From: Fibrobacteria bacterium
Lineage (GTDB): Bacteria > Fibrobacterota > Fibrobacteria > UBA11236
DNA length: 52,661 nucleotides
Assembly: GCA_043745805.1 (NCBI GenBank)
Contig: JAYTSD010000035.1
Coordinates: 1 to 52,661 of the forward strand
Reading direction: 5' to 3'
Both the position numbers and the translations under genes were made by a program. The notes beneath the pieces were generated by a model. That model saw only the letters and a list, made by a program, of their open reading frames with translations. It was not told the origin of the DNA and did no database searches. Shown piece after piece: positions 1 to 52,661 of the stretch. Each line of letters opens with the position of its first letter. The stretch's first letter is position 1.

Positions 1-149
1 AAATTGGTGCTAATTCGCTAGCTGAGAATTCGGAGCGTTTTTCGATACTATTGTATCAAAATTCGGTGAGTTCAAACTAAATGAGCTAAAAATACACCTA
101 TAAATTGCAAAAGGGAAATTAACCCTCGTCTAAATTTTCGGCGTGAGAT

Positions 150-1481
150 TCATTTCAAAGGGACAATTGCCCGCCCAGAAAAATTACGCCAGAAAAAATT
201 GTTTTGATCCTCGTCGTGTTCCATAATTTTTATTCCCCATCCATTTTTAAAATGCTGAAATCGAAAATGCTCTGTTAATCTTTTGTCTTTCGATAATAAA
301 GCAATGGAAGTAGTAGCGATTAAGCTCTTATGCGTAAATTGAAAAGTGCCCGAACCTGAAGTAAGTAAATGCACCCAATTATTATCGGCCACTAAGCTAT
401 AAGGAACCGGTGGCCCAGGTATAATTAAAGCGATTTCCGAACGCCCCCATGTTACCCCAAAATCAGGCGAGTATTTATAGCCTACCGTATCTTTACCCGT
501 CCACCAAACCACATACACAGCGCCCTCCGGCGTCATCCACACATGTTGATGTTCTCGTTCAACACCTTTATCATCGGGTAATTTTTTAACTCCTAACCAA
601 GTTTTCCCACTATCATTGGAGCGATTAAATGCCAATCGATCGGCCGGTAAGGGTAGTCCTATAGAATCGGCTTCTCTTTGCCATATCACAAAAACTTTAC
701 CTCGCTCGGAACATACTTGCACACGAGCCTGACGGTGGCTCTCGGCATTTGTTTCCCCAATAAATAAGGGTACACTCCAAGTTACCCCATTGTCAGCAGA
801 GCGAATATAATAAGTGGGTCCGGCACCAATACTTGTTAAAACTTTGGTGTAAGGGATATGTAAAACATTACCATCTATGGCTATGGTTTGCCCGCCGCCG
901 TAGGTTCCTAAGGAATCAGCCAATTTTACACCTGAAGCCCAAGTTACTCCGCCATCTGTCGATCGAAAATAAGCCATGTATCCATTAGCAGCAGGCCCAA
1001 GTCCCGCCACATGTACAAAATTCCCATGCGCTACGATTCTCGCTCTGCGCAATAAAAATCCATCCGATGTGATACGAATAGGCTTAGTCCAAGTTTTCCC
1101 CTTGTCTATAGATTTTCTAAAATCGGCGTGTTGTTCTACCGGACTCATATCGCCTTCGGCTGTGAGTAGATAAAGTGAATCCCCTATCGCAAAAAAACCA
1201 CCGTACATCATGGGAAAATTATTGTAAGCAGGGGCTATGATCGTGGGTGTGTTCCAAGTTACCCCATTATCCAAAGAAAGCCGATGAACTAAGTTTCCGC
1301 CAATATGCCCTACTACATGCAAACCATTCCCCAAAGCCAAACGGCCATTCGATTCAACCGGAGAAGTCGGCATGGACCAAGACATTTGAGCATTTAGTGG
1401 AGTGTTAATACAAATACTTAGGGCCACCAAAAAAAGTATTTGCTTAAATAACTGTGAATTGAATACGAAGTTTTTTTTCAT
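150..1481 (-). CDS. Secreted BNR/Asp-box beta-propeller protein (sialidase-fold family)
   Basis: Six Asp boxes (SLDNGVTW, SIDKGKTW, STDGGVTW, SADNGVTW, SNDSGKTW, SPDFGVTW) and an N-terminal signal peptide. Start moved to ATG 1481 (MKKNF), which follows AAGGA. Confidence 0.8.
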   Translation of the reverse strand: MKKNFVFNSQLFKQILFLVALSICINTPLNAQMSWSMPTSPVESNGRLALGNGLHVVGHIGGNLVHRLSLDNGVTWNTPTIIAPAYNNFPMMYGGFFAIGDSLYLLTAEGDMSPVEQHADFRKSIDKGKTWTKPIRITSDGFLLRRARIVAHGNFVHVAGLGPAANGYMAYFRSTDGGVTWASGVKLADSLGTYGGGQTIAIDGNVLHIPYTKVLTSIGAGPTYYIRSADNGVTWSVPLFIGETNAESHRQARVQVCSERGKVFVIWQREADSIGLPLPADRLAFNRSNDSGKTWLGVKKLPDDKGVEREHQHVWMTPEGAVYVVWWTGKDTVGYKYSPDFGVTWGRSEIALIIPGPPVPYSLVADNNWVHLLTSGSGTFQFTHKSLIATTSIALLSKDKRLTEHFRFQHFKNGWGIKIMEHDEDQNNFFWRNFSGRAIVPLK

Positions 1482-1575
1482 TTTATCCTTCTTTATCCCT
1501 TTTAATACCTTCAGACTAGGTTTTTTTGAGGCCCAATGCACCGCACAGATAAAAGTTTTTTGGGGGGTCCCAATC

Positions 1576-1661
1576 GTTTATAAATAATATGACATTTGTT
1601 TGTAAACCTCTAGTTAATACCCTATTTTTATTGAATAATTGTTTATAAACTGTTTATAAAA
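1576..1661. promoter_or_regulatory. Four copies of a palindromic 10-mer (consensus GTTTATAAAC) in the divergent intergenic region; candidate operator array
   Basis: GTTTATAAAT 1576-1585, GTTTGTAAAC 1598-1607, GTTTATAAAC 1641-1650, GTTTATAAAA 1652-1661. Confidence 0.6.
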
Positions 1662-1681
1662 TAATTGGATATATTTAATAA

Positions 1682-2515
1682 ATGCCGGAACAGACCCTCT
1701 CCATTTTCGCCTATTTCAATTATCGCGATTATTTGCGAGATTACTTCGCTTATCGTAAAGCATTGAATCGGCATTTTTCACATCGCCTCTTCGCACAAAA
1801 AGCAGGTTATAATTCTTCCGGTCTTTATTTGCTTTTAATAAAGGGAAAACAAAATCTTACCGCCGCTTTAATTCCCAAATTCATTAAGGCTTTGGAATTG
1901 CAGACACGTGAAGCCGAATACTTTGAACATTTAATTAATTTCACCCATGCCAAAACCGCAGCGGGAAAACAAAATGTATTTGAAAAAATGATCGCTTTAT
2001 TGCCGGCAAATATATCGCATATCGGAAAAAATCAAAGAGACTATTATGCCTCATGGACTAATATTGTGATACGCGAAACACTTTCCGTATTAGATGTGCA
2101 AGAAGACTATCAAGTCTTAGCCGCATTCTTGAGCCCAGCCATCAAAACTTCCGAAGCCAAGGCTAGCATTAAATGTTTGGCCTCTCTAGATTTAATACGC
2201 AAAAATAAACAAGGATTTTGGCGCGCCACCAAAACATCGCTCAAGGCAAATCCTGAGCTAGGAGTAGCGATTATTCATCCTTTTCAAAAAACCATGATCG
2301 ATTTAAGTAAAGTGGCTTTAGATAATGTTTCACGCGAGGAACGCCATATAGCCTGTTCCACCTTTAGTATTTCCGCTCAAGGTTTGGAAAGATTAAGTGG
2401 AAAAATCGAAAACTTTCTTGCAGAAATTGGAGAATTGGTGCGTTCCGATTCTAAAGAAAATCGAGTGTATCAATTTAATGTGCAACTTTTTCCCGTAACC
2501 CAGAGCATACCCTAA
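1682..2515 (+). CDS. TIGR02147 family protein (N-terminal HTH, C-terminal DUF4423), probable regulator
   Basis: Family-like N-terminus IFAYFNYRDYLRDYF...FSHRLFAQKAGYNSSG...GKQNL, central YYASW...IRE, C-terminal VYQFNVQLFP; 277 aa. Confidence 0.85.
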   Translation: MPEQTLSIFAYFNYRDYLRDYFAYRKALNRHFSHRLFAQKAGYNSSGLYLLLIKGKQNLTAALIPKFIKALELQTREAEYFEHLINFTHAKTAAGKQNVFEKMIALLPANISHIGKNQRDYYASWTNIVIRETLSVLDVQEDYQVLAAFLSPAIKTSEAKASIKCLASLDLIRKNKQGFWRATKTSLKANPELGVAIIHPFQKTMIDLSKVALDNVSREERHIACSTFSISAQGLERLSGKIENFLAEIGELVRSDSKENRVYQFNVQLFPVTQSIP

Positions 2516-3945
2516 TGCGCCGCTTAAAAAAGAATATTAGGGTTAATTTGCAAACATTTATAGCATCCATCCTTTGCCTGATTTTTTTAAATAGTTGCTC
2601 CCAAAACCAAGTGGCAGGAACATCGACCAATACTGGAAACACGATTACTTTAGCGGCTCGAAAATCCGATGGAAGTCCAGCAGCCTATGCCCGCTTACGT
2701 ATTCGCGAAAGTGGGTTTGTACCCGATTCTATTCCCGCTCCTAGTTTATCACTAAAATTCCAGCAAGAATTAATCGCTGATTCCAAAGGCTTATTCATAG
2801 TTACTCTTCCCAATAAAGGTCAATATTTTTTTGCCGCATACACGGACAAAAATGATTCATCCGAAGTATTTTGGATGGATTCTGTTACCCAGGGTAATAT
2901 TCCCGATACGGTAAAACTACAAGTCACCGCGATATTAAAAGGCCAAATCATTTTAAACGACTCTATCAAGACATCGAGTGCTTTGAATATTTGGATAGGG
3001 TTTCCTGGTACGGATCATTTTATTGCCCTCACCAAAGAGGGTTCCTTTATTTTGGATTCACTTCCTCCGGGTACGTCGAAGTTACAGGTCATACAGAAAT
3101 TACCCGATGGTGTCGTGAAAAATTTCCAAGTTAAAGGTTGGAATACCGTTTCGGGTGATACCGTCGTTTTAGATTCCTTGCCACAACCTGCCAATATCTC
3201 CACTGAAATCATCCCAGCGGAAGCCTGTTTGGAAAACCCTCACCGTATTCTTCCCGTTACCCATAACTACAAACTGACCAAAGCCATACACCTTTTAAAT
3301 TCCATACGCCTTTCCTCTCCCGCAGAATGGATTGAAATAGATGTTTGCCTTGGAACTTGGAGCATAAAATCTGTTTTGACTCAATCTCTAAAGGGCGGTA
3401 TGGATTTATTTTCTGGATTCAATTCTAATTATTTACTGCTTCATGATTCCCAGCAAATACAAAAACTGGATACCGTTACGACAACTCAAACTTTCCCCTT
3501 CCCAAACAACTTAGCCCAAAGTGATTATCAAGCGGGACGATTTTATGCTTTAAATCATAATGACTCTTTACTGCACGTTTTCCCAAATGAAAATGCATGG
3601 CTGACCAATCAAAGTGATAGCGCCATCGCATTGCCCAATAATTTCCTAGTTCAAAGATTTGCAGTGGGCGATCAGGCTATTTATTATCTCTCGCAAACCG
3701 ATAGCTTAAGAATTATTCGTTATGATATCGCCAAGCATTTATTTTTGCCACCCGTAACCTCCAATGATTTTACCGGTAAATGTCTAGGAATGGCCTATAT
3801 ACAAGATATTCATGGCGAAGAACTTTATTTATTGAATGATTCCAAGGAATTATTTAAAGTCAATGTCAATACTGGAGTTTTACTTTTTAAAGCTAAAATT
3901 AATATGCCCGATTCGTTAAAAGGTTTGGCAGGGCCTTTTCAATAA
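2515..3945 (+). CDS. Lipoprotein with N-terminal AGTSTNTGN motif, carboxypeptidase-regulatory-like beta domains and a probable C-terminal beta-propeller
   Basis: Lipobox LIFLNS-C (Cys28); TAATG stop/start overlap with the upstream gene; beta-rich segments such as GSFILDSLPPG. Confidence 0.65.
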   Translation: MRRLKKNIRVNLQTFIASILCLIFLNSCSQNQVAGTSTNTGNTITLAARKSDGSPAAYARLRIRESGFVPDSIPAPSLSLKFQQELIADSKGLFIVTLPNKGQYFFAAYTDKNDSSEVFWMDSVTQGNIPDTVKLQVTAILKGQIILNDSIKTSSALNIWIGFPGTDHFIALTKEGSFILDSLPPGTSKLQVIQKLPDGVVKNFQVKGWNTVSGDTVVLDSLPQPANISTEIIPAEACLENPHRILPVTHNYKLTKAIHLLNSIRLSSPAEWIEIDVCLGTWSIKSVLTQSLKGGMDLFSGFNSNYLLLHDSQQIQKLDTVTTTQTFPFPNNLAQSDYQAGRFYALNHNDSLLHVFPNENAWLTNQSDSAIALPNNFLVQRFAVGDQAIYYLSQTDSLRIIRYDIAKHLFLPPVTSNDFTGKCLGMAYIQDIHGEELYLLNDSKELFKVNVNTGVLLFKAKINMPDSLKGLAGPFQ

Positions 3946-3999
3946 ATACACCCATGGGGAGTTTTGATTCTGTCCTATAGTTGCTAAATTATTTGAACA

Positions 4000-4581
4000 A
4001 TGCATGATATCTTGATAAAGCACATAAACCAGCTTCTGTTCCAACCATTGAATCCGCTCGAAGAAAAGGCGCTATCGGATCGCTTTGTCCAAAGGTCATA
4101 TCGTAAACGACAGTTTCTACTTCAATCTGGAGATCTTTCTTCTAGGAATACCTTTGTCGTTGAAGGGTGTTTTCGCGTTTATGTCGTAGATCCGAATGAA
4201 AAGGAACACAACCTTCAATTCGCAGTTGAAAACGGATGGGTTGTCGACATGGGCAGCTTGTACAAGGAAGAGCCGTCCGAGATGAATATCGAGGCCTTGG
4301 AAAGTTCCATCGTTCTGCAAATCGAACAAAAAAACCTTTATGATCTTTATGATAATTTCCCAGTATTCAATCGCGTCTTCCGGGTCTTAGCTGAAAACGC
4401 CTACGTAGCTTTGCAAAAGCGCCTCACTCGCTCCTTAAGCTTTAACGCTGAAGAGAGATACCAAGACTTCATTAAACGCTATCCCCATTTATTGAACCGG
4501 ATTTCCGATGCGAAAATCGCTTCTTTTTTGGGCATTACTCCCGAGTTTTTGAGTAAACTAAGGCGAAACTTTAATAAGTAG
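4000..4581 (+). CDS. Crp/Fnr family transcriptional regulator (short type)
   Basis: cNMP-binding-like barrel (FVVEGCFRVY...EHNLQFAVE) plus AEERY and C-terminal HTH IASFLGITPEFLSKLR. Confidence 0.9.
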   Translation: MHDILIKHINQLLFQPLNPLEEKALSDRFVQRSYRKRQFLLQSGDLSSRNTFVVEGCFRVYVVDPNEKEHNLQFAVENGWVVDMGSLYKEEPSEMNIEALESSIVLQIEQKNLYDLYDNFPVFNRVFRVLAENAYVALQKRLTRSLSFNAEERYQDFIKRYPHLLNRISDAKIASFLGITPEFLSKLRRNFNK

Positions 4582-4588
4582 CGTTCCG

Positions 4589-4653
4589 AGTCTTAACCTA
4601 GATTAAGACTACGGCTTAAACTGGTTGAAGGTTTTTTCCTAACCTAGTTCTAT
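4589..4653. promoter_or_regulatory. Three phased 16-bp imperfect palindromes, likely Crp/Fnr-protein binding sites
   Basis: CTTAACCTAGATTAAG 4592-4607, CTTAAACTGGTTGAAG 4615-4630, CCTAACCTAGTTCTAT 4638-4653; exact 23-bp period. Confidence 0.6.
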
Positions 4654-4762
4654 TCTGATTAGAACGATCTCCCCGTATTATTTATTCAAAGTCGACCACA
4701 GTGGTTCGACTAAAACAAAGGGCTGCACACATGTGGAAGTAGCTCACATCTAGGAGATTATC

Positions 4763-5254
4763 ATGAACGTATCGAAATTAAAATTGGCTAGTATTGTAGT
4801 TGCACTCAACTCTCTCATTGCTTGGGGCAAGGAAACGGCCAAGACCGTGACATTAGACCCCATTCAACAGACTGAAATTGAACAGCTATTGGGCAAGTAC
4901 GAAGTGGCCTTAAACGCCAGTGACGTACCGGGAGTTTTGCAGGTCTATTCAACTGACCCCGTGGTCATGACTGCCGAGCATCCCGCAGCCGTGGGTGCTA
5001 CCGCCGTAGAAGGGTTCTACACCGGAACCTTCAAGGCAATTGGGTTGAATCTCAAGTTCAAAATTGCCGAAGTGAAAGCTCTTGGTACCAATTGGGCGAT
5101 GCTGCGTTCGACGTCCACCGGCACCATGAAGATCAATGCCAATGGCGCCGAGATCCCTTCGTCCTTTCAGGAACTGTTCGTGGTGCATAAGGAAGGCGGC
5201 AAATGGAAGTTTGCCCGCTACTTCTTCTCGTCCACAGTTCCTGCTGCGAAGTAA
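4763..5254 (+). CDS. Exported NTF2-like/SnoaL-like (YybH/DUF4440-type) protein
   Basis: AGGAG SD; signal peptide; YEVALNASD...YSTD...ELFVVHKEGGKWKFARYFF. Confidence 0.8.
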   Translation: MNVSKLKLASIVVALNSLIAWGKETAKTVTLDPIQQTEIEQLLGKYEVALNASDVPGVLQVYSTDPVVMTAEHPAAVGATAVEGFYTGTFKAIGLNLKFKIAEVKALGTNWAMLRSTSTGTMKINANGAEIPSSFQELFVVHKEGGKWKFARYFFSSTVPAAK

Positions 5255-5315
5255 GAGGCTCGGAACTCCTCGCTTGGCATAGAAGAAGTGACAGAAAGAA
5301 TAACTAAACGAACTA

Positions 5316-5343
5316 GAAAGGGACGGTTTGGCCGTCCCTTTTC
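5316..5343 (+). terminator. Intrinsic terminator-like hairpin
   Basis: AAAGGGACGG-tttgg-CCGTCCCTTT downstream of the NTF2-like gene. Confidence 0.7.
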
Positions 5344-5379
5344 AATAAGTATCTTTAATCCTTTTAATCAGGAACTTTT

Positions 5380-5871
5380 GTGACTCATAATGATGTTTTT
5401 CGCCGCGTTAGGTTTATTTTTAATTTCAATGATTCCACCATGATGGCCATTTTTGCTTTAGCGAATTGCAAGGTGACGCGAGAAGAAGTCAGTGATTGGT
5501 TAAAGCAAGATGATATTCCTCAATTTAAAGCCATAACCGACCATCAATTAGCCATTTTTTTAAATGGATTAATCATTAAAAAACGTGGTAAAAAAGAAGG
5601 ACCGCAACCTGAAGCCGAAACAGTTTTAAATAACAATATTGTATTTCGAAAATTAAAAATCGCTTTAGATTTTAAAGAAGAAGATATTTTAGCCACGATG
5701 AATTTGGCAGGTTTCCCCATTGGTAAACATGAACTAAGTGCTTTCTTCCGCAAAGCCGATCATAGCAATTACCGCGAGTGCCAATCCCAAATCTTGCGAA
5801 ATTTTTTGATGGGCTTACAGAAAAAGTATAGAGGTGATGTCGTTCCCGAAACCACAGAATCACCTGCTTAA
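5380..5871 (+). CDS. DUF1456 (YehS-like) family protein
   Basis: MTHNDVFRRVR, FLNGLIIKKRG, NNNIVFRKLKIAL, ELSAFFRK...YREC..QILRNFL; GTG start. Confidence 0.9.
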   Translation: MTHNDVFRRVRFIFNFNDSTMMAIFALANCKVTREEVSDWLKQDDIPQFKAITDHQLAIFLNGLIIKKRGKKEGPQPEAETVLNNNIVFRKLKIALDFKEEDILATMNLAGFPIGKHELSAFFRKADHSNYRECQSQILRNFLMGLQKKYRGDVVPETTESPA

Positions 5872-8800
5872 ATGTCGGCCTTTCCAAAGAAAATAAATCA
5901 CCGGGTAGACGGCTAACTCCATTAACACGGAGGTTACCACACCTCCCACCATAGGCGCAGCAATGCGCTTCATCACATCCGAACCAGTGCCGTGACTCCA
6001 CATAATGGGAACCAATCCGGCTAGTATTACCGAAGCCGTCATAATTTTTGGCCGCACTCTTTGCACGGCCCCCTGATCAATTGCCGCCTTCAAATCCTGC
6101 AAGTTACGCATCGCGCCGGTTTCTTTGGCGGTGTTGTATGCTCGCTCAAGATAAAGCAACATGACGACGCCAGTTTCCGCATCCAGCCCCGCTAAAGCAA
6201 TAAGCCCCACCCATACCGCTAAACTCATATTATAGCCAAGGAAATAGATATACCATACTGCCCCCACCAAAGAAAAAGGAATCGCTAAAAGAATAATTGC
6301 CGTCTTGATCAAAGACTTGGTATTCAAAAAAAGGATGATGAGAATAATGAATAAGGTTAGGGGGATTACCAGCATTAAGCGTTTTTGCGCTCTTTGTATA
6401 AATTCAAATTCACCACTCCATACCAAATTATAGCCTGCAGGTAATTGTAAATTTTTAGAAATCACTTTTTGTGCATCTTTGATATAGGTTCCGATGTCTA
6501 TGCCACGCATATCGACAAAGACCCAAGTATTAGGTCTACTACTTTCCGTACGAATAACCATAGGCCCGCGTGAGGGCATTAGCTCAGCGACTTGTCCAAG
6601 TGGTATTTGTTGTCCTGAGGGTGTGGGAATAAGCACTCTTTTTAAATCTTCCAAATTGTCACGCAATTCTCGACTATACCTTAAATTTACGGAATAGCGT
6701 TCTAAACCTTCTACCGTTGTGGTTATGCTCATCCCTCCCATGGCCGTTTGGATCACGCTTTGTATATCCTGTACATTTAAACCGTAACGTGCAGCCTCCA
6801 CGCGATTGATTTTTATATCTAAATAATTTCCACCCACTGCTCGTTCCGCAAAAGCAGATGAGGTATGCGGCACCTTGCGCATCAAAGCTTCCACTTGCTG
6901 GCCAATTTTTTGCAAAGTATCCAAATCAGGGCCAGACAGTTTAATCCCTACCGGCGTTTTTATACCGGTGCTCAACATATCGGTGCGATTTTTAATCGGC
7001 ATAGTCCAAGAATTCGTAAGGCCCGGAAATTTTAGCGCCGCATCCATTTCATCGATTAACTTTTCCACCGTCAACCCTTTAGGCCAAAGTTTTTCGGGCT
7101 TTAAGCGAATGGTAGTTTCCACCATATCCAGACCTGCTGGATCAGTAGCGGTTTCCGCTCGACCAATTTTTCCAAACACCTGTTCCACCTCAGGAAAACT
7201 GCGAATGATTTTATCGGTTTGTTGCAATATCTCTTTGGATTTCCCAATCGAAATACCCGGAAGCGTAGTGGGCATATACAACAAATCGCCTTCAAATAGC
7301 GGCGGCATAAATTCCGATCCCAATTTTTGAAAAGGAATAAATGTTACGGTAACTAAAAGCAAGGCCAAGGCTAAAACACTTTTAGGATATTTTAAAACTG
7401 TATTAACCAAGGGATGATATAAGTGCATCAACCAGCGATTGATAGGATTTTTATGTTCGGGAAGAATTTTTCCACGAATAAAATAGCCCATTAAAATCGG
7501 GACTATGGTAATAGATAAAATTGCTGAGGCCGCCATTGAGTACGTTTTGGTAAATGCCAAAGGCTGAAAAAGCCTGCCCTCTTGGGCTTCCAGCGTAAAC
7601 ACTGGAATAAAAGAAACCGTAATCACCAACAGGGACCAAAATAAAGAGGGTCCTACTTCTTTCGAAGCGTCGAGAATAATTTCCCAATGATCTTTTCTTT
7701 CTCCTAATGGTTTTAAGTTTTCCTGCTCCAAATGTTTATGGGCATTTTCAATCAGGATAATCGCTCCATCCACCATGGCACCAATGGCGATGGCAATTCC
7801 TCCCAAAGACATAATATTGGCATTAATACCTTGATAGCGCATGATGATAAAAGCAATTAATATCGCTGTAGGCAAAGTAAATACCGCCACTAAAGCACTG
7901 CGCATATGCAAAAGAAAAATACCGCACACTATCGCGACAATAATCATTTCTTCAATTAGTTTATGCTGTAAATTATCCACGGCCCTTTCTATTAATTGCG
8001 ATCGATCATAAGTAGGAATAATTTTTACATCGGGAGGAAGCCCTGCTTGTAATTCCGCAATTTTTTTTCGTACCGCAGCAATGACCTGCAAAGCATTCTG
8101 GCCATAACGCATGATAATCACACCACCAGCCACTTCACCTTGCCCATCCAGCTCCGCAATGCCGCGCCGCATTTCTGGCCCCACAGTGATATCCGCAATT
8201 TCCTTAAGTGTTACCGGTATTCCTGTAGTAGCATTCACGTTAACTGGAATTTTCTGAATGTCTGCAAGTCCTTTGAGATATCCTAATCCGCGAATCATAA
8301 ATTCCGCTTCGCCCATTTCTAGTACTTCGCCACCTGCATCAGAGTTGCTATTCTGAATCGCCATTTCCACAGCGTTCAAAGAAATACCATAAGCTTGCAA
8401 CTTAGCAGGATCGACGGTGATTTGATATTGCTTCACATAACCGCCCACGCTCGCCACTTCACTCACGCCTTCAATGCTGGCGAGTTGATATTTTAAATAC
8501 CAATCCTGCATAGAACGCAACTCCTGCAAGGAACGCTTATCTGAGACCAAAGCATATTCATATACCCAGCCAACCCCGCTGGCATCAGGTCCCAAGGTTG
8601 GAATCACTCCGGCAGGCAAACGCTTTTGTGCTGTATTTAAATATTCCAATACACGGCTACGCGCCCAATAAATATCTGTTCCATCCGCAAAAATCACATA
8701 CACTAATGAATAACCAAAAAAAGAATACCCTCGTACTACTTTTGCGCCTGGCACATACACCATAGCCGTAGTTAACGGGTAGGTTACCTGATCTTCTAGG

Positions 8801-8979
8801 GTACGAGGAGATTGGCCTTTATACTCCGTATATATAATAACTTGTACATCGCTTAGATCCGGTAAAGCATCGATGGGTGTACGCGATAAAGCATATAGCC
8901 CCCATCCTATACCTAATAGGGTTAGCAGCATAACCAAAATTTTATTTTTAATCGATAGAGTAATGATTTTTTCCAGCAT
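5860..8979 (-). CDS. cusA: CusA/SilA-type Cu(I)/Ag(I) RND efflux permease
   Basis: DALPDLSDVQVII, LGPDASGVGWVYEY; Met triad contexts LLYMPTT, DMVETTI, DMLSTGIK; RVRPKIMT; 1039 aa. Confidence 0.92.
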   Translation of the reverse strand: MLEKIITLSIKNKILVMLLTLLGIGWGLYALSRTPIDALPDLSDVQVIIYTEYKGQSPRTLEDQVTYPLTTAMVYVPGAKVVRGYSFFGYSLVYVIFADGTDIYWARSRVLEYLNTAQKRLPAGVIPTLGPDASGVGWVYEYALVSDKRSLQELRSMQDWYLKYQLASIEGVSEVASVGGYVKQYQITVDPAKLQAYGISLNAVEMAIQNSNSDAGGEVLEMGEAEFMIRGLGYLKGLADIQKIPVNVNATTGIPVTLKEIADITVGPEMRRGIAELDGQGEVAGGVIIMRYGQNALQVIAAVRKKIAELQAGLPPDVKIIPTYDRSQLIERAVDNLQHKLIEEMIIVAIVCGIFLLHMRSALVAVFTLPTAILIAFIIMRYQGINANIMSLGGIAIAIGAMVDGAIILIENAHKHLEQENLKPLGERKDHWEIILDASKEVGPSLFWSLLVITVSFIPVFTLEAQEGRLFQPLAFTKTYSMAASAILSITIVPILMGYFIRGKILPEHKNPINRWLMHLYHPLVNTVLKYPKSVLALALLLVTVTFIPFQKLGSEFMPPLFEGDLLYMPTTLPGISIGKSKEILQQTDKIIRSFPEVEQVFGKIGRAETATDPAGLDMVETTIRLKPEKLWPKGLTVEKLIDEMDAALKFPGLTNSWTMPIKNRTDMLSTGIKTPVGIKLSGPDLDTLQKIGQQVEALMRKVPHTSSAFAERAVGGNYLDIKINRVEAARYGLNVQDIQSVIQTAMGGMSITTTVEGLERYSVNLRYSRELRDNLEDLKRVLIPTPSGQQIPLGQVAELMPSRGPMVIRTESSRPNTWVFVDMRGIDIGTYIKDAQKVISKNLQLPAGYNLVWSGEFEFIQRAQKRLMLVIPLTLFIILIILFLNTKSLIKTAIILLAIPFSLVGAVWYIYFLGYNMSLAVWVGLIALAGLDAETGVVMLLYLERAYNTAKETGAMRNLQDLKAAIDQGAVQRVRPKIMTASVILAGLVPIMWSHGTGSDVMKRIAAPMVGGVVTSVLMELAVYPVIYFLWKGRHLSR

Positions 8980-8980
8980 G

Positions 8981-10444
8981 TTAATTCCTCAATTTTTTCT
9001 TCGAGGTTTCATCCATCTGCATAGTATTGGCACCGTGGGCAGATGAGTCTTCCATCATTTGAGAACTCATAGATGCAGAATCTTCTTCAGGAGTAGTTTT
9101 TAATTGTTGCACGGCTGCCTTTAAGTTACTTTCCGAATCAATTAAAAATTGTGCAGAGATCACTAAATTTTCGCCTGAATGCAATCCTGCTAATACTTGC
9201 ACATATTCGCCTGAACTTAATCCCAACTTTAATTCGCGGGGTTCAAAATAACCGCTACCCACAGAAACAATTGCGATATTGCGTTTGCCGGAACGAATAA
9301 TTGCTTGCTCAGGAATTGCTACTACATTTTTCAAAGCTGAGGAATGAATATGTACAGTAGCAAACATTTCAGGTTTAATATCCAGCGAAGGCGTATTCAT
9401 TACTTCAATGCGTATTTCTGCCGTCTTTGTTTGTTCATCAAGTACAGGAGAAATGAAAATCACTTTTCCGGATATGGATTTCCCGAGGCTAGAACTCAAT
9501 TCTATATCTGTTGTAGACCCAATTTTAATATGAGCTATATCCTGCTGATAAATATTGGCCACCACCCATAGCTTAGAGAGATCGGCAATTTTATACAGTA
9601 ACATGCCTGGTATTATGCTTTGCCCATCAACCACCATTTTTTCCAATACAATACCACTAATGGGAGAGGCTATAGATAAGGTATTATTTGCTTTACCCCT
9701 TTTTTCCAAAGCACTGATTTCACTTTGTGCTATTCCCCAATTCAATAATCTATGTTTTGCACTTTCAACTAAGTCACGGGAACCGCTGCCTAGCTTATCG
9801 TCCATACCTTGTGCATATTTTACCGCTTGTAAATATTCTTCTTGTGTAGACACTAAGTCTGGACTATATAAATCGAGTAAGGCTTGGTTTTTCATCACCT
9901 TTTGACCCGTAACATTCACATACAATTTTTCGGCATAACCCATCACGCGGGCATTCACGATAAATATTTTACTTTCTTCCACTTTCACTTTGCCATTAGC
10001 GCGAATTTCTATGGGCAAATCTCGTTGCATCACCTGTTCGGTTTTAACTCCCATATTTTGCACCGTAGTGGGATCGATACGTATTCCCTTAGCGTTAGAA
10101 TCACTTTCATACACCGCCACTAGGTCCATACCACAATCTGGAGATTTACCAGGTTTGTCGGAAGTAATCCATGGATGCATAGGATCGCGATAATAGGCAA
10201 TTCTCTTTTCTTCGTGCGAGCCTTCTTCCATGCCATGATTCTTATCCATCAGAGTCAATTTCATCCCGCAAATAGGACAGTTGCCGGGCTTGTCGGAAAT
10301 GTATTGTGGATGCATGGCGCAGTTATAATTTGCCTTCGATTTTTCCAGCATGACTTCTTGATTTTTATGTTTAGCATTCAAAATTAATATTATTCCGGCA
10401 GTAGCTAATACGATACCTAGTAATAGTCCTATCCACTTTTTCAT
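8981..10444 (-). CDS. cusB: CusB-like RND periplasmic adaptor with two N-terminal heavy-metal-binding domains
   Basis: CAMHPQ...PGNCPICGMKL, DPMHP...PGKSPDCGMDL, LYSPDLVSTQEEYL, QFLIDSESNL. Confidence 0.88.
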   Translation of the reverse strand: MKKWIGLLLGIVLATAGIILILNAKHKNQEVMLEKSKANYNCAMHPQYISDKPGNCPICGMKLTLMDKNHGMEEGSHEEKRIAYYRDPMHPWITSDKPGKSPDCGMDLVAVYESDSNAKGIRIDPTTVQNMGVKTEQVMQRDLPIEIRANGKVKVEESKIFIVNARVMGYAEKLYVNVTGQKVMKNQALLDLYSPDLVSTQEEYLQAVKYAQGMDDKLGSGSRDLVESAKHRLLNWGIAQSEISALEKRGKANNTLSIASPISGIVLEKMVVDGQSIIPGMLLYKIADLSKLWVVANIYQQDIAHIKIGSTTDIELSSSLGKSISGKVIFISPVLDEQTKTAEIRIEVMNTPSLDIKPEMFATVHIHSSALKNVVAIPEQAIIRSGKRNIAIVSVGSGYFEPRELKLGLSSGEYVQVLAGLHSGENLVISAQFLIDSESNLKAAVQQLKTTPEEDSASMSSQMMEDSSAHGANTMQMDETSKKKLRN

Positions 10445-11769
10445 TTATATTCTCCGGTTAATAATTTCTGCTCTATTTCACTTCGGCTTATACCGATGAT
10501 TTGTTCCAAGTCCGCTAGACTACTGAAAAAATTCATCGCATCCATTTCTGTATTCATCTGCGCCATCGACAATATGCGATAAGCATCCAGTAACATTAAG
10601 AATTCCGTTTTACCGCTTTGATAACTCGCTAAAGTGGCATCCAAAGTTTGCTGGGCTTGGGGTAACAAAATATTTTTCGAAAGCTGCACCCGATTTCCAT
10701 TGACTTTTACTTTAAGAAAGGCGCTTTGTGCCTGCGCCATAGTCATGTTTTGCATATTGGTATATTCTGCCTGTGCCTGATTAATACTTGCCACGCTTTG
10801 CGTATAAGCTGCCTTATATTTAGGTGCCGACCACAAGGCCAATGGTATATTCATGCTCACCATTATCGACCAAAAATCCGTCGGAGAACCTTGCATATTT
10901 TTATAAGCACCTCGCACCATAATGTCGGGATAATAATCTCGCAAGGCCATAGTCTTTTCGAATTGACGCATTTCTATTGCAGCCTTCATTCCTTGTAATT
11001 CTGGTTGAAATGTTTTCAGTAGGGCTACAATTTGCTCCCAAGTCCAATCAATAGGAACAGGTTTAAGTGCATGTGTTTTAGCTATAGCATCGTTGAGATT
11101 ACGATTGAGCAAAGCATTGAGCATGCCAGACATGGCATCGCGAGTTTGTACCAAAGTAACACTATCGTTTTTTAAAGTGGTGTATTCAGCTTGGGCGCGT
11201 AAAATATCAGCTTGCTTGCCCACCCCCACCTCATATTGTTTACGTGTGGCGGCGACAAAGTGGCTCAATAAAATTTGATTTTGCTGATTGATTTCCAAAC
11301 GTCTATCCAAAAGATAGATCTCTACCCAATTCATTTTCACTTCACGGATAATTTTTTGTTTTAAGACTTCTAAATCAGCTTCACTCATTCGCGCATGCGA
11401 ATGCTCAGCATCAATGCGCGCAGAATTTTTTCCTGGAAAAGGAAATTTTTGTTGCAAGGAATAGTCGATTTCTTGAGAATGATAGGCTGGATTAGGAAAA
11501 GAAGATACAGGGGTTTGATAAAACTCTACGCCAATTTCTGGATCTTCCAAATACCAGGTATGCCCTGGAGACGCATGAATTGCTTGTACCTGATACGCTG
11601 CCGCCTTAAGACCAGGATTGTTTTTCACCGCTTCCGCGATAAATTGTGGAAGTGAATCCATGGCAGTGAAATCTTGCAGTATATATGTTTGTATACGTTC
11701 TTCCGAAAACGCGGGGATTACGGCAAACCCAGCAAATAAAACGATAGGCCATTTAAAAAAGTTGAGCAT
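10441..11769 (-). CDS. TolC-family outer membrane factor of the Cus-like operon
   Basis: Signal peptide; QKFPFPGK, YEVG...DILRAQ, YQSGKTEFLMLLDA; 4-bp overlap with the adaptor gene. Confidence 0.88.
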   Translation of the reverse strand: MLNFFKWPIVLFAGFAVIPAFSEERIQTYILQDFTAMDSLPQFIAEAVKNNPGLKAAAYQVQAIHASPGHTWYLEDPEIGVEFYQTPVSSFPNPAYHSQEIDYSLQQKFPFPGKNSARIDAEHSHARMSEADLEVLKQKIIREVKMNWVEIYLLDRRLEINQQNQILLSHFVAATRKQYEVGVGKQADILRAQAEYTTLKNDSVTLVQTRDAMSGMLNALLNRNLNDAIAKTHALKPVPIDWTWEQIVALLKTFQPELQGMKAAIEMRQFEKTMALRDYYPDIMVRGAYKNMQGSPTDFWSIMVSMNIPLALWSAPKYKAAYTQSVASINQAQAEYTNMQNMTMAQAQSAFLKVKVNGNRVQLSKNILLPQAQQTLDATLASYQSGKTEFLMLLDAYRILSMAQMNTEMDAMNFFSSLADLEQIIGISRSEIEQKLLTGEYK

Positions 11770-11889
11770 AATAGCTGTCCTTAATTTTTTTTATGAATAA
11801 AATATTTGGAGGGGATATGCTTAGGTTACGGATACCCTAAAGTAACCGCTTCCGTTCCTATCGAAGAGACAAGCTCTCGAAAGAAAATT

Positions 11890-12303
11890 TTAAATCAGAA
11901 GCTGGAGGCTAGTAAGGTAAAGCGGAGGATTTGCAGATATAAGTTTTCTGAATTCGGGTTGGAATGTAAACTTATCAGTAACCGGCAAAGGTAAAGTAGC
12001 GATCACCATCAATGGCATATCAGGTAAAGTAATTTGCTCTGAAACGATTTGCGGTAAACGTATATTCGCGTCTTGAACACAACAGCCTTTTCCCATAGCA
12101 GAGGGAATAGACGAAGATTGCTTTGCACAACAAGAGTGATTTTCAGAAAAATTATTTGAAGATTTTGAAAAAAGCTTTTGAGAAATAAAGTGAACCATTT
12201 TTTTATTCACCGTAACACAACCAAAAGCTTGGTTTCCAAAAAAAACTAACAAGAGGAATAGGCATAAACTTCTTCTAAATTGATGATTTCTTATTGCCTG
12301 CAT
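11890..12303 (-). CDS. Small exported Cys-rich protein ending in PPLYL motif; putative leader ORF of the Cus-like operon
   Basis: Hydrophobic N-terminus, HSCC and GCC, C-terminus SANPPLYLTSLQLLI; a TATAAT lies shortly upstream. Confidence 0.7.
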   Translation of the reverse strand: MQAIRNHQFRRSLCLFLLLVFFGNQAFGCVTVNKKMVHFISQKLFSKSSNNFSENHSCCAKQSSSIPSAMGKGCCVQDANIRLPQIVSEQITLPDMPLMVIATLPLPVTDKFTFQPEFRKLISANPPLYLTSLQLLI

Positions 12304-12413
12304 AATGTCATATTACAACATTATACGAATTCTGACCATAGCTACTTCCTAACTAGGAAATATTATCAATTACCCCCCCCTATTTATGGGTTTTCAATTG
12401 ATTTTGAAAATAT

Positions 12414-13025
12414 TTAAGGTTTAATTTCTTTCACAAATTCACCGCAATCAGGCATAGCTTTTCCTTGATAAGGATTCGCTTTAACTTTTCCTCTTTGCAA
12501 CCAATCAGCACCTTTATTGTCCTTGGCCATGGGGCAATGAAATAAATTTGTCGAATCGACTCCCATCATGCCAATTTTTTCAATCATATTCACTAGCAAA
12601 GGAGTGAATTCGGCAAAATGATTCCGCATGACTGCTATATTTTCGGAAGCGGCCATCGGATGTAGGACTTTCATAAAACCCATTGAAATAGAATCCCAAC
12701 CAGCTTTTGCACTACTATCCAAAGCATCTTCGGGAAGGGTATGTAGAATGCCATGCATTAAAGAAAACTCTTCTGCAGCTTTAGGAAAGTCATCTGCGGC
12801 TAAAGATTTTTGAACTTTTAAATAGCCTGAAACAATATTTCCAATGCCTATTTTAAATGAATCAGGCACAGTATAAGTACGCGATGAAGGGATCGCTTCC
12901 AGTTTTTGCTTTGCTAAAGCGGGTTGTGGAAGTTCAGATTTTTCTTTGCATGATATTGTTACTAATATAATTGCTAATATTAATATGAAAATAACTTTGG
13001 GGAAGTTTAAAACTTTGCTTAGCAT
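12414..13025 (-). CDS. DUF3347-domain lipoprotein (metal-efflux associated)
   Basis: Lipobox VTISC; YLKVQKSLAADD, FHCPMAKDNKGADWLQ, NPYQGKAMPDCG; start at ATG 13025 after AAGGA. Confidence 0.85.
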   Translation of the reverse strand: MLSKVLNFPKVIFILILAIILVTISCKEKSELPQPALAKQKLEAIPSSRTYTVPDSFKIGIGNIVSGYLKVQKSLAADDFPKAAEEFSLMHGILHTLPEDALDSSAKAGWDSISMGFMKVLHPMAASENIAVMRNHFAEFTPLLVNMIEKIGMMGVDSTNLFHCPMAKDNKGADWLQRGKVKANPYQGKAMPDCGEFVKEIKP

Positions 13026-13051
13026 ATTTATTTTCCTTTTACCGTTTACCA

Positions 13052-13510
13052 CTATTTAATTTTGAATTGTTGCTTTAATAGATCGGCTTGAACTTTTAAT
13101 TTCTTAGCCCATTTTTTAGTTTCATCCAATTTCTTTTCATCCGCAGCATCATGCATGGAATCAGTAAGCTTGGCCACATTTTTAATATAACCTTGCACAC
13201 GTTTTTTCTTTGCGGCATCCAAGGATGAATCTCTATCTAAGCCAACAACAGCCTTATTCATGGCTTCTGCGAATTGATGAATACGATTTAACTTTCCCTT
13301 AAGTAATTCATTATTTACACTATCTAAAGACGCTTCCAAGGCATTGATCGCCATGGTGGAACCTCCAACATCTATGGCCTTTGTAGATGCTGAACTTAAA
13401 TGATGCTCCTTATGTGAATCACTCGATTTACTCTCATGCGCCCAAGCCGTTCCAAATATTAAAGTGCCGCTTAAAAGTGGAATTAAAATTTTGGATTTAA
13501 TGGTTTTCAT
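13052..13510 (-). CDS. Exported His-rich helical protein of unknown function
   Basis: Signal peptide ending AWA, then HESKSSDSHKEHH; helical body with IHQFAE and MHDAAD; overlaps the end of the upstream RND gene. Confidence 0.7.
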   Translation of the reverse strand: MKTIKSKILIPLLSGTLIFGTAWAHESKSSDSHKEHHLSSASTKAIDVGGSTMAINALEASLDSVNNELLKGKLNRIHQFAEAMNKAVVGLDRDSSLDAAKKKRVQGYIKNVAKLTDSMHDAADEKKLDETKKWAKKLKVQADLLKQQFKIK

Positions 13511-16500
13511 GATTTTCTCCTTGAGTGATGGTTATTGATTGATCTTTTTTTTGTGCTAAAATTTTATCTACAGCCTTGCGCCCGAAATTTTTAAAAAGTG
13601 TTGGAACAAGAGCCACATTCATTAGTGTGGAACTAATAAGTCCTCCAAAAATAACTACGGCCACCGGATAAAGAATTTCTTTACCTGGCTCGGAAGGCGA
13701 AAGAATTAAAGGGATAAGCGCGAGTGCAGCCGTTAAAGCCGTCATTAAAACTGGAACTAATCTTTCTTGAGCTCCACGAATAATCATGGCCTCATTCCAT
13801 TGCTCACCTTCTTCGCGCAATAAATGCAAGTAATGGGAAAACATCATTATGCCATTGCGTGAAGATATTCCGCATAGTGTAACAAATCCCACTAAGGAAC
13901 CGATGGAAAAAGTTTTAGTGGTTAACCATATTGCAGCTACTGCACCAATTAAGGAAAAAGGAATATTGAGCATAATCAAGCCTGCTAAAGTAGCTGAGCG
14001 AAAATGCATGAACAAAGCCAAAAACATTCCGATTAAAGAAAACCCACCGAGTATAGTAATCATTTTTGAAGCTTGTTTTTGACTTTCGAATTGTCCGCCA
14101 TACTCCACGAAATAACCCGAGGGTAAATGAATTTCCTCATTAATTTTTTTCTGGATTTCTTGCACTACCGATCCCAAATCCCGTCCACTGGTATTGCATT
14201 GAATAACTATGCGTCGGCGCACATTCTCACGCAAAATTTGATTAGGGCCCATAGCGGGCAAAATCGTAGCCACTATATTTAAAGGAATTTGTTCTCCACT
14301 CGGAAGAACAATAAGTAATTCACCCATTCTCTCTATACTGCTGCGACTCGCGGAATCTAATAAAACCACCAAGGCAAAACGTTTTTGATCTTCAAGCACT
14401 TCAGAAACTTTTTCGCCTCCCAAGGCTGTTTGAATAAGAGTCGTAAGATCTCCAGCTTGCAAGCCATAACGTTGTAATTCTTCTCTATTCAGTTTTATCG
14501 TAACTTGTGGAACCAGTACTTGTTTTTCAACAGAAAGATCCACTACTCCGCGAATCGATTGTAATTCTTTTTCAATCTCTTCAGCCTTGTTGCGTAAAAT
14601 ATTTAAATCATCTCCAAATAATTTAATGGCCACTTGCGCACGAATGCCGGATAAAAGATGATCGATGCGATGAGAAATAGGTTGCCCAATATTAACGGAG
14701 ACACCTGGAATTTGATCTAGTTTTTGGCGAATATCTCCCAGAATATTTTGTTGTTTTCTTTTACTGGGTTTTACGTCTACATCTATTTCCGTAGAATGCA
14801 CGCCTTCAGCATGATCATCTTCTTCTGCGCGACCGGTTCGCCTTCCGGTGGAAATCACTTCAGGTACTTGCAAAATTAACTTTTCGGCAATAGTCCCAAT
14901 ACGATCCGATTCAGGCAAGGATGTTCCTGGCGGCGATAAAATATTGATTGTGGCCGTACCTTCATTAAAGGGAGGGAGAAATTCTTTTCCCAAAAAGGGA
15001 AAGGAAATCACCGCTATGGCCAGTAACATAAAGGCTATGGCTAAAGCTAGCCAAGGTTTGGAAAGTGTGGGTTTAAGGAAGATTTTTATATTCCATTTTT
15101 TTAGAAATCTCACTAATGGCCCATCTGCTTTATGTAAAAACTTGGTTTTGGGAAGCAAATAAGCACAAAGCGCAGGGGTAACTGTTAGGGATACCACCAT
15201 CGAAGCCAATATGGAAATGATATAGGAAATACCCAGCGGCGCAAATATTTTTCCTTCTATGCCTCCCAATGAAAACAACGGAATAAAAACCAGTACTACA
15301 ATCAACGTGGCAAAAACAATGGAGTTACGAACCTCCGAAGAGGCTTTATAAATCACCGTCACAAAAGGTTCGGGAATAGGTTTTTGCTGATTTTCCTTAA
15401 GGCGGCGAAACACATTTTCCACATCGACAATAGCATCATCTACCAATTCCCCAATGGCTACCGCCATTCCACCCAAGGTCATGGTATTAATAGAGAGTCC
15501 ATAAAACTTAAATACCAAAGCGGTCACCAACATCGACAAGGGAATAGCGGTAAGCGTGATGAAAGTTGTTCGGAAATTAAGTAAGAATAAAAAGAGAATC
15601 AGTATGACCAGAATACTTCCGTCACGCAAAGCATGTACCACATTGTTGATGGCGGTTTGAATAAAATTGGCTTGCCGAAAAAGTTTTGCATTGATCTGTA
15701 TCTCTTTGGGTAAACTTTTTTGTAATTCCGCTAAAGCGGCTTCTATAGATTTTGTCAATTCAACCGTACTTGCTCCCGGTTGCTTTTTCACGCTCATAAT
15801 AACTGCGGACTTGGCATTAGCGCCAGCCGTACCGCGCTTGGGCGCTGCACCATAACGAATATCGGCAACTTGTTCTAAAGTAATAGACTGCCCGTCTTTA
15901 AAAGCGACAACCGTGGTTTTAAGATCTTCAATATTTTCCAGTCTTCCAATATTGCGCACCACCGATTCGGTATAACCCTGAATTAAAAATCCTCCGGTAG
16001 AATTGCTATTTGATTTTTTAACGGCTTCTTCTACTTGTTGCAGGGTAACATTATTTTGCTTGAGTTTATCAGGAGAAACGAGAATATGGTATTGCTTAGC
16101 ATCACCTCCCATAGAAATCACTTGTGACACACCTGGAATACTGAGTAGTCTTGGCTTTATTGTCCAATCGGCAAGTGTGCGCAAATCCATAGCTGAGGAA
16201 GAATCACCACTCACACTGATAAGCATGATTTCTCCCATGATTGAAGAAATCGGACCCATTTGCGGATTCACGCCCGAAGGAAGATTTTCGCGCAAACCTT
16301 GAATTTTTTCCGCTACAATTTGTCTGTCGATATAAATATCAGTGTTCCAATCAAATTCCACAAATAAAATGCCGAGGCCCGGTGAAGAAACCGATCGCAC
16401 TCTTTCAACCCCCGTAGCCCCATTCATAGCAGTTTCCAGAGGATAGGTTATCAAGGCTTCAATTTCTTCAGGCGATAATCCTTCCCCTTCAGTAAAAATG

Positions 16501-16643
16501 GTTACCGTTGGTCGATTTAAATCAGGAAACACATCAATAGGAAGTTTTCGAATAGTATAGGTCCCATATAACGTTAATAAAACGGCACAAGCTATAATCA
16601 AGAGCCGATTACGTAAGGAAAATAAAATAATGGAATTAAGCAT
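13497..16643 (-). CDS. CzcA/CusA-family heavy-metal RND permease (divalent-cation type likely)
   Basis: DVFPDLNRPTV, GELVDDAIVDVEN, GRAEEDDHAEGVH, ERLVPVLMTA; 1048 aa; lacks the CusA Met triad contexts. Confidence 0.9.
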   Translation of the reverse strand: MLNSIILFSLRNRLLIIACAVLLTLYGTYTIRKLPIDVFPDLNRPTVTIFTEGEGLSPEEIEALITYPLETAMNGATGVERVRSVSSPGLGILFVEFDWNTDIYIDRQIVAEKIQGLRENLPSGVNPQMGPISSIMGEIMLISVSGDSSSAMDLRTLADWTIKPRLLSIPGVSQVISMGGDAKQYHILVSPDKLKQNNVTLQQVEEAVKKSNSNSTGGFLIQGYTESVVRNIGRLENIEDLKTTVVAFKDGQSITLEQVADIRYGAAPKRGTAGANAKSAVIMSVKKQPGASTVELTKSIEAALAELQKSLPKEIQINAKLFRQANFIQTAINNVVHALRDGSILVILILFLFLLNFRTTFITLTAIPLSMLVTALVFKFYGLSINTMTLGGMAVAIGELVDDAIVDVENVFRRLKENQQKPIPEPFVTVIYKASSEVRNSIVFATLIVVLVFIPLFSLGGIEGKIFAPLGISYIISILASMVVSLTVTPALCAYLLPKTKFLHKADGPLVRFLKKWNIKIFLKPTLSKPWLALAIAFMLLAIAVISFPFLGKEFLPPFNEGTATINILSPPGTSLPESDRIGTIAEKLILQVPEVISTGRRTGRAEEDDHAEGVHSTEIDVDVKPSKRKQQNILGDIRQKLDQIPGVSVNIGQPISHRIDHLLSGIRAQVAIKLFGDDLNILRNKAEEIEKELQSIRGVVDLSVEKQVLVPQVTIKLNREELQRYGLQAGDLTTLIQTALGGEKVSEVLEDQKRFALVVLLDSASRSSIERMGELLIVLPSGEQIPLNIVATILPAMGPNQILRENVRRRIVIQCNTSGRDLGSVVQEIQKKINEEIHLPSGYFVEYGGQFESQKQASKMITILGGFSLIGMFLALFMHFRSATLAGLIMLNIPFSLIGAVAAIWLTTKTFSIGSLVGFVTLCGISSRNGIMMFSHYLHLLREEGEQWNEAMIIRGAQERLVPVLMTALTAALALIPLILSPSEPGKEILYPVAVVIFGGLISSTLMNVALVPTLFKNFGRKAVDKILAQKKDQSITITQGENHENH

Positions 16644-16649
16644 GCTTTC

Positions 16650-17612
16650 TCATTTCGCTTTGCTATCCGTTTTTAAGTTTTTGTCATTATGGGCAGAATT
16701 TACTTTTGCCTTGGCGAATTGCAATTGATAATTACCTTGGGTAACCACAATGTCACCTGGTGATAAACCCTCCACTGCCTCAATCCATTTGTCATTTTCA
16801 ATACCAGTAACAATAGAGGTACGGGTATAATTATTGCCGTCTTCTACAAAAACAAACCGTTCGCCACCCGAGCCTAATACGGCCATCTTGGGCACTACAA
16901 TACTTTCATCTTCTTTATCGGTTAAAAAGAAAACATTAACTGTCATATTTATTTTCAATTGCTCATTATTATTCTTGGCCCTTAACCATACATCTACCGT
17001 GCGGCTTTGGGTATTGACTTCGGTTCCAACAATCTCCACCTTACTGGCTAAATCCTTATTTTTTAATCCCGGTGAATAAATCCTAGCCGACATACCTTTT
17101 TTTATTTTTCCAATTTGCGCTTCATACACTTGGGCTACCGCATAGACTTCACCATAGTCTGCTATTTCAAGCAGGGAAGTCCCTATTTCCACCGCATCGC
17201 CTTTAATCACCTTTAGCTTCACTACTTTACCATTGCGAGGTGCAGCCACGGCGATGCGTATGGGTGTTTCACTTAATTGACTCGATTCTATAAGGAGTAA
17301 GGTTTCACCTTTTTTCTTCGTTTGCCCAAGCGAAATCATAATATCTACTACTCGCCCAGCAATTTTACTGGAAACATTTTCCCGCGTTCCCGCAATGGCT
17401 TGAATAGTACCCGAGGATTTAATGGTTTTTTCCATCGCCTGAACCGTAACCTCAGCGGTTTGGATTTCCAAATTTTGTTTTGCCTCAGGGGAAAGTACCA
17501 AGGGTCCATTCTGTGTGGCTTGTTCCGAAGGCGCATCATCATGCCCTGCATGGGCAAATATTTTTTCACCGCATACTATCAAACTCACTATTAATATCAT
17601 TAATAATTTCAT
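16650..17612 (-). CDS. RND periplasmic adaptor (CzcB-like)
   Basis: Signal peptide followed by AHAGHDD; lipoyl-like halves; GLSPGDIVVTQG. Start may be 17612 or 17633. Confidence 0.85.
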   Translation of the reverse strand: MKLLMILIVSLIVCGEKIFAHAGHDDAPSEQATQNGPLVLSPEAKQNLEIQTAEVTVQAMEKTIKSSGTIQAIAGTRENVSSKIAGRVVDIMISLGQTKKKGETLLLIESSQLSETPIRIAVAAPRNGKVVKLKVIKGDAVEIGTSLLEIADYGEVYAVAQVYEAQIGKIKKGMSARIYSPGLKNKDLASKVEIVGTEVNTQSRTVDVWLRAKNNNEQLKINMTVNVFFLTDKEDESIVVPKMAVLGSGGERFVFVEDGNNYTRTSIVTGIENDKWIEAVEGLSPGDIVVTQGNYQLQFAKAKVNSAHNDKNLKTDSKAK

Positions 17613-17626
17613 TATTTTCTCAAAGC

Positions 17627-18841
17627 CTACCATGATTTACCTCCGACCATTCTACCTAATAAATTCCATTGTGCATAAAATTCTGCTTGCACACTCAGCG
17701 CATCCATAGCTTGTGTCAGAGCGTCCTCTTGCACTTTCGACAAATCGAATATTCCTAATAATCCTTGACGAAAACCTTTTTCCGAAAGGCTCATTTGTTT
17801 TTGACTGAAGGCCAAAATATTGCCTTGATAATTTTGGATTTTATTTTTTAAATAGCTTAATTGGGAATGCGCCTGTATTAATTCTAATTGCAATTTTCTA
17901 GCTAAAGCCTTTTTTTGTAATTCGGTGCTACGCCATTGGCCATTCGATTTAGCAATGCCCGCTTGATTATGATTAAATAAAGTTAAAGGAAATTCTATAG
18001 CCCCTCCTATCAAATTTGCGCCTTCCGTTTCTCTTTCATAACCTAAGGATAAATTGAATGAAGGCTTGCCTATATTTTTTTCTAAATCCACTTCAGCTTT
18101 TTTAAGCTGAATGCCTTGCTCCAAGATTAATAAATCAGGATTCGCCTCCATCATCCAAATGTTGAGAGAATCTAAAGCAGGAATTTCCGGTAAGGAATCG
18201 ATTGTTTGTAAAGCCATTGAATCCAGCGCTTGTTTATCGCCTATGAGGTAAGCCAGTTTATTTTCTATAACCGTCATTGCATATTGAATTTCCATTTCAC
18301 TTTGTTTTGCTTTGGCTAAATTAAGTTGTGCTTGTGTCTCTTCCACCTGAGAAATCTTTCCCTCGGCCATTTTTGCCATGGTAATTTGGGAAAGCTTTTC
18401 CCAACGAATGGTGACTTCTTTTTGCATTGCTTTTTTGCGAAATAAAATTTGCCACGTAAAATAATGGCAGCGAATTTCTTGCTTGAGATTTAATTCTCTA
18501 GTCTTTTGTATGGCCTGTTTCGAAAATATATTGGCTTTAAAAACTTGCATTTTTCCATTCACCAAGCCTGGATGAAATTCTTGTGATAGCTTTATCCCCA
18601 TTTTAGGTTTATCCGGATTTTCAATATTATGCATCACGTCTAAGCTTAATTGCGGATTAGTCCATAACTTTGCGGTAACGGTATCTTGAACCGCCATCTC
18701 TGTTTCTTGTTGGGATAACTGTAAATCCAAATTGTTTTTCAGCCCCCTATTTATAAGGCTATCTAGATTTATGCTAGCTGAATAAAGTCCAGAAAAGCTC
18801 AGTAAAATGGTTGTTGCGCTAAAGCGCCAAATCGTGTACAT
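17627..18841 (-). CDS. TolC-family outer membrane factor (CzcC-like)
   Basis: Signal peptide; NPQL, EGKISQVE, PLTLFNHNQAGI, GFRQGLLGIFDL; GAAGGAG SD. Confidence 0.85.
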   Translation of the reverse strand: MYTIWRFSATTILLSFSGLYSASINLDSLINRGLKNNLDLQLSQQETEMAVQDTVTAKLWTNPQLSLDVMHNIENPDKPKMGIKLSQEFHPGLVNGKMQVFKANIFSKQAIQKTRELNLKQEIRCHYFTWQILFRKKAMQKEVTIRWEKLSQITMAKMAEGKISQVEETQAQLNLAKAKQSEMEIQYAMTVIENKLAYLIGDKQALDSMALQTIDSLPEIPALDSLNIWMMEANPDLLILEQGIQLKKAEVDLEKNIGKPSFNLSLGYERETEGANLIGGAIEFPLTLFNHNQAGIAKSNGQWRSTELQKKALARKLQLELIQAHSQLSYLKNKIQNYQGNILAFSQKQMSLSEKGFRQGLLGIFDLSKVQEDALTQAMDALSVQAEFYAQWNLLGRMVGGKSW

Positions 18842-19022
18842 GCTTCAGTTACTCCTTCAAGTAAGCCAAGAAAAATCAAAAAGATGGAGGGGAATAATGA
18901 GTTACGAATGACGCTTGATTTACTATAAGCTTTAATCGAAGCTTAATTAGCAATCAATGAATCAATCTTTACATCAACCCAAAGAAGCTGAAAGTCAACT
19001 TCCTTAAATTGATTCTGGGGAT

Positions 19023-19511
19023 TTAAACTAGAAGATGCAGTGTTGTTAAATAAAGCGGTGGGCTTGAACGATTTTGAGGAATAAATTTTTCGGTATGAAA
19101 AGGAAGCGCCTGAGTTATTTCCTTATCAAAGATAAGCGTAATTGCAATAACAGGGACAAACCATGCTTCATTGGCCACCATAGCTTTTTTGGTGATTGAA
19201 TTTTCCGAAATACACATGCCCTCTTGAGCAAGAACCGTTTGATTTTTTTCATTCAAGGAAATTTTTTTCGAATGCTGCTTTTCATGATGACCATGACAAT
19301 GCGGATGATGTTCCACTTCTTCCGAAACACTTGCGACCTGCTCATGAGAACCAAAACCTAAGCCATGCAAAGCCTGAGAGATGCCTTCCGCAAAGGCTTC
19401 ATTAATACGACAGCAGTTGAAAAATTCACCGGTGAGCAATAAAAGGGAGGAAAGTAAAGCCATAACAGGGAGTAAGCGACTTTTTTTAATGCCTGAAATT
19501 ACGCTAGTCAT
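19023..19511 (-). CDS. Small exported His/Cys-rich protein ending in PPLYL motif; putative leader ORF of the Czc-like operon
   Basis: Hydrophobic N-terminus, NCC, HHPHCHGHHEKQH, C-terminus RSSPPLYLTTLHLLV. Confidence 0.7.
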   Translation of the reverse strand: MTSVISGIKKSRLLPVMALLSSLLLLTGEFFNCCRINEAFAEGISQALHGLGFGSHEQVASVSEEVEHHPHCHGHHEKQHSKKISLNEKNQTVLAQEGMCISENSITKKAMVANEAWFVPVIAITLIFDKEITQALPFHTEKFIPQNRSSPPLYLTTLHLLV

Positions 19512-19531
19512 GGTACCCCCTTTCTAAGATG

Positions 19532-19560
19532 AATATAAGAACATGTTATAAGCAAAGCAA
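19532..19560 (-). promoter_or_regulatory. Sigma70-like promoter of the Czc-like operon
   Basis: TTGCTT (19560-19555), 17-nt spacer, TATATT (19537-19532), then AGGGG SD and ATG 19511. Confidence 0.55.
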
Positions 19561-19695
19561 ATTTTACTACATAACCCTTATTTTCGAAATACTCTTAATA
19601 AGTATCGGGCGAATAATAAGAAAACCTAAACCCTCCCACTTTACTAACTTATTACTCAAATTCTCAGTGAGCAGAAATCCAAAATAGGAGTGCGT

Positions 19696-20493
19696 ATGAA
19701 AAAGAACCTTTACCTTATTGCCTTAACCATCATCGGCATCATAACCCTAACCAGTTTAACCCAAGCGGGTGTGTATATGAATAGCACCCAAGGCTCGCTC
19801 ACGGAAAAGGACAAAAGCACAGAACAAAAAATCTATCTCGAAAAAGATCGTGTGCGCATAGATATGCATGCCGAAAAAAAGGATATGTCATTTATTTATC
19901 GCAAGGACAAAGAAACTTTTTGGATGATAAATACCGCGGACAAATCCTATTTCGAAATGACTAAAAAGGATTTTGAAAAAATGCATGCCCAAATGGATGG
20001 GGCTATGGAAAAGATGAAAGAGCAATTAAAAAATTTACCGCCAGAGCAAAAAGAAATGATGGAGAAAATGCTCAAGGGAAAAATGCCCGGACAAGCTGCC
20101 CAGGTGGAATACAAGAAAATTGGATCCGGTGAAAAACTGAATACTTGGATCTGCGATAAATTCGAAGGTGTTTCGGAAAAAGAAAAAAGTAGCGAGGCTT
20201 GGACTACTGATTTTGCAAAACTCAATTTAGAAGAATCTGATTTTCAAGTATTCAAAGATATTGGACAATTTGTAGGGAAATTTAATAAGGGCCAAGAAGC
20301 ATTCTTTTCCTTCTCTGGAGATAGACATGGTCTTACGGGAATTCCGGTAAAAGTAATTTTCTTTAAAGAGGGTAAGCCCAGTCAACAAACGGAAATTAAA
20401 GAAATCAAAAAACAGGATTTAGCAGCAAATCTCTTCGAATTACCCTTGGGACTAAAAAAGAAATCATCTCCCGGAGCTATTCCAGGACAATAA
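19696..20493 (+). CDS. Exported DUF4412-like protein
   Basis: Signal peptide; RVRIDM, INTADKSYFEM, KIGSGEKLNTWICDKF, FELPLG; GGAG SD before ATG 19696. Confidence 0.7.
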   Translation: MKKNLYLIALTIIGIITLTSLTQAGVYMNSTQGSLTEKDKSTEQKIYLEKDRVRIDMHAEKKDMSFIYRKDKETFWMINTADKSYFEMTKKDFEKMHAQMDGAMEKMKEQLKNLPPEQKEMMEKMLKGKMPGQAAQVEYKKIGSGEKLNTWICDKFEGVSEKEKSSEAWTTDFAKLNLEESDFQVFKDIGQFVGKFNKGQEAFFSFSGDRHGLTGIPVKVIFFKEGKPSQQTEIKEIKKQDLAANLFELPLGLKKKSSPGAIPGQ

Positions 20494-20497
20494 GTCT

Positions 20498-21091
20498 TTA
20501 TCTAATTAGCCCTTGCAAAGCTTTAAAATCAGGGGTTCCCGACACTTTTAACCATTCGAATATCACCATCTCGGTGGTGATTAACTCTACCCCATTCGCG
20601 GCTAAGCGCTTCAATCCCATTTCATGATCTACAGATTTACGCGCAGCCACCGCTTCCACCACCACATATACTTTACAGCCAAGATTGGTACAAAAATCTA
20701 AAGCGGTTTGTAAAATGCAAACATGGGTTTCTAGGCCACATAAAATAATTTGCTGAGGATGTAATGCATTAATATGTTCTAATACTTTGGGTGCCAATGC
20801 CGCACTAAATTCCATTTTAGGGAAAACCAAACTTTCTTCGCTTTTATCCTGTAACAATTCGGTTACCGTAGCACCTAATGCTTTAGGATATTGTTCCGAA
20901 AAAACTACCGGAATATTTAATCGGTTTGCGGCTTGGTGCAAAATACTACTCTGTTTCACGACTTCCGCAAAGCCAGGAATTACCTTACGAAAACGTTCCT
21001 GTATATCAACGACAAAGAGCAGGCTTTGGGCCTGCTCTAAGAGTATATTATTGCGTTTAAATTTGCCTTGGGATGAAATGGATAAGCCCAT
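20498..21091 (-). CDS. Isochorismatase-family hydrolase
   Basis: VVDIQERF, SEQYPKALG, KMEFSA, GLETHVCILQTALD, TTEMVIFEWL. Confidence 0.92.
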   Translation of the reverse strand: MGLSISSQGKFKRNNILLEQAQSLLFVVDIQERFRKVIPGFAEVVKQSSILHQAANRLNIPVVFSEQYPKALGATVTELLQDKSEESLVFPKMEFSAALAPKVLEHINALHPQQIILCGLETHVCILQTALDFCTNLGCKVYVVVEAVAARKSVDHEMGLKRLAANGVELITTEMVIFEWLKVSGTPDFKALQGLIR

Positions 21092-21105
21092 ATGCCTCCA
21101 GTTAT

Positions 21106-21134
21106 GCGGTCACTTCGACAAGCTCAGTGACCGC
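21106..21134. repeat. REP-like palindrome
   Basis: GCGGTCACT-TCGACAAGCTC-AGTGACCGC; related copy at 52607-52637. Confidence 0.7.
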
Positions 21135-21140
21135 TTGCAA

Positions 21141-22136
21141 TTATTTAGATTCGATCCATTTCATGTTTTTACGCAATTGGCGACCGATCACTTCAATAGG
21201 ATGTTGTTCTTCTTTCTTTTCCCAAGCGCGGAAATTCTTAGCGCCGCCATTGAGTTCAGTCAAAAATTCTTTAGTGAATTTACCATTTTGAATTTCTTTA
21301 AGAATTTTTTTCATCTCTAATTTGGTTTTAGCCGTTACAATACGTGGGCCGCGAGTCATATCGCCATATTCAGCAGTATTGGAAACAGAGTAACGCATAT
21401 AGCTGAGGCCGCCTTGATAGAACAAGTCTACAATCAATTTCAACTCATGCATACATTCAAAATAAGCCAGCTCTTCGGGGTAACCGGCTTCAGTCAAAGT
21501 TTCAAAACCGGCTTTAACTAAAGCAGCTGCTCCACCGCAAAGCACGGCTTGTTCGCCGAATAAATCGGTTTCAGTTTCGTTTTTAAAACTCGTTTCAATA
21601 GTACCAGCCTTGAGACCACCTACACCGCGAGCATGCGCCAAAGCAATATTCTTGGCATTGCCGGTGGCATCTTGATAAACCGCCATTAAACAAGGCACGC
21701 CGCCGCCTTTAACAAATTCGCTGCGCACTAAATGTCCAGGAGATTTAGGAGCGACCATGATCACATCTACATCTTTGGGTGGCTTGATAATCCCAAAATG
21801 AATATTGAAACCATGTGACCATACTAAGCACTTGCCGGGTTTTAAATTTGGCAAAATATCCGCTTCGTATACGGCTTTTTGAACTTCATCGGGGAGTAAA
21901 ATTTGGATCACATCAGCCTTGGCAGCCGCTTCAGCAGCGGAAACAGGCTTGAAACCATGCTTAATCGCTAATTTATAATTGGCAGAACCTTTGCGTTGTC
22001 CAATAATGACATTCACACCGCTATCGCGCAAATTTTGCGCTTGGGCATGACCCTGGCTACCATAACCAATAATGGCAACTGTTTTCTTTTTCAACGGGGC
22101 AAGTGAACCGTCTTTCATAGTATAGACTTTAAGCAT
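21141..22136 (-). CDS. ilvC: Ketol-acid reductoisomerase
   Basis: [54 protein letters not shown]. Confidence 0.97.
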
Positions 22137-22221
22137 AAGCAAAACCTTTCAGCATTAATTTTCGAAAGTTTTTAATTTAGAATATTTGCCACAAATTTGA
22201 TAGGATTCGGAGTACAGCTTA

Positions 22222-23571
22222 ATGTTCGAACAACTTAGCGATAAACTAGAAACCATTTTTAAAAAAATTCGGGGACAAGGACAGATCACCGAAGAGAATA
22301 TTGGCGAAACCTTGCGCGAAGTGCGAGTGGCTTTATTATCGGCGGATGTAAACTTCAAAACCGCCAAAGATTTTATTGCTGCCGTGAAGGAAAAAGCCCT
22401 AGGAGCCGAGGTTATGGGCTCTTTAACGCCCGGGCAGCTGATGGTAAAAATTCTTTATGATGAAATGGTAAAGCTGCTGGGTGACACTGCTTATGAGCCG
22501 AATTATCAAGGATCGCCGCCTTTTCAAATTTTAATGATGGGTTTACAAGGCTCAGGAAAAACTACCGCCTCTGGTAAATTAGCCCTTTATTTGCGTAATC
22601 AAAAGAAAAAACGTCCGTTACTCGTTGCTTGCGATGTTTATCGTCCGGCCGCGATTCAGCAATTACAAATCCTAGGAAAATCGCTGGGCATTCCAGTTTA
22701 TGATGAAGGCATAGGTGACCCTTTAAAAATTGCCGAAAATGGCCGAAAATTTGCGCAAGCTAATGATCATGATTTAGTGATTTATGATACGGCGGGTCGC
22801 CTGCAAATCGATGATGATTTAATGCAAGAGTTGGAAAAAATTATTGCCTTGGTGAAGCCACAAGAAAAATTTTTCGTGGCCGATGCAATGACCGGCCAAG
22901 AAGCGGTAAATGTCGCCAAAGCATTTAATGACAGGCTTTCATTTACCGGTGTGATTCTCACCAAAATGGATGGTGATGCGCGCGGTGGTGCCGCCCTCAG
23001 TATCAAATCGGTTACGGGTAAACCTATATGTTACGTGGGTACCGGCGAAAAAATGGATGCGCTGGAACTCTTCTATCCGGACCGTTTAGCTTCGCGTATT
23101 TTAGGCATGGGCGATGTGCTCACCTTAGTGGAAAAAGCGCAGGCAGTTTTTGATGAAAAAAACGCCAAGCAAATGGAAAAGAAATTTCGTCAAAACAAAT
23201 TCGATCTCGACGATTTTCTCCAACAATTACGCCAAATCAAAAAAATGGGCAGTATTACCGACCTCATCGGTATGATTCCTGGCATGAGTCGTCTAGGCGA
23301 TGTGAAAGTGGATGAAAAGCAATTCGTATATATAGAAGCCATATTAAGCTCCATGACTGCCAAGGAAAGGCAAAGTCCTAAAATAATTGATGGCAGTCGC
23401 CGCAGACGCGTTGCTATAGGAAGCGGTACGTCGATACAGCAAGTGAATCAGGTTTTAAAACAATTTGAGCAAATGCAAAAAATGATGAAACAGTTTTCCG
23501 GTGCGGGCGGCATGGGAAAAATGAAACAAATGGCAAATATGATGAAAGGCAAAGGATTTCCGGGAATGTAA
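22222..23571 (+). CDS. ffh: Signal recognition particle protein
   Basis: GLQGSGKTT, DTAGR, TKMDGDARGG, Met-rich M domain. Confidence 0.98.
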   Translation: MFEQLSDKLETIFKKIRGQGQITEENIGETLREVRVALLSADVNFKTAKDFIAAVKEKALGAEVMGSLTPGQLMVKILYDEMVKLLGDTAYEPNYQGSPPFQILMMGLQGSGKTTASGKLALYLRNQKKKRPLLVACDVYRPAAIQQLQILGKSLGIPVYDEGIGDPLKIAENGRKFAQANDHDLVIYDTAGRLQIDDDLMQELEKIIALVKPQEKFFVADAMTGQEAVNVAKAFNDRLSFTGVILTKMDGDARGGAALSIKSVTGKPICYVGTGEKMDALELFYPDRLASRILGMGDVLTLVEKAQAVFDEKNAKQMEKKFRQNKFDLDDFLQQLRQIKKMGSITDLIGMIPGMSRLGDVKVDEKQFVYIEAILSSMTAKERQSPKIIDGSRRRRVAIGSGTSIQQVNQVLKQFEQMQKMMKQFSGAGGMGKMKQMANMMKGKGFPGM

Positions 23572-23715
23572 TTTTCCGAAATTGCAAAATTGGGGTGTTG
23601 GAGTTGATTTTGTAAAAATCCCCTTTCAGCCCAATCTTTTCGCCCTGTAGCCTTTAATAATTATCAGTTTGTTATTACTATTTTCGCTCTTGAAAATTTT
23701 TTAACGGAGGATCAT

Positions 23716-24210
23716 TTGTCCGTAGTAATTCGTTTGTCCAGACAAGGACACAGTCATTCGCCTTTCTATCGCATTACCGTTGCCGATTCACGTCGCGCGC
23801 CTACCGGTAAGTTTTTGCAACATATTGGATATTATGATCCAAAACACAATCCTCCTATCGTTAAAGTTGACGAAACCAGCGCTTTGGAATGGATGAAGAA
23901 CGGCGCTCAGCCTTCCGACACCGTTCGCGCTTTGTTCAGTCATCAAGGCCTTATGGAAAAATTAGTGGATGTGAAAAAAGGTGCGGCTATTGCCGACGCT
24001 AAAGGCACAGCCAAAGTTTGGAAAAAGAAAAAAGCCAAAGTGCATAAAGTTGTAAAAGCAGAACAAGCTAAAGCTGTTGAAGCTGCCGCTGCTGCTGAAG
24101 TCGTTGCTAAAGCTGCCGAAGCTAAAGCCGCCGAGGCTGCAAAAGCTGAAGCTGCTGCCGCTGCAAAGGCCGCCGCTGAAGCTGCTGCTGCCGAACAACC
24201 TGCTGCATAA
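23716..24210 (+). CDS. rpsP: 30S ribosomal protein S16 with Lys/Ala/Glu-rich C-terminal extension
   Basis: VIRLSRQG, PFYRITVADSR, GAQPSDTV; GGAGG SD with TTG start. Confidence 0.96.
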   Translation: MSVVIRLSRQGHSHSPFYRITVADSRRAPTGKFLQHIGYYDPKHNPPIVKVDETSALEWMKNGAQPSDTVRALFSHQGLMEKLVDVKKGAAIADAKGTAKVWKKKKAKVHKVVKAEQAKAVEAAAAAEVVAKAAEAKAAEAAKAEAAAAAKAAAEAAAAEQPAA

Positions 24211-24236
24211 TTAAAAGTTCAAAAACATTTAAGGAG

Positions 24237-24261
24237 AACGCCGTGTATAGCGGCGTTTTTT
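24237..24261 (+). terminator. Intrinsic terminator/attenuator between rpsP and rimM
   Basis: AACGCCG-tgtatag-CGGCGTT followed by a T run. Confidence 0.65.
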
Positions 24262-24269
24262 ATATCTAG
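24243..24269 (+). CDS. Putative 8-codon mini-ORF (fM-Y-S-G-V-F-Y-I)
   Basis: AAGGAG 24231-24236, 6-nt spacer, GTG 24243, TAG 24267-24269, 2 nt before the rimM GTG. Confidence 0.35.
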   Translation: MYSGVFYI

Positions 24270-24271
24270 CC

Positions 24272-24817
24272 GTGACAGAAATCACCACTCCAAACATAGA
24301 CGATCTAATTCTTATTGGGCAAACCCTTAAGCCTTATGGTTTATTGGGAGAAATGAAAGTTCGTCCGGAAACATTTGATATTGAGCGTCATGAAAAACTC
24401 AAAACAGTTTTATTCAAACGTGCCCATGAAACTGAATTCCTAACCTTAAAAATTATCGCCAGCCGCCATGACGATAATTTTTGGTTTTTAAAATTTGAAA
24501 ATTTAAAAACTCCCGAAGCCGCAGCCGAATATAGTGGTGGCATGCTTTTTATCCCCGCGTCCGAACGTTTAGAATTACCCGAAGACATGGTTTATATTTC
24601 CGATTTGATTGGCTTAATGGCCATTGATGAATTGGGAAAAGAATTAGGGCCGATTAAAGAAATTCATGAAAATGGCGCGCAAGATTTAATCGTGATTCAA
24701 ACTCCGCGTAAAGAAATTGTTATTCCTTGGCTTGAACCCTTTGTAACCTCTATTAATTTGCCTGAAAAAAAAGTAATGGTGGATATTAGTTTATTGAGAG
24801 AAATACTCGAGCTCTAA
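24272..24817 (+). CDS. rimM: 16S rRNA processing protein RimM
   Basis: IGQTLKPYGLLGEMKV, YISDLIGL, GAQDL; position between rpsP and trmD. Confidence 0.93.
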   Translation: MTEITTPNIDDLILIGQTLKPYGLLGEMKVRPETFDIERHEKLKTVLFKRAHETEFLTLKIIASRHDDNFWFLKFENLKTPEAAAEYSGGMLFIPASERLELPEDMVYISDLIGLMAIDELGKELGPIKEIHENGAQDLIVIQTPRKEIVIPWLEPFVTSINLPEKKVMVDISLLREILEL

Positions 24818-25533
24818 TGCGTATCGATATCATTACGCTCTTTCCTGAAATCTTTAATGCTCTGGAAACCAGCATACCCGGCCGCTCACAAAAAGCCGGA
24901 GCCATGCAAATTAAAACGCATGCCTTGCGTGATTTTGCCATTAATAAACATGGACAAGTGGATGATATTCCTTATGGCGGCGAGAGCGGAATGGTTTTAC
25001 GTCCTGAACCGTTAAAGGATTGCCTTGATAAAGTGTTCGCCGAAGTCGCGCCCCAAAAACCTCATGTGTTACTGATGTCCGCCCAAGGCAAGATATTCGA
25101 CCAAGCCATGGCCAAAAGTTTGGCTAAAATGGAAAATATTCTTATCATTTGCGGGCATTATAAAGGCGTCGATCAACGTATTAGCGATCTTTATGTGCAA
25201 GAAGAGATTAGCATAGGCGATTATGTATTAACCGGAGGCGAGTTTCCGGCGATGGTAATTGTGGATGCAGTATGCCGCTTGTTACCTGGGGTATTGGGTG
25301 ATTCCTCCTCAGCCGAAACGGATTCTTTTTATGAGCCTAATTTATTAGGCTGGCCAGTGTATACACGGCCGCAGATGTTTGAAGGTCTGGCTGTACCAGA
25401 AGTTTTGTTATCCGGGCATCATGAGAATATCCGGAAATGGCGCGATGAAGCCGCCTTAAAGCAAACTCGGGAAAAAAGGCCCGACTTATATGAGAAGTTA
25501 TTAAAAGAGAAAACAAATCGAGTGAAAGGATAG
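24817..25533 (+). CDS. trmD: tRNA (guanine37-N1)-methyltransferase
   Basis: [42 protein letters not shown]. Confidence 0.97.
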
Positions 25534-25535
25534 CT

Positions 25536-25910
25536 ATGCATCCCATAGTCGCCAAAATTGAAAAAGAACAATTGAAATCTGATATTCCAGTATTTCGCGC
25601 CGGTGACACTGTTAGTGTTGACTTCCGCGTTATCGAAGGCACCAAAGAAAGAGTACAAACTTTCACTGGCGTAGTCGTGCAACGTCGTGGCGCAGGCATT
25701 TCCGAAACTTTTACCGTGCGTAAAATGTCGAGCAATATTCCTGTGGAAAGAATTTTCCCTTTGCATTCACCACGTATCGCTTCTATCAAAGTTAATCGCT
25801 TAGGTAAAGTACGTCGTGCACGCTTATTCTATATGCGCGACTTGCAAGGCAAGGCTGCTCGTATTAAAGAACGCGTAAGCAAAGACCGTTTGGTTAAGAA
25901 GAAAGCATAA
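25536..25910 (+). CDS. rplS: 50S ribosomal protein L19
   Basis: [41 protein letters not shown]. Confidence 0.98.
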
Positions 25911-25961
25911 CTTTAAAGTTACCGTAACTTCTGATTCATCAGGGGTTACTCGGATAAAAAG

Positions 25962-25990
25962 AGCCGAGGGTTTTCGCCTTCGGTTTTTTT
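25962..25990 (+). terminator. Intrinsic terminator of the rplS operon
   Basis: AGCCGAGGG-ttttcg-CCTTCGGTT plus T run; preceded by a second hairpin at 25924-25949. Confidence 0.75.
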
Positions 25991-26486
25991 GTGTAAATAT
26001 TTTTTGGAAAAATATTTCTGAGATATTAAGCTGGGTGTTTTTTAAAACTTAAAAAATAAAGTTTATCCGAGGGTTCATCGCTGCACCATAGCGAGAAATC
26101 TTTTTCCTAAGTGCGCATATAGCTCGTAAAAGCCATTCCTTGATAAACTTTTTTTTCTGCTGCATCACTGACTCCATCCAAGGCATAGTTTCCTCCAAAT
26201 TTGCTGGAGAGCTGGAGAAAGTGCCCTTTAAAAGGGTAAACGATGTCCTTAGATAAGTGTAAGCGATGTGGTCGGATCGTACCCACGGCTCACAAACGCC
26301 CGAGTGAGTAGTAGAATTTGAGACCTCATTTTTAATGCTTGCATAAACAATTGGCGTGACAAGCAAATTATATCTGATCCACTCGATTGTTACGCGGTGC
26401 GTGCATCCGTATCTAGTTTAATCGAGCACATAGATATTTTCCAAAAAAATGATCGTTTTAAGCTGTCTTTGCTTTTATGTACAACT

Positions 26487-26804
26487 TTAAAACCTCATTA
26501 ATCCTAGTCTGATATCCTCTACCTTGGCGCTTAAACCAAAACCCAAAAGGTCAGGGGCTAGGGATATTTTACGGTATAAATAAGATGAAGTCGGTAACCC
26601 GTGAAGTAATACAATTGGCTTTCCACCTTTGGAACCAAATTCTGCCCATGCCATTGCCCCACGGGAAAGGGCCTCCTTATGTAAGGTCTTGCGATATTCG
26701 CTTACAGATTTTGAAATGCTTGTACAACCGATTAAACTAAAAATTATTAATGCCGACATTTGCCTAATGTTTCGGTTTCGAGTAATTTTCTTTGTGCTAT
26801 TCAT
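26487..26804 (-). pseudogene. Truncated alpha/beta-hydrolase lipoprotein (haloalkane dehalogenase/epoxide hydrolase-like N-terminus)
   Basis: Lipobox LIG-C; PIVLLHGLPTSSYLYRKI joined almost directly to APDLLGFG; stops before any nucleophile motif. Further debris may extend to about 26049. Confidence 0.7.
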
Positions 26805-26851
26805 TTCTAACTCCTTTGAAGAGTTCTTAAAGTAATCCGATAACTTGACTA

Positions 26852-27180
26852 AAATGTCCAGCTCTTCTCTCTCGATCGACCCGTCGCATGTCGGTTACTG
26901 AAGAAGGACAGCACTTTTTTTAGCTGATAACAAAAATGTTCGAATCCAATTACTCGTAAGCGATGAACCCTTAGACTTGGTCTCTAATGGATTAGATTTG
27001 GCCTTAAGAGTTGGGCTCGTTCAAGATTCAAATTTAAAAAATAAAATGTTAGGCATGGTTCATTTTGGGATGGGCGCTTCACCTGCATTTATCAAAAAAT
27101 ATGGAATACCAAAATCTCCGCAAGAACTGAAAAATTTTCCCTCAATGGAAAATTCAACCTATCCCTGTTTCCATACTTAA
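26852..27180 (+). pseudogene. LysR-family regulator remnant
   Basis: NVQLFS, frameshift, RSTRRMSVTEEGQHF from 26873, then in another segment VRIQLLVSDEPLDLVSNGLDLALRVG; no start and large deletions. Confidence 0.75.
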
Positions 27181-27268
27181 ATCCGATAAGCGACTAAGCA
27201 GTCGAAAAGAAAAACTACTTGAACCAATTATTGCATTGTTAATTCAGGCTGTTAAAAAAATGAACTAA

Positions 27269-28489
27269 TCAAACCCCTACCCCCAATTTCACCTTAAAAA
27301 AACTGCGTTTGCCGCTTTTAAGAATATGCTCACCCGAAACCGTTACATTCGCTTTCGGATCCACAATTTTCTCTCCATCGAAGCTGATGCCGCCATTTTG
27401 AATTAAGCGACGTCCTTCGCTATTACTTTTTACCAAGCCTGTTTTCGCTAATAAATCCGGTAACCAATGTTCGCCCGCATTCACTACAATTTCTGGAATA
27501 TCCTCAGGAATAACTTCCCCGCTATGAATTTTTTTCTCTTGCACCGCCGCTTGCTCAGCCGCTTCAGCACCGTGATATTGCGTTACGATATTTTTTGCAA
27601 GCTCTTCTTTCATTTGATTTGGATTAAGTGTACCTGTTTTAATCGCCTGCAACTTGTCGGCAATTTCATTCAAGGGAATATCGGTAAGCAATTGAAAATA
27701 GCTTTCGATTAAATCATCGGGTAAGCTGTAAAGCTTATGGAACATGCTTTGCGGATGTTCGTTCACGCCGATATAATTACCCAAACTCTTGCTCATTTTT
27801 TCTTTGCCATCGGTACCGAGTAAAATAGGAAGGAACAAACCCACTTGCGGCTCTTGCCCAATACTGCGTTGCAATTCGCGGCCACGTAATACATTAAATT
27901 TTTGATCCATGCCACCGAGTTCTACATCGGCTTCAATCATAACCGAATCGTAGGCCTGCATCATGGGATATAAAAATTCATGCAAGCTAATGGGTTGGCC
28001 TTGGCGATAGCGTTTTTGAAAATCATCGCGCTCTAACATTTGCGCCACGGTGATTTGGGACATGAGCTTTGTCACTTCTGTAAAGTTTAATTTGCTAAAC
28101 CATTCCCCATTATAAACCACGCGGGTACGCGACTCATCGACAATTTTAAAAAATTGTTGTTTATAAGTTTCAGCATTTAATAAAACTTCCGCATGAGTAA
28201 GAATGGGACGGGTTTTATTTTTGCCCGAAGGATCGCCTACCGTAGCTGTATAATCACCCACAATCAAAATAACTTCATGGCCTAAATCCTGGAATTGACG
28301 TAACTTGCGCATGACTACGGTAAAGCCTAAATGAATATCCGGAGCCGTAGGATCAACGCCCAATTTTATTTTCAGCGGTTTGCCTGTCGCTAGTTTTTTA
28401 TGCAAATCCTCTTCATTAATAATTTCTAAGGTGCCGCGACGAATAATGTCCCAATGTTCTTGTTTTACCGAACCAACCAAATCAACCAT
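27269..28489 (-). CDS. tyrS: Tyrosine--tRNA ligase
   Basis: GVDPTAPDIHLG, YPMMQAYD, GGMDQ, KMSKS, C-terminal S4-like domain. Confidence 0.97.
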   Translation of the reverse strand: MVDLVGSVKQEHWDIIRRGTLEIINEEDLHKKLATGKPLKIKLGVDPTAPDIHLGFTVVMRKLRQFQDLGHEVILIVGDYTATVGDPSGKNKTRPILTHAEVLLNAETYKQQFFKIVDESRTRVVYNGEWFSKLNFTEVTKLMSQITVAQMLERDDFQKRYRQGQPISLHEFLYPMMQAYDSVMIEADVELGGMDQKFNVLRGRELQRSIGQEPQVGLFLPILLGTDGKEKMSKSLGNYIGVNEHPQSMFHKLYSLPDDLIESYFQLLTDIPLNEIADKLQAIKTGTLNPNQMKEELAKNIVTQYHGAEAAEQAAVQEKKIHSGEVIPEDIPEIVVNAGEHWLPDLLAKTGLVKSNSEGRRLIQNGGISFDGEKIVDPKANVTVSGEHILKSGKRSFFKVKLGVGV

Positions 28490-28633
28490 AATTTTTCCAA
28501 ACTCCAGATTAGGGTGAAAAAGTAGTAAACCGCATTCGAGTCGTTGATAGGAAGGGTTTTACTGCGTTTCGGGTTTATTCCCTTGAGTCCGAACTAGTTT
28601 GCCGAGCTAAACTATGGTACATTTGAGAAGATT

Positions 28634-29170
28634 ATGAATCTTTATTTGACTTTAAAAGCCTTGCATCTGATTAGCGTGATTTCCTGGTTCGCGGGATTGT
28701 TTTATATCGTCCGTTTATTCATTTATCATGTGGAAGCCGAACAGCGTCCCGCTGCGGAAAAAGCCATTTTACAAACGCAATTCAATATTATGCAAAGGCG
28801 GCTTTGGTATGGCATTACTTGGCCAGCTATGGTAGCTACGGTAATTTTTGGAACAGCACTTATGTTACAAACCCAAGCCTACACGGCCTCTTGGTTGCAT
28901 CTCAAATTACTTTTTGTTTTTATGCTGGTGGGTTATCATCTATATTGCGGAAGTATTCGCAAAAATTTAATAACTGGTCGCAATAAATTAAGCTCCAAAC
29001 AATTGCGCTTATGGAATGAAGTGCCCACCCTATTTATGTTTGCGATTGTCTTTATCGCCGTGTCCAAAATGTGGCAAGGTCTCGGTTTAGGTTTAGGGAT
29101 TTTTTTCGCGATGGGTGTTTTACTGATGTTGGGATTAAAAGTCTTTTGCCGCAAAAATGATATTGGATAA
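28634..29170 (+). CDS. hemJ: Protoporphyrinogen oxidase HemJ
   Basis: KALHLISVISWFAGLFYIVRLFIYH, WLHLKL, RLWNEVPT. Confidence 0.9.
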   Translation: MNLYLTLKALHLISVISWFAGLFYIVRLFIYHVEAEQRPAAEKAILQTQFNIMQRRLWYGITWPAMVATVIFGTALMLQTQAYTASWLHLKLLFVFMLVGYHLYCGSIRKNLITGRNKLSSKQLRLWNEVPTLFMFAIVFIAVSKMWQGLGLGLGIFFAMGVLLMLGLKVFCRKNDIG

Positions 29171-30692
29171 AAAACCACAATTTATTCTCGCGCTCGACCA
29201 AGGCACCACCAGCTCTCGCAGCGTTCTTTATGATTTACGTTTTAACAAAATTGATTTTAACCAAAAAGAATTTCCGCAATATTTTCCTCAACCTGGTTGG
29301 GTAGAACATGATGCCGAAGAGATTTGGAAATCGCAATTCCTCACGCTTAAAACATTAGTAACCAAACACAAATTAAACGGCCATCAAGTTGCCGCCATTG
29401 GCATTACCAATCAACGTGAAACCATTGTAGCTTGGGATAAGCAAACCGGAAAACCTTTGGCCAAAGCCATTGTTTGGCAAGATCGACGAACCTCTGCCTT
29501 TTGTGAAAAATTAAAGCAAAAAGGTTTAGAAAAAAAGCTTCGCGCAAAAACCGGTTTGCTTTTAGATCCTTATTTTTCAGCCTCTAAAATGCATTGGCTA
29601 TTACAAAATAATACGGCAGTAAAATCTGCTGCCAAAAATAAACGCTTGGCATTTGGAAACATAGACAGCTGGCTAATTTTTAAGCTGACTGAAGGAGGCT
29701 CGCATGTTACGGATGTGAGTAATGCTTCGCGCACGCAATTGATGGACTTGCAATCTTTAAAATGGGATAAATCCTTACTGAACGTGTTCGCTATTCCAGA
29801 AAACACTTTACCGCAAATTCTCGCCTCGGATGCCCATTTTGGGGATGTCGCCTTAAAGAATTTACCCTCGTTGTCTGGCATTCCCATTCATGGCGTAGCC
29901 GGCGATCAACAGGCCGCTTTATTTGGCCAACGCTGTTTTTATTCAGGTAACAAAAAGAATACCTATGGCACCGGCTGTTTTTTATTGCGCAATATCGGAT
30001 CGAAATATGTTTCCCCATCGGCAGGTATTTTAGGAACCGTGGCTTGGAAGGTGCAAGGTCAAGTAACCTATGCGCATGAAGGCGCTGTCCTTGTGGGCGG
30101 AGCGGCAATTCAGTTTTTACGCGATCAATGGCAAATGATTCATCACGCTTCCGAAAGCGAAACTCTCGCGCAAAGTTTAAATTCCAATGAAGGTGTCTAT
30201 TTTGTGCCGGCATTTGCAGGCTTAGGCACACCTTATTGGGATTCACAAGCACGGGGATTAATCACCGGTTTAACGCGAGGCACTACCAAAGCGCATTTAG
30301 TGCGGGCGGCCTTAGAATCCATCGCCTATCAAAGTCAGGATTTAATTTCAGCATTAGGGCAAATTCCTAGGGTGAGCAAATCTGGCAAAATAAATACTCA
30401 AGCAAATAAAAATGATAATTTACATGTGGATGGCGGAGCCACACAAAATAATTTCCTCATGCAATTTCAAGCCAATATTTTTGGAAATAAAATATATGTA
30501 AGCCTTAACGCCGAAGTTACTGCGCGTGGAGCAGCTATGCTAGCGGCTTTAGGCTGTGGGGCGATAAAAAATTTAAAAGCTTTTGAAAAAATGCATTTCC
30601 CCGAAAAAATCTTTACTCCCAAAATGTCGGCCATACAAAGAAAACTTTTACTTTCAGAGTGGCAGCAAGCGGTGATGAGGGCAAGGACTTGA
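29157..30692 (+). CDS. glpK: Glycerol kinase
   Basis: LDQGTTSSR, GITNQRET, WQDRRT, GDQQAALFG, KNTYGTGCF, VDGG. Confidence 0.96.
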   Translation: MILDKKPQFILALDQGTTSSRSVLYDLRFNKIDFNQKEFPQYFPQPGWVEHDAEEIWKSQFLTLKTLVTKHKLNGHQVAAIGITNQRETIVAWDKQTGKPLAKAIVWQDRRTSAFCEKLKQKGLEKKLRAKTGLLLDPYFSASKMHWLLQNNTAVKSAAKNKRLAFGNIDSWLIFKLTEGGSHVTDVSNASRTQLMDLQSLKWDKSLLNVFAIPENTLPQILASDAHFGDVALKNLPSLSGIPIHGVAGDQQAALFGQRCFYSGNKKNTYGTGCFLLRNIGSKYVSPSAGILGTVAWKVQGQVTYAHEGAVLVGGAAIQFLRDQWQMIHHASESETLAQSLNSNEGVYFVPAFAGLGTPYWDSQARGLITGLTRGTTKAHLVRAALESIAYQSQDLISALGQIPRVSKSGKINTQANKNDNLHVDGGATQNNFLMQFQANIFGNKIYVSLNAEVTARGAAMLAALGCGAIKNLKAFEKMHFPEKIFTPKMSAIQRKLLLSEWQQAVMRART

Positions 30693-31702
30693 GTAATCCA
30701 TTGCATCAATTTTCGCCAAAATGGATTGTCGTTTTGCCACCCGAAGGCGCAGCGAGGCAAGTGGGAATAGAAATCAGTAAGGCATTTACTACTTTACTTC
30801 CCGAAAATCATTCGCAAAGTTTTGATTGCAAAAAATATTTGCAGGCTTATGATCAACTCTTAAAAACCGATGATCAAAATATTGGCATTGATTTAATGAA
30901 TCAAAATTTAATGGTGCAAGCTTTAGATTTTGGCGCAACCCATGTTTTAGTTATGGCGCTGTCCCCGATCACATTTTTTACCGCCAAGCTTTTGCAAAAG
31001 CAAGCGGTCAAAACTTTGCATTGGTTTGTAGAGGATTATCGTTCCACCCCTTATTGGCGCGAGATTATAGGCGCTTATGATATTTTCTTTGGCATACAAA
31101 GAGGAGTCTTAGAGCAAGCTTGCGCGGAGAAACATACACGTTACTTTTATCTTCCAACCGGAGCAACACCATTAACAATTATTGACAGCTCACAAGTTAC
31201 CCAAAAATTCGACATCGCTTTTGTGGGCTTACCGAGTTATTATCGAATTAATATATTAGAGTTTTTATTACAAGAAGGTTTAACTCTAGCCATTGGAGGA
31301 CTGGGATGGGATGGATATAAAGGATCTTTACAATCGTCCATACAAAAACCGACTTGGTTAAATGCAGAAGAATCTTCGACTTTGCTAAAATCTGCACGTA
31401 TAGGCTTACATTTGTCCTATGACAATCCAGCTCTAGATAGAGAGAATACCCATTTGAGTCCAAGGCATTTTGATATTCTGCAAGCCGGATTACCTTTGTT
31501 AACCGAGGAGTTTCCTTTGTTAAATGAGACTTTGACAGGATTTAGTTATGTGACATTTAAGAACGCGGCTGAGGCTTTGGGTGAAGCGAGAAAGATGTTG
31601 CAAGCGAATAATACTGAAGAAATGCTGCGAGTTAACAGTACAAAGCTAAATGCGGAGCATACTTATGTGCAAAGAGCCAAGCAGATACTCGCATGTGCCT
31701 AA
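30689..31702 (+). CDS. CgeB-like glycosyltransferase
   Basis: HWFVED, YLPTG, DIAFVG...YR, PRHFDI...G, EHTYVQRA; TTGA start/stop overlap with glpK. Confidence 0.75.
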   Translation: MSNPLHQFSPKWIVVLPPEGAARQVGIEISKAFTTLLPENHSQSFDCKKYLQAYDQLLKTDDQNIGIDLMNQNLMVQALDFGATHVLVMALSPITFFTAKLLQKQAVKTLHWFVEDYRSTPYWREIIGAYDIFFGIQRGVLEQACAEKHTRYFYLPTGATPLTIIDSSQVTQKFDIAFVGLPSYYRINILEFLLQEGLTLAIGGLGWDGYKGSLQSSIQKPTWLNAEESSTLLKSARIGLHLSYDNPALDRENTHLSPRHFDILQAGLPLLTEEFPLLNETLTGFSYVTFKNAAEALGEARKMLQANNTEEMLRVNSTKLNAEHTYVQRAKQILACA

Positions 31703-31781
31703 AAGTTGTATTCTTAATTACTTTTTAAGCTTTTGATTATCAAATCATTGTTTCATCTTTATTCATTTCCCAAAGGCAAAC

Positions 31782-32195
31782 ATGTCTGCAAAAATTTCGT
31801 TTTGGCTATCTTGGCTTCCAGCCTTAAGCTGCATGGCTTTGTTATTTTTTTTAAGTAGTCTGCCTGGCGACCAAGTTCATTTACCGGATTTTTGGAATAG
31901 CGATAAGCTGGTACATTTCCTAGCCTACAGCGGCTTGAGCTTAATGCTTTCTTCCCGCCTCTGGTTGCGGTCTAAGCTGGAAAAGCCTGTAACAAAAATC
32001 TCCCTCACGCATGAATGGATAAGCATACCCATAGGAATATTATATGGAGTCAGCGATGAAATCCATCAGCGCTTTGTGCCATTGCGAGAATTTAGTTATT
32101 TAGATATGCTAGCGGATAGCTGTGGAATTATTGCAGGGTACTTTTTGTTCGGCTTAATATTAACTTTTATGTTACGTCACCGTAAAGTTACCTAA
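31782..32195 (+). CDS. VanZ family membrane protein
   Basis: LFFLSS, DKLVHFLAY, YGVSDEIHQRFVPLR, DMLAD. Confidence 0.9.
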   Translation: MSAKISFWLSWLPALSCMALLFFLSSLPGDQVHLPDFWNSDKLVHFLAYSGLSLMLSSRLWLRSKLEKPVTKISLTHEWISIPIGILYGVSDEIHQRFVPLREFSYLDMLADSCGIIAGYFLFGLILTFMLRHRKVT

Positions 32196-33594
32196 AATTA
32201 ACCGGAATACGATTTTTGTCGCCACCTTTTTTCACATATTGGACAAAATAACCTTTGGCTTCATCAGGCAAGCTCAAACTTGCGTAGGCGCTGCCCATAT
32301 AAAAATAAGGCTCTACCGATTCATAGCAATAAACAATGGCATTGCGGCCATAGGGTAACACTTCTTTTAATTTGCCTTGCTTCAATTGAAATTTCATTGC
32401 CAATAAATTACCATTGCAGGAATAGGGATCTTCCCCTAAAATTAAACGGAGATGGCCATCCAGAACCGTAAAGTTTTCTTGATCCATAAAGTCATCCCAA
32501 AGATTAGTAACGGCCGCGATAGAATTAGGATGATTGCGCAATACGGAGCGATAAAAATATTTAGCCTGCTTTTCATAGCCGCGCATTTTTAATTGCGAAG
32601 CCACAAATTCTTGTTGAAAGGGATCCGTATAATTGGTTTTCAGACTATCCCAAACTTGATCGCCTTGAAATTTATTTCCTGTACTCGCAAATTGTCGGTA
32701 CAAATCAACCGTGATGACCGCCTTGATTTGATCATTAGCGGTTTCCAAAGCCTTTTGAAATTCATCTACGGCCTCTTCCGAATTATCTTCAGCTGCCGCA
32801 TCCATCGCCTTGATATAATGATATAACTCGCGTGTCACGGTAGAATTTTTGTTTTTATTAGCAAAATAACGAACATCCTTCCATTGTCCAAACAGGGCTA
32901 ATTGCACATTCGCCAACAAAGCAATTTCTTCTTGAGGAAACTTTTTTTGCAAAGTGGTTAAAATTTTTGGATCCGCGCCACCATTCAAATACAACGAGGA
33001 TAATAAATAACGTCTCGCGCTTTCAAAATCTATTTGTTCCATAAATCCGGATAAAATCGCTTGGCAAAGTTTATAATCACCTTGTCCAAATGCCAGCATG
33101 GAAGCTTTTTTAGGAAAAGGCATAAAGGTATGTGATTGCTCGGCCATAAAACGCAGCACAGTTAATTGCACCGATAACATTTTATCGCGTTCTAAAGCGG
33201 CTTGCAATCGTTCTAGTTGATCCGCATTCAACAATTTTAAATTGGGCATCCAATAAGCTAAACATTGACGCGTTAAATTTACTCCAAGCCAAAGCTCACC
33301 AATTTGTAAAATTATTTTTTCATCTTGATGTTTGGTTTTTACGGCTTCATCAAAATAACCTTTGGCTAAATCCACTTGATTATTACTCAAAGCCAAAGCA
33401 CCTAAAGCAAACCAATGTCTTGGATTTTCAGGTTCTTTTGCGACCAAGGATTGTAATGAATCTTCCGACAAAGCGCCGGCAACAGAGATGACGGGGGCTC
33501 CAAAAAACATTATGACTATCCCCAAACCGCCAAGTATGAGACGGTATTTTTGAAGGCTTAACCTTTTAAGCAAAAACCAAGGGCTTTTCAGCAT
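32188..33594 (-). CDS. Membrane-anchored or exported TPR-repeat protein
   Basis: N-terminal hydrophobic segment; TPR-like PENPRHWFALG...AKGYFDEAV and EPYFYMGSAY...EAKGYFVQYV. Confidence 0.7.
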   Translation of the reverse strand: MLKSPWFLLKRLSLQKYRLILGGLGIVIMFFGAPVISVAGALSEDSLQSLVAKEPENPRHWFALGALALSNNQVDLAKGYFDEAVKTKHQDEKIILQIGELWLGVNLTRQCLAYWMPNLKLLNADQLERLQAALERDKMLSVQLTVLRFMAEQSHTFMPFPKKASMLAFGQGDYKLCQAILSGFMEQIDFESARRYLLSSLYLNGGADPKILTTLQKKFPQEEIALLANVQLALFGQWKDVRYFANKNKNSTVTRELYHYIKAMDAAAEDNSEEAVDEFQKALETANDQIKAVITVDLYRQFASTGNKFQGDQVWDSLKTNYTDPFQQEFVASQLKMRGYEKQAKYFYRSVLRNHPNSIAAVTNLWDDFMDQENFTVLDGHLRLILGEDPYSCNGNLLAMKFQLKQGKLKEVLPYGRNAIVYCYESVEPYFYMGSAYASLSLPDEAKGYFVQYVKKGGDKNRIPVNFR

Positions 33595-33707
33595 ATAGAG
33601 AATCTACATAGTTGCATGCTGGATTTCCATTTAGTGTCCTTAGAGTGGATTTTATCAAAACACAAAGGCCATAGCAAGCCTTGATCCAAAAATCTATTTT
33701 TATTCCC

Positions 33708-35789
33708 ATGGAAAAAATACAGATGTATAGTAGCGGAGAAGTCATAGCCAATCGTTACACTATTGATCAATATATTGGCGAAAGTCCTGCAGGTCATATT
33801 TATTCGGCTTTAGAGCCGCTTAACTCCCAAAAATTAGTCATTAAAGTTTATCGAAAAGAATTCACAGAGCGATATTTTAATTCCTCTAACTTTTTTCTCA
33901 AAGCTAGTCTATTACGCGAATTTGCGCATGACAATCTCTGCACTATTCACGATGTGCAAGAAGATATGGGGTGTGTCTTTATTGTAAGAGAATGGATCGA
34001 GGGCGTTTCATTTGAAGCTTGGCTAAATCAAAATCCTCCTGTCGAAAACCTTTACGGAAAGGGTTTGGAGTTGATTTGGCAAGCCTGCCAAGGCTTACAG
34101 GAAATGCATCAAAAAGCCAAACATTTAAATATTCATCCTAATAATTTTTTAATTGGTTCCATGATGGCCAAGCTTTGTGACAATGATCCACGTGCCATTG
34201 ATAATACTGATATGACTCAATGTTTACCCATAGCAAGGAACTATGCAGGTTACCGTGCCCCTGAAGTACGCGAACAGGCTTTTTCAGCCTATCCTAGTGC
34301 GGATTTATATGCCATGGGCGCCTTGGTGGTACGTTTAATTGGCGGACAAAATCCGGGAGAAACTCCCGCAGAATTACAAAGACAGCTATCCAGATTACCT
34401 CGGGAATTTTCGGATTTTTTAGCCAAGGCTATGCATCCTAAGCCTGAGCAACGCTTTCAAACCGCCGAAGCTTTTTCCGATGCTTTATGGGCTTTGCAAA
34501 GCGCGGTCGATCAATTGCCCGCTCCTTCGACGTCAAAATCAGCGCGCTCACATGCCTCGGTGCCCACGGAATCATATACCTCCGAACCCATACCTGCAGC
34601 GATTTCACAACCGCAAGCAAAACCTACTTATACGGCACCCGTCCAAAATACACCGATGGCGAATGATGATTTTAATTTTGGTGATGTGGAAATGGGAGCC
34701 AGTTTCGCGTCCTCTAATGAACTGGAAAGTTTTAAATCCCCCACGGCATTCCCGACTAATACGCCCATTAATCAACCTGTTAATCCACCTATACAGCAAC
34801 CCACGCCCGCAGCAGCGCCCAGCGAAAACTTTGATTTTTATCCTAAAGGCGGAACGGATTTTTACCCAATTCCTACTCCTGCTCCCAACCCGAAACCAAT
34901 TCCCCCTAAAATGGAAAAGCCGAAAACCGAAACAATTGATTTTTTCACTCAACCACCGGAACTTCCAGCACCGCCAAAAAGAGAATATCGTCAACCCGCG
35001 CCTCCTCCTAAACCTAAAGCCGTGACCTTATCGGCCTTGGAAGAGGACTCCTCCTTCACTCAATTTGGTGATTCCATGAGCAATACCATGCTTGGGTTTA
35101 AAGGCACCAAAGAAGGCGGGCAAACGCTTTTCTCCAATGAGAAAAAACCACAAGGCAATCGCAAAATGCTTTTCATCTTTGGAGGCATTGCGGCGGCTTT
35201 ACTCATTTTAGTTGTTGTGATTATAGTTATGTTATCCTCGCAATCTAATACAAAACCCCAATCCGTGGCCGTAGAAACCGAAGCAGTGCAACCCGAAGCC
35301 GTAGCGCCCACTCAACCCATCACCCAAAGGCCCGATCCGTTTCCCCAAAAAGAACCGGAAATCGTAGCTAAAGAGCCCGTTCCCGAAATCAAGCCCCTAG
35401 TCAAGGAACCGATCGAGAATAAACCTGCACCGGAAAAACCCGCGCTTGAAAGCAAATATAAGGGTAACTCCAAGGTTTCACCGGAAAAAGAAAAAACCCT
35501 TACCGAGAACTTTGATCAAGGTATTTGGCCGGAAATGCCAGGCGAATGTATTCAAATTGGAAATGACTTTAATGATTTAGGAAAAACTGAGCCCGCGCAT
35601 GAAGCCTATGCCCAAGCCATGATGAGTCATCGTATTAGTGATAGAGAAAAAGTGCTCGCCTTAGGTGGCTTAGCCGTTACCTCTTATCAACTCGGCCAAA
35701 AAGAAGAGGCGCTACAAACTCTTGAACGCATTTTAACCATTCAACCCGATAATAAATTTGCCCAAAAAATGAAGACAAAATGGAAATAA
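33708..35789 (+). CDS. Hanks-type kinase-like protein (probable pseudokinase) with Pro-rich linker, TM helix and C-terminal TPR
   Basis: RYTIDQYIG, VIK, EWIEG, YRAPE, ADLYAMG, PEQRF retained; catalytic motifs altered. Start could be 33681, 33708 or 33723. Confidence 0.8.
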   Translation: MEKIQMYSSGEVIANRYTIDQYIGESPAGHIYSALEPLNSQKLVIKVYRKEFTERYFNSSNFFLKASLLREFAHDNLCTIHDVQEDMGCVFIVREWIEGVSFEAWLNQNPPVENLYGKGLELIWQACQGLQEMHQKAKHLNIHPNNFLIGSMMAKLCDNDPRAIDNTDMTQCLPIARNYAGYRAPEVREQAFSAYPSADLYAMGALVVRLIGGQNPGETPAELQRQLSRLPREFSDFLAKAMHPKPEQRFQTAEAFSDALWALQSAVDQLPAPSTSKSARSHASVPTESYTSEPIPAAISQPQAKPTYTAPVQNTPMANDDFNFGDVEMGASFASSNELESFKSPTAFPTNTPINQPVNPPIQQPTPAAAPSENFDFYPKGGTDFYPIPTPAPNPKPIPPKMEKPKTETIDFFTQPPELPAPPKREYRQPAPPPKPKAVTLSALEEDSSFTQFGDSMSNTMLGFKGTKEGGQTLFSNEKKPQGNRKMLFIFGGIAAALLILVVVIIVMLSSQSNTKPQSVAVETEAVQPEAVAPTQPITQRPDPFPQKEPEIVAKEPVPEIKPLVKEPIENKPAPEKPALESKYKGNSKVSPEKEKTLTENFDQGIWPEMPGECIQIGNDFNDLGKTEPAHEAYAQAMMSHRISDREKVLALGGLAVTSYQLGQKEEALQTLERILTIQPDNKFAQKMKTKWK

Positions 35790-35820
35790 GAGATATAAAG
35801 GAATTGCTTTTAAATAGAAG

Positions 35821-36270
35821 TTAAATTAAAGGGTATTCGCGAGGAAGCGATTCTGGCATCCAGGTGGCGCTATCACGACTGCGAATCACTTCCCCAGTTG
35901 GCTTCACGGTAATTTCAATACGCGATAAAGACAGTAGCTTTTTGTTTTGGGAATCGAAATATCCCAATGCCTCTACCGCCACATGATGATGTAGATCCAA
36001 AGCCGTAGAAAAAAAGTTATTAGGAAAACCCACCCAACATGCCAAAGAGTGCTCCCCATCAATGCGCCAATCATAACACCATTGATCGCCACGAAAGGGT
36101 CGCGGAATGCCAGGCTTATCTAAAGCAATAAATGATTGCTGACAATGGCCGCCAGCCTTCGCTTGTGAAATCAATAAGCCTTTTAAAAAAGGGCGCAAGT
36201 TAGGACTTTCAATTTTAGTCCTTAAGGGTAAAATAACCCGCGTGCTATTCGACAGAACAATGAAACTCAT
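35821..36270 (-). CDS. Hypothetical protein
   Basis: 149-aa ORF with ATGA overlap to the upstream ORF; no family recognised. Confidence 0.6.
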   Translation of the reverse strand: MSFIVLSNSTRVILPLRTKIESPNLRPFLKGLLISQAKAGGHCQQSFIALDKPGIPRPFRGDQWCYDWRIDGEHSLACWVGFPNNFFSTALDLHHHVAVEALGYFDSQNKKLLSLSRIEITVKPTGEVIRSRDSATWMPESLPREYPLI

Positions 36271-37520
36271 TTGGAAAAAAGTGTTTTTGGTGGTTCGGAA
36301 AGATACTGAACAATTTGTTCACGCAAAGGATTACCAATTAAATCCCAAGGCGCATATCCATAAGTTTCATCGAATACCGATTCCAAATGACTAAGCGTTT
36401 CACCCTGAAGCTGAAATAATTCTTTGAGCCCTGCTTCAAAAACCTTATTGCCATTATTAAGTGCTTTGACCTGATGACGAAAGTCTTGATGCGCCATTAA
36501 TAGTTTTGCCACCGCACGTAAAGCCTCTACAATGCGAGCTATAGGTAAGCCTGCAAAAGGCATTTCATTGGGCAGTATTTCGCTTGTGGAAGCACTTTTT
36601 AACAATCGCCAAAGCATAGAGTGGCGAATGGAAAATGCGGGGCTACCGTTTTTCAATAAACTTTGAAGTACAAGCGGTTTTTTTAAACCCTGTGGTTCTA
36701 ACCAAAATACCCATGCGCCATTTTCGGGAATGCCCATATCGCGAATTTTTAAAGACGCTTCATCACGAAAGGATTTTTCTTCTAAGCCAATTCCTCCACC
36801 AAACCAATGGGTAATCTTCTTGTTACGGTTAAAAAAACAACCGCCTTGTACTGTGAAAAACAATTCTGAATCCAGCTCGGGTGCTAAATTTTCAACCACC
36901 GCGCCAATCCAATTTTTAGGATCCCAATGTTTTTCAAAACTTACTGGAATTTTATCATAAGGATCGATTTGTAAATGCGCCATCAATAAAAGCTGTTCGC
37001 TCTCTTGAAAATGAAAAGTGGAAACCGCAAATTTTTCTACAAAATTTGAGGGTAACAAAGTGGGAAAAAACCTTTCGCTTAAATTGATAAAAGCGGGAGT
37101 AGTAGATGATTCATTTTCATCATAAAGTGCAATGTCCACACCGCCCGAATAGCCATGGCTGGGATTGAGTAAGGAGGATCCCACAATCTCTACCGAAAGC
37201 GATTTAAAGCGATCATTATCTTCGCTATTCCAAGCAAAACAATTATTGGGAATACCTAAATAATAAGAGTGATAACCTTCGCCAGCGGATAGACAAAGTA
37301 ATTCCCAATTTTTCCCATCATACGGTAAGTCTTGGCTATAACCAATTTTTAAAGGGAAAAATTCCTGACTAAATTTTCCACTTTTTGCCACAAAAACCAC
37401 CATCGCACCGGCAGCATCAGTTTTCGCAATAGCTTCATTTAATCGACTTGCAGTTTCGCGTTTTTCGAGGGAAATAGGAAGCAATACATTCTGAGAATGT
37501 AAGGCGATTTGATATGACAT
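36267..37520 (-). CDS. Hypothetical protein
   Basis: 417-aa ORF with strong AGGAGG SD; no family recognised. Confidence 0.7.
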   Translation of the reverse strand: MSYQIALHSQNVLLPISLEKRETASRLNEAIAKTDAAGAMVVFVAKSGKFSQEFFPLKIGYSQDLPYDGKNWELLCLSAGEGYHSYYLGIPNNCFAWNSEDNDRFKSLSVEIVGSSLLNPSHGYSGGVDIALYDENESSTTPAFINLSERFFPTLLPSNFVEKFAVSTFHFQESEQLLLMAHLQIDPYDKIPVSFEKHWDPKNWIGAVVENLAPELDSELFFTVQGGCFFNRNKKITHWFGGGIGLEEKSFRDEASLKIRDMGIPENGAWVFWLEPQGLKKPLVLQSLLKNGSPAFSIRHSMLWRLLKSASTSEILPNEMPFAGLPIARIVEALRAVAKLLMAHQDFRHQVKALNNGNKVFEAGLKELFQLQGETLSHLESVFDETYGYAPWDLIGNPLREQIVQYLSEPPKTLFSK

Positions 37521-37696
37521 GCGCCCCTCCTATTTGTCAGTAAAGTAACAATTCAAAAGTATTTGAGGACAGAAAAACCCAGACAATTCGATACTTTATA
37601 CCCAGAATTTGAATTTTCGCAAATACCCTGTATTAAATATGCTTTAAAGCTAATGCCATTCTTAAAGTAATACTCAATAAAAAATCATAACCCATT

Positions 37697-38665
37697 TTAC
37701 CGAGGATTCATCCAAAGTGTTTCCGCAATTATTAAGGCATGCTCTCCCCTTTCCGTAATTGGAAAGTCTTCTGGCAAAAGATGATTCTCCCAATTTTGCA
37801 AAATCTTTCCCTGTTCCAAGGCGGCTTCGGTTACCAATTGTTGAAAACTGCTTTCCTGCATTTGCGCATAATTGGTCAAGGCAAAAAGCCGACCTTCAGG
37901 AGCCAATAAAGCAATAGCCTTACCCGCTAAACGTTTATAATCCTTGCTGAACGAATAAACCTTACCCTCATGACGGGAAAAACTAGGTGGATCTAAAATA
38001 ATCGAGTCAAAGGTCAGCACTTTCTTTTTTGCCCAATCTAAAAAAGCTTCACTGTCCATTTTATGACAGCGCACCTTTTCTTCACTTAAGCCATTAAGCG
38101 CGATATTATTTTTCGCCCATTGCAAATAAGTGCCGGAAATATCCACATTATGTACATGCTCGGCGCTGCCTTTTGCCGCTGCCAAACCGAGTGATCCAGA
38201 ATAGGCAAAGAGATTCGCAACCCGCTGTCCTACGCAGGTATTATATAAGTTACGGCGTAACAGGCGTGTATCCAAAAAAAGTCCAACATTATGTGGATGT
38301 TGTAAATGAATTTCGAATTTCAATTCCGCTTCCTGAATCACAATGCATTCTGGGCAGTTCCCACTCAAATCGCGGCCACCTTCACGCTGATCTCCGGCTT
38401 TAGCATTTCTATCTTTGAACAATGCCCCAAGGCATCCCGTAATCCGTAATAATTCTGGCCACCAACTCTCAACCGATTCTGATATCCACGATTCATAAGC
38501 ATAAATCACCAAATACGCCCCATATACCTCGATAATCAGGCCCGATAATTCATGGCTGAGGCCATTGCATAAACGAAATGCTTCCGTATTTTCCCGCAAA
38601 GAAGCATAGCTATGCCAAGCATCGCTCAATTGGGAAAGCAGAAAAGTTTTTGTAGGCTGTGGCAC
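37697..38665 (-). CDS. RlmI/RlmK-family class I SAM-dependent methyltransferase
   Basis: GLFLDTR, NLFAYSGSLG, VDIS, ILDPPSF. Confidence 0.88.
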   Translation of the reverse strand: MPQPTKTFLLSQLSDAWHSYASLRENTEAFRLCNGLSHELSGLIIEVYGAYLVIYAYESWISESVESWWPELLRITGCLGALFKDRNAKAGDQREGGRDLSGNCPECIVIQEAELKFEIHLQHPHNVGLFLDTRLLRRNLYNTCVGQRVANLFAYSGSLGLAAAKGSAEHVHNVDISGTYLQWAKNNIALNGLSEEKVRCHKMDSEAFLDWAKKKVLTFDSIILDPPSFSRHEGKVYSFSKDYKRLAGKAIALLAPEGRLFALTNYAQMQESSFQQLVTEAALEQGKILQNWENHLLPEDFPITERGEHALIIAETLWMNPR

Positions 38666-38794
38666 GTTTTAGGCTCCAATCTCATTGCAAAACAAAGCAA
38701 ATTAACTCACAATCTAGCTGAAGCGATTTGCTGCCAGAAAAGTGGCCCAAAATTATATAAATTGAATGAAGTCTATTTACGGAAAGAAATAAAA

Positions 38795-40309
38795 ATGTCT
38801 ACTGCCAAATCTCGTAGTTCATCGGGTTTTTTCAACAAACGTATGCCTGATAACTGCCTCATTGTCATTTTCGGTGGTTCGGGTGATTTAGCACGTCGCA
38901 AATTATTCCCTGCTTTGGGCAATTTAATGTTCAAAAAAATGTTACCGGAAAAATTCAAAATTATTGCGGTTGGCCGCAAAGCAATGGCTACCGAAGAATT
39001 ACTCAATATCGGCAAATACCCAGCAGATTTTGCTTCCCACTTTCAATATTTGCAAACTGATTATGATGCCGCAGGCATGCAAAAACTCAAAAGCACCTGC
39101 GTAGAAATTTGTGAGAAGGAAGGAATTCCTCCTAATTATATGTTCTACTTGGCCACGCCTCCACAAGGATATGCTGAGGTGGCTTTTGCCCTCAAGGAAA
39201 GTGGATTAGTACATCCAGTAAGTTCTCCCTATTGGTCGCGCTTGGTGGTCGAAAAGCCTTATGGCCGCGATATCGAAACCGCTATTGCCTTGAACGAACA
39301 TTTGCTGACTTGTTTTGCGGAAAAACAAATTTATCGCATAGACCATTATTTAGGCAAAGAAGCGGTGCAAAATTTATTGGTGTTCCGCTTCGCCAATTCG
39401 GTATTCGAACCGATTTGGAATAATCATTATATTGAAAATGTGCAGATTAGCTCTTCAGAAATGATTGGCTGCGACGATAGAGCGGCGTATTTCGATCAAA
39501 GTGGTTTATTGCGCGACATGATTCAAAATCATTTGATGCAAATTTTTTGCTTAGTAACCATGGAACCTCCCGTGGCGCTTTCCGCCGACGCTATTCGCGA
39601 TGAAAAAGTAAAAGTTTTAAGTTGCTTAAGACCTTTGGATTTAGATGGCGATCCGCGTGTAGCTGTGCGCGGTCAATATGGGCCAGGTATTTCCAAAGGT
39701 GAAGCAGTGAAAGGTTATCGCGAAGAAAAAGGCGTGGACCCTCAAAGCAGCACGGAAACTTTTGTGGCCTTGCGTATGAATATTGATAATTTTCGCTGGG
39801 CAGGCGTTCCCTTTTATCTTCGATCTGGCAAGCGTTTAGGACGCAAAGGAACCGAGGTAGTCATTACTTTCAAAAAGCTGCCGCGCTTACTATTTAATGC
39901 GCATGGACCACAAGTGGCCAATAATCGCATCGTGTTTAAGATTCAACCGCAAGAAGGCATTATGTTGGAACTCACCAGCAAAAATCCTGGGCATAGTTTT
40001 GACCTAAGCGATACCTCCATGAATTTCTGCTACAATGATCATTTTGATACCAGCGCCGATGCTTATGAACGCTTATTGCTGGATACCGTCATCGGTGATC
40101 CTACTTTATTTGTGCGCTCCGACGAAAGTGAATTGTCTTGGAAATATTTGGATCCATTAATTAAATACTGGGCCGAAACGCCTAAGGGTAAAAAGTTTCC
40201 AAACTATGCATCCGGCACCGAAGGTCCTGCCGAAGCGTCGGAAATATTGCTTCAAACCGGTGAGCCTACGCAATGGATAGATTTTTCTAAGTACGATAAT
40301 ATCTGTTAG
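38795..40309 (+). CDS. zwf: Glucose-6-phosphate dehydrogenase
   Basis: IFGGSGDLA, EKPYG, RIDHYLGKE, RDMIQNH, WAGVPFYLRSGK; start taken at ATG 38795. Confidence 0.97.
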   Translation: MSTAKSRSSSGFFNKRMPDNCLIVIFGGSGDLARRKLFPALGNLMFKKMLPEKFKIIAVGRKAMATEELLNIGKYPADFASHFQYLQTDYDAAGMQKLKSTCVEICEKEGIPPNYMFYLATPPQGYAEVAFALKESGLVHPVSSPYWSRLVVEKPYGRDIETAIALNEHLLTCFAEKQIYRIDHYLGKEAVQNLLVFRFANSVFEPIWNNHYIENVQISSSEMIGCDDRAAYFDQSGLLRDMIQNHLMQIFCLVTMEPPVALSADAIRDEKVKVLSCLRPLDLDGDPRVAVRGQYGPGISKGEAVKGYREEKGVDPQSSTETFVALRMNIDNFRWAGVPFYLRSGKRLGRKGTEVVITFKKLPRLLFNAHGPQVANNRIVFKIQPQEGIMLELTSKNPGHSFDLSDTSMNFCYNDHFDTSADAYERLLLDTVIGDPTLFVRSDESELSWKYLDPLIKYWAETPKGKKFPNYASGTEGPAEASEILLQTGEPTQWIDFSKYDNIC

Positions 40310-40337
40310 TAAATAGGGTTGTAATTCGTTAAGAAAG

Positions 40338-40367
40338 AGCCTGGTCCTTTGGACTGGGCTTTTTTTT
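40338..40367 (+). terminator. Intrinsic terminator after zwf
   Basis: AGCCTGGTCC-ttt-GGACTGGGCT followed by a long T run. Confidence 0.8.
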
Positions 40368-40448
40368 AGAACTTTCCACAACTAAAAAATACGGAGCATT
40401 ATTATTTTAGTGTCCGCATATCCATCCATTGTAGGTTAACGAAATAAT

Positions 40449-40988
40449 ATGAGCGAAAAATTAGTTCTATCACAAAAACAAATTGAAAATCGGATTTACA
40501 CCATAAGAAATTTGCAAATAATGGTAGATCGCGATTTAGCTGAAATGTATTTAGTAGAAACAAAAGTATTGAATCAAGCTGTCAAAAGGAATATTGAGCG
40601 ATTTCCAATTTCTTTTCGGTTTTATCTAACTGATGATGAAAAAACAGAGCTGGTCACAAATTGTGACCGGTTTGAGGCTTTAAAATATTCTTCAAATAAT
40701 CCCTATGCCTTTACAGAGCAAGGTGTAGCTATGCTTTCGGCAGTTTTGCGTAGTGAAGTGGCCGTAAAAGTGAGCATACAGATCATCAATACCTTTGTAG
40801 AAATGCGGAAATCAATCGCCTTGCATAGCGGCATATTGCAGAGAATAGATGGCATTGAAAAAAGGCAATCGGCAAACGATCAGAAATTTGAAAAAATATT
40901 TCAAACACTATTCGGAAATCGCCAAACAGACTTTACGAACAGAAATAAAGCCATCAGATCTAGATATTGTAGACATAAATATTGCTGA
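40449..40988 (+). CDS. ORF6N (KilA-N-like) DNA-binding domain protein, probably 3'-truncated
   Basis: IYTIRNLQIMVDRDLAEMY, LNQAVKRNIERFP, PYAFTEQGVAMLSAVLRS. Confidence 0.85.
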   Translation: MSEKLVLSQKQIENRIYTIRNLQIMVDRDLAEMYLVETKVLNQAVKRNIERFPISFRFYLTDDEKTELVTNCDRFEALKYSSNNPYAFTEQGVAMLSAVLRSEVAVKVSIQIINTFVEMRKSIALHSGILQRIDGIEKRQSANDQKFEKIFQTLFGNRQTDFTNRNKAIRSRYCRHKYC

Positions 40989-41039
40989 AGAGTAACCAAT
41001 CCAGTCTGATCGAAAAAGTATATGCGGATGGAGTAAAAA

Positions 41040-41756
41040 TTGACAACTGAAGAGATCGAAAAAATTTACATCGATCGGTTCCAGAAGGTATTTCCGGATT
41101 TTCCGAACGGTATTCTTGAATTTGGAGACAAGCCGGATCTAGTCGTCAAAGGTGAAAAAACAATTGGGATCGAAATAACGCAATTCTATAAGCAAGATGG
41201 CTCGAAAATTGAAAGCGAACAAAAACAAATTAAGTTTCGCAGACAGATAATTGAAGAAACTAAGGCGAAGTACTTGGGCGCTGGAGGAAAAAAGATAGAC
41301 CTCCACATAAGTTTTGAGAAAAAAAATGCCATACGAAACGTGCAAAAGGTGGTAAATGGAGTACTTGAAATCATTCCAAAAATTGTGGGAACCAAGAATG
41401 GAATTATTGACTATAGTCTTCATAGCCATCTCGAAGAAATATTTAACATTTATTTGAACGATCTCGGCCATGATAATGCAGTGTGGATGGACCTAACAGT
41501 AAACGAAGTAAAAATCTCAAATATTGAAAGATTGAACGAAATTCTAGCCCGCAAATTAGTATCAGCCAAGAATTACAAATCATGCGACGAGTTTTGGTTA
41601 CTTATATGTGTGGACTACTGGAATCCAGCGCAAGATCAAGAGATCAGGATAGAATATGACAATGTTTTGCGCCAAAATGTCTTCAAAAAAGTGCTTCTTT
41701 ACAAAACGGTGTATGAACACTTCGTTGATTTAAGCGACCAATCATACCGAGAATAA
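41040..41756 (+). CDS. Hypothetical protein with PD-(D/E)xK-like nuclease motif
   Basis: DKPDLVV...IGIEIT and C-terminal K...Y...FWLLI; GGAG SD with TTG start. Confidence 0.55.
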   Translation: MTTEEIEKIYIDRFQKVFPDFPNGILEFGDKPDLVVKGEKTIGIEITQFYKQDGSKIESEQKQIKFRRQIIEETKAKYLGAGGKKIDLHISFEKKNAIRNVQKVVNGVLEIIPKIVGTKNGIIDYSLHSHLEEIFNIYLNDLGHDNAVWMDLTVNEVKISNIERLNEILARKLVSAKNYKSCDEFWLLICVDYWNPAQDQEIRIEYDNVLRQNVFKKVLLYKTVYEHFVDLSDQSYRE

Positions 41757-41916
41757 AAACGGATGAGTAACCCTGTTATACCGACGACAAAATAAATAAA
41801 GTCACAATGAAAAAAGCGAACGTAATTTTGGCATTACTATTTATCGCGTGTATTACATTATCCCCGAATCCATTAACCTAACCACAAAACCTCATTCCAA
41901 ATCCCCCTCAGAATAC

Positions 41917-41967
41917 TTAGGTATTGACCTAACTATTCCCCCATACTATATTTAGGCATATGCCTAA
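41917..41967 (+). promoter_or_regulatory. Leaderless sigma70 promoter with two operators (TTAGGY-N4-RCCTAA)
   Basis: TTGACC 41924-41929, N17, TATATT 41947-41952, 7 nt, ATG 41960; palindromes at 41917-41932 and 41952-41967. Confidence 0.75.
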
Positions 41968-42298
41968 CCAAACTATCGCCCTCGATAATGTATTCCATGC
42001 CTTAGCCGACCCAACGCGGCGAGCAGTGCTTAAGCGCCTGAGCACAGGGCCTGCGCCGGTTAGCGAATTAGCCGCGCCTTTTGCTATGGCCCTACCCTCT
42101 TTTATGCAGCATTTGGATGTGTTAGAAAAGTGCGTGCTGGTGCGTTCACAAAAAACCGGACGCGTGCGTATTTATCAACTTATTCCGCAACGTTTAAAAA
42201 CCGCCGAGCAATGGATGCTGGACCAGCGCCATCTTTGGGAACGCCGTCTCGATCAATTAGATAATTACCTCAAAACCTTTAAGGAGAAAAAATCATGA
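41960..42298 (+). CDS. ArsR/SmtB family transcriptional regulator
   Basis: [31 protein letters not shown]. Confidence 0.92.
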
Positions 42299-42792
42299 GC
42301 ATTATTATTAAACCTAATCCCGAGCTTGATCTTGTTTTGGAACGTATCGTAGATGTTCCCCCTGAATGGGTTTGGGAAGCCTGGACCAAGCCGGAGCATA
42401 TTGTGCATTGGTTTACACCCGATCCTTGGAAAACCATTGATGCTGAAATTGATTTACGCGCCGGAGGTATTTTCCGCACTACTATGCAATCGCCCGAAGG
42501 GGAAAAATTCCCGAATACGGGATGTATTTTGGAAGTTATCGAAAACAAAAGATTAGTTTGGACCGATGCCTTAGAACCCGGTTTTAGACCTGCTGGCAAA
42601 GCCATTTTAGAAAGCTTTTCTATTACGGCGGTTATCTCTTTAGAAGCGCATGGAAAGGGCACCAAATATACGGCGATGTCCCTTCATAAAGATTTGGAAA
42701 GTCGTAAAAAGCATGAGGAGATGGGCTTTCATGATGGTTGGGGTACCGTGTTAACTCAACTTGTAGAGTACATGAAAAAAACCAAAAAATAA
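42295..42792 (+). CDS. SRPBCC (AHSA1-like) family protein
   Basis: [11 protein letters not shown]...[28 protein letters not shown] overlap with the ArsR gene. Confidence 0.92.
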
Positions 42793-42847
42793 ATTTCTGC
42801 TTGATGCACGAAGAGTAATATTATTTATATAAATAGTATTACTCTCA

Positions 42848-43177
42848 TTAAAACCTCTTGAATAGAATAGCCTTATAATTTGATTTTTGCGCTTCAATTT
42901 TCTGACCATTGACTTGAAAATGGTTCTTAGCTTCGATTCCATTTAATTTCCTATTCACTGAATGAATACCACCTGAAGCAAATAAACCGTTAACAGTTAA
43001 CGCCGCTTGTTCATTATTATTCGCGACAAAATGAATTTCCACTCGATAATTAAAAGGTGGATTGGAACTAAGGCAAAAAAGGCATGAGCCATAAAGTATG
43101 GATTTAATTGAAATAGAATCTAATGCCGGAATAATTATTTTCGGATTTGTGTTCCAGTTCAGTGCAGGAATAAACAA
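42848..43177 (-). pseudogene. Possible 3' remnant of a secreted-protein gene
   Basis: TTG-started ORF with no signal peptide; its tail HFQVNGQKI...K resembles short C-terminal sorting tails. Confidence 0.25.
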
Positions 43178-43202
43178 AATAAAGAAATCTTCCTCTTAAA
43201 AT

Positions 43203-43220
43203 TATGTCATTTTTGACATA
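43203..43220. promoter_or_regulatory. Inverted repeat, likely TA autoregulatory operator
   Basis: TATGTCA-tttt-TGACATA directly upstream of the toxin stub. Confidence 0.6.
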
Positions 43221-43227
43221 TTCTCGT

Positions 43228-43275
43228 ATGAGTCTTCATGCCAAACCATTAATTTGGCTTTATGGTAAGATAAAA
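43228..43275 (+). pseudogene. N-terminal stub of a RelE/ParE (Gp49-like) toxin
   Basis: ATG 43228 reads MSLHAKPLIWLYGKIK, matching the KPLxWLxGxIK start of this toxin family, then abuts the antitoxin ATG. Confidence 0.6.
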
Positions 43276-43276
43276 T

Positions 43277-43609
43277 ATGGGTACAAAAAAAAGAAAAAAA
43301 TTAGAAGCTGCTGGCTGGAAGATTGGAAGCTCCAAGGAGTTTTTAAAACTCGATAATACAGAAGTCGAATACATTGAATTGAAAATGTCCTTATCAAAAA
43401 GTTTGGCAAAATTGAGGCGTTCGAAACACTTGACACAAATTCAGTTCGCAGAAAAACTCAAATCTAGTCAATCCCGTGTGGCCAAAATGGAAACGGGCGA
43501 TCCATCTGTATCCATTGATTTACTGATTAAGTCGTTTTTTAAATTAGATGCTTCTAAAAAGGATTTAGCGAAAGTTATATCATCTGCTTCAAAACAAGAG
43601 GCGTATTAA
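43277..43609 (+). CDS. XRE/HigA-like HTH antitoxin (orphaned)
   Basis: KKLEAAGWKIGS..EFL, LTQIQFAEKLKSSQSRVAKMETGDPSVSIDLL. Confidence 0.85.
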   Translation: MGTKKRKKLEAAGWKIGSSKEFLKLDNTEVEYIELKMSLSKSLAKLRRSKHLTQIQFAEKLKSSQSRVAKMETGDPSVSIDLLIKSFFKLDASKKDLAKVISSASKQEAY

Positions 43610-43895
43610 GAGCATTCGGCAAAAACACTTCTCCTAAACATTCTCCCGATGAAGTTTTGTTAGAATAAAATTTGCAAAAAATATCGGGTCAAACCCGATT
43701 CCTATAACGCCCCAAAATCACTGATTCGCATACTTATTATTATATTACCAATGGTAAATATACCTATATGGAAATAACTGTCTCTGCGGTGTTAAAAAGT
43801 CAAATACCCAGAAAATTTGCCTTTGATTTTTTCTTGAGAGACTTGTCCATTATGTTATGGAAATATTGGATAATCAAACAACATAAAAGCAAAAC

Positions 43896-46658
43896 ATGAA
43901 TGCAGTAGAAATCGAAACCGCTATCACAGATCTAGCTGCTCAGCCTTTTGATCGCGAAGAGTTTCCTTATGCCTTTTTACAGGCTTTTGGTAACAAAGAA
44001 ACTACGCTAAAGCGGCTTCGTTCCGGCGAAACCAATAAGTCGGATCTGGGGGGTATACTTCAATCGAAGAATATCCATATCCTGGTGACTTCTCAAGAGA
44101 AAGTCCATGCGGGCCTCGATTCACTGCGTGCGAGCACAACCACTCTTCGAGCCAAAGCCAAGTTCATTTTGGCTACGGATGGCATTGACTTTGAAGCGGA
44201 AGATCTCGAAACGGGTGAAACGGTAGCTTGCACTTATTTTGACTTTCCTAATCATTTTGGTTTCTTCTTGCCTTTGGCTGGAATTACCACCGTCAAACAA
44301 ATTCGCGAAAGCTCTTTTGACATTCGTGCCACCAGCCGTTTGAACCGGCTTTATTTAGAACTGCTAAAGCATAATCCAGAATGGGAAAAAGCTGAGCTTC
44401 GTCATGAAATGAATCATTTTATGGCGCGCTTGATTTTTTGTTTCTTCGCTGAAGATACTGATATTTTTCAAGAAGATGATCTCTTCACGGCTACTGTTGA
44501 ACGCATGAGCAATTCCGACTCATCCAATACCCATGAAGTAATTAGCGAAATTTTTCGTGCTATGAATGTTAAGGTTGAAGAGCGAAACACATCCGGCTTA
44601 CCTCGTTGGGCAAATGTTTTCCCTTATGTAAATGGTGGCCTTTTTTCAGGTAGTGCCGAAGTACCTATCTTTAGCAAAATAGCCCGCACTTATCTTTTGC
44701 ATGTTGGCAAGCTCGACTGGACGCAAATCAATCCCGATATTTTCGGTTCTATGATTCAAGCGGTGGCCGATGATGAAGAGCGCGGAGCCTTGGGCATGCA
44801 TTATACTAGTGTTCCCAATATTCTGAAAGTATTAAACCCACTCTTTTTGGATGATTTGCGTGAGCAATTAAATGCAGCCGTTGATAATTCCCGCATATTA
44901 CTCAATCTCAGAAAACGAATTTCCAGAATCCGCGTTTTTGATCCGGCTTGCGGCTCAGGTAACTTTCTGGTTATCGCTTATAAACAAATGCGCGATATCG
45001 AAAATGAAATTAATAAACAACGCAAAGAATCGGGACGCAAAAGCGACATTCCTCTCACCAATTTTCGTGGTATTGAATTACGCGACTTCCCTGCCGAAAT
45101 TGCTCGCTTAGCTTTAATCATTGCGGAGTATCAATGCAATGTGCTTTACCTTGGACAACAAGAAGCTCTTGCTGATCTTCTGCCTTTGGACTCAGAGAGT
45201 TGGATTACCTGTGGAAACGCTTTGAGGCTTGATTGGTTAGGCATTTGCCCGCCAACGGGAAAAGAAGCCATAGAATATACTGGCGATTTGTTCGAACCGG
45301 CGCAGCAGCAAATAGATTTCGAAAATGAAGGTGGGGAGACTTATATCTGTGGGAACCCTCCTTACAAAGGTCGCAATAAGAAGGGGGTTGAGGAGAAGGA
45401 TGAGGCCGAAGAAGTGTTTGCGAAATATCCAGGCTCGTTTGCCTCTTTAGATTATGTCGCGAACTGGATTATCAAGTCCGCTGAGTATTGCAATTTAACG
45501 AAAGCTTCTATTGGGCTTGTTGCAACAAATTCTGTATGCCAAGGCGAACAAGTTTCGTTACTCTGGCCTCTCATTTTTAAAAAGGGGCTGATCATTTCCT
45601 TTGCTTACACATCATTTAAGTGGTCAAACCTTGCAAGTGACAAAGCCGGTGTAACCGTGGTGATTATCGGTCTGGCATCAGAATCTCATAAGGAACGATT
45701 CTTATATTCTGGTGATGAGGCAAAAAAAGTCACTATCATTGGCCCATACTTGGTTCCGAACTCTACTATTGCAATTGCGAAGAAAGAAGCTCCGATTTCA
45801 GAAATAGTCCCAATGTATCTCGGAAACATGGCAAAGGATGGTGGGAACCTTATAATGCATTACGAAGATGCCCGAGACTTGATTGAAAAGAAGGGCGTTC
45901 ATCACTCTTACATAAGAAAATTTTTTGGATCCGAGGAACTAATACATTCCAAACCACGTTTCTGTCTTTGGATAGAGGAAAGTCAAGTTGAGGACGCTCT
46001 AAAAAATGCCGCTATTGCAGACATTGCTTACAAAGTCAGGATGTTTCGAGTAAGCAGTAAAGCTCCTTCAACTAGGGCATTTTCGTCAGTCCCGTATAGA
46101 TTTCTACAACTTTCTGCTGTAAATGGAGAGCGAGCCATCATCGTACCGCGTGTATCATCTGAGAACAGACCATATCTGCCAGTTGACTACTTTGCTTCAG
46201 GTCCAATTATTGGAGATAAGTGTTACGCAATCTACGATGCTCCTCTTTGGCATTTTGCTCTAATAGCATCTCGACTTCATTGGGTATGGATTGGGACAGT
46301 CTGTTCTAGACTGCGAACGGATTTTTCGTATGGAAACAAACTCGGTTGGAACACTTTCCCCGTCCCCACTCTTACCGAGAAAAATAAAGCTGATCTCACC
46401 CATTGCGCAGAAGATATTCTCTTAGCCCGCGAAGCCCATTTCCCTGCTACCATTGCCGATCTCTATGATCCCAAAAATATGCCTGCTGATTTAAAAGCCG
46501 CTCATGATCGCAATGATGAAGTTTTAGAGCGCATTTATATTGGTCGTCGTTTTCGCAATGATACGGAGAGACTGGAAAAACTTTTCGAACTTTATACCAA
46601 GATGACATCATCAACCCAAGCTAAGCCTGCTGCAAAAGCGAAGGGGAAGAAAGTATGA
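43896..46658 (+). CDS. YeeA/MmeI-like N6-adenine DNA methyltransferase with target-recognition domain
   Basis: FPYVNGGLF, INPDIFGSMIQ, GMHYTS, motif I DPACGSGNF, motif IV GNPPY, WNTFPVP, ADLYDP; 920 aa. Confidence 0.9.
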   Translation: MNAVEIETAITDLAAQPFDREEFPYAFLQAFGNKETTLKRLRSGETNKSDLGGILQSKNIHILVTSQEKVHAGLDSLRASTTTLRAKAKFILATDGIDFEAEDLETGETVACTYFDFPNHFGFFLPLAGITTVKQIRESSFDIRATSRLNRLYLELLKHNPEWEKAELRHEMNHFMARLIFCFFAEDTDIFQEDDLFTATVERMSNSDSSNTHEVISEIFRAMNVKVEERNTSGLPRWANVFPYVNGGLFSGSAEVPIFSKIARTYLLHVGKLDWTQINPDIFGSMIQAVADDEERGALGMHYTSVPNILKVLNPLFLDDLREQLNAAVDNSRILLNLRKRISRIRVFDPACGSGNFLVIAYKQMRDIENEINKQRKESGRKSDIPLTNFRGIELRDFPAEIARLALIIAEYQCNVLYLGQQEALADLLPLDSESWITCGNALRLDWLGICPPTGKEAIEYTGDLFEPAQQQIDFENEGGETYICGNPPYKGRNKKGVEEKDEAEEVFAKYPGSFASLDYVANWIIKSAEYCNLTKASIGLVATNSVCQGEQVSLLWPLIFKKGLIISFAYTSFKWSNLASDKAGVTVVIIGLASESHKERFLYSGDEAKKVTIIGPYLVPNSTIAIAKKEAPISEIVPMYLGNMAKDGGNLIMHYEDARDLIEKKGVHHSYIRKFFGSEELIHSKPRFCLWIEESQVEDALKNAAIADIAYKVRMFRVSSKAPSTRAFSSVPYRFLQLSAVNGERAIIVPRVSSENRPYLPVDYFASGPIIGDKCYAIYDAPLWHFALIASRLHWVWIGTVCSRLRTDFSYGNKLGWNTFPVPTLTEKNKADLTHCAEDILLAREAHFPATIADLYDPKNMPADLKAAHDRNDEVLERIYIGRRFRNDTERLEKLFELYTKMTSSTQAKPAAKAKGKKV

Positions 46659-46786
46659 GCAAAGGTCCTGCACGCTTGAATTTGGCTCCTGAAGGATATG
46701 TCCAACAGCTTGTTGGACAATTGCCTTGGGGGCGCAAAATTAAACCTAAAATGACATCATCAAAGAATATGGACGGAATATATTAA
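46655..46786 (+). pseudogene. Internally deleted YhcG/DUF1016 (PDDEXK) gene remnant
   Basis: ATGA-coupled to the MTase; reads MSKGPARLNLAPEGY-VQQLVGQLPWG; VQQLVGQLPWG is a DUF1016 signature. Confidence 0.65.
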
Positions 46787-46839
46787 TCTCTACTTAAATC
46801 TTGATTAGCGCAGGAGGATTACAATTAAATATCAAAATT

Positions 46840-46869
46840 TGTCCAGTTTTTTAATGAATAAACTGGACA
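46840..46869. promoter_or_regulatory. Inverted repeat, likely AbiEi operator
   Basis: TGTCCAGTTT-N10-AAACTGGACA, ending 21 nt before the antitoxin ATG. Confidence 0.65.
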
Positions 46870-46890
46870 TTTATCTACCTTTTCTAATAC

Positions 46891-47616
46891 ATGAAAACCG
46901 CTGAATACATAAATAATTCCATCAACCGAATGCCCAAGGGCCATGTATTTACCTATTCCGACTTTATTAAAGAAGTAAGCCGCCGCGAAGCCATCATCAA
47001 AACGCTGAACCGAATGGCTGCATCCGGCAAAATTGTGAAGCTAGCAAAAGGGAAGTATTACAAACCCGAAGAAACCGTTTTCGGAAAACTGCGACCCAAT
47101 CAAAATCAAATTGTAAAAGACCTGTTGGAAAGCAATGGGAAAATTTCGGGTTATCTCACGGGTTACAGTATCTACAATCAATTAGGTTTAACCACACAAG
47201 TGAGCAACACCATACAAATCGGTAAAAATGAAATCCGCGCATCCTTTAAACGCGAACGCTATACCATTTCCTTCATCAAACAAAAAAATACCATCACCAA
47301 AGACAATATTCCCCTGCTGCAAATTTTAGATGCCATTCGCTATATCAAAAAAATTCCTGATGCCACTATTGCATTAGCTTGCAAAAGATTGCTGACAATT
47401 ATCGAAAAGCAATCGCGAAGAGATATTGTAGCATTAGTTAGGTTGGCGCAAAAGTATCCTCCTGCTGCAAGAGCATTGCTGGGAGCATTACTTGAAACAG
47501 CAGAAAAGAAATCCTTAGCCGAACCATTATTTAACTCGCTCAATCACATCACTCAGTACAAATTTTTGGGAATTGAAAAAGCATTACCATGTGCAACTAA
47601 ATGGTATATCAAATGA
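46891..47616 (+). CDS. AbiEi-like type IV TA antitoxin (DUF6088-like)
   Basis: wHTH VFTYSDF...LNRM...GKIVKLAKGKYYKP; GYLTG, NQLGLTTQV; coupled to an AbiEii gene. Confidence 0.82.
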   Translation: MKTAEYINNSINRMPKGHVFTYSDFIKEVSRREAIIKTLNRMAASGKIVKLAKGKYYKPEETVFGKLRPNQNQIVKDLLESNGKISGYLTGYSIYNQLGLTTQVSNTIQIGKNEIRASFKRERYTISFIKQKNTITKDNIPLLQILDAIRYIKKIPDATIALACKRLLTIIEKQSRRDIVALVRLAQKYPPAARALLGALLETAEKKSLAEPLFNSLNHITQYKFLGIEKALPCATKWYIK

Positions 47617-48596
47617 AGTTGCACGAAAACAAACAACTATTCAGGCAAGCGATTGAGGCTGCGGGACAGCATAAAGATATCCCTGCTATTTACATTGAGA
47701 AGGATTATTGGGTTACCTATGCTTTGCATACCATTTTCAAAAATGAAATTGGAAAGGAAACCGTATTCAAAGGCGGCACTGCATTGTCAAAATGTTTCGA
47801 ATTAATTGGAAGGTTTTCGGAAGACATAGATTTGATTGTATTGCGTCATGAGGGAGAATCGAACAACAAACTCACCAACAAAATAAAAGAGATAAGTCGC
47901 GTGGTGGCCCACGCATTACCCGAAGTAGAAATAAAGAATGTAACGCGAAAAAAGGGAATGAATCGTAAAACCGCTCATACCTACAGCAAAGAATTCACAG
48001 CGGATTACGGACAAGTGAGAGATGTGATAATTGTAGAAGCCACATGGCTTGGCTATTACGAGCCCTACACCACCAAAATGGTGAACTCATACATTTATGA
48101 AATGATGATAGCGACAGGACAAGAAAAAATTGCAGCGGAATATGAGTTACTTCCATTTGAAGTGCAAGTGTTGGAACCAAAAAGAACGGTATGTGAAAAG
48201 ATTATGAGTTTGGTGCGTTTCTCATACAGCGAACATCCGATTGATGATTTGAAAAACAAAATCCGTCATACCTATGATTTACATCAATTGTTGCTACAAA
48301 CAGAATTACGTGATTTTTTTCAGTCCGCGGATTTTGACAAGTTATTATTGAAAGTCGCCAATGATGATGTAGTGAGTTACCAAAACAACAATAATTGGTT
48401 AGTGCATCATCCGAAGGATTCTTTGATGTTTAATAAACTGGAAGATGTTTGGACTGACTTGAAAACAACTTATAATGGAGAGTTCAGAGCATTGGTGTTT
48501 GGTGATTTTCCTTCGGAAGCAAAAATATTTGAAACACTGATGATGATTAAAAATCGCTTTTTAAAAATTAAATGGACCATTACAATCAATAAATGA
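47613..48596 (+). CDS. AbiEii/AbiGii nucleotidyltransferase toxin
   Basis: IEKDYWV, FKGGTALSK, RFSEDIDL, EKI, RHTYDLH; ATGA overlap. Confidence 0.9.
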   Translation: MKLHENKQLFRQAIEAAGQHKDIPAIYIEKDYWVTYALHTIFKNEIGKETVFKGGTALSKCFELIGRFSEDIDLIVLRHEGESNNKLTNKIKEISRVVAHALPEVEIKNVTRKKGMNRKTAHTYSKEFTADYGQVRDVIIVEATWLGYYEPYTTKMVNSYIYEMMIATGQEKIAAEYELLPFEVQVLEPKRTVCEKIMSLVRFSYSEHPIDDLKNKIRHTYDLHQLLLQTELRDFFQSADFDKLLLKVANDDVVSYQNNNNWLVHHPKDSLMFNKLEDVWTDLKTTYNGEFRALVFGDFPSEAKIFETLMMIKNRFLKIKWTITINK

Positions 48597-48656
48597 AATT
48601 TACGAAAAACCCTGATTTAGCTGAATTGCAAACATATTCACAAAGGACAATCCGAA

Positions 48657-50732
48657 ATGACCTCATCAAGCAATAATGACTCGGTCCCATCGGTTTCGGT
48701 AAACTATGCGGCCAATGGACTATCCACCAAAGCCAATGAGTTGGGCATGCGGCCCATGCAAGAGCGTGCTTATGAAAGACGTGGAGAACAATATCTACTA
48801 ATCAAATCACCACCTGCTTCGGGTAAAAGCCGAGCACTAATGTTTGTTGCGCTCGACAAATTGCATAATCAAGGGCTTAAACAAGCCATCATTGTCGTGC
48901 CCGAAAAATCTATCGGCTCTAGTTTTCATAATGAAGCTCTCTCTCAATTTGGTTTTTGGGCGGACTGGACTGTGCAACCGAGATGGAATCTTTGCGATGC
49001 TCCGGGAGAAGATGGTGGCAAGGTGAATTCAGTCGGTTCTTTTTTGGCCAGCGAAGATAAAGTATTGGTTTGCACGCATGCTACCTTTCGCTTTGCAGTA
49101 GATAGGTTAGGTGTCGCAGCCTTTGATAATCGTCTCATTGCAGTAGATGAATTTCATCATGTATCCGCCAATCCCGATAATAAATTGGGCGCTCATTTGG
49201 GCGACTTTATTGTCCGCGATAAAGTGCATATCGTTGCCATGACAGGTTCTTATTTCCGAGGGGATGCCGAAGCCGTACTCTCATCCCAAGATGAAGCAAA
49301 ATTTGATACCGTAACTTACACGTATTATGAACAACTCAATGGTTATCGCTATTTAAAGCAACTCGATATTGGCTATTATTTTTATTCAGGTTCATATACC
49401 GAGGATATTTTAAAAGTTTTGAATCCTTTGGAAAAAACCATTGTCCATATTCCCAATGTCAATTCACGCGAAAGCACCAAGGATAAGCTCAAAGAAGTGG
49501 AGCATATTTTCAATGCAATAGGAGCATGGCAGGGTACCGACCAGGCTACTGGATTCCAACTCGTAAAAACACCAGAGGGCAAAATCTTGCGCATTGCCGA
49601 TTTGGTGGACGATGATATGACGAAACGCGACAAGGTTTCTTCCGCATTAAAAGACGCTACGCAAAAAAATAATCGTGACCATGTGGATATTATCATTGCT
49701 TTGGGAATGGCTAAGGAAGGCTTTGATTGGATTTGGTGCGAACATGCTTTGACCATCGGTTATCGTTCAAGTCTCACTGAAATCATACAAATCATAGGCC
49801 GCGCCACTCGCGATGCCGAAGGCAAAACGCGATCTCGCTTTACCAATTTGATCGCTGAGCCCAATGCCAGCGAACAAGCGGTCGCCGAAGCTGTCAATGA
49901 TACTCTAAAGGCCATTGCAGCTAGCCTGCTCATGGAACAAGTGCTTGCTCCGCGCTTCGAATTCAAAGCAAAAAATCCGAACAATGGTCCGATAGAAGGT
50001 TTCGATTATGGGGAAAATGGCTTTGCCCCTGATAAATGCAATGTGGGTTTTAATCCCGCTACGGGCCAAATCCAAATGGAAATTATTGGATTGGCCGAAC
50101 CCAAAAGTGAAGCCGCTGCTAAAATTTGTCGTCAGGATTTAAATGAAGTAATTGCTTCATTTGTTCAAGATAAAACATCCCTTGAACGTGGTTTATTTGA
50201 TGAAGAAACTGTACCCGAAGAATTGACTCAAGTACGTATGGGTAAAATCATCAAAGAAAAATATCCTGAGCTGGACGATGCCGATCAAGAAGCGGTTCGT
50301 CAACATGCGATAGCAGCATTGAATCTGATTCAGCAAGGCAAAAAAATGATTCTTGCTGAACCTAATCCTCCAAAGTATGAGGTTGCATTGAACACCGCCT
50401 TGATTGATGGCGTGCGAAAATTTGCTATGGATGTAAAAGAATTAAGTATTGATTTAATTGATAGTATTAATCCCTTCAGCGAAGCTTATGCTATTCTTGC
50501 CAAAGCTATGAACGAAGACAGTTTGAAACAGGTGGCAGCTATTATTTCAGCCAAGCGTACCGCATTAAGCCCTGAAGAAGCCAAAGAATTAGCCATACGC
50601 GCCGTTAGATTCAAAAAAGAAAGAGGACGAGTCCCCTCGCTTAATTCCCTAGATTCTTGGGAAAAGAAAATGGCTGAAGGAGCAAGCGCCTTTGTCCGTT
50701 TCAAAGACGAAGGGCGTTATGAGCGAACTTGA
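48657..50732 (+). CDS. YeeB-like SF2 DEAD/DEAH-box helicase/ATPase
   Basis: Walker A SPPASGKS, Walker B DEFH, MTGS, GMAKEGFD, QIIGRATR. Confidence 0.9.
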   Translation: MTSSSNNDSVPSVSVNYAANGLSTKANELGMRPMQERAYERRGEQYLLIKSPPASGKSRALMFVALDKLHNQGLKQAIIVVPEKSIGSSFHNEALSQFGFWADWTVQPRWNLCDAPGEDGGKVNSVGSFLASEDKVLVCTHATFRFAVDRLGVAAFDNRLIAVDEFHHVSANPDNKLGAHLGDFIVRDKVHIVAMTGSYFRGDAEAVLSSQDEAKFDTVTYTYYEQLNGYRYLKQLDIGYYFYSGSYTEDILKVLNPLEKTIVHIPNVNSRESTKDKLKEVEHIFNAIGAWQGTDQATGFQLVKTPEGKILRIADLVDDDMTKRDKVSSALKDATQKNNRDHVDIIIALGMAKEGFDWIWCEHALTIGYRSSLTEIIQIIGRATRDAEGKTRSRFTNLIAEPNASEQAVAEAVNDTLKAIAASLLMEQVLAPRFEFKAKNPNNGPIEGFDYGENGFAPDKCNVGFNPATGQIQMEIIGLAEPKSEAAAKICRQDLNEVIASFVQDKTSLERGLFDEETVPEELTQVRMGKIIKEKYPELDDADQEAVRQHAIAALNLIQQGKKMILAEPNPPKYEVALNTALIDGVRKFAMDVKELSIDLIDSINPFSEAYAILAKAMNEDSLKQVAAIISAKRTALSPEEAKELAIRAVRFKKERGRVPSLNSLDSWEKKMAEGASAFVRFKDEGRYERT

Positions 50733-51897
50733 TGATTTACGTGACGAACTCGAAGAGTTCGCACAACCTAAAAAAGAAGGCGGCAGAACAACGCGCGAAG
50801 AGCGTATCATTGCGGGTTTTGAAGACATTCAGCAATTTGTAAAAAAGCAAGGGCATTTGCCGCAGCATGGTGAGGGCAAAGATATTTTTGAAAGAATATA
50901 TGCTGTTCGCCTGGATCGTTTGCGAATGCAAGAGGAATGCAGATCTCTATTAGCTCCACTCGATACTCAAGGACTCTTGGTAAAAGCTGAAAAAGGCGAT
51001 GTAGTTCGTGAAGCCGAACCAGAGTATATGAGTGAGGATGAATTGGCAGCCGAACTAGGTGGTACCAAGCAACTCACTGAATTACGTTATGTTCGTTCCA
51101 AAGCGGAAATTGAAGCTGCCGAAGAAATCGCCACTCGCGAAAAATGTATGGATTTCGAAAAGTTTGATCCTCTTTTCAAAAAGGTGGACGGCGAAATTAA
51201 ATCTGGAATACGAAAGTCCATTCGATTCGGAAAAGATATAAACATCAGTAAAGGAAATTTCTTCATCCTCAATGGACAAATGGTTTATATCGCTGAAATC
51301 GTGGAAGAGATTAGTGCGCCTAATGGCGAAAATAATGATCGTTTGCGCGCCATCTATTCTAATGGAACCGAGAGTAATTTATTAATTCGATCCTTGCAGC
51401 GTGCGCTTTATAAAGATGAATCTGGACGAAGATTGCTTAATCCCGATTATAGCTCGCTTCCTTTGTTTGGGGAAACGCTCGACGAAGATGATGAAGAGAC
51501 CGGAACCATTTATGTATTGAGCAGTGAATCAGACAATCCCTATATCGCCGAACATCGAAATTTGATTCACAAAATTGGAGTCACGGGCGGCAAAGTCGAA
51601 ACGCGTATTTCACAAGCGAAAACTGATGCTACCTATCTCTTAGCCGAAGTGAAAATTGTTGCTACCTACAAATTAGTCGGGATCAATCGTACCAAGCTTG
51701 AGAATTTAATACATCGTATTTTCGCGCCAGCTCAAATCAACTTAACGATTTCGGATCGATTCGGAAATCCAGTTCAACCGAGAGAATGGTTTCTTGTTCC
51801 TATTCAAGTAATTGAAGAAGCTATTGAGAAGATTCGTGATGGCTCCATCACTCAAGTAATTTATGATCCCAAATCCGCAAGGTTGATTCCACGATGA
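50719..51897 (+). CDS. YeeC-like GIY-YIG (T5orf172-domain) nuclease
   Basis: GTIYVL, HKIGVT, RI, LENLIH, REWF; YSNGTESNLL; start at ATG 50719 overlapping the helicase end. Confidence 0.87.
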   Translation: MSELDDLRDELEEFAQPKKEGGRTTREERIIAGFEDIQQFVKKQGHLPQHGEGKDIFERIYAVRLDRLRMQEECRSLLAPLDTQGLLVKAEKGDVVREAEPEYMSEDELAAELGGTKQLTELRYVRSKAEIEAAEEIATREKCMDFEKFDPLFKKVDGEIKSGIRKSIRFGKDINISKGNFFILNGQMVYIAEIVEEISAPNGENNDRLRAIYSNGTESNLLIRSLQRALYKDESGRRLLNPDYSSLPLFGETLDEDDEETGTIYVLSSESDNPYIAEHRNLIHKIGVTGGKVETRISQAKTDATYLLAEVKIVATYKLVGINRTKLENLIHRIFAPAQINLTISDRFGNPVQPREWFLVPIQVIEEAIEKIRDGSITQVIYDPKSARLIPR

Positions 51898-51904
51898 GTA
51901 GAAA

Positions 51905-51924
51905 CGTTGATTGTAGGGGCACAA
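51905..51924 (+). repeat. GTAG-type REP-like repeat, copy 1
   Basis: CGTTGATTGTAGGGGCACAA; 19/20 identical to 52637-52656. Confidence 0.65.
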
Positions 51925-51999
51925 CATAATCAAACTAGATCTATTCCGCAATGTGATTAAAAAATCCAAAAAAATCCGTTTTTTCAACAACCATAACTG

Positions 52000-52028
52000 T
52001 TGCCATTAGGCACACATCATGTTATACT
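52000..52028 (+). promoter_or_regulatory. Leaderless sigma70 promoter with extended -10
   Basis: TTGCCA 52000-52005, N17, TGn-TATACT (hexamer 52023-52028), 7 nt, ATG 52036. Confidence 0.7.
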
Positions 52029-52035
52029 TTTAAAT

Positions 52036-52320
52036 ATGACCGATATTCAATTCGACTGGAATGATGAAAAAAATGCGAAGTTGATTGCTGAGAGGAATAT
52101 ATCCTTTGAAGAAATTGTTCACTTTATTGAAAATGGAAATGTTCTATCAATAATTGACCATCCTAATCAAGAAAAATATCCTGGCCAACGCATATTCATT
52201 ATTCAAATAAGGGATTATGTGTGTATGGTTCCATTCGTCCAAGAAAAAAATACAGTTTTTCTAAAAACCATTATACCTAGTCGCAAAGCCACTCGTGATT
52301 TTAAAGGAGGTGAAATATGA
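52036..52320 (+). CDS. BrnT-like toxin
   Basis: FDWNDEKN...ERNISFEE, HPNQEKYPGQ, VPFV, FLKTIIPSRKAT. Confidence 0.85.
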   Translation: MTDIQFDWNDEKNAKLIAERNISFEEIVHFIENGNVLSIIDHPNQEKYPGQRIFIIQIRDYVCMVPFVQEKNTVFLKTIIPSRKATRDFKGGEI

Positions 52321-52592
52321 AATTGGACGCTTACGAAAAAGAAATTCTTGATCATGTGGGCAATCTGAAAAAATTGCCGCAAGTTGATAAAAAAGAAATG
52401 CGGAAATGGCAAACAGTTGCTCGTGAAACTTTGAAAAAAGATAAACGCATTAATATTCGAATGACTGAGCATGACTTCGAATCCATTCAAAGAAAAGCCA
52501 TACAAGAAGGACTTCCCTATCAGACCTTGATTTCAAGCTTAATTCATAAGTATATAACGGGTACTTTTGTGGAGAAGAAAGTAGCTGGGTAA
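52317..52592 (+). CDS. BrnA/CopG-like antitoxin
   Basis: KRINIRM...IQRKAIQEGLPYQTLISSLIHKY; AGGAGG SD; ATGA overlap with the toxin. Confidence 0.87.
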   Translation: MKLDAYEKEILDHVGNLKKLPQVDKKEMRKWQTVARETLKKDKRINIRMTEHDFESIQRKAIQEGLPYQTLISSLIHKYITGTFVEKKVAG

Positions 52593-52606
52593 ATATTAAG
52601 TCGGAA

Positions 52607-52637
52607 GTGGGACACTTCGACAGGCTAAGTGACCCGC
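52607..52637. repeat. REP-like palindrome, second copy (degenerate)
   Basis: GTGGGACACTTCGACAGGCTAAGTGACCCGC; shares CACTTCGACARGCTMAGTGACC with 21106-21134. Confidence 0.65.
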
Positions 52638-52656
52638 GTTGGTTGTAGGGGCACAA
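52637..52656 (+). repeat. GTAG-type REP-like repeat, copy 2
   Basis: CGTTGGTTGTAGGGGCACAA; the element may continue past the window edge. Confidence 0.6.
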
Positions 52657-52661
52657 AATGT

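What the first reader, a model, noticed from the sequence alone, without database searches (positions are those of the whole stretch)
11890..19511. Paralogous PPLYL-tailed leader ORFs head both metal-efflux operons: candidate metal-sensing translation-arrest system
Seen: 11890-12303 ends NPPLYLTSLQLLI-stop and 19023-19511 ends SPPLYLTTLHLLV-stop, with PP at the same distance from the stop. Both have an N-terminal export-type hydrophobic segment and a CC pair, are otherwise dissimilar, and lie directly upstream of the TolC gene of their operon. The leader of the Cu(I)-type pump is Cys-rich (HSCC, GCC); the leader of the divalent-type pump is His-rich (HHPHCHGHHEKQH), matching the expected metal. 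Known: Rhodobacter CutF and Bordetella CruR (DUF2946) are exported metal-motif uORFs whose Pro-containing C-termini control downstream expression in cis. Inference: a non-RAPP variant in which secretion- or metal-dependent stalling gates RND expression, with swappable sensor segments.
Basis: partly seen in the sequence, partly recalled or inferred. Interest (0 to 1): 0.85.

Follow-up and report, generated by a model that had tools for sequence, protein, structure and literature searches.

The report
Metal-sensing leader genes before efflux pumps
Two related small genes, each just ahead of a heavy-metal efflux pump operon in an uncultured sediment Fibrobacteria bacterium, encode exported, mostly unfolded Cys/His proteins with an invariant Pro-Pro-plus-ten-residue tail; they look like a new lineage-specific version of the known copper-sensing, ribosome-stalling leader peptides CutF and CruR, but nothing about stalling has been tested.

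Summary
Window 11890-12303(-) (137 aa) and 19023-19511(-) (162 aa) end in PPLYLTSLQLLI and PPLYLTTLHLLV. Each lies 120 or 181 nt upstream of a TolC-family gene that heads an RND metal-efflux operon.

They are full-length paralogues (hhalign 99.2%, E 2.5e-19), not only tail look-alikes. They belong to an unannotated family found in one GTDB family of Fibrobacterota (14 of 201 genomes searched). No DUF2946, CopL or DUF6769 model matches.

- Shared anatomy: export-type N-terminus, three Cys(/His) sites, 49-52 residues from the last Cys to PP, and ten residues after PP.
- The Cus-type subfamily has Cys-only sites. The other subfamily has Cys plus His.
- AlphaFold2 finds no folded domain.
- A TolC/OEP gene follows in 24 of 29 determinable places.
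- B-type spacers carry a conserved, covarying two-hairpin RNA that starts 8-11 nt after the stop and matches no Rfam family.
- In the window's B copy the last five codons pair with the tolC start region.

Best reading (0.5): a cis-acting metal-sensing leader of the CutF/CruR kind. That concept is already published, including CutF-like genes before OEP/RND operons (PMC9973294). So this is a new variant of a known kind. A trans-acting CzcI-like protein remains a serious rival.

The parts
19023..19511 (-). ORF-B, 162 aa, B-type leader/sensor gene (stop codon at 19023-19025)
   Evidence: Full-length homologues at 32-48% identity in relatives. 48 cluster representatives at E<=1e-3 among 1.84e9.
19428..19511 (-). 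ORF-B residues 1-28: basic n-region (KKSR) plus hydrophobic segment LLPVMALLSSLLLL; export signal or N-in anchor
   Evidence: Sequence. AlphaFold2 helix 13-32 with block pLDDT 83-88. No signal-peptide predictor was available.
19410..19415 (-). ORF-B Cys site 1 (C33 C34 of FNCCRINE)
   Evidence: C33 invariant and C34 >=90% conserved in 45 sequences.
19272..19310 (-). ORF-B Cys/His site 2 (HHPHCHGHHEKQH, residues 68-80; C72)
   Evidence: C72 >=90% conserved; consensus HxxCHGH.
19203..19217 (-). ORF-B Cys site 3 (MCISE, C100), 50 residues before PP
   Evidence: C100 invariant. Spacing is 50 in 30 of 43 and 49-51 in 37 of 43 family proteins with the PP tail motif.
19026..19079 (-). ORF-B conserved C-terminal module PQNRSSPPLYLTTLHLLV (residues 145-162); PP codons at 19056-19061
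   Evidence: P145, P151, P152, L155 and L161 are >=90% conserved. Exactly 10 residues follow PP in 42 of 43. The codons vary synonymously, including TCN/AGY serine switches.
18919..19016 (-). Conserved two-hairpin RNA (P1, then P2 with an inner hairpin) in the ORF-B to tolC spacer
   Evidence: Covariance model R2, 40.9 bits. Covariation counts. MFE z-score -5.43, 0 of 200 shuffles as stable. No Rfam match.
19026..19039 (-). 5' strand of a predicted long-range helix: the last five codons of ORF-B
   Evidence: MFE and centroid pair these bases with 18837-18850. Expected pairs 12.7 against 3.3 in shuffles, 0 of 30 as high.
18837..18850 (-). 3' strand of that helix: positions -9 to +5 of the tolC-like gene, start codon included
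17627..18841 (-). TolC-family outer-membrane factor of operon B
   Evidence: Pfam OEP, E 1.2e-31.
16650..17633 (-). Membrane-fusion (adaptor) protein of operon B
   Evidence: Pfam HlyD_D23, E 6.8e-29.
13497..16643 (-). HME-type RND pump of operon B; metal specificity undetermined
   Evidence: TIGR00914, 836 bits. CusA 490 bits and ZneA 482 bits.
13052..13510 (-). 152-aa His-rich exported protein, conserved at this position in relatives
   Evidence: No Pfam family.
12414..13052 (-). DUF3347 protein, last gene of operon B
   Evidence: Pfam DUF3347, E 4e-8. Same position in L022.
11890..12303 (-). ORF-A, 137 aa, A-type leader/sensor gene. Cys sites at C29 (12217-12219), HSCC 56-59 (12127-12138) and GCC 73-75 (12079-12087). 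PP 126-127 (11923-11928). Tail to 11893.
   Evidence: Orthologues upstream of Cus-type operons. HxCC, CC and PP are invariant in 10 A-type sequences. Spacing 50, tail 10.
11770..11889 (-). 120-nt ORF-A to tolC spacer; begins AAUUUUC and has a hairpin 6 nt after the stop
   Evidence: Not significantly structured overall (z -1.13). No match to the B-type RNA model.
10441..11769 (-). TolC-family outer-membrane factor of operon A
   Evidence: Pfam OEP, E 6.5e-39.
8981..10444 (-). CusB-like adaptor of operon A
   Evidence: NF007303 CusB, E 6.4e-58, below its cut-off; TIGR01730 above its cut-off.
5860..8979 (-). CusA orthologue (Cu(I)/Ag(I)-type RND pump) of operon A
   Evidence: 1250 bits to E. coli CusA structures. 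The aligned LLYMP, xMVETT and DMLSTG segments keep their Met residues. TIGR00914, 1210 bits.

Best explanation
ORF-A and ORF-B are paralogues of an unannotated gene family confined, in the genomes searched, to one family of Fibrobacterota. Most likely they are cis-acting, metal-sensing leader ORFs of the CutF/CruR kind.

Proposed mechanism (all steps inferred):
1. The nascent chain is exported co-translationally.
2. Its three Cys(/His) sites reach the periplasm. The sites are Cys-only in the subfamily before the CusCBA-type operon and Cys plus His in the subfamily before the other HME-RND operon.
3. The last site sits 49-52 residues before an invariant Pro-Pro. That is about the length needed to span the ribosome tunnel plus the translocon when PP is at the peptidyl-transferase centre.
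4. Metal binding changes how long the ribosome dwells on the last dozen codons or on the stop codon.
5. Ribosome occupancy there remodels the structured 120-181-nt spacer. This sets translation initiation at tolC and/or Rho-dependent read-through into tolC-MFP-RND.

Shown here: gene reality, paralogy, motif and spacing conservation, lack of a predicted fold, synteny, nucleotide-level conservation around the stop, and a conserved covarying RNA in B-type spacers.

Inferred only: export, metal binding, stalling, the stall site, cis action, and the direction of regulation.
For: Homology and annotation
- Full-length homology of the two subfamilies: hhalign 99.2%, E 2.5e-19.
- All named members are 'hypothetical protein' with no Pfam domain.

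Conserved protein anatomy
- Invariant or >=90% conserved: C33, C34, C72, C100, P145, P151, P152, L155, L161.
- A-type invariant: H56, C58, C59, C74, C75, P126, P127.
- Ruler from the last Cys to PP: 50 residues in 30 of 43 and 49-51 in 37 of 43 proteins with the PP tail motif. The other 6 have an extra later Cys. A-type: 49-52 in 10 of 10.
- The other motif spacings vary more: 34-60, and 27-35 where no extra Cys intervenes.
- Tail after PP is 10 residues in 42 of 43 and 10 of 10.
- Tail codons vary synonymously, including TCN/AGY serine switches, so the peptide is under selection.
- No fold predicted: mean pLDDT 63.6 and 58.2, with only the N-terminal helices confident. CruR is described the same way (PMC9426467, passages).

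Synteny
- Of 30 places in 14 genomes, a TolC/OEP gene is next downstream on the same strand in 24.
- The other six: contig end 1, transposase-like HTH 2, another family member 1, cytochrome c 1, fragment 1.
- Three of 4 further loci also have a TolC-like ORF next (BLASTP to the window's TolC proteins; L023 only 22.7% identity, E 3e-8, Pfam not run).
- Spacers measure 120-181 nt once tolC starts are set by their SD.

B-type spacer RNA
- Model R1 found the untrained locus L031 at 36.1 bits.
- R2 hit 16 of 16 B-type loci and no A-type locus.
- 77.2% of cells are paired against 65.0+-1.7 in shuffles (0 of 500) and at most 51.2% when partners are slid.
- 42 cells have changes on both sides, against 18.9 in shuffles (0 of 500).
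- 6 of 7 P2 pairs are compensatory.
- P1 starts 8-11 nt after the stop in the 14 loci whose MFE shows it.

Nucleotide-level constraint at the stop
- The penultimate Leu codon is CTC in 11 of 11 GC-rich B-type loci. CTC makes up 21% of 1127 Leu codons in neighbouring genes.
- A post-stop RAUCCC-like motif is frequent in both subfamilies.

Window B copy
- The last five codons pair with positions -9 to +5 of tolC in both the MFE and the centroid structure. z = -2.92, 0 of 200 shuffles as stable.
- 12.7 expected pairs against 3.3 in shuffles, 0 of 30 as high.

Context
- EF-P and Rho genes are present.
- No two-component or MerR-type regulator was seen among the eight flanking ORFs scanned (150-5871 and 19690-21091); window ORFs beyond 21091 were not scanned against Pfam.

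Precedent
- CutF, CruR and CutF-like proteins before OEP/RND genes (PMC9973294 sections 10-12; PMC9426467 passages; bioRxiv 10.1101/2025.02.05.636593 introduction and discussion).
Against: - No experiment and no RNA data. No RNA run holds this DNA.
- The ten residues after PP are among the best conserved and have a fixed length. They are not yet made when a ribosome sits at PP. They therefore point to a function in the finished protein, or to a stall at the last codons or the stop rather than at PP.
- The proteins are long for leaders (137-190 aa). They carry a conserved helix after the hydrophobic segment.
- From recall, SPP-L is not among the strongest diprolyl stall contexts.
- Masking of the tolC ribosome-binding site is not general. 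Pairing between the ORF end and the tolC start region exceeds shuffles (at most 5 of 30 as high) in only 5 of 13 B-type and 0 of 4 A-type loci. The ORF end ranks in the top 10 duplex partners in 6 of 17 loci. Blocking the ORF end raises predicted SD accessibility only modestly and unevenly.
- A-type spacers lack the B-type RNA. The window's A spacer is not significantly structured (z -1.13).
- No sequence model of the known families matches.
Confidence: 0.5

Rival explanations
1. The ORFs encode trans-acting small periplasmic or membrane-anchored metal-binding proteins: a CzcI-like regulator, a metallochaperone or a pump accessory. On this reading the PP plus ten-residue tail is a docking strand or a C-terminal degradation or recognition signal of the finished protein. 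The spacer RNA would then act independently, as an attenuator, a processing site or a stability element.
For: - The tail after PP is conserved to the very last residue and has a fixed length.
- The proteins are 137-190 aa and have a conserved helix after the hydrophobic segment.
- Three conserved Cys/His sites could form one metal site in a mature protein.
- CzcI, encoded before czcCBA, is grouped with CutF-like proteins but lacks a Pro motif and is described as a metal-sensing regulator (PMC9973294, discussion passage).
- RBS masking is not general.
Against: - No fold is predicted, even with 45 aligned sequences.
- The 50-residue stretch before PP keeps its length but not its sequence. That suits a ruler better than a domain.
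- There is nucleotide-level constraint across the stop codon, and a hairpin lies at a fixed short distance from it.
- The position directly before tolC is kept in two paralogous operon types.
Confidence: 0.3
2. The conserved P1-P2 RNA of B-type spacers is itself the regulator: a ligand- or protein-binding element, or a Rho or intrinsic attenuator. The upstream ORF would matter only because its terminating ribosome sits next to the RNA.
For: - Covariation and a model hit in 16 of 16 B-type loci.
- C exceeds G in all 17 spacers examined, C/G 1.03-1.50.
- A Rho gene is present.
- No Rfam family matches, so the element is undescribed.
Against: - A-type loci share the ORF family, the tail and the tolC position but not this RNA.
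- No terminator-like site was found in either spacer.
- This rival does not explain the protein-level conservation of the Cys/His sites, the ruler or the tail.
Confidence: 0.12
3. Chance ORFs or annotation artefacts with a coincidentally similar tail.
For: Neither ORF has a Pfam or NCBIfam match. A word-based search with ORF-A alone found only itself.
Against: - 48 cluster representatives and 30 genomic places, with frames open in nearly all.
- Synonymous codon variation under a conserved peptide.
- hhalign E 2.5e-19 between the subfamilies.
Confidence: 0.01

Closest known systems
CutF of Rhodobacter capsulatus (cutFOG; CutF-like proteins sensu Ozturk et al. 2023, PMC9973294; bioRxiv 10.1101/2025.02.05.636593)
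   Same: - Small exported protein heading a metal-homeostasis operon, with a Cys metal site in the exported part and a Pro repeat near the C-terminus.
- An RNA structure lies between the leader and the next gene. In the window's B copy the tolC start region is predicted to be paired.
- The published survey names the OEP genes of RND metal pumps as the commonest downstream neighbour of CutF-like genes.
   Different: - No detectable sequence relation.
- Three Cys/His sites instead of one CXXXC.
- PP rather than PPP, followed by ten conserved hydrophobic residues.
- ORF-B and most B-type members exceed the survey's 150-aa limit.
- Spacers of 120-181 nt, whereas most in the survey are under 100 nt.
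- Phylum Fibrobacterota is not mentioned in the sections read; the supplement lists were not available.
CruR (Bp2923) of Bordetella pertussis, DUF2946 / PF11162 (Roy et al. 2022, PMC9426467)
   Same: - Exported and poorly structured, first in its operon, with a long spacer (162 nt there).
- Conserved spacing between the metal motif and the Pro motif (45 +-2 there, 49-52 here).
- Nonpolar C-terminal residues.
- Rho-dependent control is a possible mode here too: the spacers are C-rich and a Rho gene is present.
   Different: - No PF11162 match, no CXXC, no RAPP.
- The Pro motif is 10 residues from the end, not 3.
- CruR controls an importer that copper turns down. Here the targets are efflux pumps, which presumably must be turned on.
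CzcI of Cupriavidus metallidurans and CopL of Xanthomonas/Stenotrophomonas (named members of the CutF-like network in PMC9973294)
   Same: Small Cys/His proteins encoded directly before czcCBA or copAB. CopL acts only in cis according to that paper.
   Different: - CopL_fam (NF033807) matched only 2 of 45 family members, at E 0.01 and below its cut-off. It matched neither window ORF.
- CzcI lacks the Pro motif according to that paper. No CzcI model was available to test.
SecM and TnaC (classical arrest peptides; recalled, and as summarised in the introduction of bioRxiv 10.1101/2025.02.05.636593)
   Same: - A conserved C-terminal stretch of about 20 residues.
- Important residues lie 10-12 positions before the arrest point. 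If the stall were at the stop codon, PP would occupy that position.
- Control of the next gene by unmasking its RBS (SecM) or by blocking Rho next to the stop codon (TnaC).
   Different: - No sequence similarity.
- The ligand would be periplasmic metal rather than export force or tryptophan.
- The stall site here is unknown.

Membership tests
DUF2946 / CruR family (PF11162) | Match to the PF11162 profile | tested here: not met
   No match for either ORF at E<=1. None for the 45 aligned family members at E<=10. None in the whole genome at E<=1.
DUF2946 / CruR family (PF11162) | Conserved CXXC metal motif (PMC9426467) | tested here: not met
   The conserved Cys sites are NCC, HxxCHGH and CLSE in B-type, and (S)CC, HSCC and GCC in A-type. 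There is no CxxC.
DUF2946 / CruR family (PF11162) | C-terminal RAPP motif three residues before the end (PMC9426467) | tested here: not met
   The motif here is SSPP followed by 10 residues. No RAPP is present.
DUF2946 / CruR family (PF11162) | Spacing between the metal motif and the Pro motif conserved to within 1-2 residues | tested here: met
   49-51 in 37 of 43 (the other 6 have an extra later Cys) and 49-52 in 10 of 10. The value is 50, not 45.
DUF2946 / CruR family (PF11162) | N-terminal export signal or N-in/C-out anchor | tested here: inconclusive
   A basic n-region plus a 14-17-residue hydrophobic helix is present. No signal-peptide predictor was available.
DUF2946 / CruR family (PF11162) | First gene of a metal-homeostasis operon with a long spacer | tested here: met
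   OEP gene next downstream in 24 of 29 determinable places. Spacers of 120-181 nt. Co-transcription was not tested.
DUF2946 / CruR family (PF11162) | Cis-acting translation arrest that responds to metal | not testable with these tools
   Needs toeprinting, Ribo-seq or reporter genetics. No RNA run holds this DNA.
CutF-like proteins, operational definition of Ozturk et al. 2023 (PMC9973294, section 10) | Shorter than 150 aa | tested here: inconclusive
   ORF-A is 137 aa and passes. ORF-B is 162 aa and fails, as do most B-type members at 152-232 aa.
CutF-like proteins, operational definition of Ozturk et al. 2023 (PMC9973294, section 10) | PP within the last 15 residues | tested here: met
   PP occupies positions 11-12 from the end in both ORFs and in 42 of 43 relatives.
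CutF-like proteins, operational definition of Ozturk et al. 2023 (PMC9973294, section 10) | [quoted passage not shown] | tested here: met
   120 and 181 nt.
CutF-like proteins, operational definition of Ozturk et al. 2023 (PMC9973294, section 10) | Reachable by iterative sequence search from CutF (membership of one of the 29 network clusters) | not tested
   The cluster lists are in supplements that were not available.
CopL family (NF033807) | Match to the NCBIfam profile above its cut-off | tested here: not met
   2 of 45 members at E 0.01, below the cut-off. Neither window ORF matched. None in the genome at E<=10.
DUF6769 (PF20558), suggested by the protein-atlas feature search | Match to the Pfam profile | tested here: not met
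   The atlas lead scored 0.93, with only 33% of that cluster carrying the family. No match in the genome at E<=10 or among the 45 members.
   No such model appeared among NCBIfam matches at E<=10 for the two ORFs or the 45 members. I did not verify that the model is in this release.

The most novel reading that the evidence does not exclude
The invariant 21-residue C-terminus (RPRPQNKSSPP-LYLTTLRILV-stop in B-type) is a new kind of arrest module. It would hold the ribosome on the last codons or the stop codon, not at PP. PP would then sit 11-12 residues back, at the tunnel constriction.

The parked ribosome would abut a conserved, undescribed P1-P2 RNA placed 8-11 nt after the stop. Release would be governed across the membrane by metal binding to a three-site Cys/His sensor a fixed 50 residues upstream of PP.

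Two paralogous versions, Cys-only and Cys plus His, would give one cell separate Cu(I)/Ag(I) and divalent-metal switches without any dedicated transcription factor.
Probability: 0.15. Interest if true: 0.8.

Novelty: new variant of a known kind. Interest (0 to 1): 0.45.

Why it matters
If these ORFs act as proposed, three things would follow.

- Nascent-chain, transmembrane metal sensing (CutF/CruR) would extend to a phylum where it has not been described, and to RND efflux pumps. For those pumps it has been predicted from gene neighbourhoods but, in the papers I read, not demonstrated.
- The family is a clean natural experiment. Two paralogues in one genome share the same tail and the same 50-residue ruler but have different ligand sets (Cys-only against Cys plus His) in front of two different pump types.
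- The fixed ten-residue tail and the conserved RNA next to the stop codon differ from RAPP and PPP leaders. They could show another way in which a peptide and an mRNA structure cooperate at the end of a leader ORF.

If instead the proteins act in trans, they are an undescribed family of small metal-binding accessories of Fibrobacteria efflux systems.

Tried and rejected
- A word-based homologue search with ORF-A alone found only itself. Orthologues appeared only through whole-genome and profile searches.
- The search for related loci with the 45-sequence alignment failed for lack of a conserved stretch. A 12-sequence subset worked.
- The metagenome scan added only 2 loci.
- Rfam gave no match in the window's region or in 12 related loci.
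- The sigma-70 promoter and terminator scans of both spacers were uninformative.
- General masking of the tolC ribosome-binding site by the ORF end or spacer was tested three ways: constrained folding, duplex ranking and pair probabilities against shuffles. It is supported for the window's B copy and a few relatives. It is not supported as a family-wide feature and is absent in A-type loci.
- I inspected two further ideas by eye: that the 3' arm of P1 or a downstream CCCUCC motif masks the SD. The CCCUCC motif lies 38-49 nt before the start in only about 6 of 17 loci. P1's 3' arm is the best duplex partner in only one locus. I dropped both.
- Read-through of the stop into the spacer was rejected. 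All three stop codons are used, and the in-frame continuation is not conserved (read by eye).
- A lipoprotein signal was rejected. F-N-C does not fit a lipobox, and six residues separate the hydrophobic core from the Cys (the lipobox rule is recalled).
- Sequencing runs: no RNA holder is listed. Four DNA runs from one sediment study hold the stretch.
- Complex prediction, structure-library searches and a second atlas search were not used. The models are low-confidence.

Full report
**1. Observation**

The two ORFs are real and lie where stated. Window 11890-12303(-) encodes 137 aa ending NPPLYLTSLQLLI. Window 19023-19511(-) encodes 162 aa ending SPPLYLTTLHLLV. In both, PP is followed by exactly ten residues.

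On the minus strand the gene order is:
- ORF-B;
- a TolC-family gene (Pfam OEP);
- an adaptor gene;
- an HME-type RND pump;
- a 152-aa His-rich protein;
- a DUF3347 protein;
- ORF-A;
- a second TolC-family gene;
- a CusB-like adaptor;
- a CusA-like pump.

The spacers from ORF to tolC are 181 and 120 nt. Pairwise BLASTP aligns only the last 70 residues (E 1e-5). Neither ORF matches any Pfam or NCBIfam model.

**2. The family**

HMMER over 1.84 billion cluster representatives found 48 relatives of ORF-B at E<=1e-3. A profile search of the 5.8-billion-protein set found 29. All have no Pfam domain. All are called 'hypothetical protein' where named, and Fibrobacteria where an organism is given.

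Nine loci in species-representative genomes are all MAGs labelled Fibrobacteria or Fibrobacterota, apart from one labelled only 'uncultured bacterium'.

In 201 genomes sampled across the phylum, 14 have the family. All 14 are in the window's own GTDB family (13 of 21 others, plus the window's genome). None of 180 genomes in other families has it. Those 180 are 'not found in those searched', not shown absent. Genomes carry one to four copies.

There are two subfamilies.
- B-type (ORF-B) has the consensus: signal segment, TG(E/Q)xFNCCRINE, HxxCHGH, CLSE, RPRPQNKSSPP[LVI]YL[LT]TLR[IL]LV-stop.
- A-type (ORF-A and orthologues) has: signal segment, FSCCLVN, HSCC, GCCIQDAN, SSPPLYLTxLRLLI-stop.

The two profiles align over 141 columns at 99.2% probability, E 2.5e-19. 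They are therefore paralogues over their whole length. A-type genes precede CusC/CusB/CusA-like operons and B-type genes precede the other RND operon type.

RND_A is a clear CusA orthologue: 1250 bits to the E. coli CusA structures, with the Met residues kept in the aligned LLYMP, MVETT and DMLSTG segments. That these form the Cu(I) triad is recalled, not tested here. RND_B scores the same against CusA (490 bits) and ZneA (482 bits), so its metal is not established. The His-rich adaptor N-terminus, the His-rich 152-aa protein and the His-rich leader hint at a borderline divalent metal, but only hint.

**3. Anatomy that bears on mechanism**

(a) *N-terminus.* A basic stretch and a 14-17-residue hydrophobic segment are modelled as a confident helix. 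No signal-peptide predictor was available.

(b) *Three conserved Cys sites.* C33, C72 and C100 in ORF-B numbering are invariant or >=90% conserved. A-type has two Cys at each site and no conserved His beyond one. B-type adds three to four His at site 2.

(c) *A ruler.* From the Cys of site 3 to the first Pro of PP there are 50 residues in 30 of 43 and 49-51 in 37 of 43 proteins with the PP tail motif; the other six have an extra, later Cys. A-type shows 49-52 in 10 of 10. ORF-A and ORF-B both have exactly 50. The other inter-motif distances vary more: 34-60, and 27-35 where no extra Cys intervenes. The sequence of the 50-residue stretch is poorly conserved.

(d) *The tail.* Ten residues follow PP in 42 of 43 and in 10 of 10.

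(e) *No fold.* AlphaFold2 gives mean pLDDT 63.6 with 45 aligned sequences and 58.2 with 10. Only the N-terminal helices are confident.

(f) *Selection acts on the peptide.* Pro, Ser (including TCN/AGY switches), Thr and Arg codons of the tail vary freely.

(g) *There is also nucleotide-level constraint at the very end.* The penultimate Leu codon is CTC in 11 of 11 GC-rich B-type loci. CTC makes up only 21% of 1127 Leu codons in neighbouring genes. These relatives are not independent. The stop is followed by a RAUCCC-like motif in many loci of both subfamilies, though the window's own A copy has AAUUUUC.

**4. Synteny**

Of the 30 places reported in 14 genomes:
- 24 have a TolC/OEP-family gene as the next gene downstream on the same strand. 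This was shown by BLASTP to the window's TolC proteins or by Pfam OEP.
- 1 runs off its contig.
- 2 are followed by a transposase-like HTH gene.
- 1 is followed by another family member.
- 1 is followed by a cytochrome c gene.
- 1 is a truncated fragment.

Two of the 24 lie in the unpublished genome G021. Of four further loci from other collections, three have a TolC-like ORF next and one has DUF3347 next.

In several relatives a heavy-metal P-type ATPase (E1-E2 ATPase plus HMBD) lies just upstream on the same strand. In the window the upstream neighbour of ORF-B is divergent.

After setting tolC starts by their Shine-Dalgarno sequences, the spacers measure 120-181 nt in 17 loci. No two-component or MerR-type regulator was seen among the eight flanking ORFs scanned, at 150-5871 and 19690-21091; window ORFs beyond 21091 were not scanned against Pfam.

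**5. The spacer RNA**

In B-type loci a hairpin P1 (GGRAGCC-loop-GGCUUCC) starts 8-11 nt after the stop in the 14 loci whose MFE shows it. It is followed by P2, an outer stem enclosing an inner hairpin.

- A covariance model built from 15 loci found the untrained locus L031 at 36.1 bits.
- The refined model hit 16 of 16 B-type loci and none of the A-type loci or the third paralogue.
- On the model-fitted alignment, 77.2% of cells pair, against 65.0+-1.7 in shuffles (0 of 500) and at most 51.2% with slid partners.
- 42 cells show changes on both sides, against 18.9+-3.6 (0 of 500).
- Six of seven P2 pairs have compensatory changes.

That alignment leans toward the structure. However, RNAalifold had already found P1 and P2 with compensatory pairs on the plain MAFFT alignment.

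The window's copy is at 18919-19016(-), with z -5.43. No Rfam family matches. A-type spacers also begin with a hairpin a few bases after the stop, but they share no common model. The window's A spacer is not significantly structured (z -1.13). C exceeds G in all 17 spacers.

**6. Does the ORF end mask the tolC start?**

In the window's B copy it does, in prediction. The last five codons (19026-19039) pair with positions -9 to +5 of tolC (18837-18850) in both the MFE and the centroid structure. The whole spacer has z -2.92. The expected number of such pairs is 12.7 against 3.3 in shuffles, with 0 of 30 as high.

Across the family the picture is mixed:
- Only 5 of 13 B-type loci, and 0 of 4 A-type loci, exceed shuffles at 5 of 30 or fewer.
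- Duplex ranking places the ORF end in the top ten partners in 6 of 17 loci.
- Blocking the ORF end raises predicted SD accessibility only modestly.

RBS unmasking is therefore plausible for this locus but is not a shown family trait. Rho-dependent attenuation, as in CruR, is an equally open alternative. Genes for both Rho and EF-P are present.

**7. Comparison with what is known**

Roy et al. 2022 (PMC9426467; abstract and passages read) define DUF2946/CruR by these features:
- CXXC and RAPP motifs, with RAPP three residues from the end;
- a 45-residue spacing conserved to within 1-2 residues;
- an export signal in over 95% of members;
- first position in the operon;
- long spacers.

Ozturk et al. 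2023 (PMC9973294; sections 10-12 and passages read) define CutF-like proteins operationally:
- under 150 aa;
- PP within the last 15 residues;
- a signal peptide;
- the next gene on the same strand.

They list 5,334 such proteins, mainly from Pseudomonadota and Bacteroidota. They state that OEP genes of RND systems are the commonest downstream neighbour. CzcI, CopL, SilD and CusD fall in that network.

The 2025 preprint (10.1101/2025.02.05.636593; abstract, introduction and discussion read) shows Cu-induced stalling of CutF at PPP, which melts a stem-loop over the cutO RBS.

The present family works like these on every architectural criterion. It fails the sequence criteria of DUF2946: no PF11162 match, no CXXC and no RAPP. 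It matches neither CopL_fam nor DUF6769.

I found no paper that mentions CutF-like proteins together with Fibrobacter (0 papers). A search on DUF2946, arrest peptide, efflux and uORF since 2022 listed nothing on this family (listing and abstract starts only). The supplementary cluster lists of PMC9973294 were not available, so A-type members may already sit in that network.

Earlier notes of this scan report analogous unannotated leader families in other phyla. I did not test those.

**8. Verdict**

The most likely reading (0.5) is a lineage-specific, sequence-novel variant of the known CutF/CruR class of metal-sensing leader ORFs, present here as a Cys-only and a Cys/His paralogue before two pump types.

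The main unexplained feature is the invariant ten-residue tail after PP. The conserved bases across the stop and the hairpin just beyond it add to this puzzle. Together they suggest that the critical ribosome position may be the last codons or the stop rather than PP. Alternatively, the finished protein may have a function of its own (rival, 0.3).

Novelty: new variant of a known kind. Interest: 0.45.

Noticed in passing
L049 1501-1971 and L058 1498-2013 (genomes G006, G023); fragments at L060 1492-1755 and L058 1-249: There is a third paralogue type, ending PRPQNKSSPPI[FP]LATIRIQV. In two genomes it lies next to a transposase-like HTH gene (Pfam HTH_32/33/23). An ORF-B-like piece follows that gene: in G006 an 87-aa truncated copy (L060 1492-1755) ahead of the intact B-type gene (L007), in G023 the B-type gene itself, cut by the locus edge at L058 1-249. 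This suggests duplication by a mobile element.
   Followed up: partly
L059 1498-1953(-) (genome G019): A divergent member with a single Pro (…DTPLYLLRLQLLI) sits upstream of a cytochrome c gene (Pfam Cytochrom_C) rather than a TolC gene. L053 1495-1971 holds another single-Pro copy (…STTPLYLIQLRLLI), 700 nt upstream of a normal B-type gene.
   Followed up: partly
L020 4467-6917, L021 4545-6950, L026 4367-6883, L027 4719-6881, L028 2-2302: In relatives a heavy-metal P-type ATPase lies directly upstream of the B-type leader on the same strand; Pfam (E1-E2 ATPase, HMBD) was run only on L020, and the other four were recognised by BLASTP to the CusB-like N-terminus and a shared C-terminal sequence. 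The window lacks it: ORF-B faces a divergent DUF4412 gene at 19690-20493.
   Followed up: partly
window 13052-13510(-) and 12414-13052(-): A 152-aa His-rich exported protein with no Pfam family, and a DUF3347 protein, close operon B. The 152-aa protein keeps that position in four relatives (L020-L022, L026), the DUF3347 protein only in L022. The DUF3347 protein weakly matches the Leptospira LIC13259/LIC11441 family (E 1.2e-4, below its cut-off).
   Followed up: partly
window 8981-10444(-): The CusB-like adaptor carries two N-terminal Cys/Met/His motifs (…CAMHP…CPICGM… and …PMHP…SPDCGM…). They resemble the heavy-metal-binding domain found at the N-terminus of the relatives' P-type ATPases, which gave BLASTP hits between the two.
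   Followed up: no
window 23716-24210(+): The ribosomal protein S16-like ORF has a long Ala/Lys/Glu-rich C-terminal extension of about 70 residues.
   Followed up: no
L031 1771-2079(-) (= L024/L055, genome G023) and L056 (genome G019): Two family copies were reported with an in-frame TAA. The G023 copy is cut to 102 aa yet still precedes TolC and adaptor genes and still carries the P1-P2 RNA (51.9 bits).
   Followed up: partly
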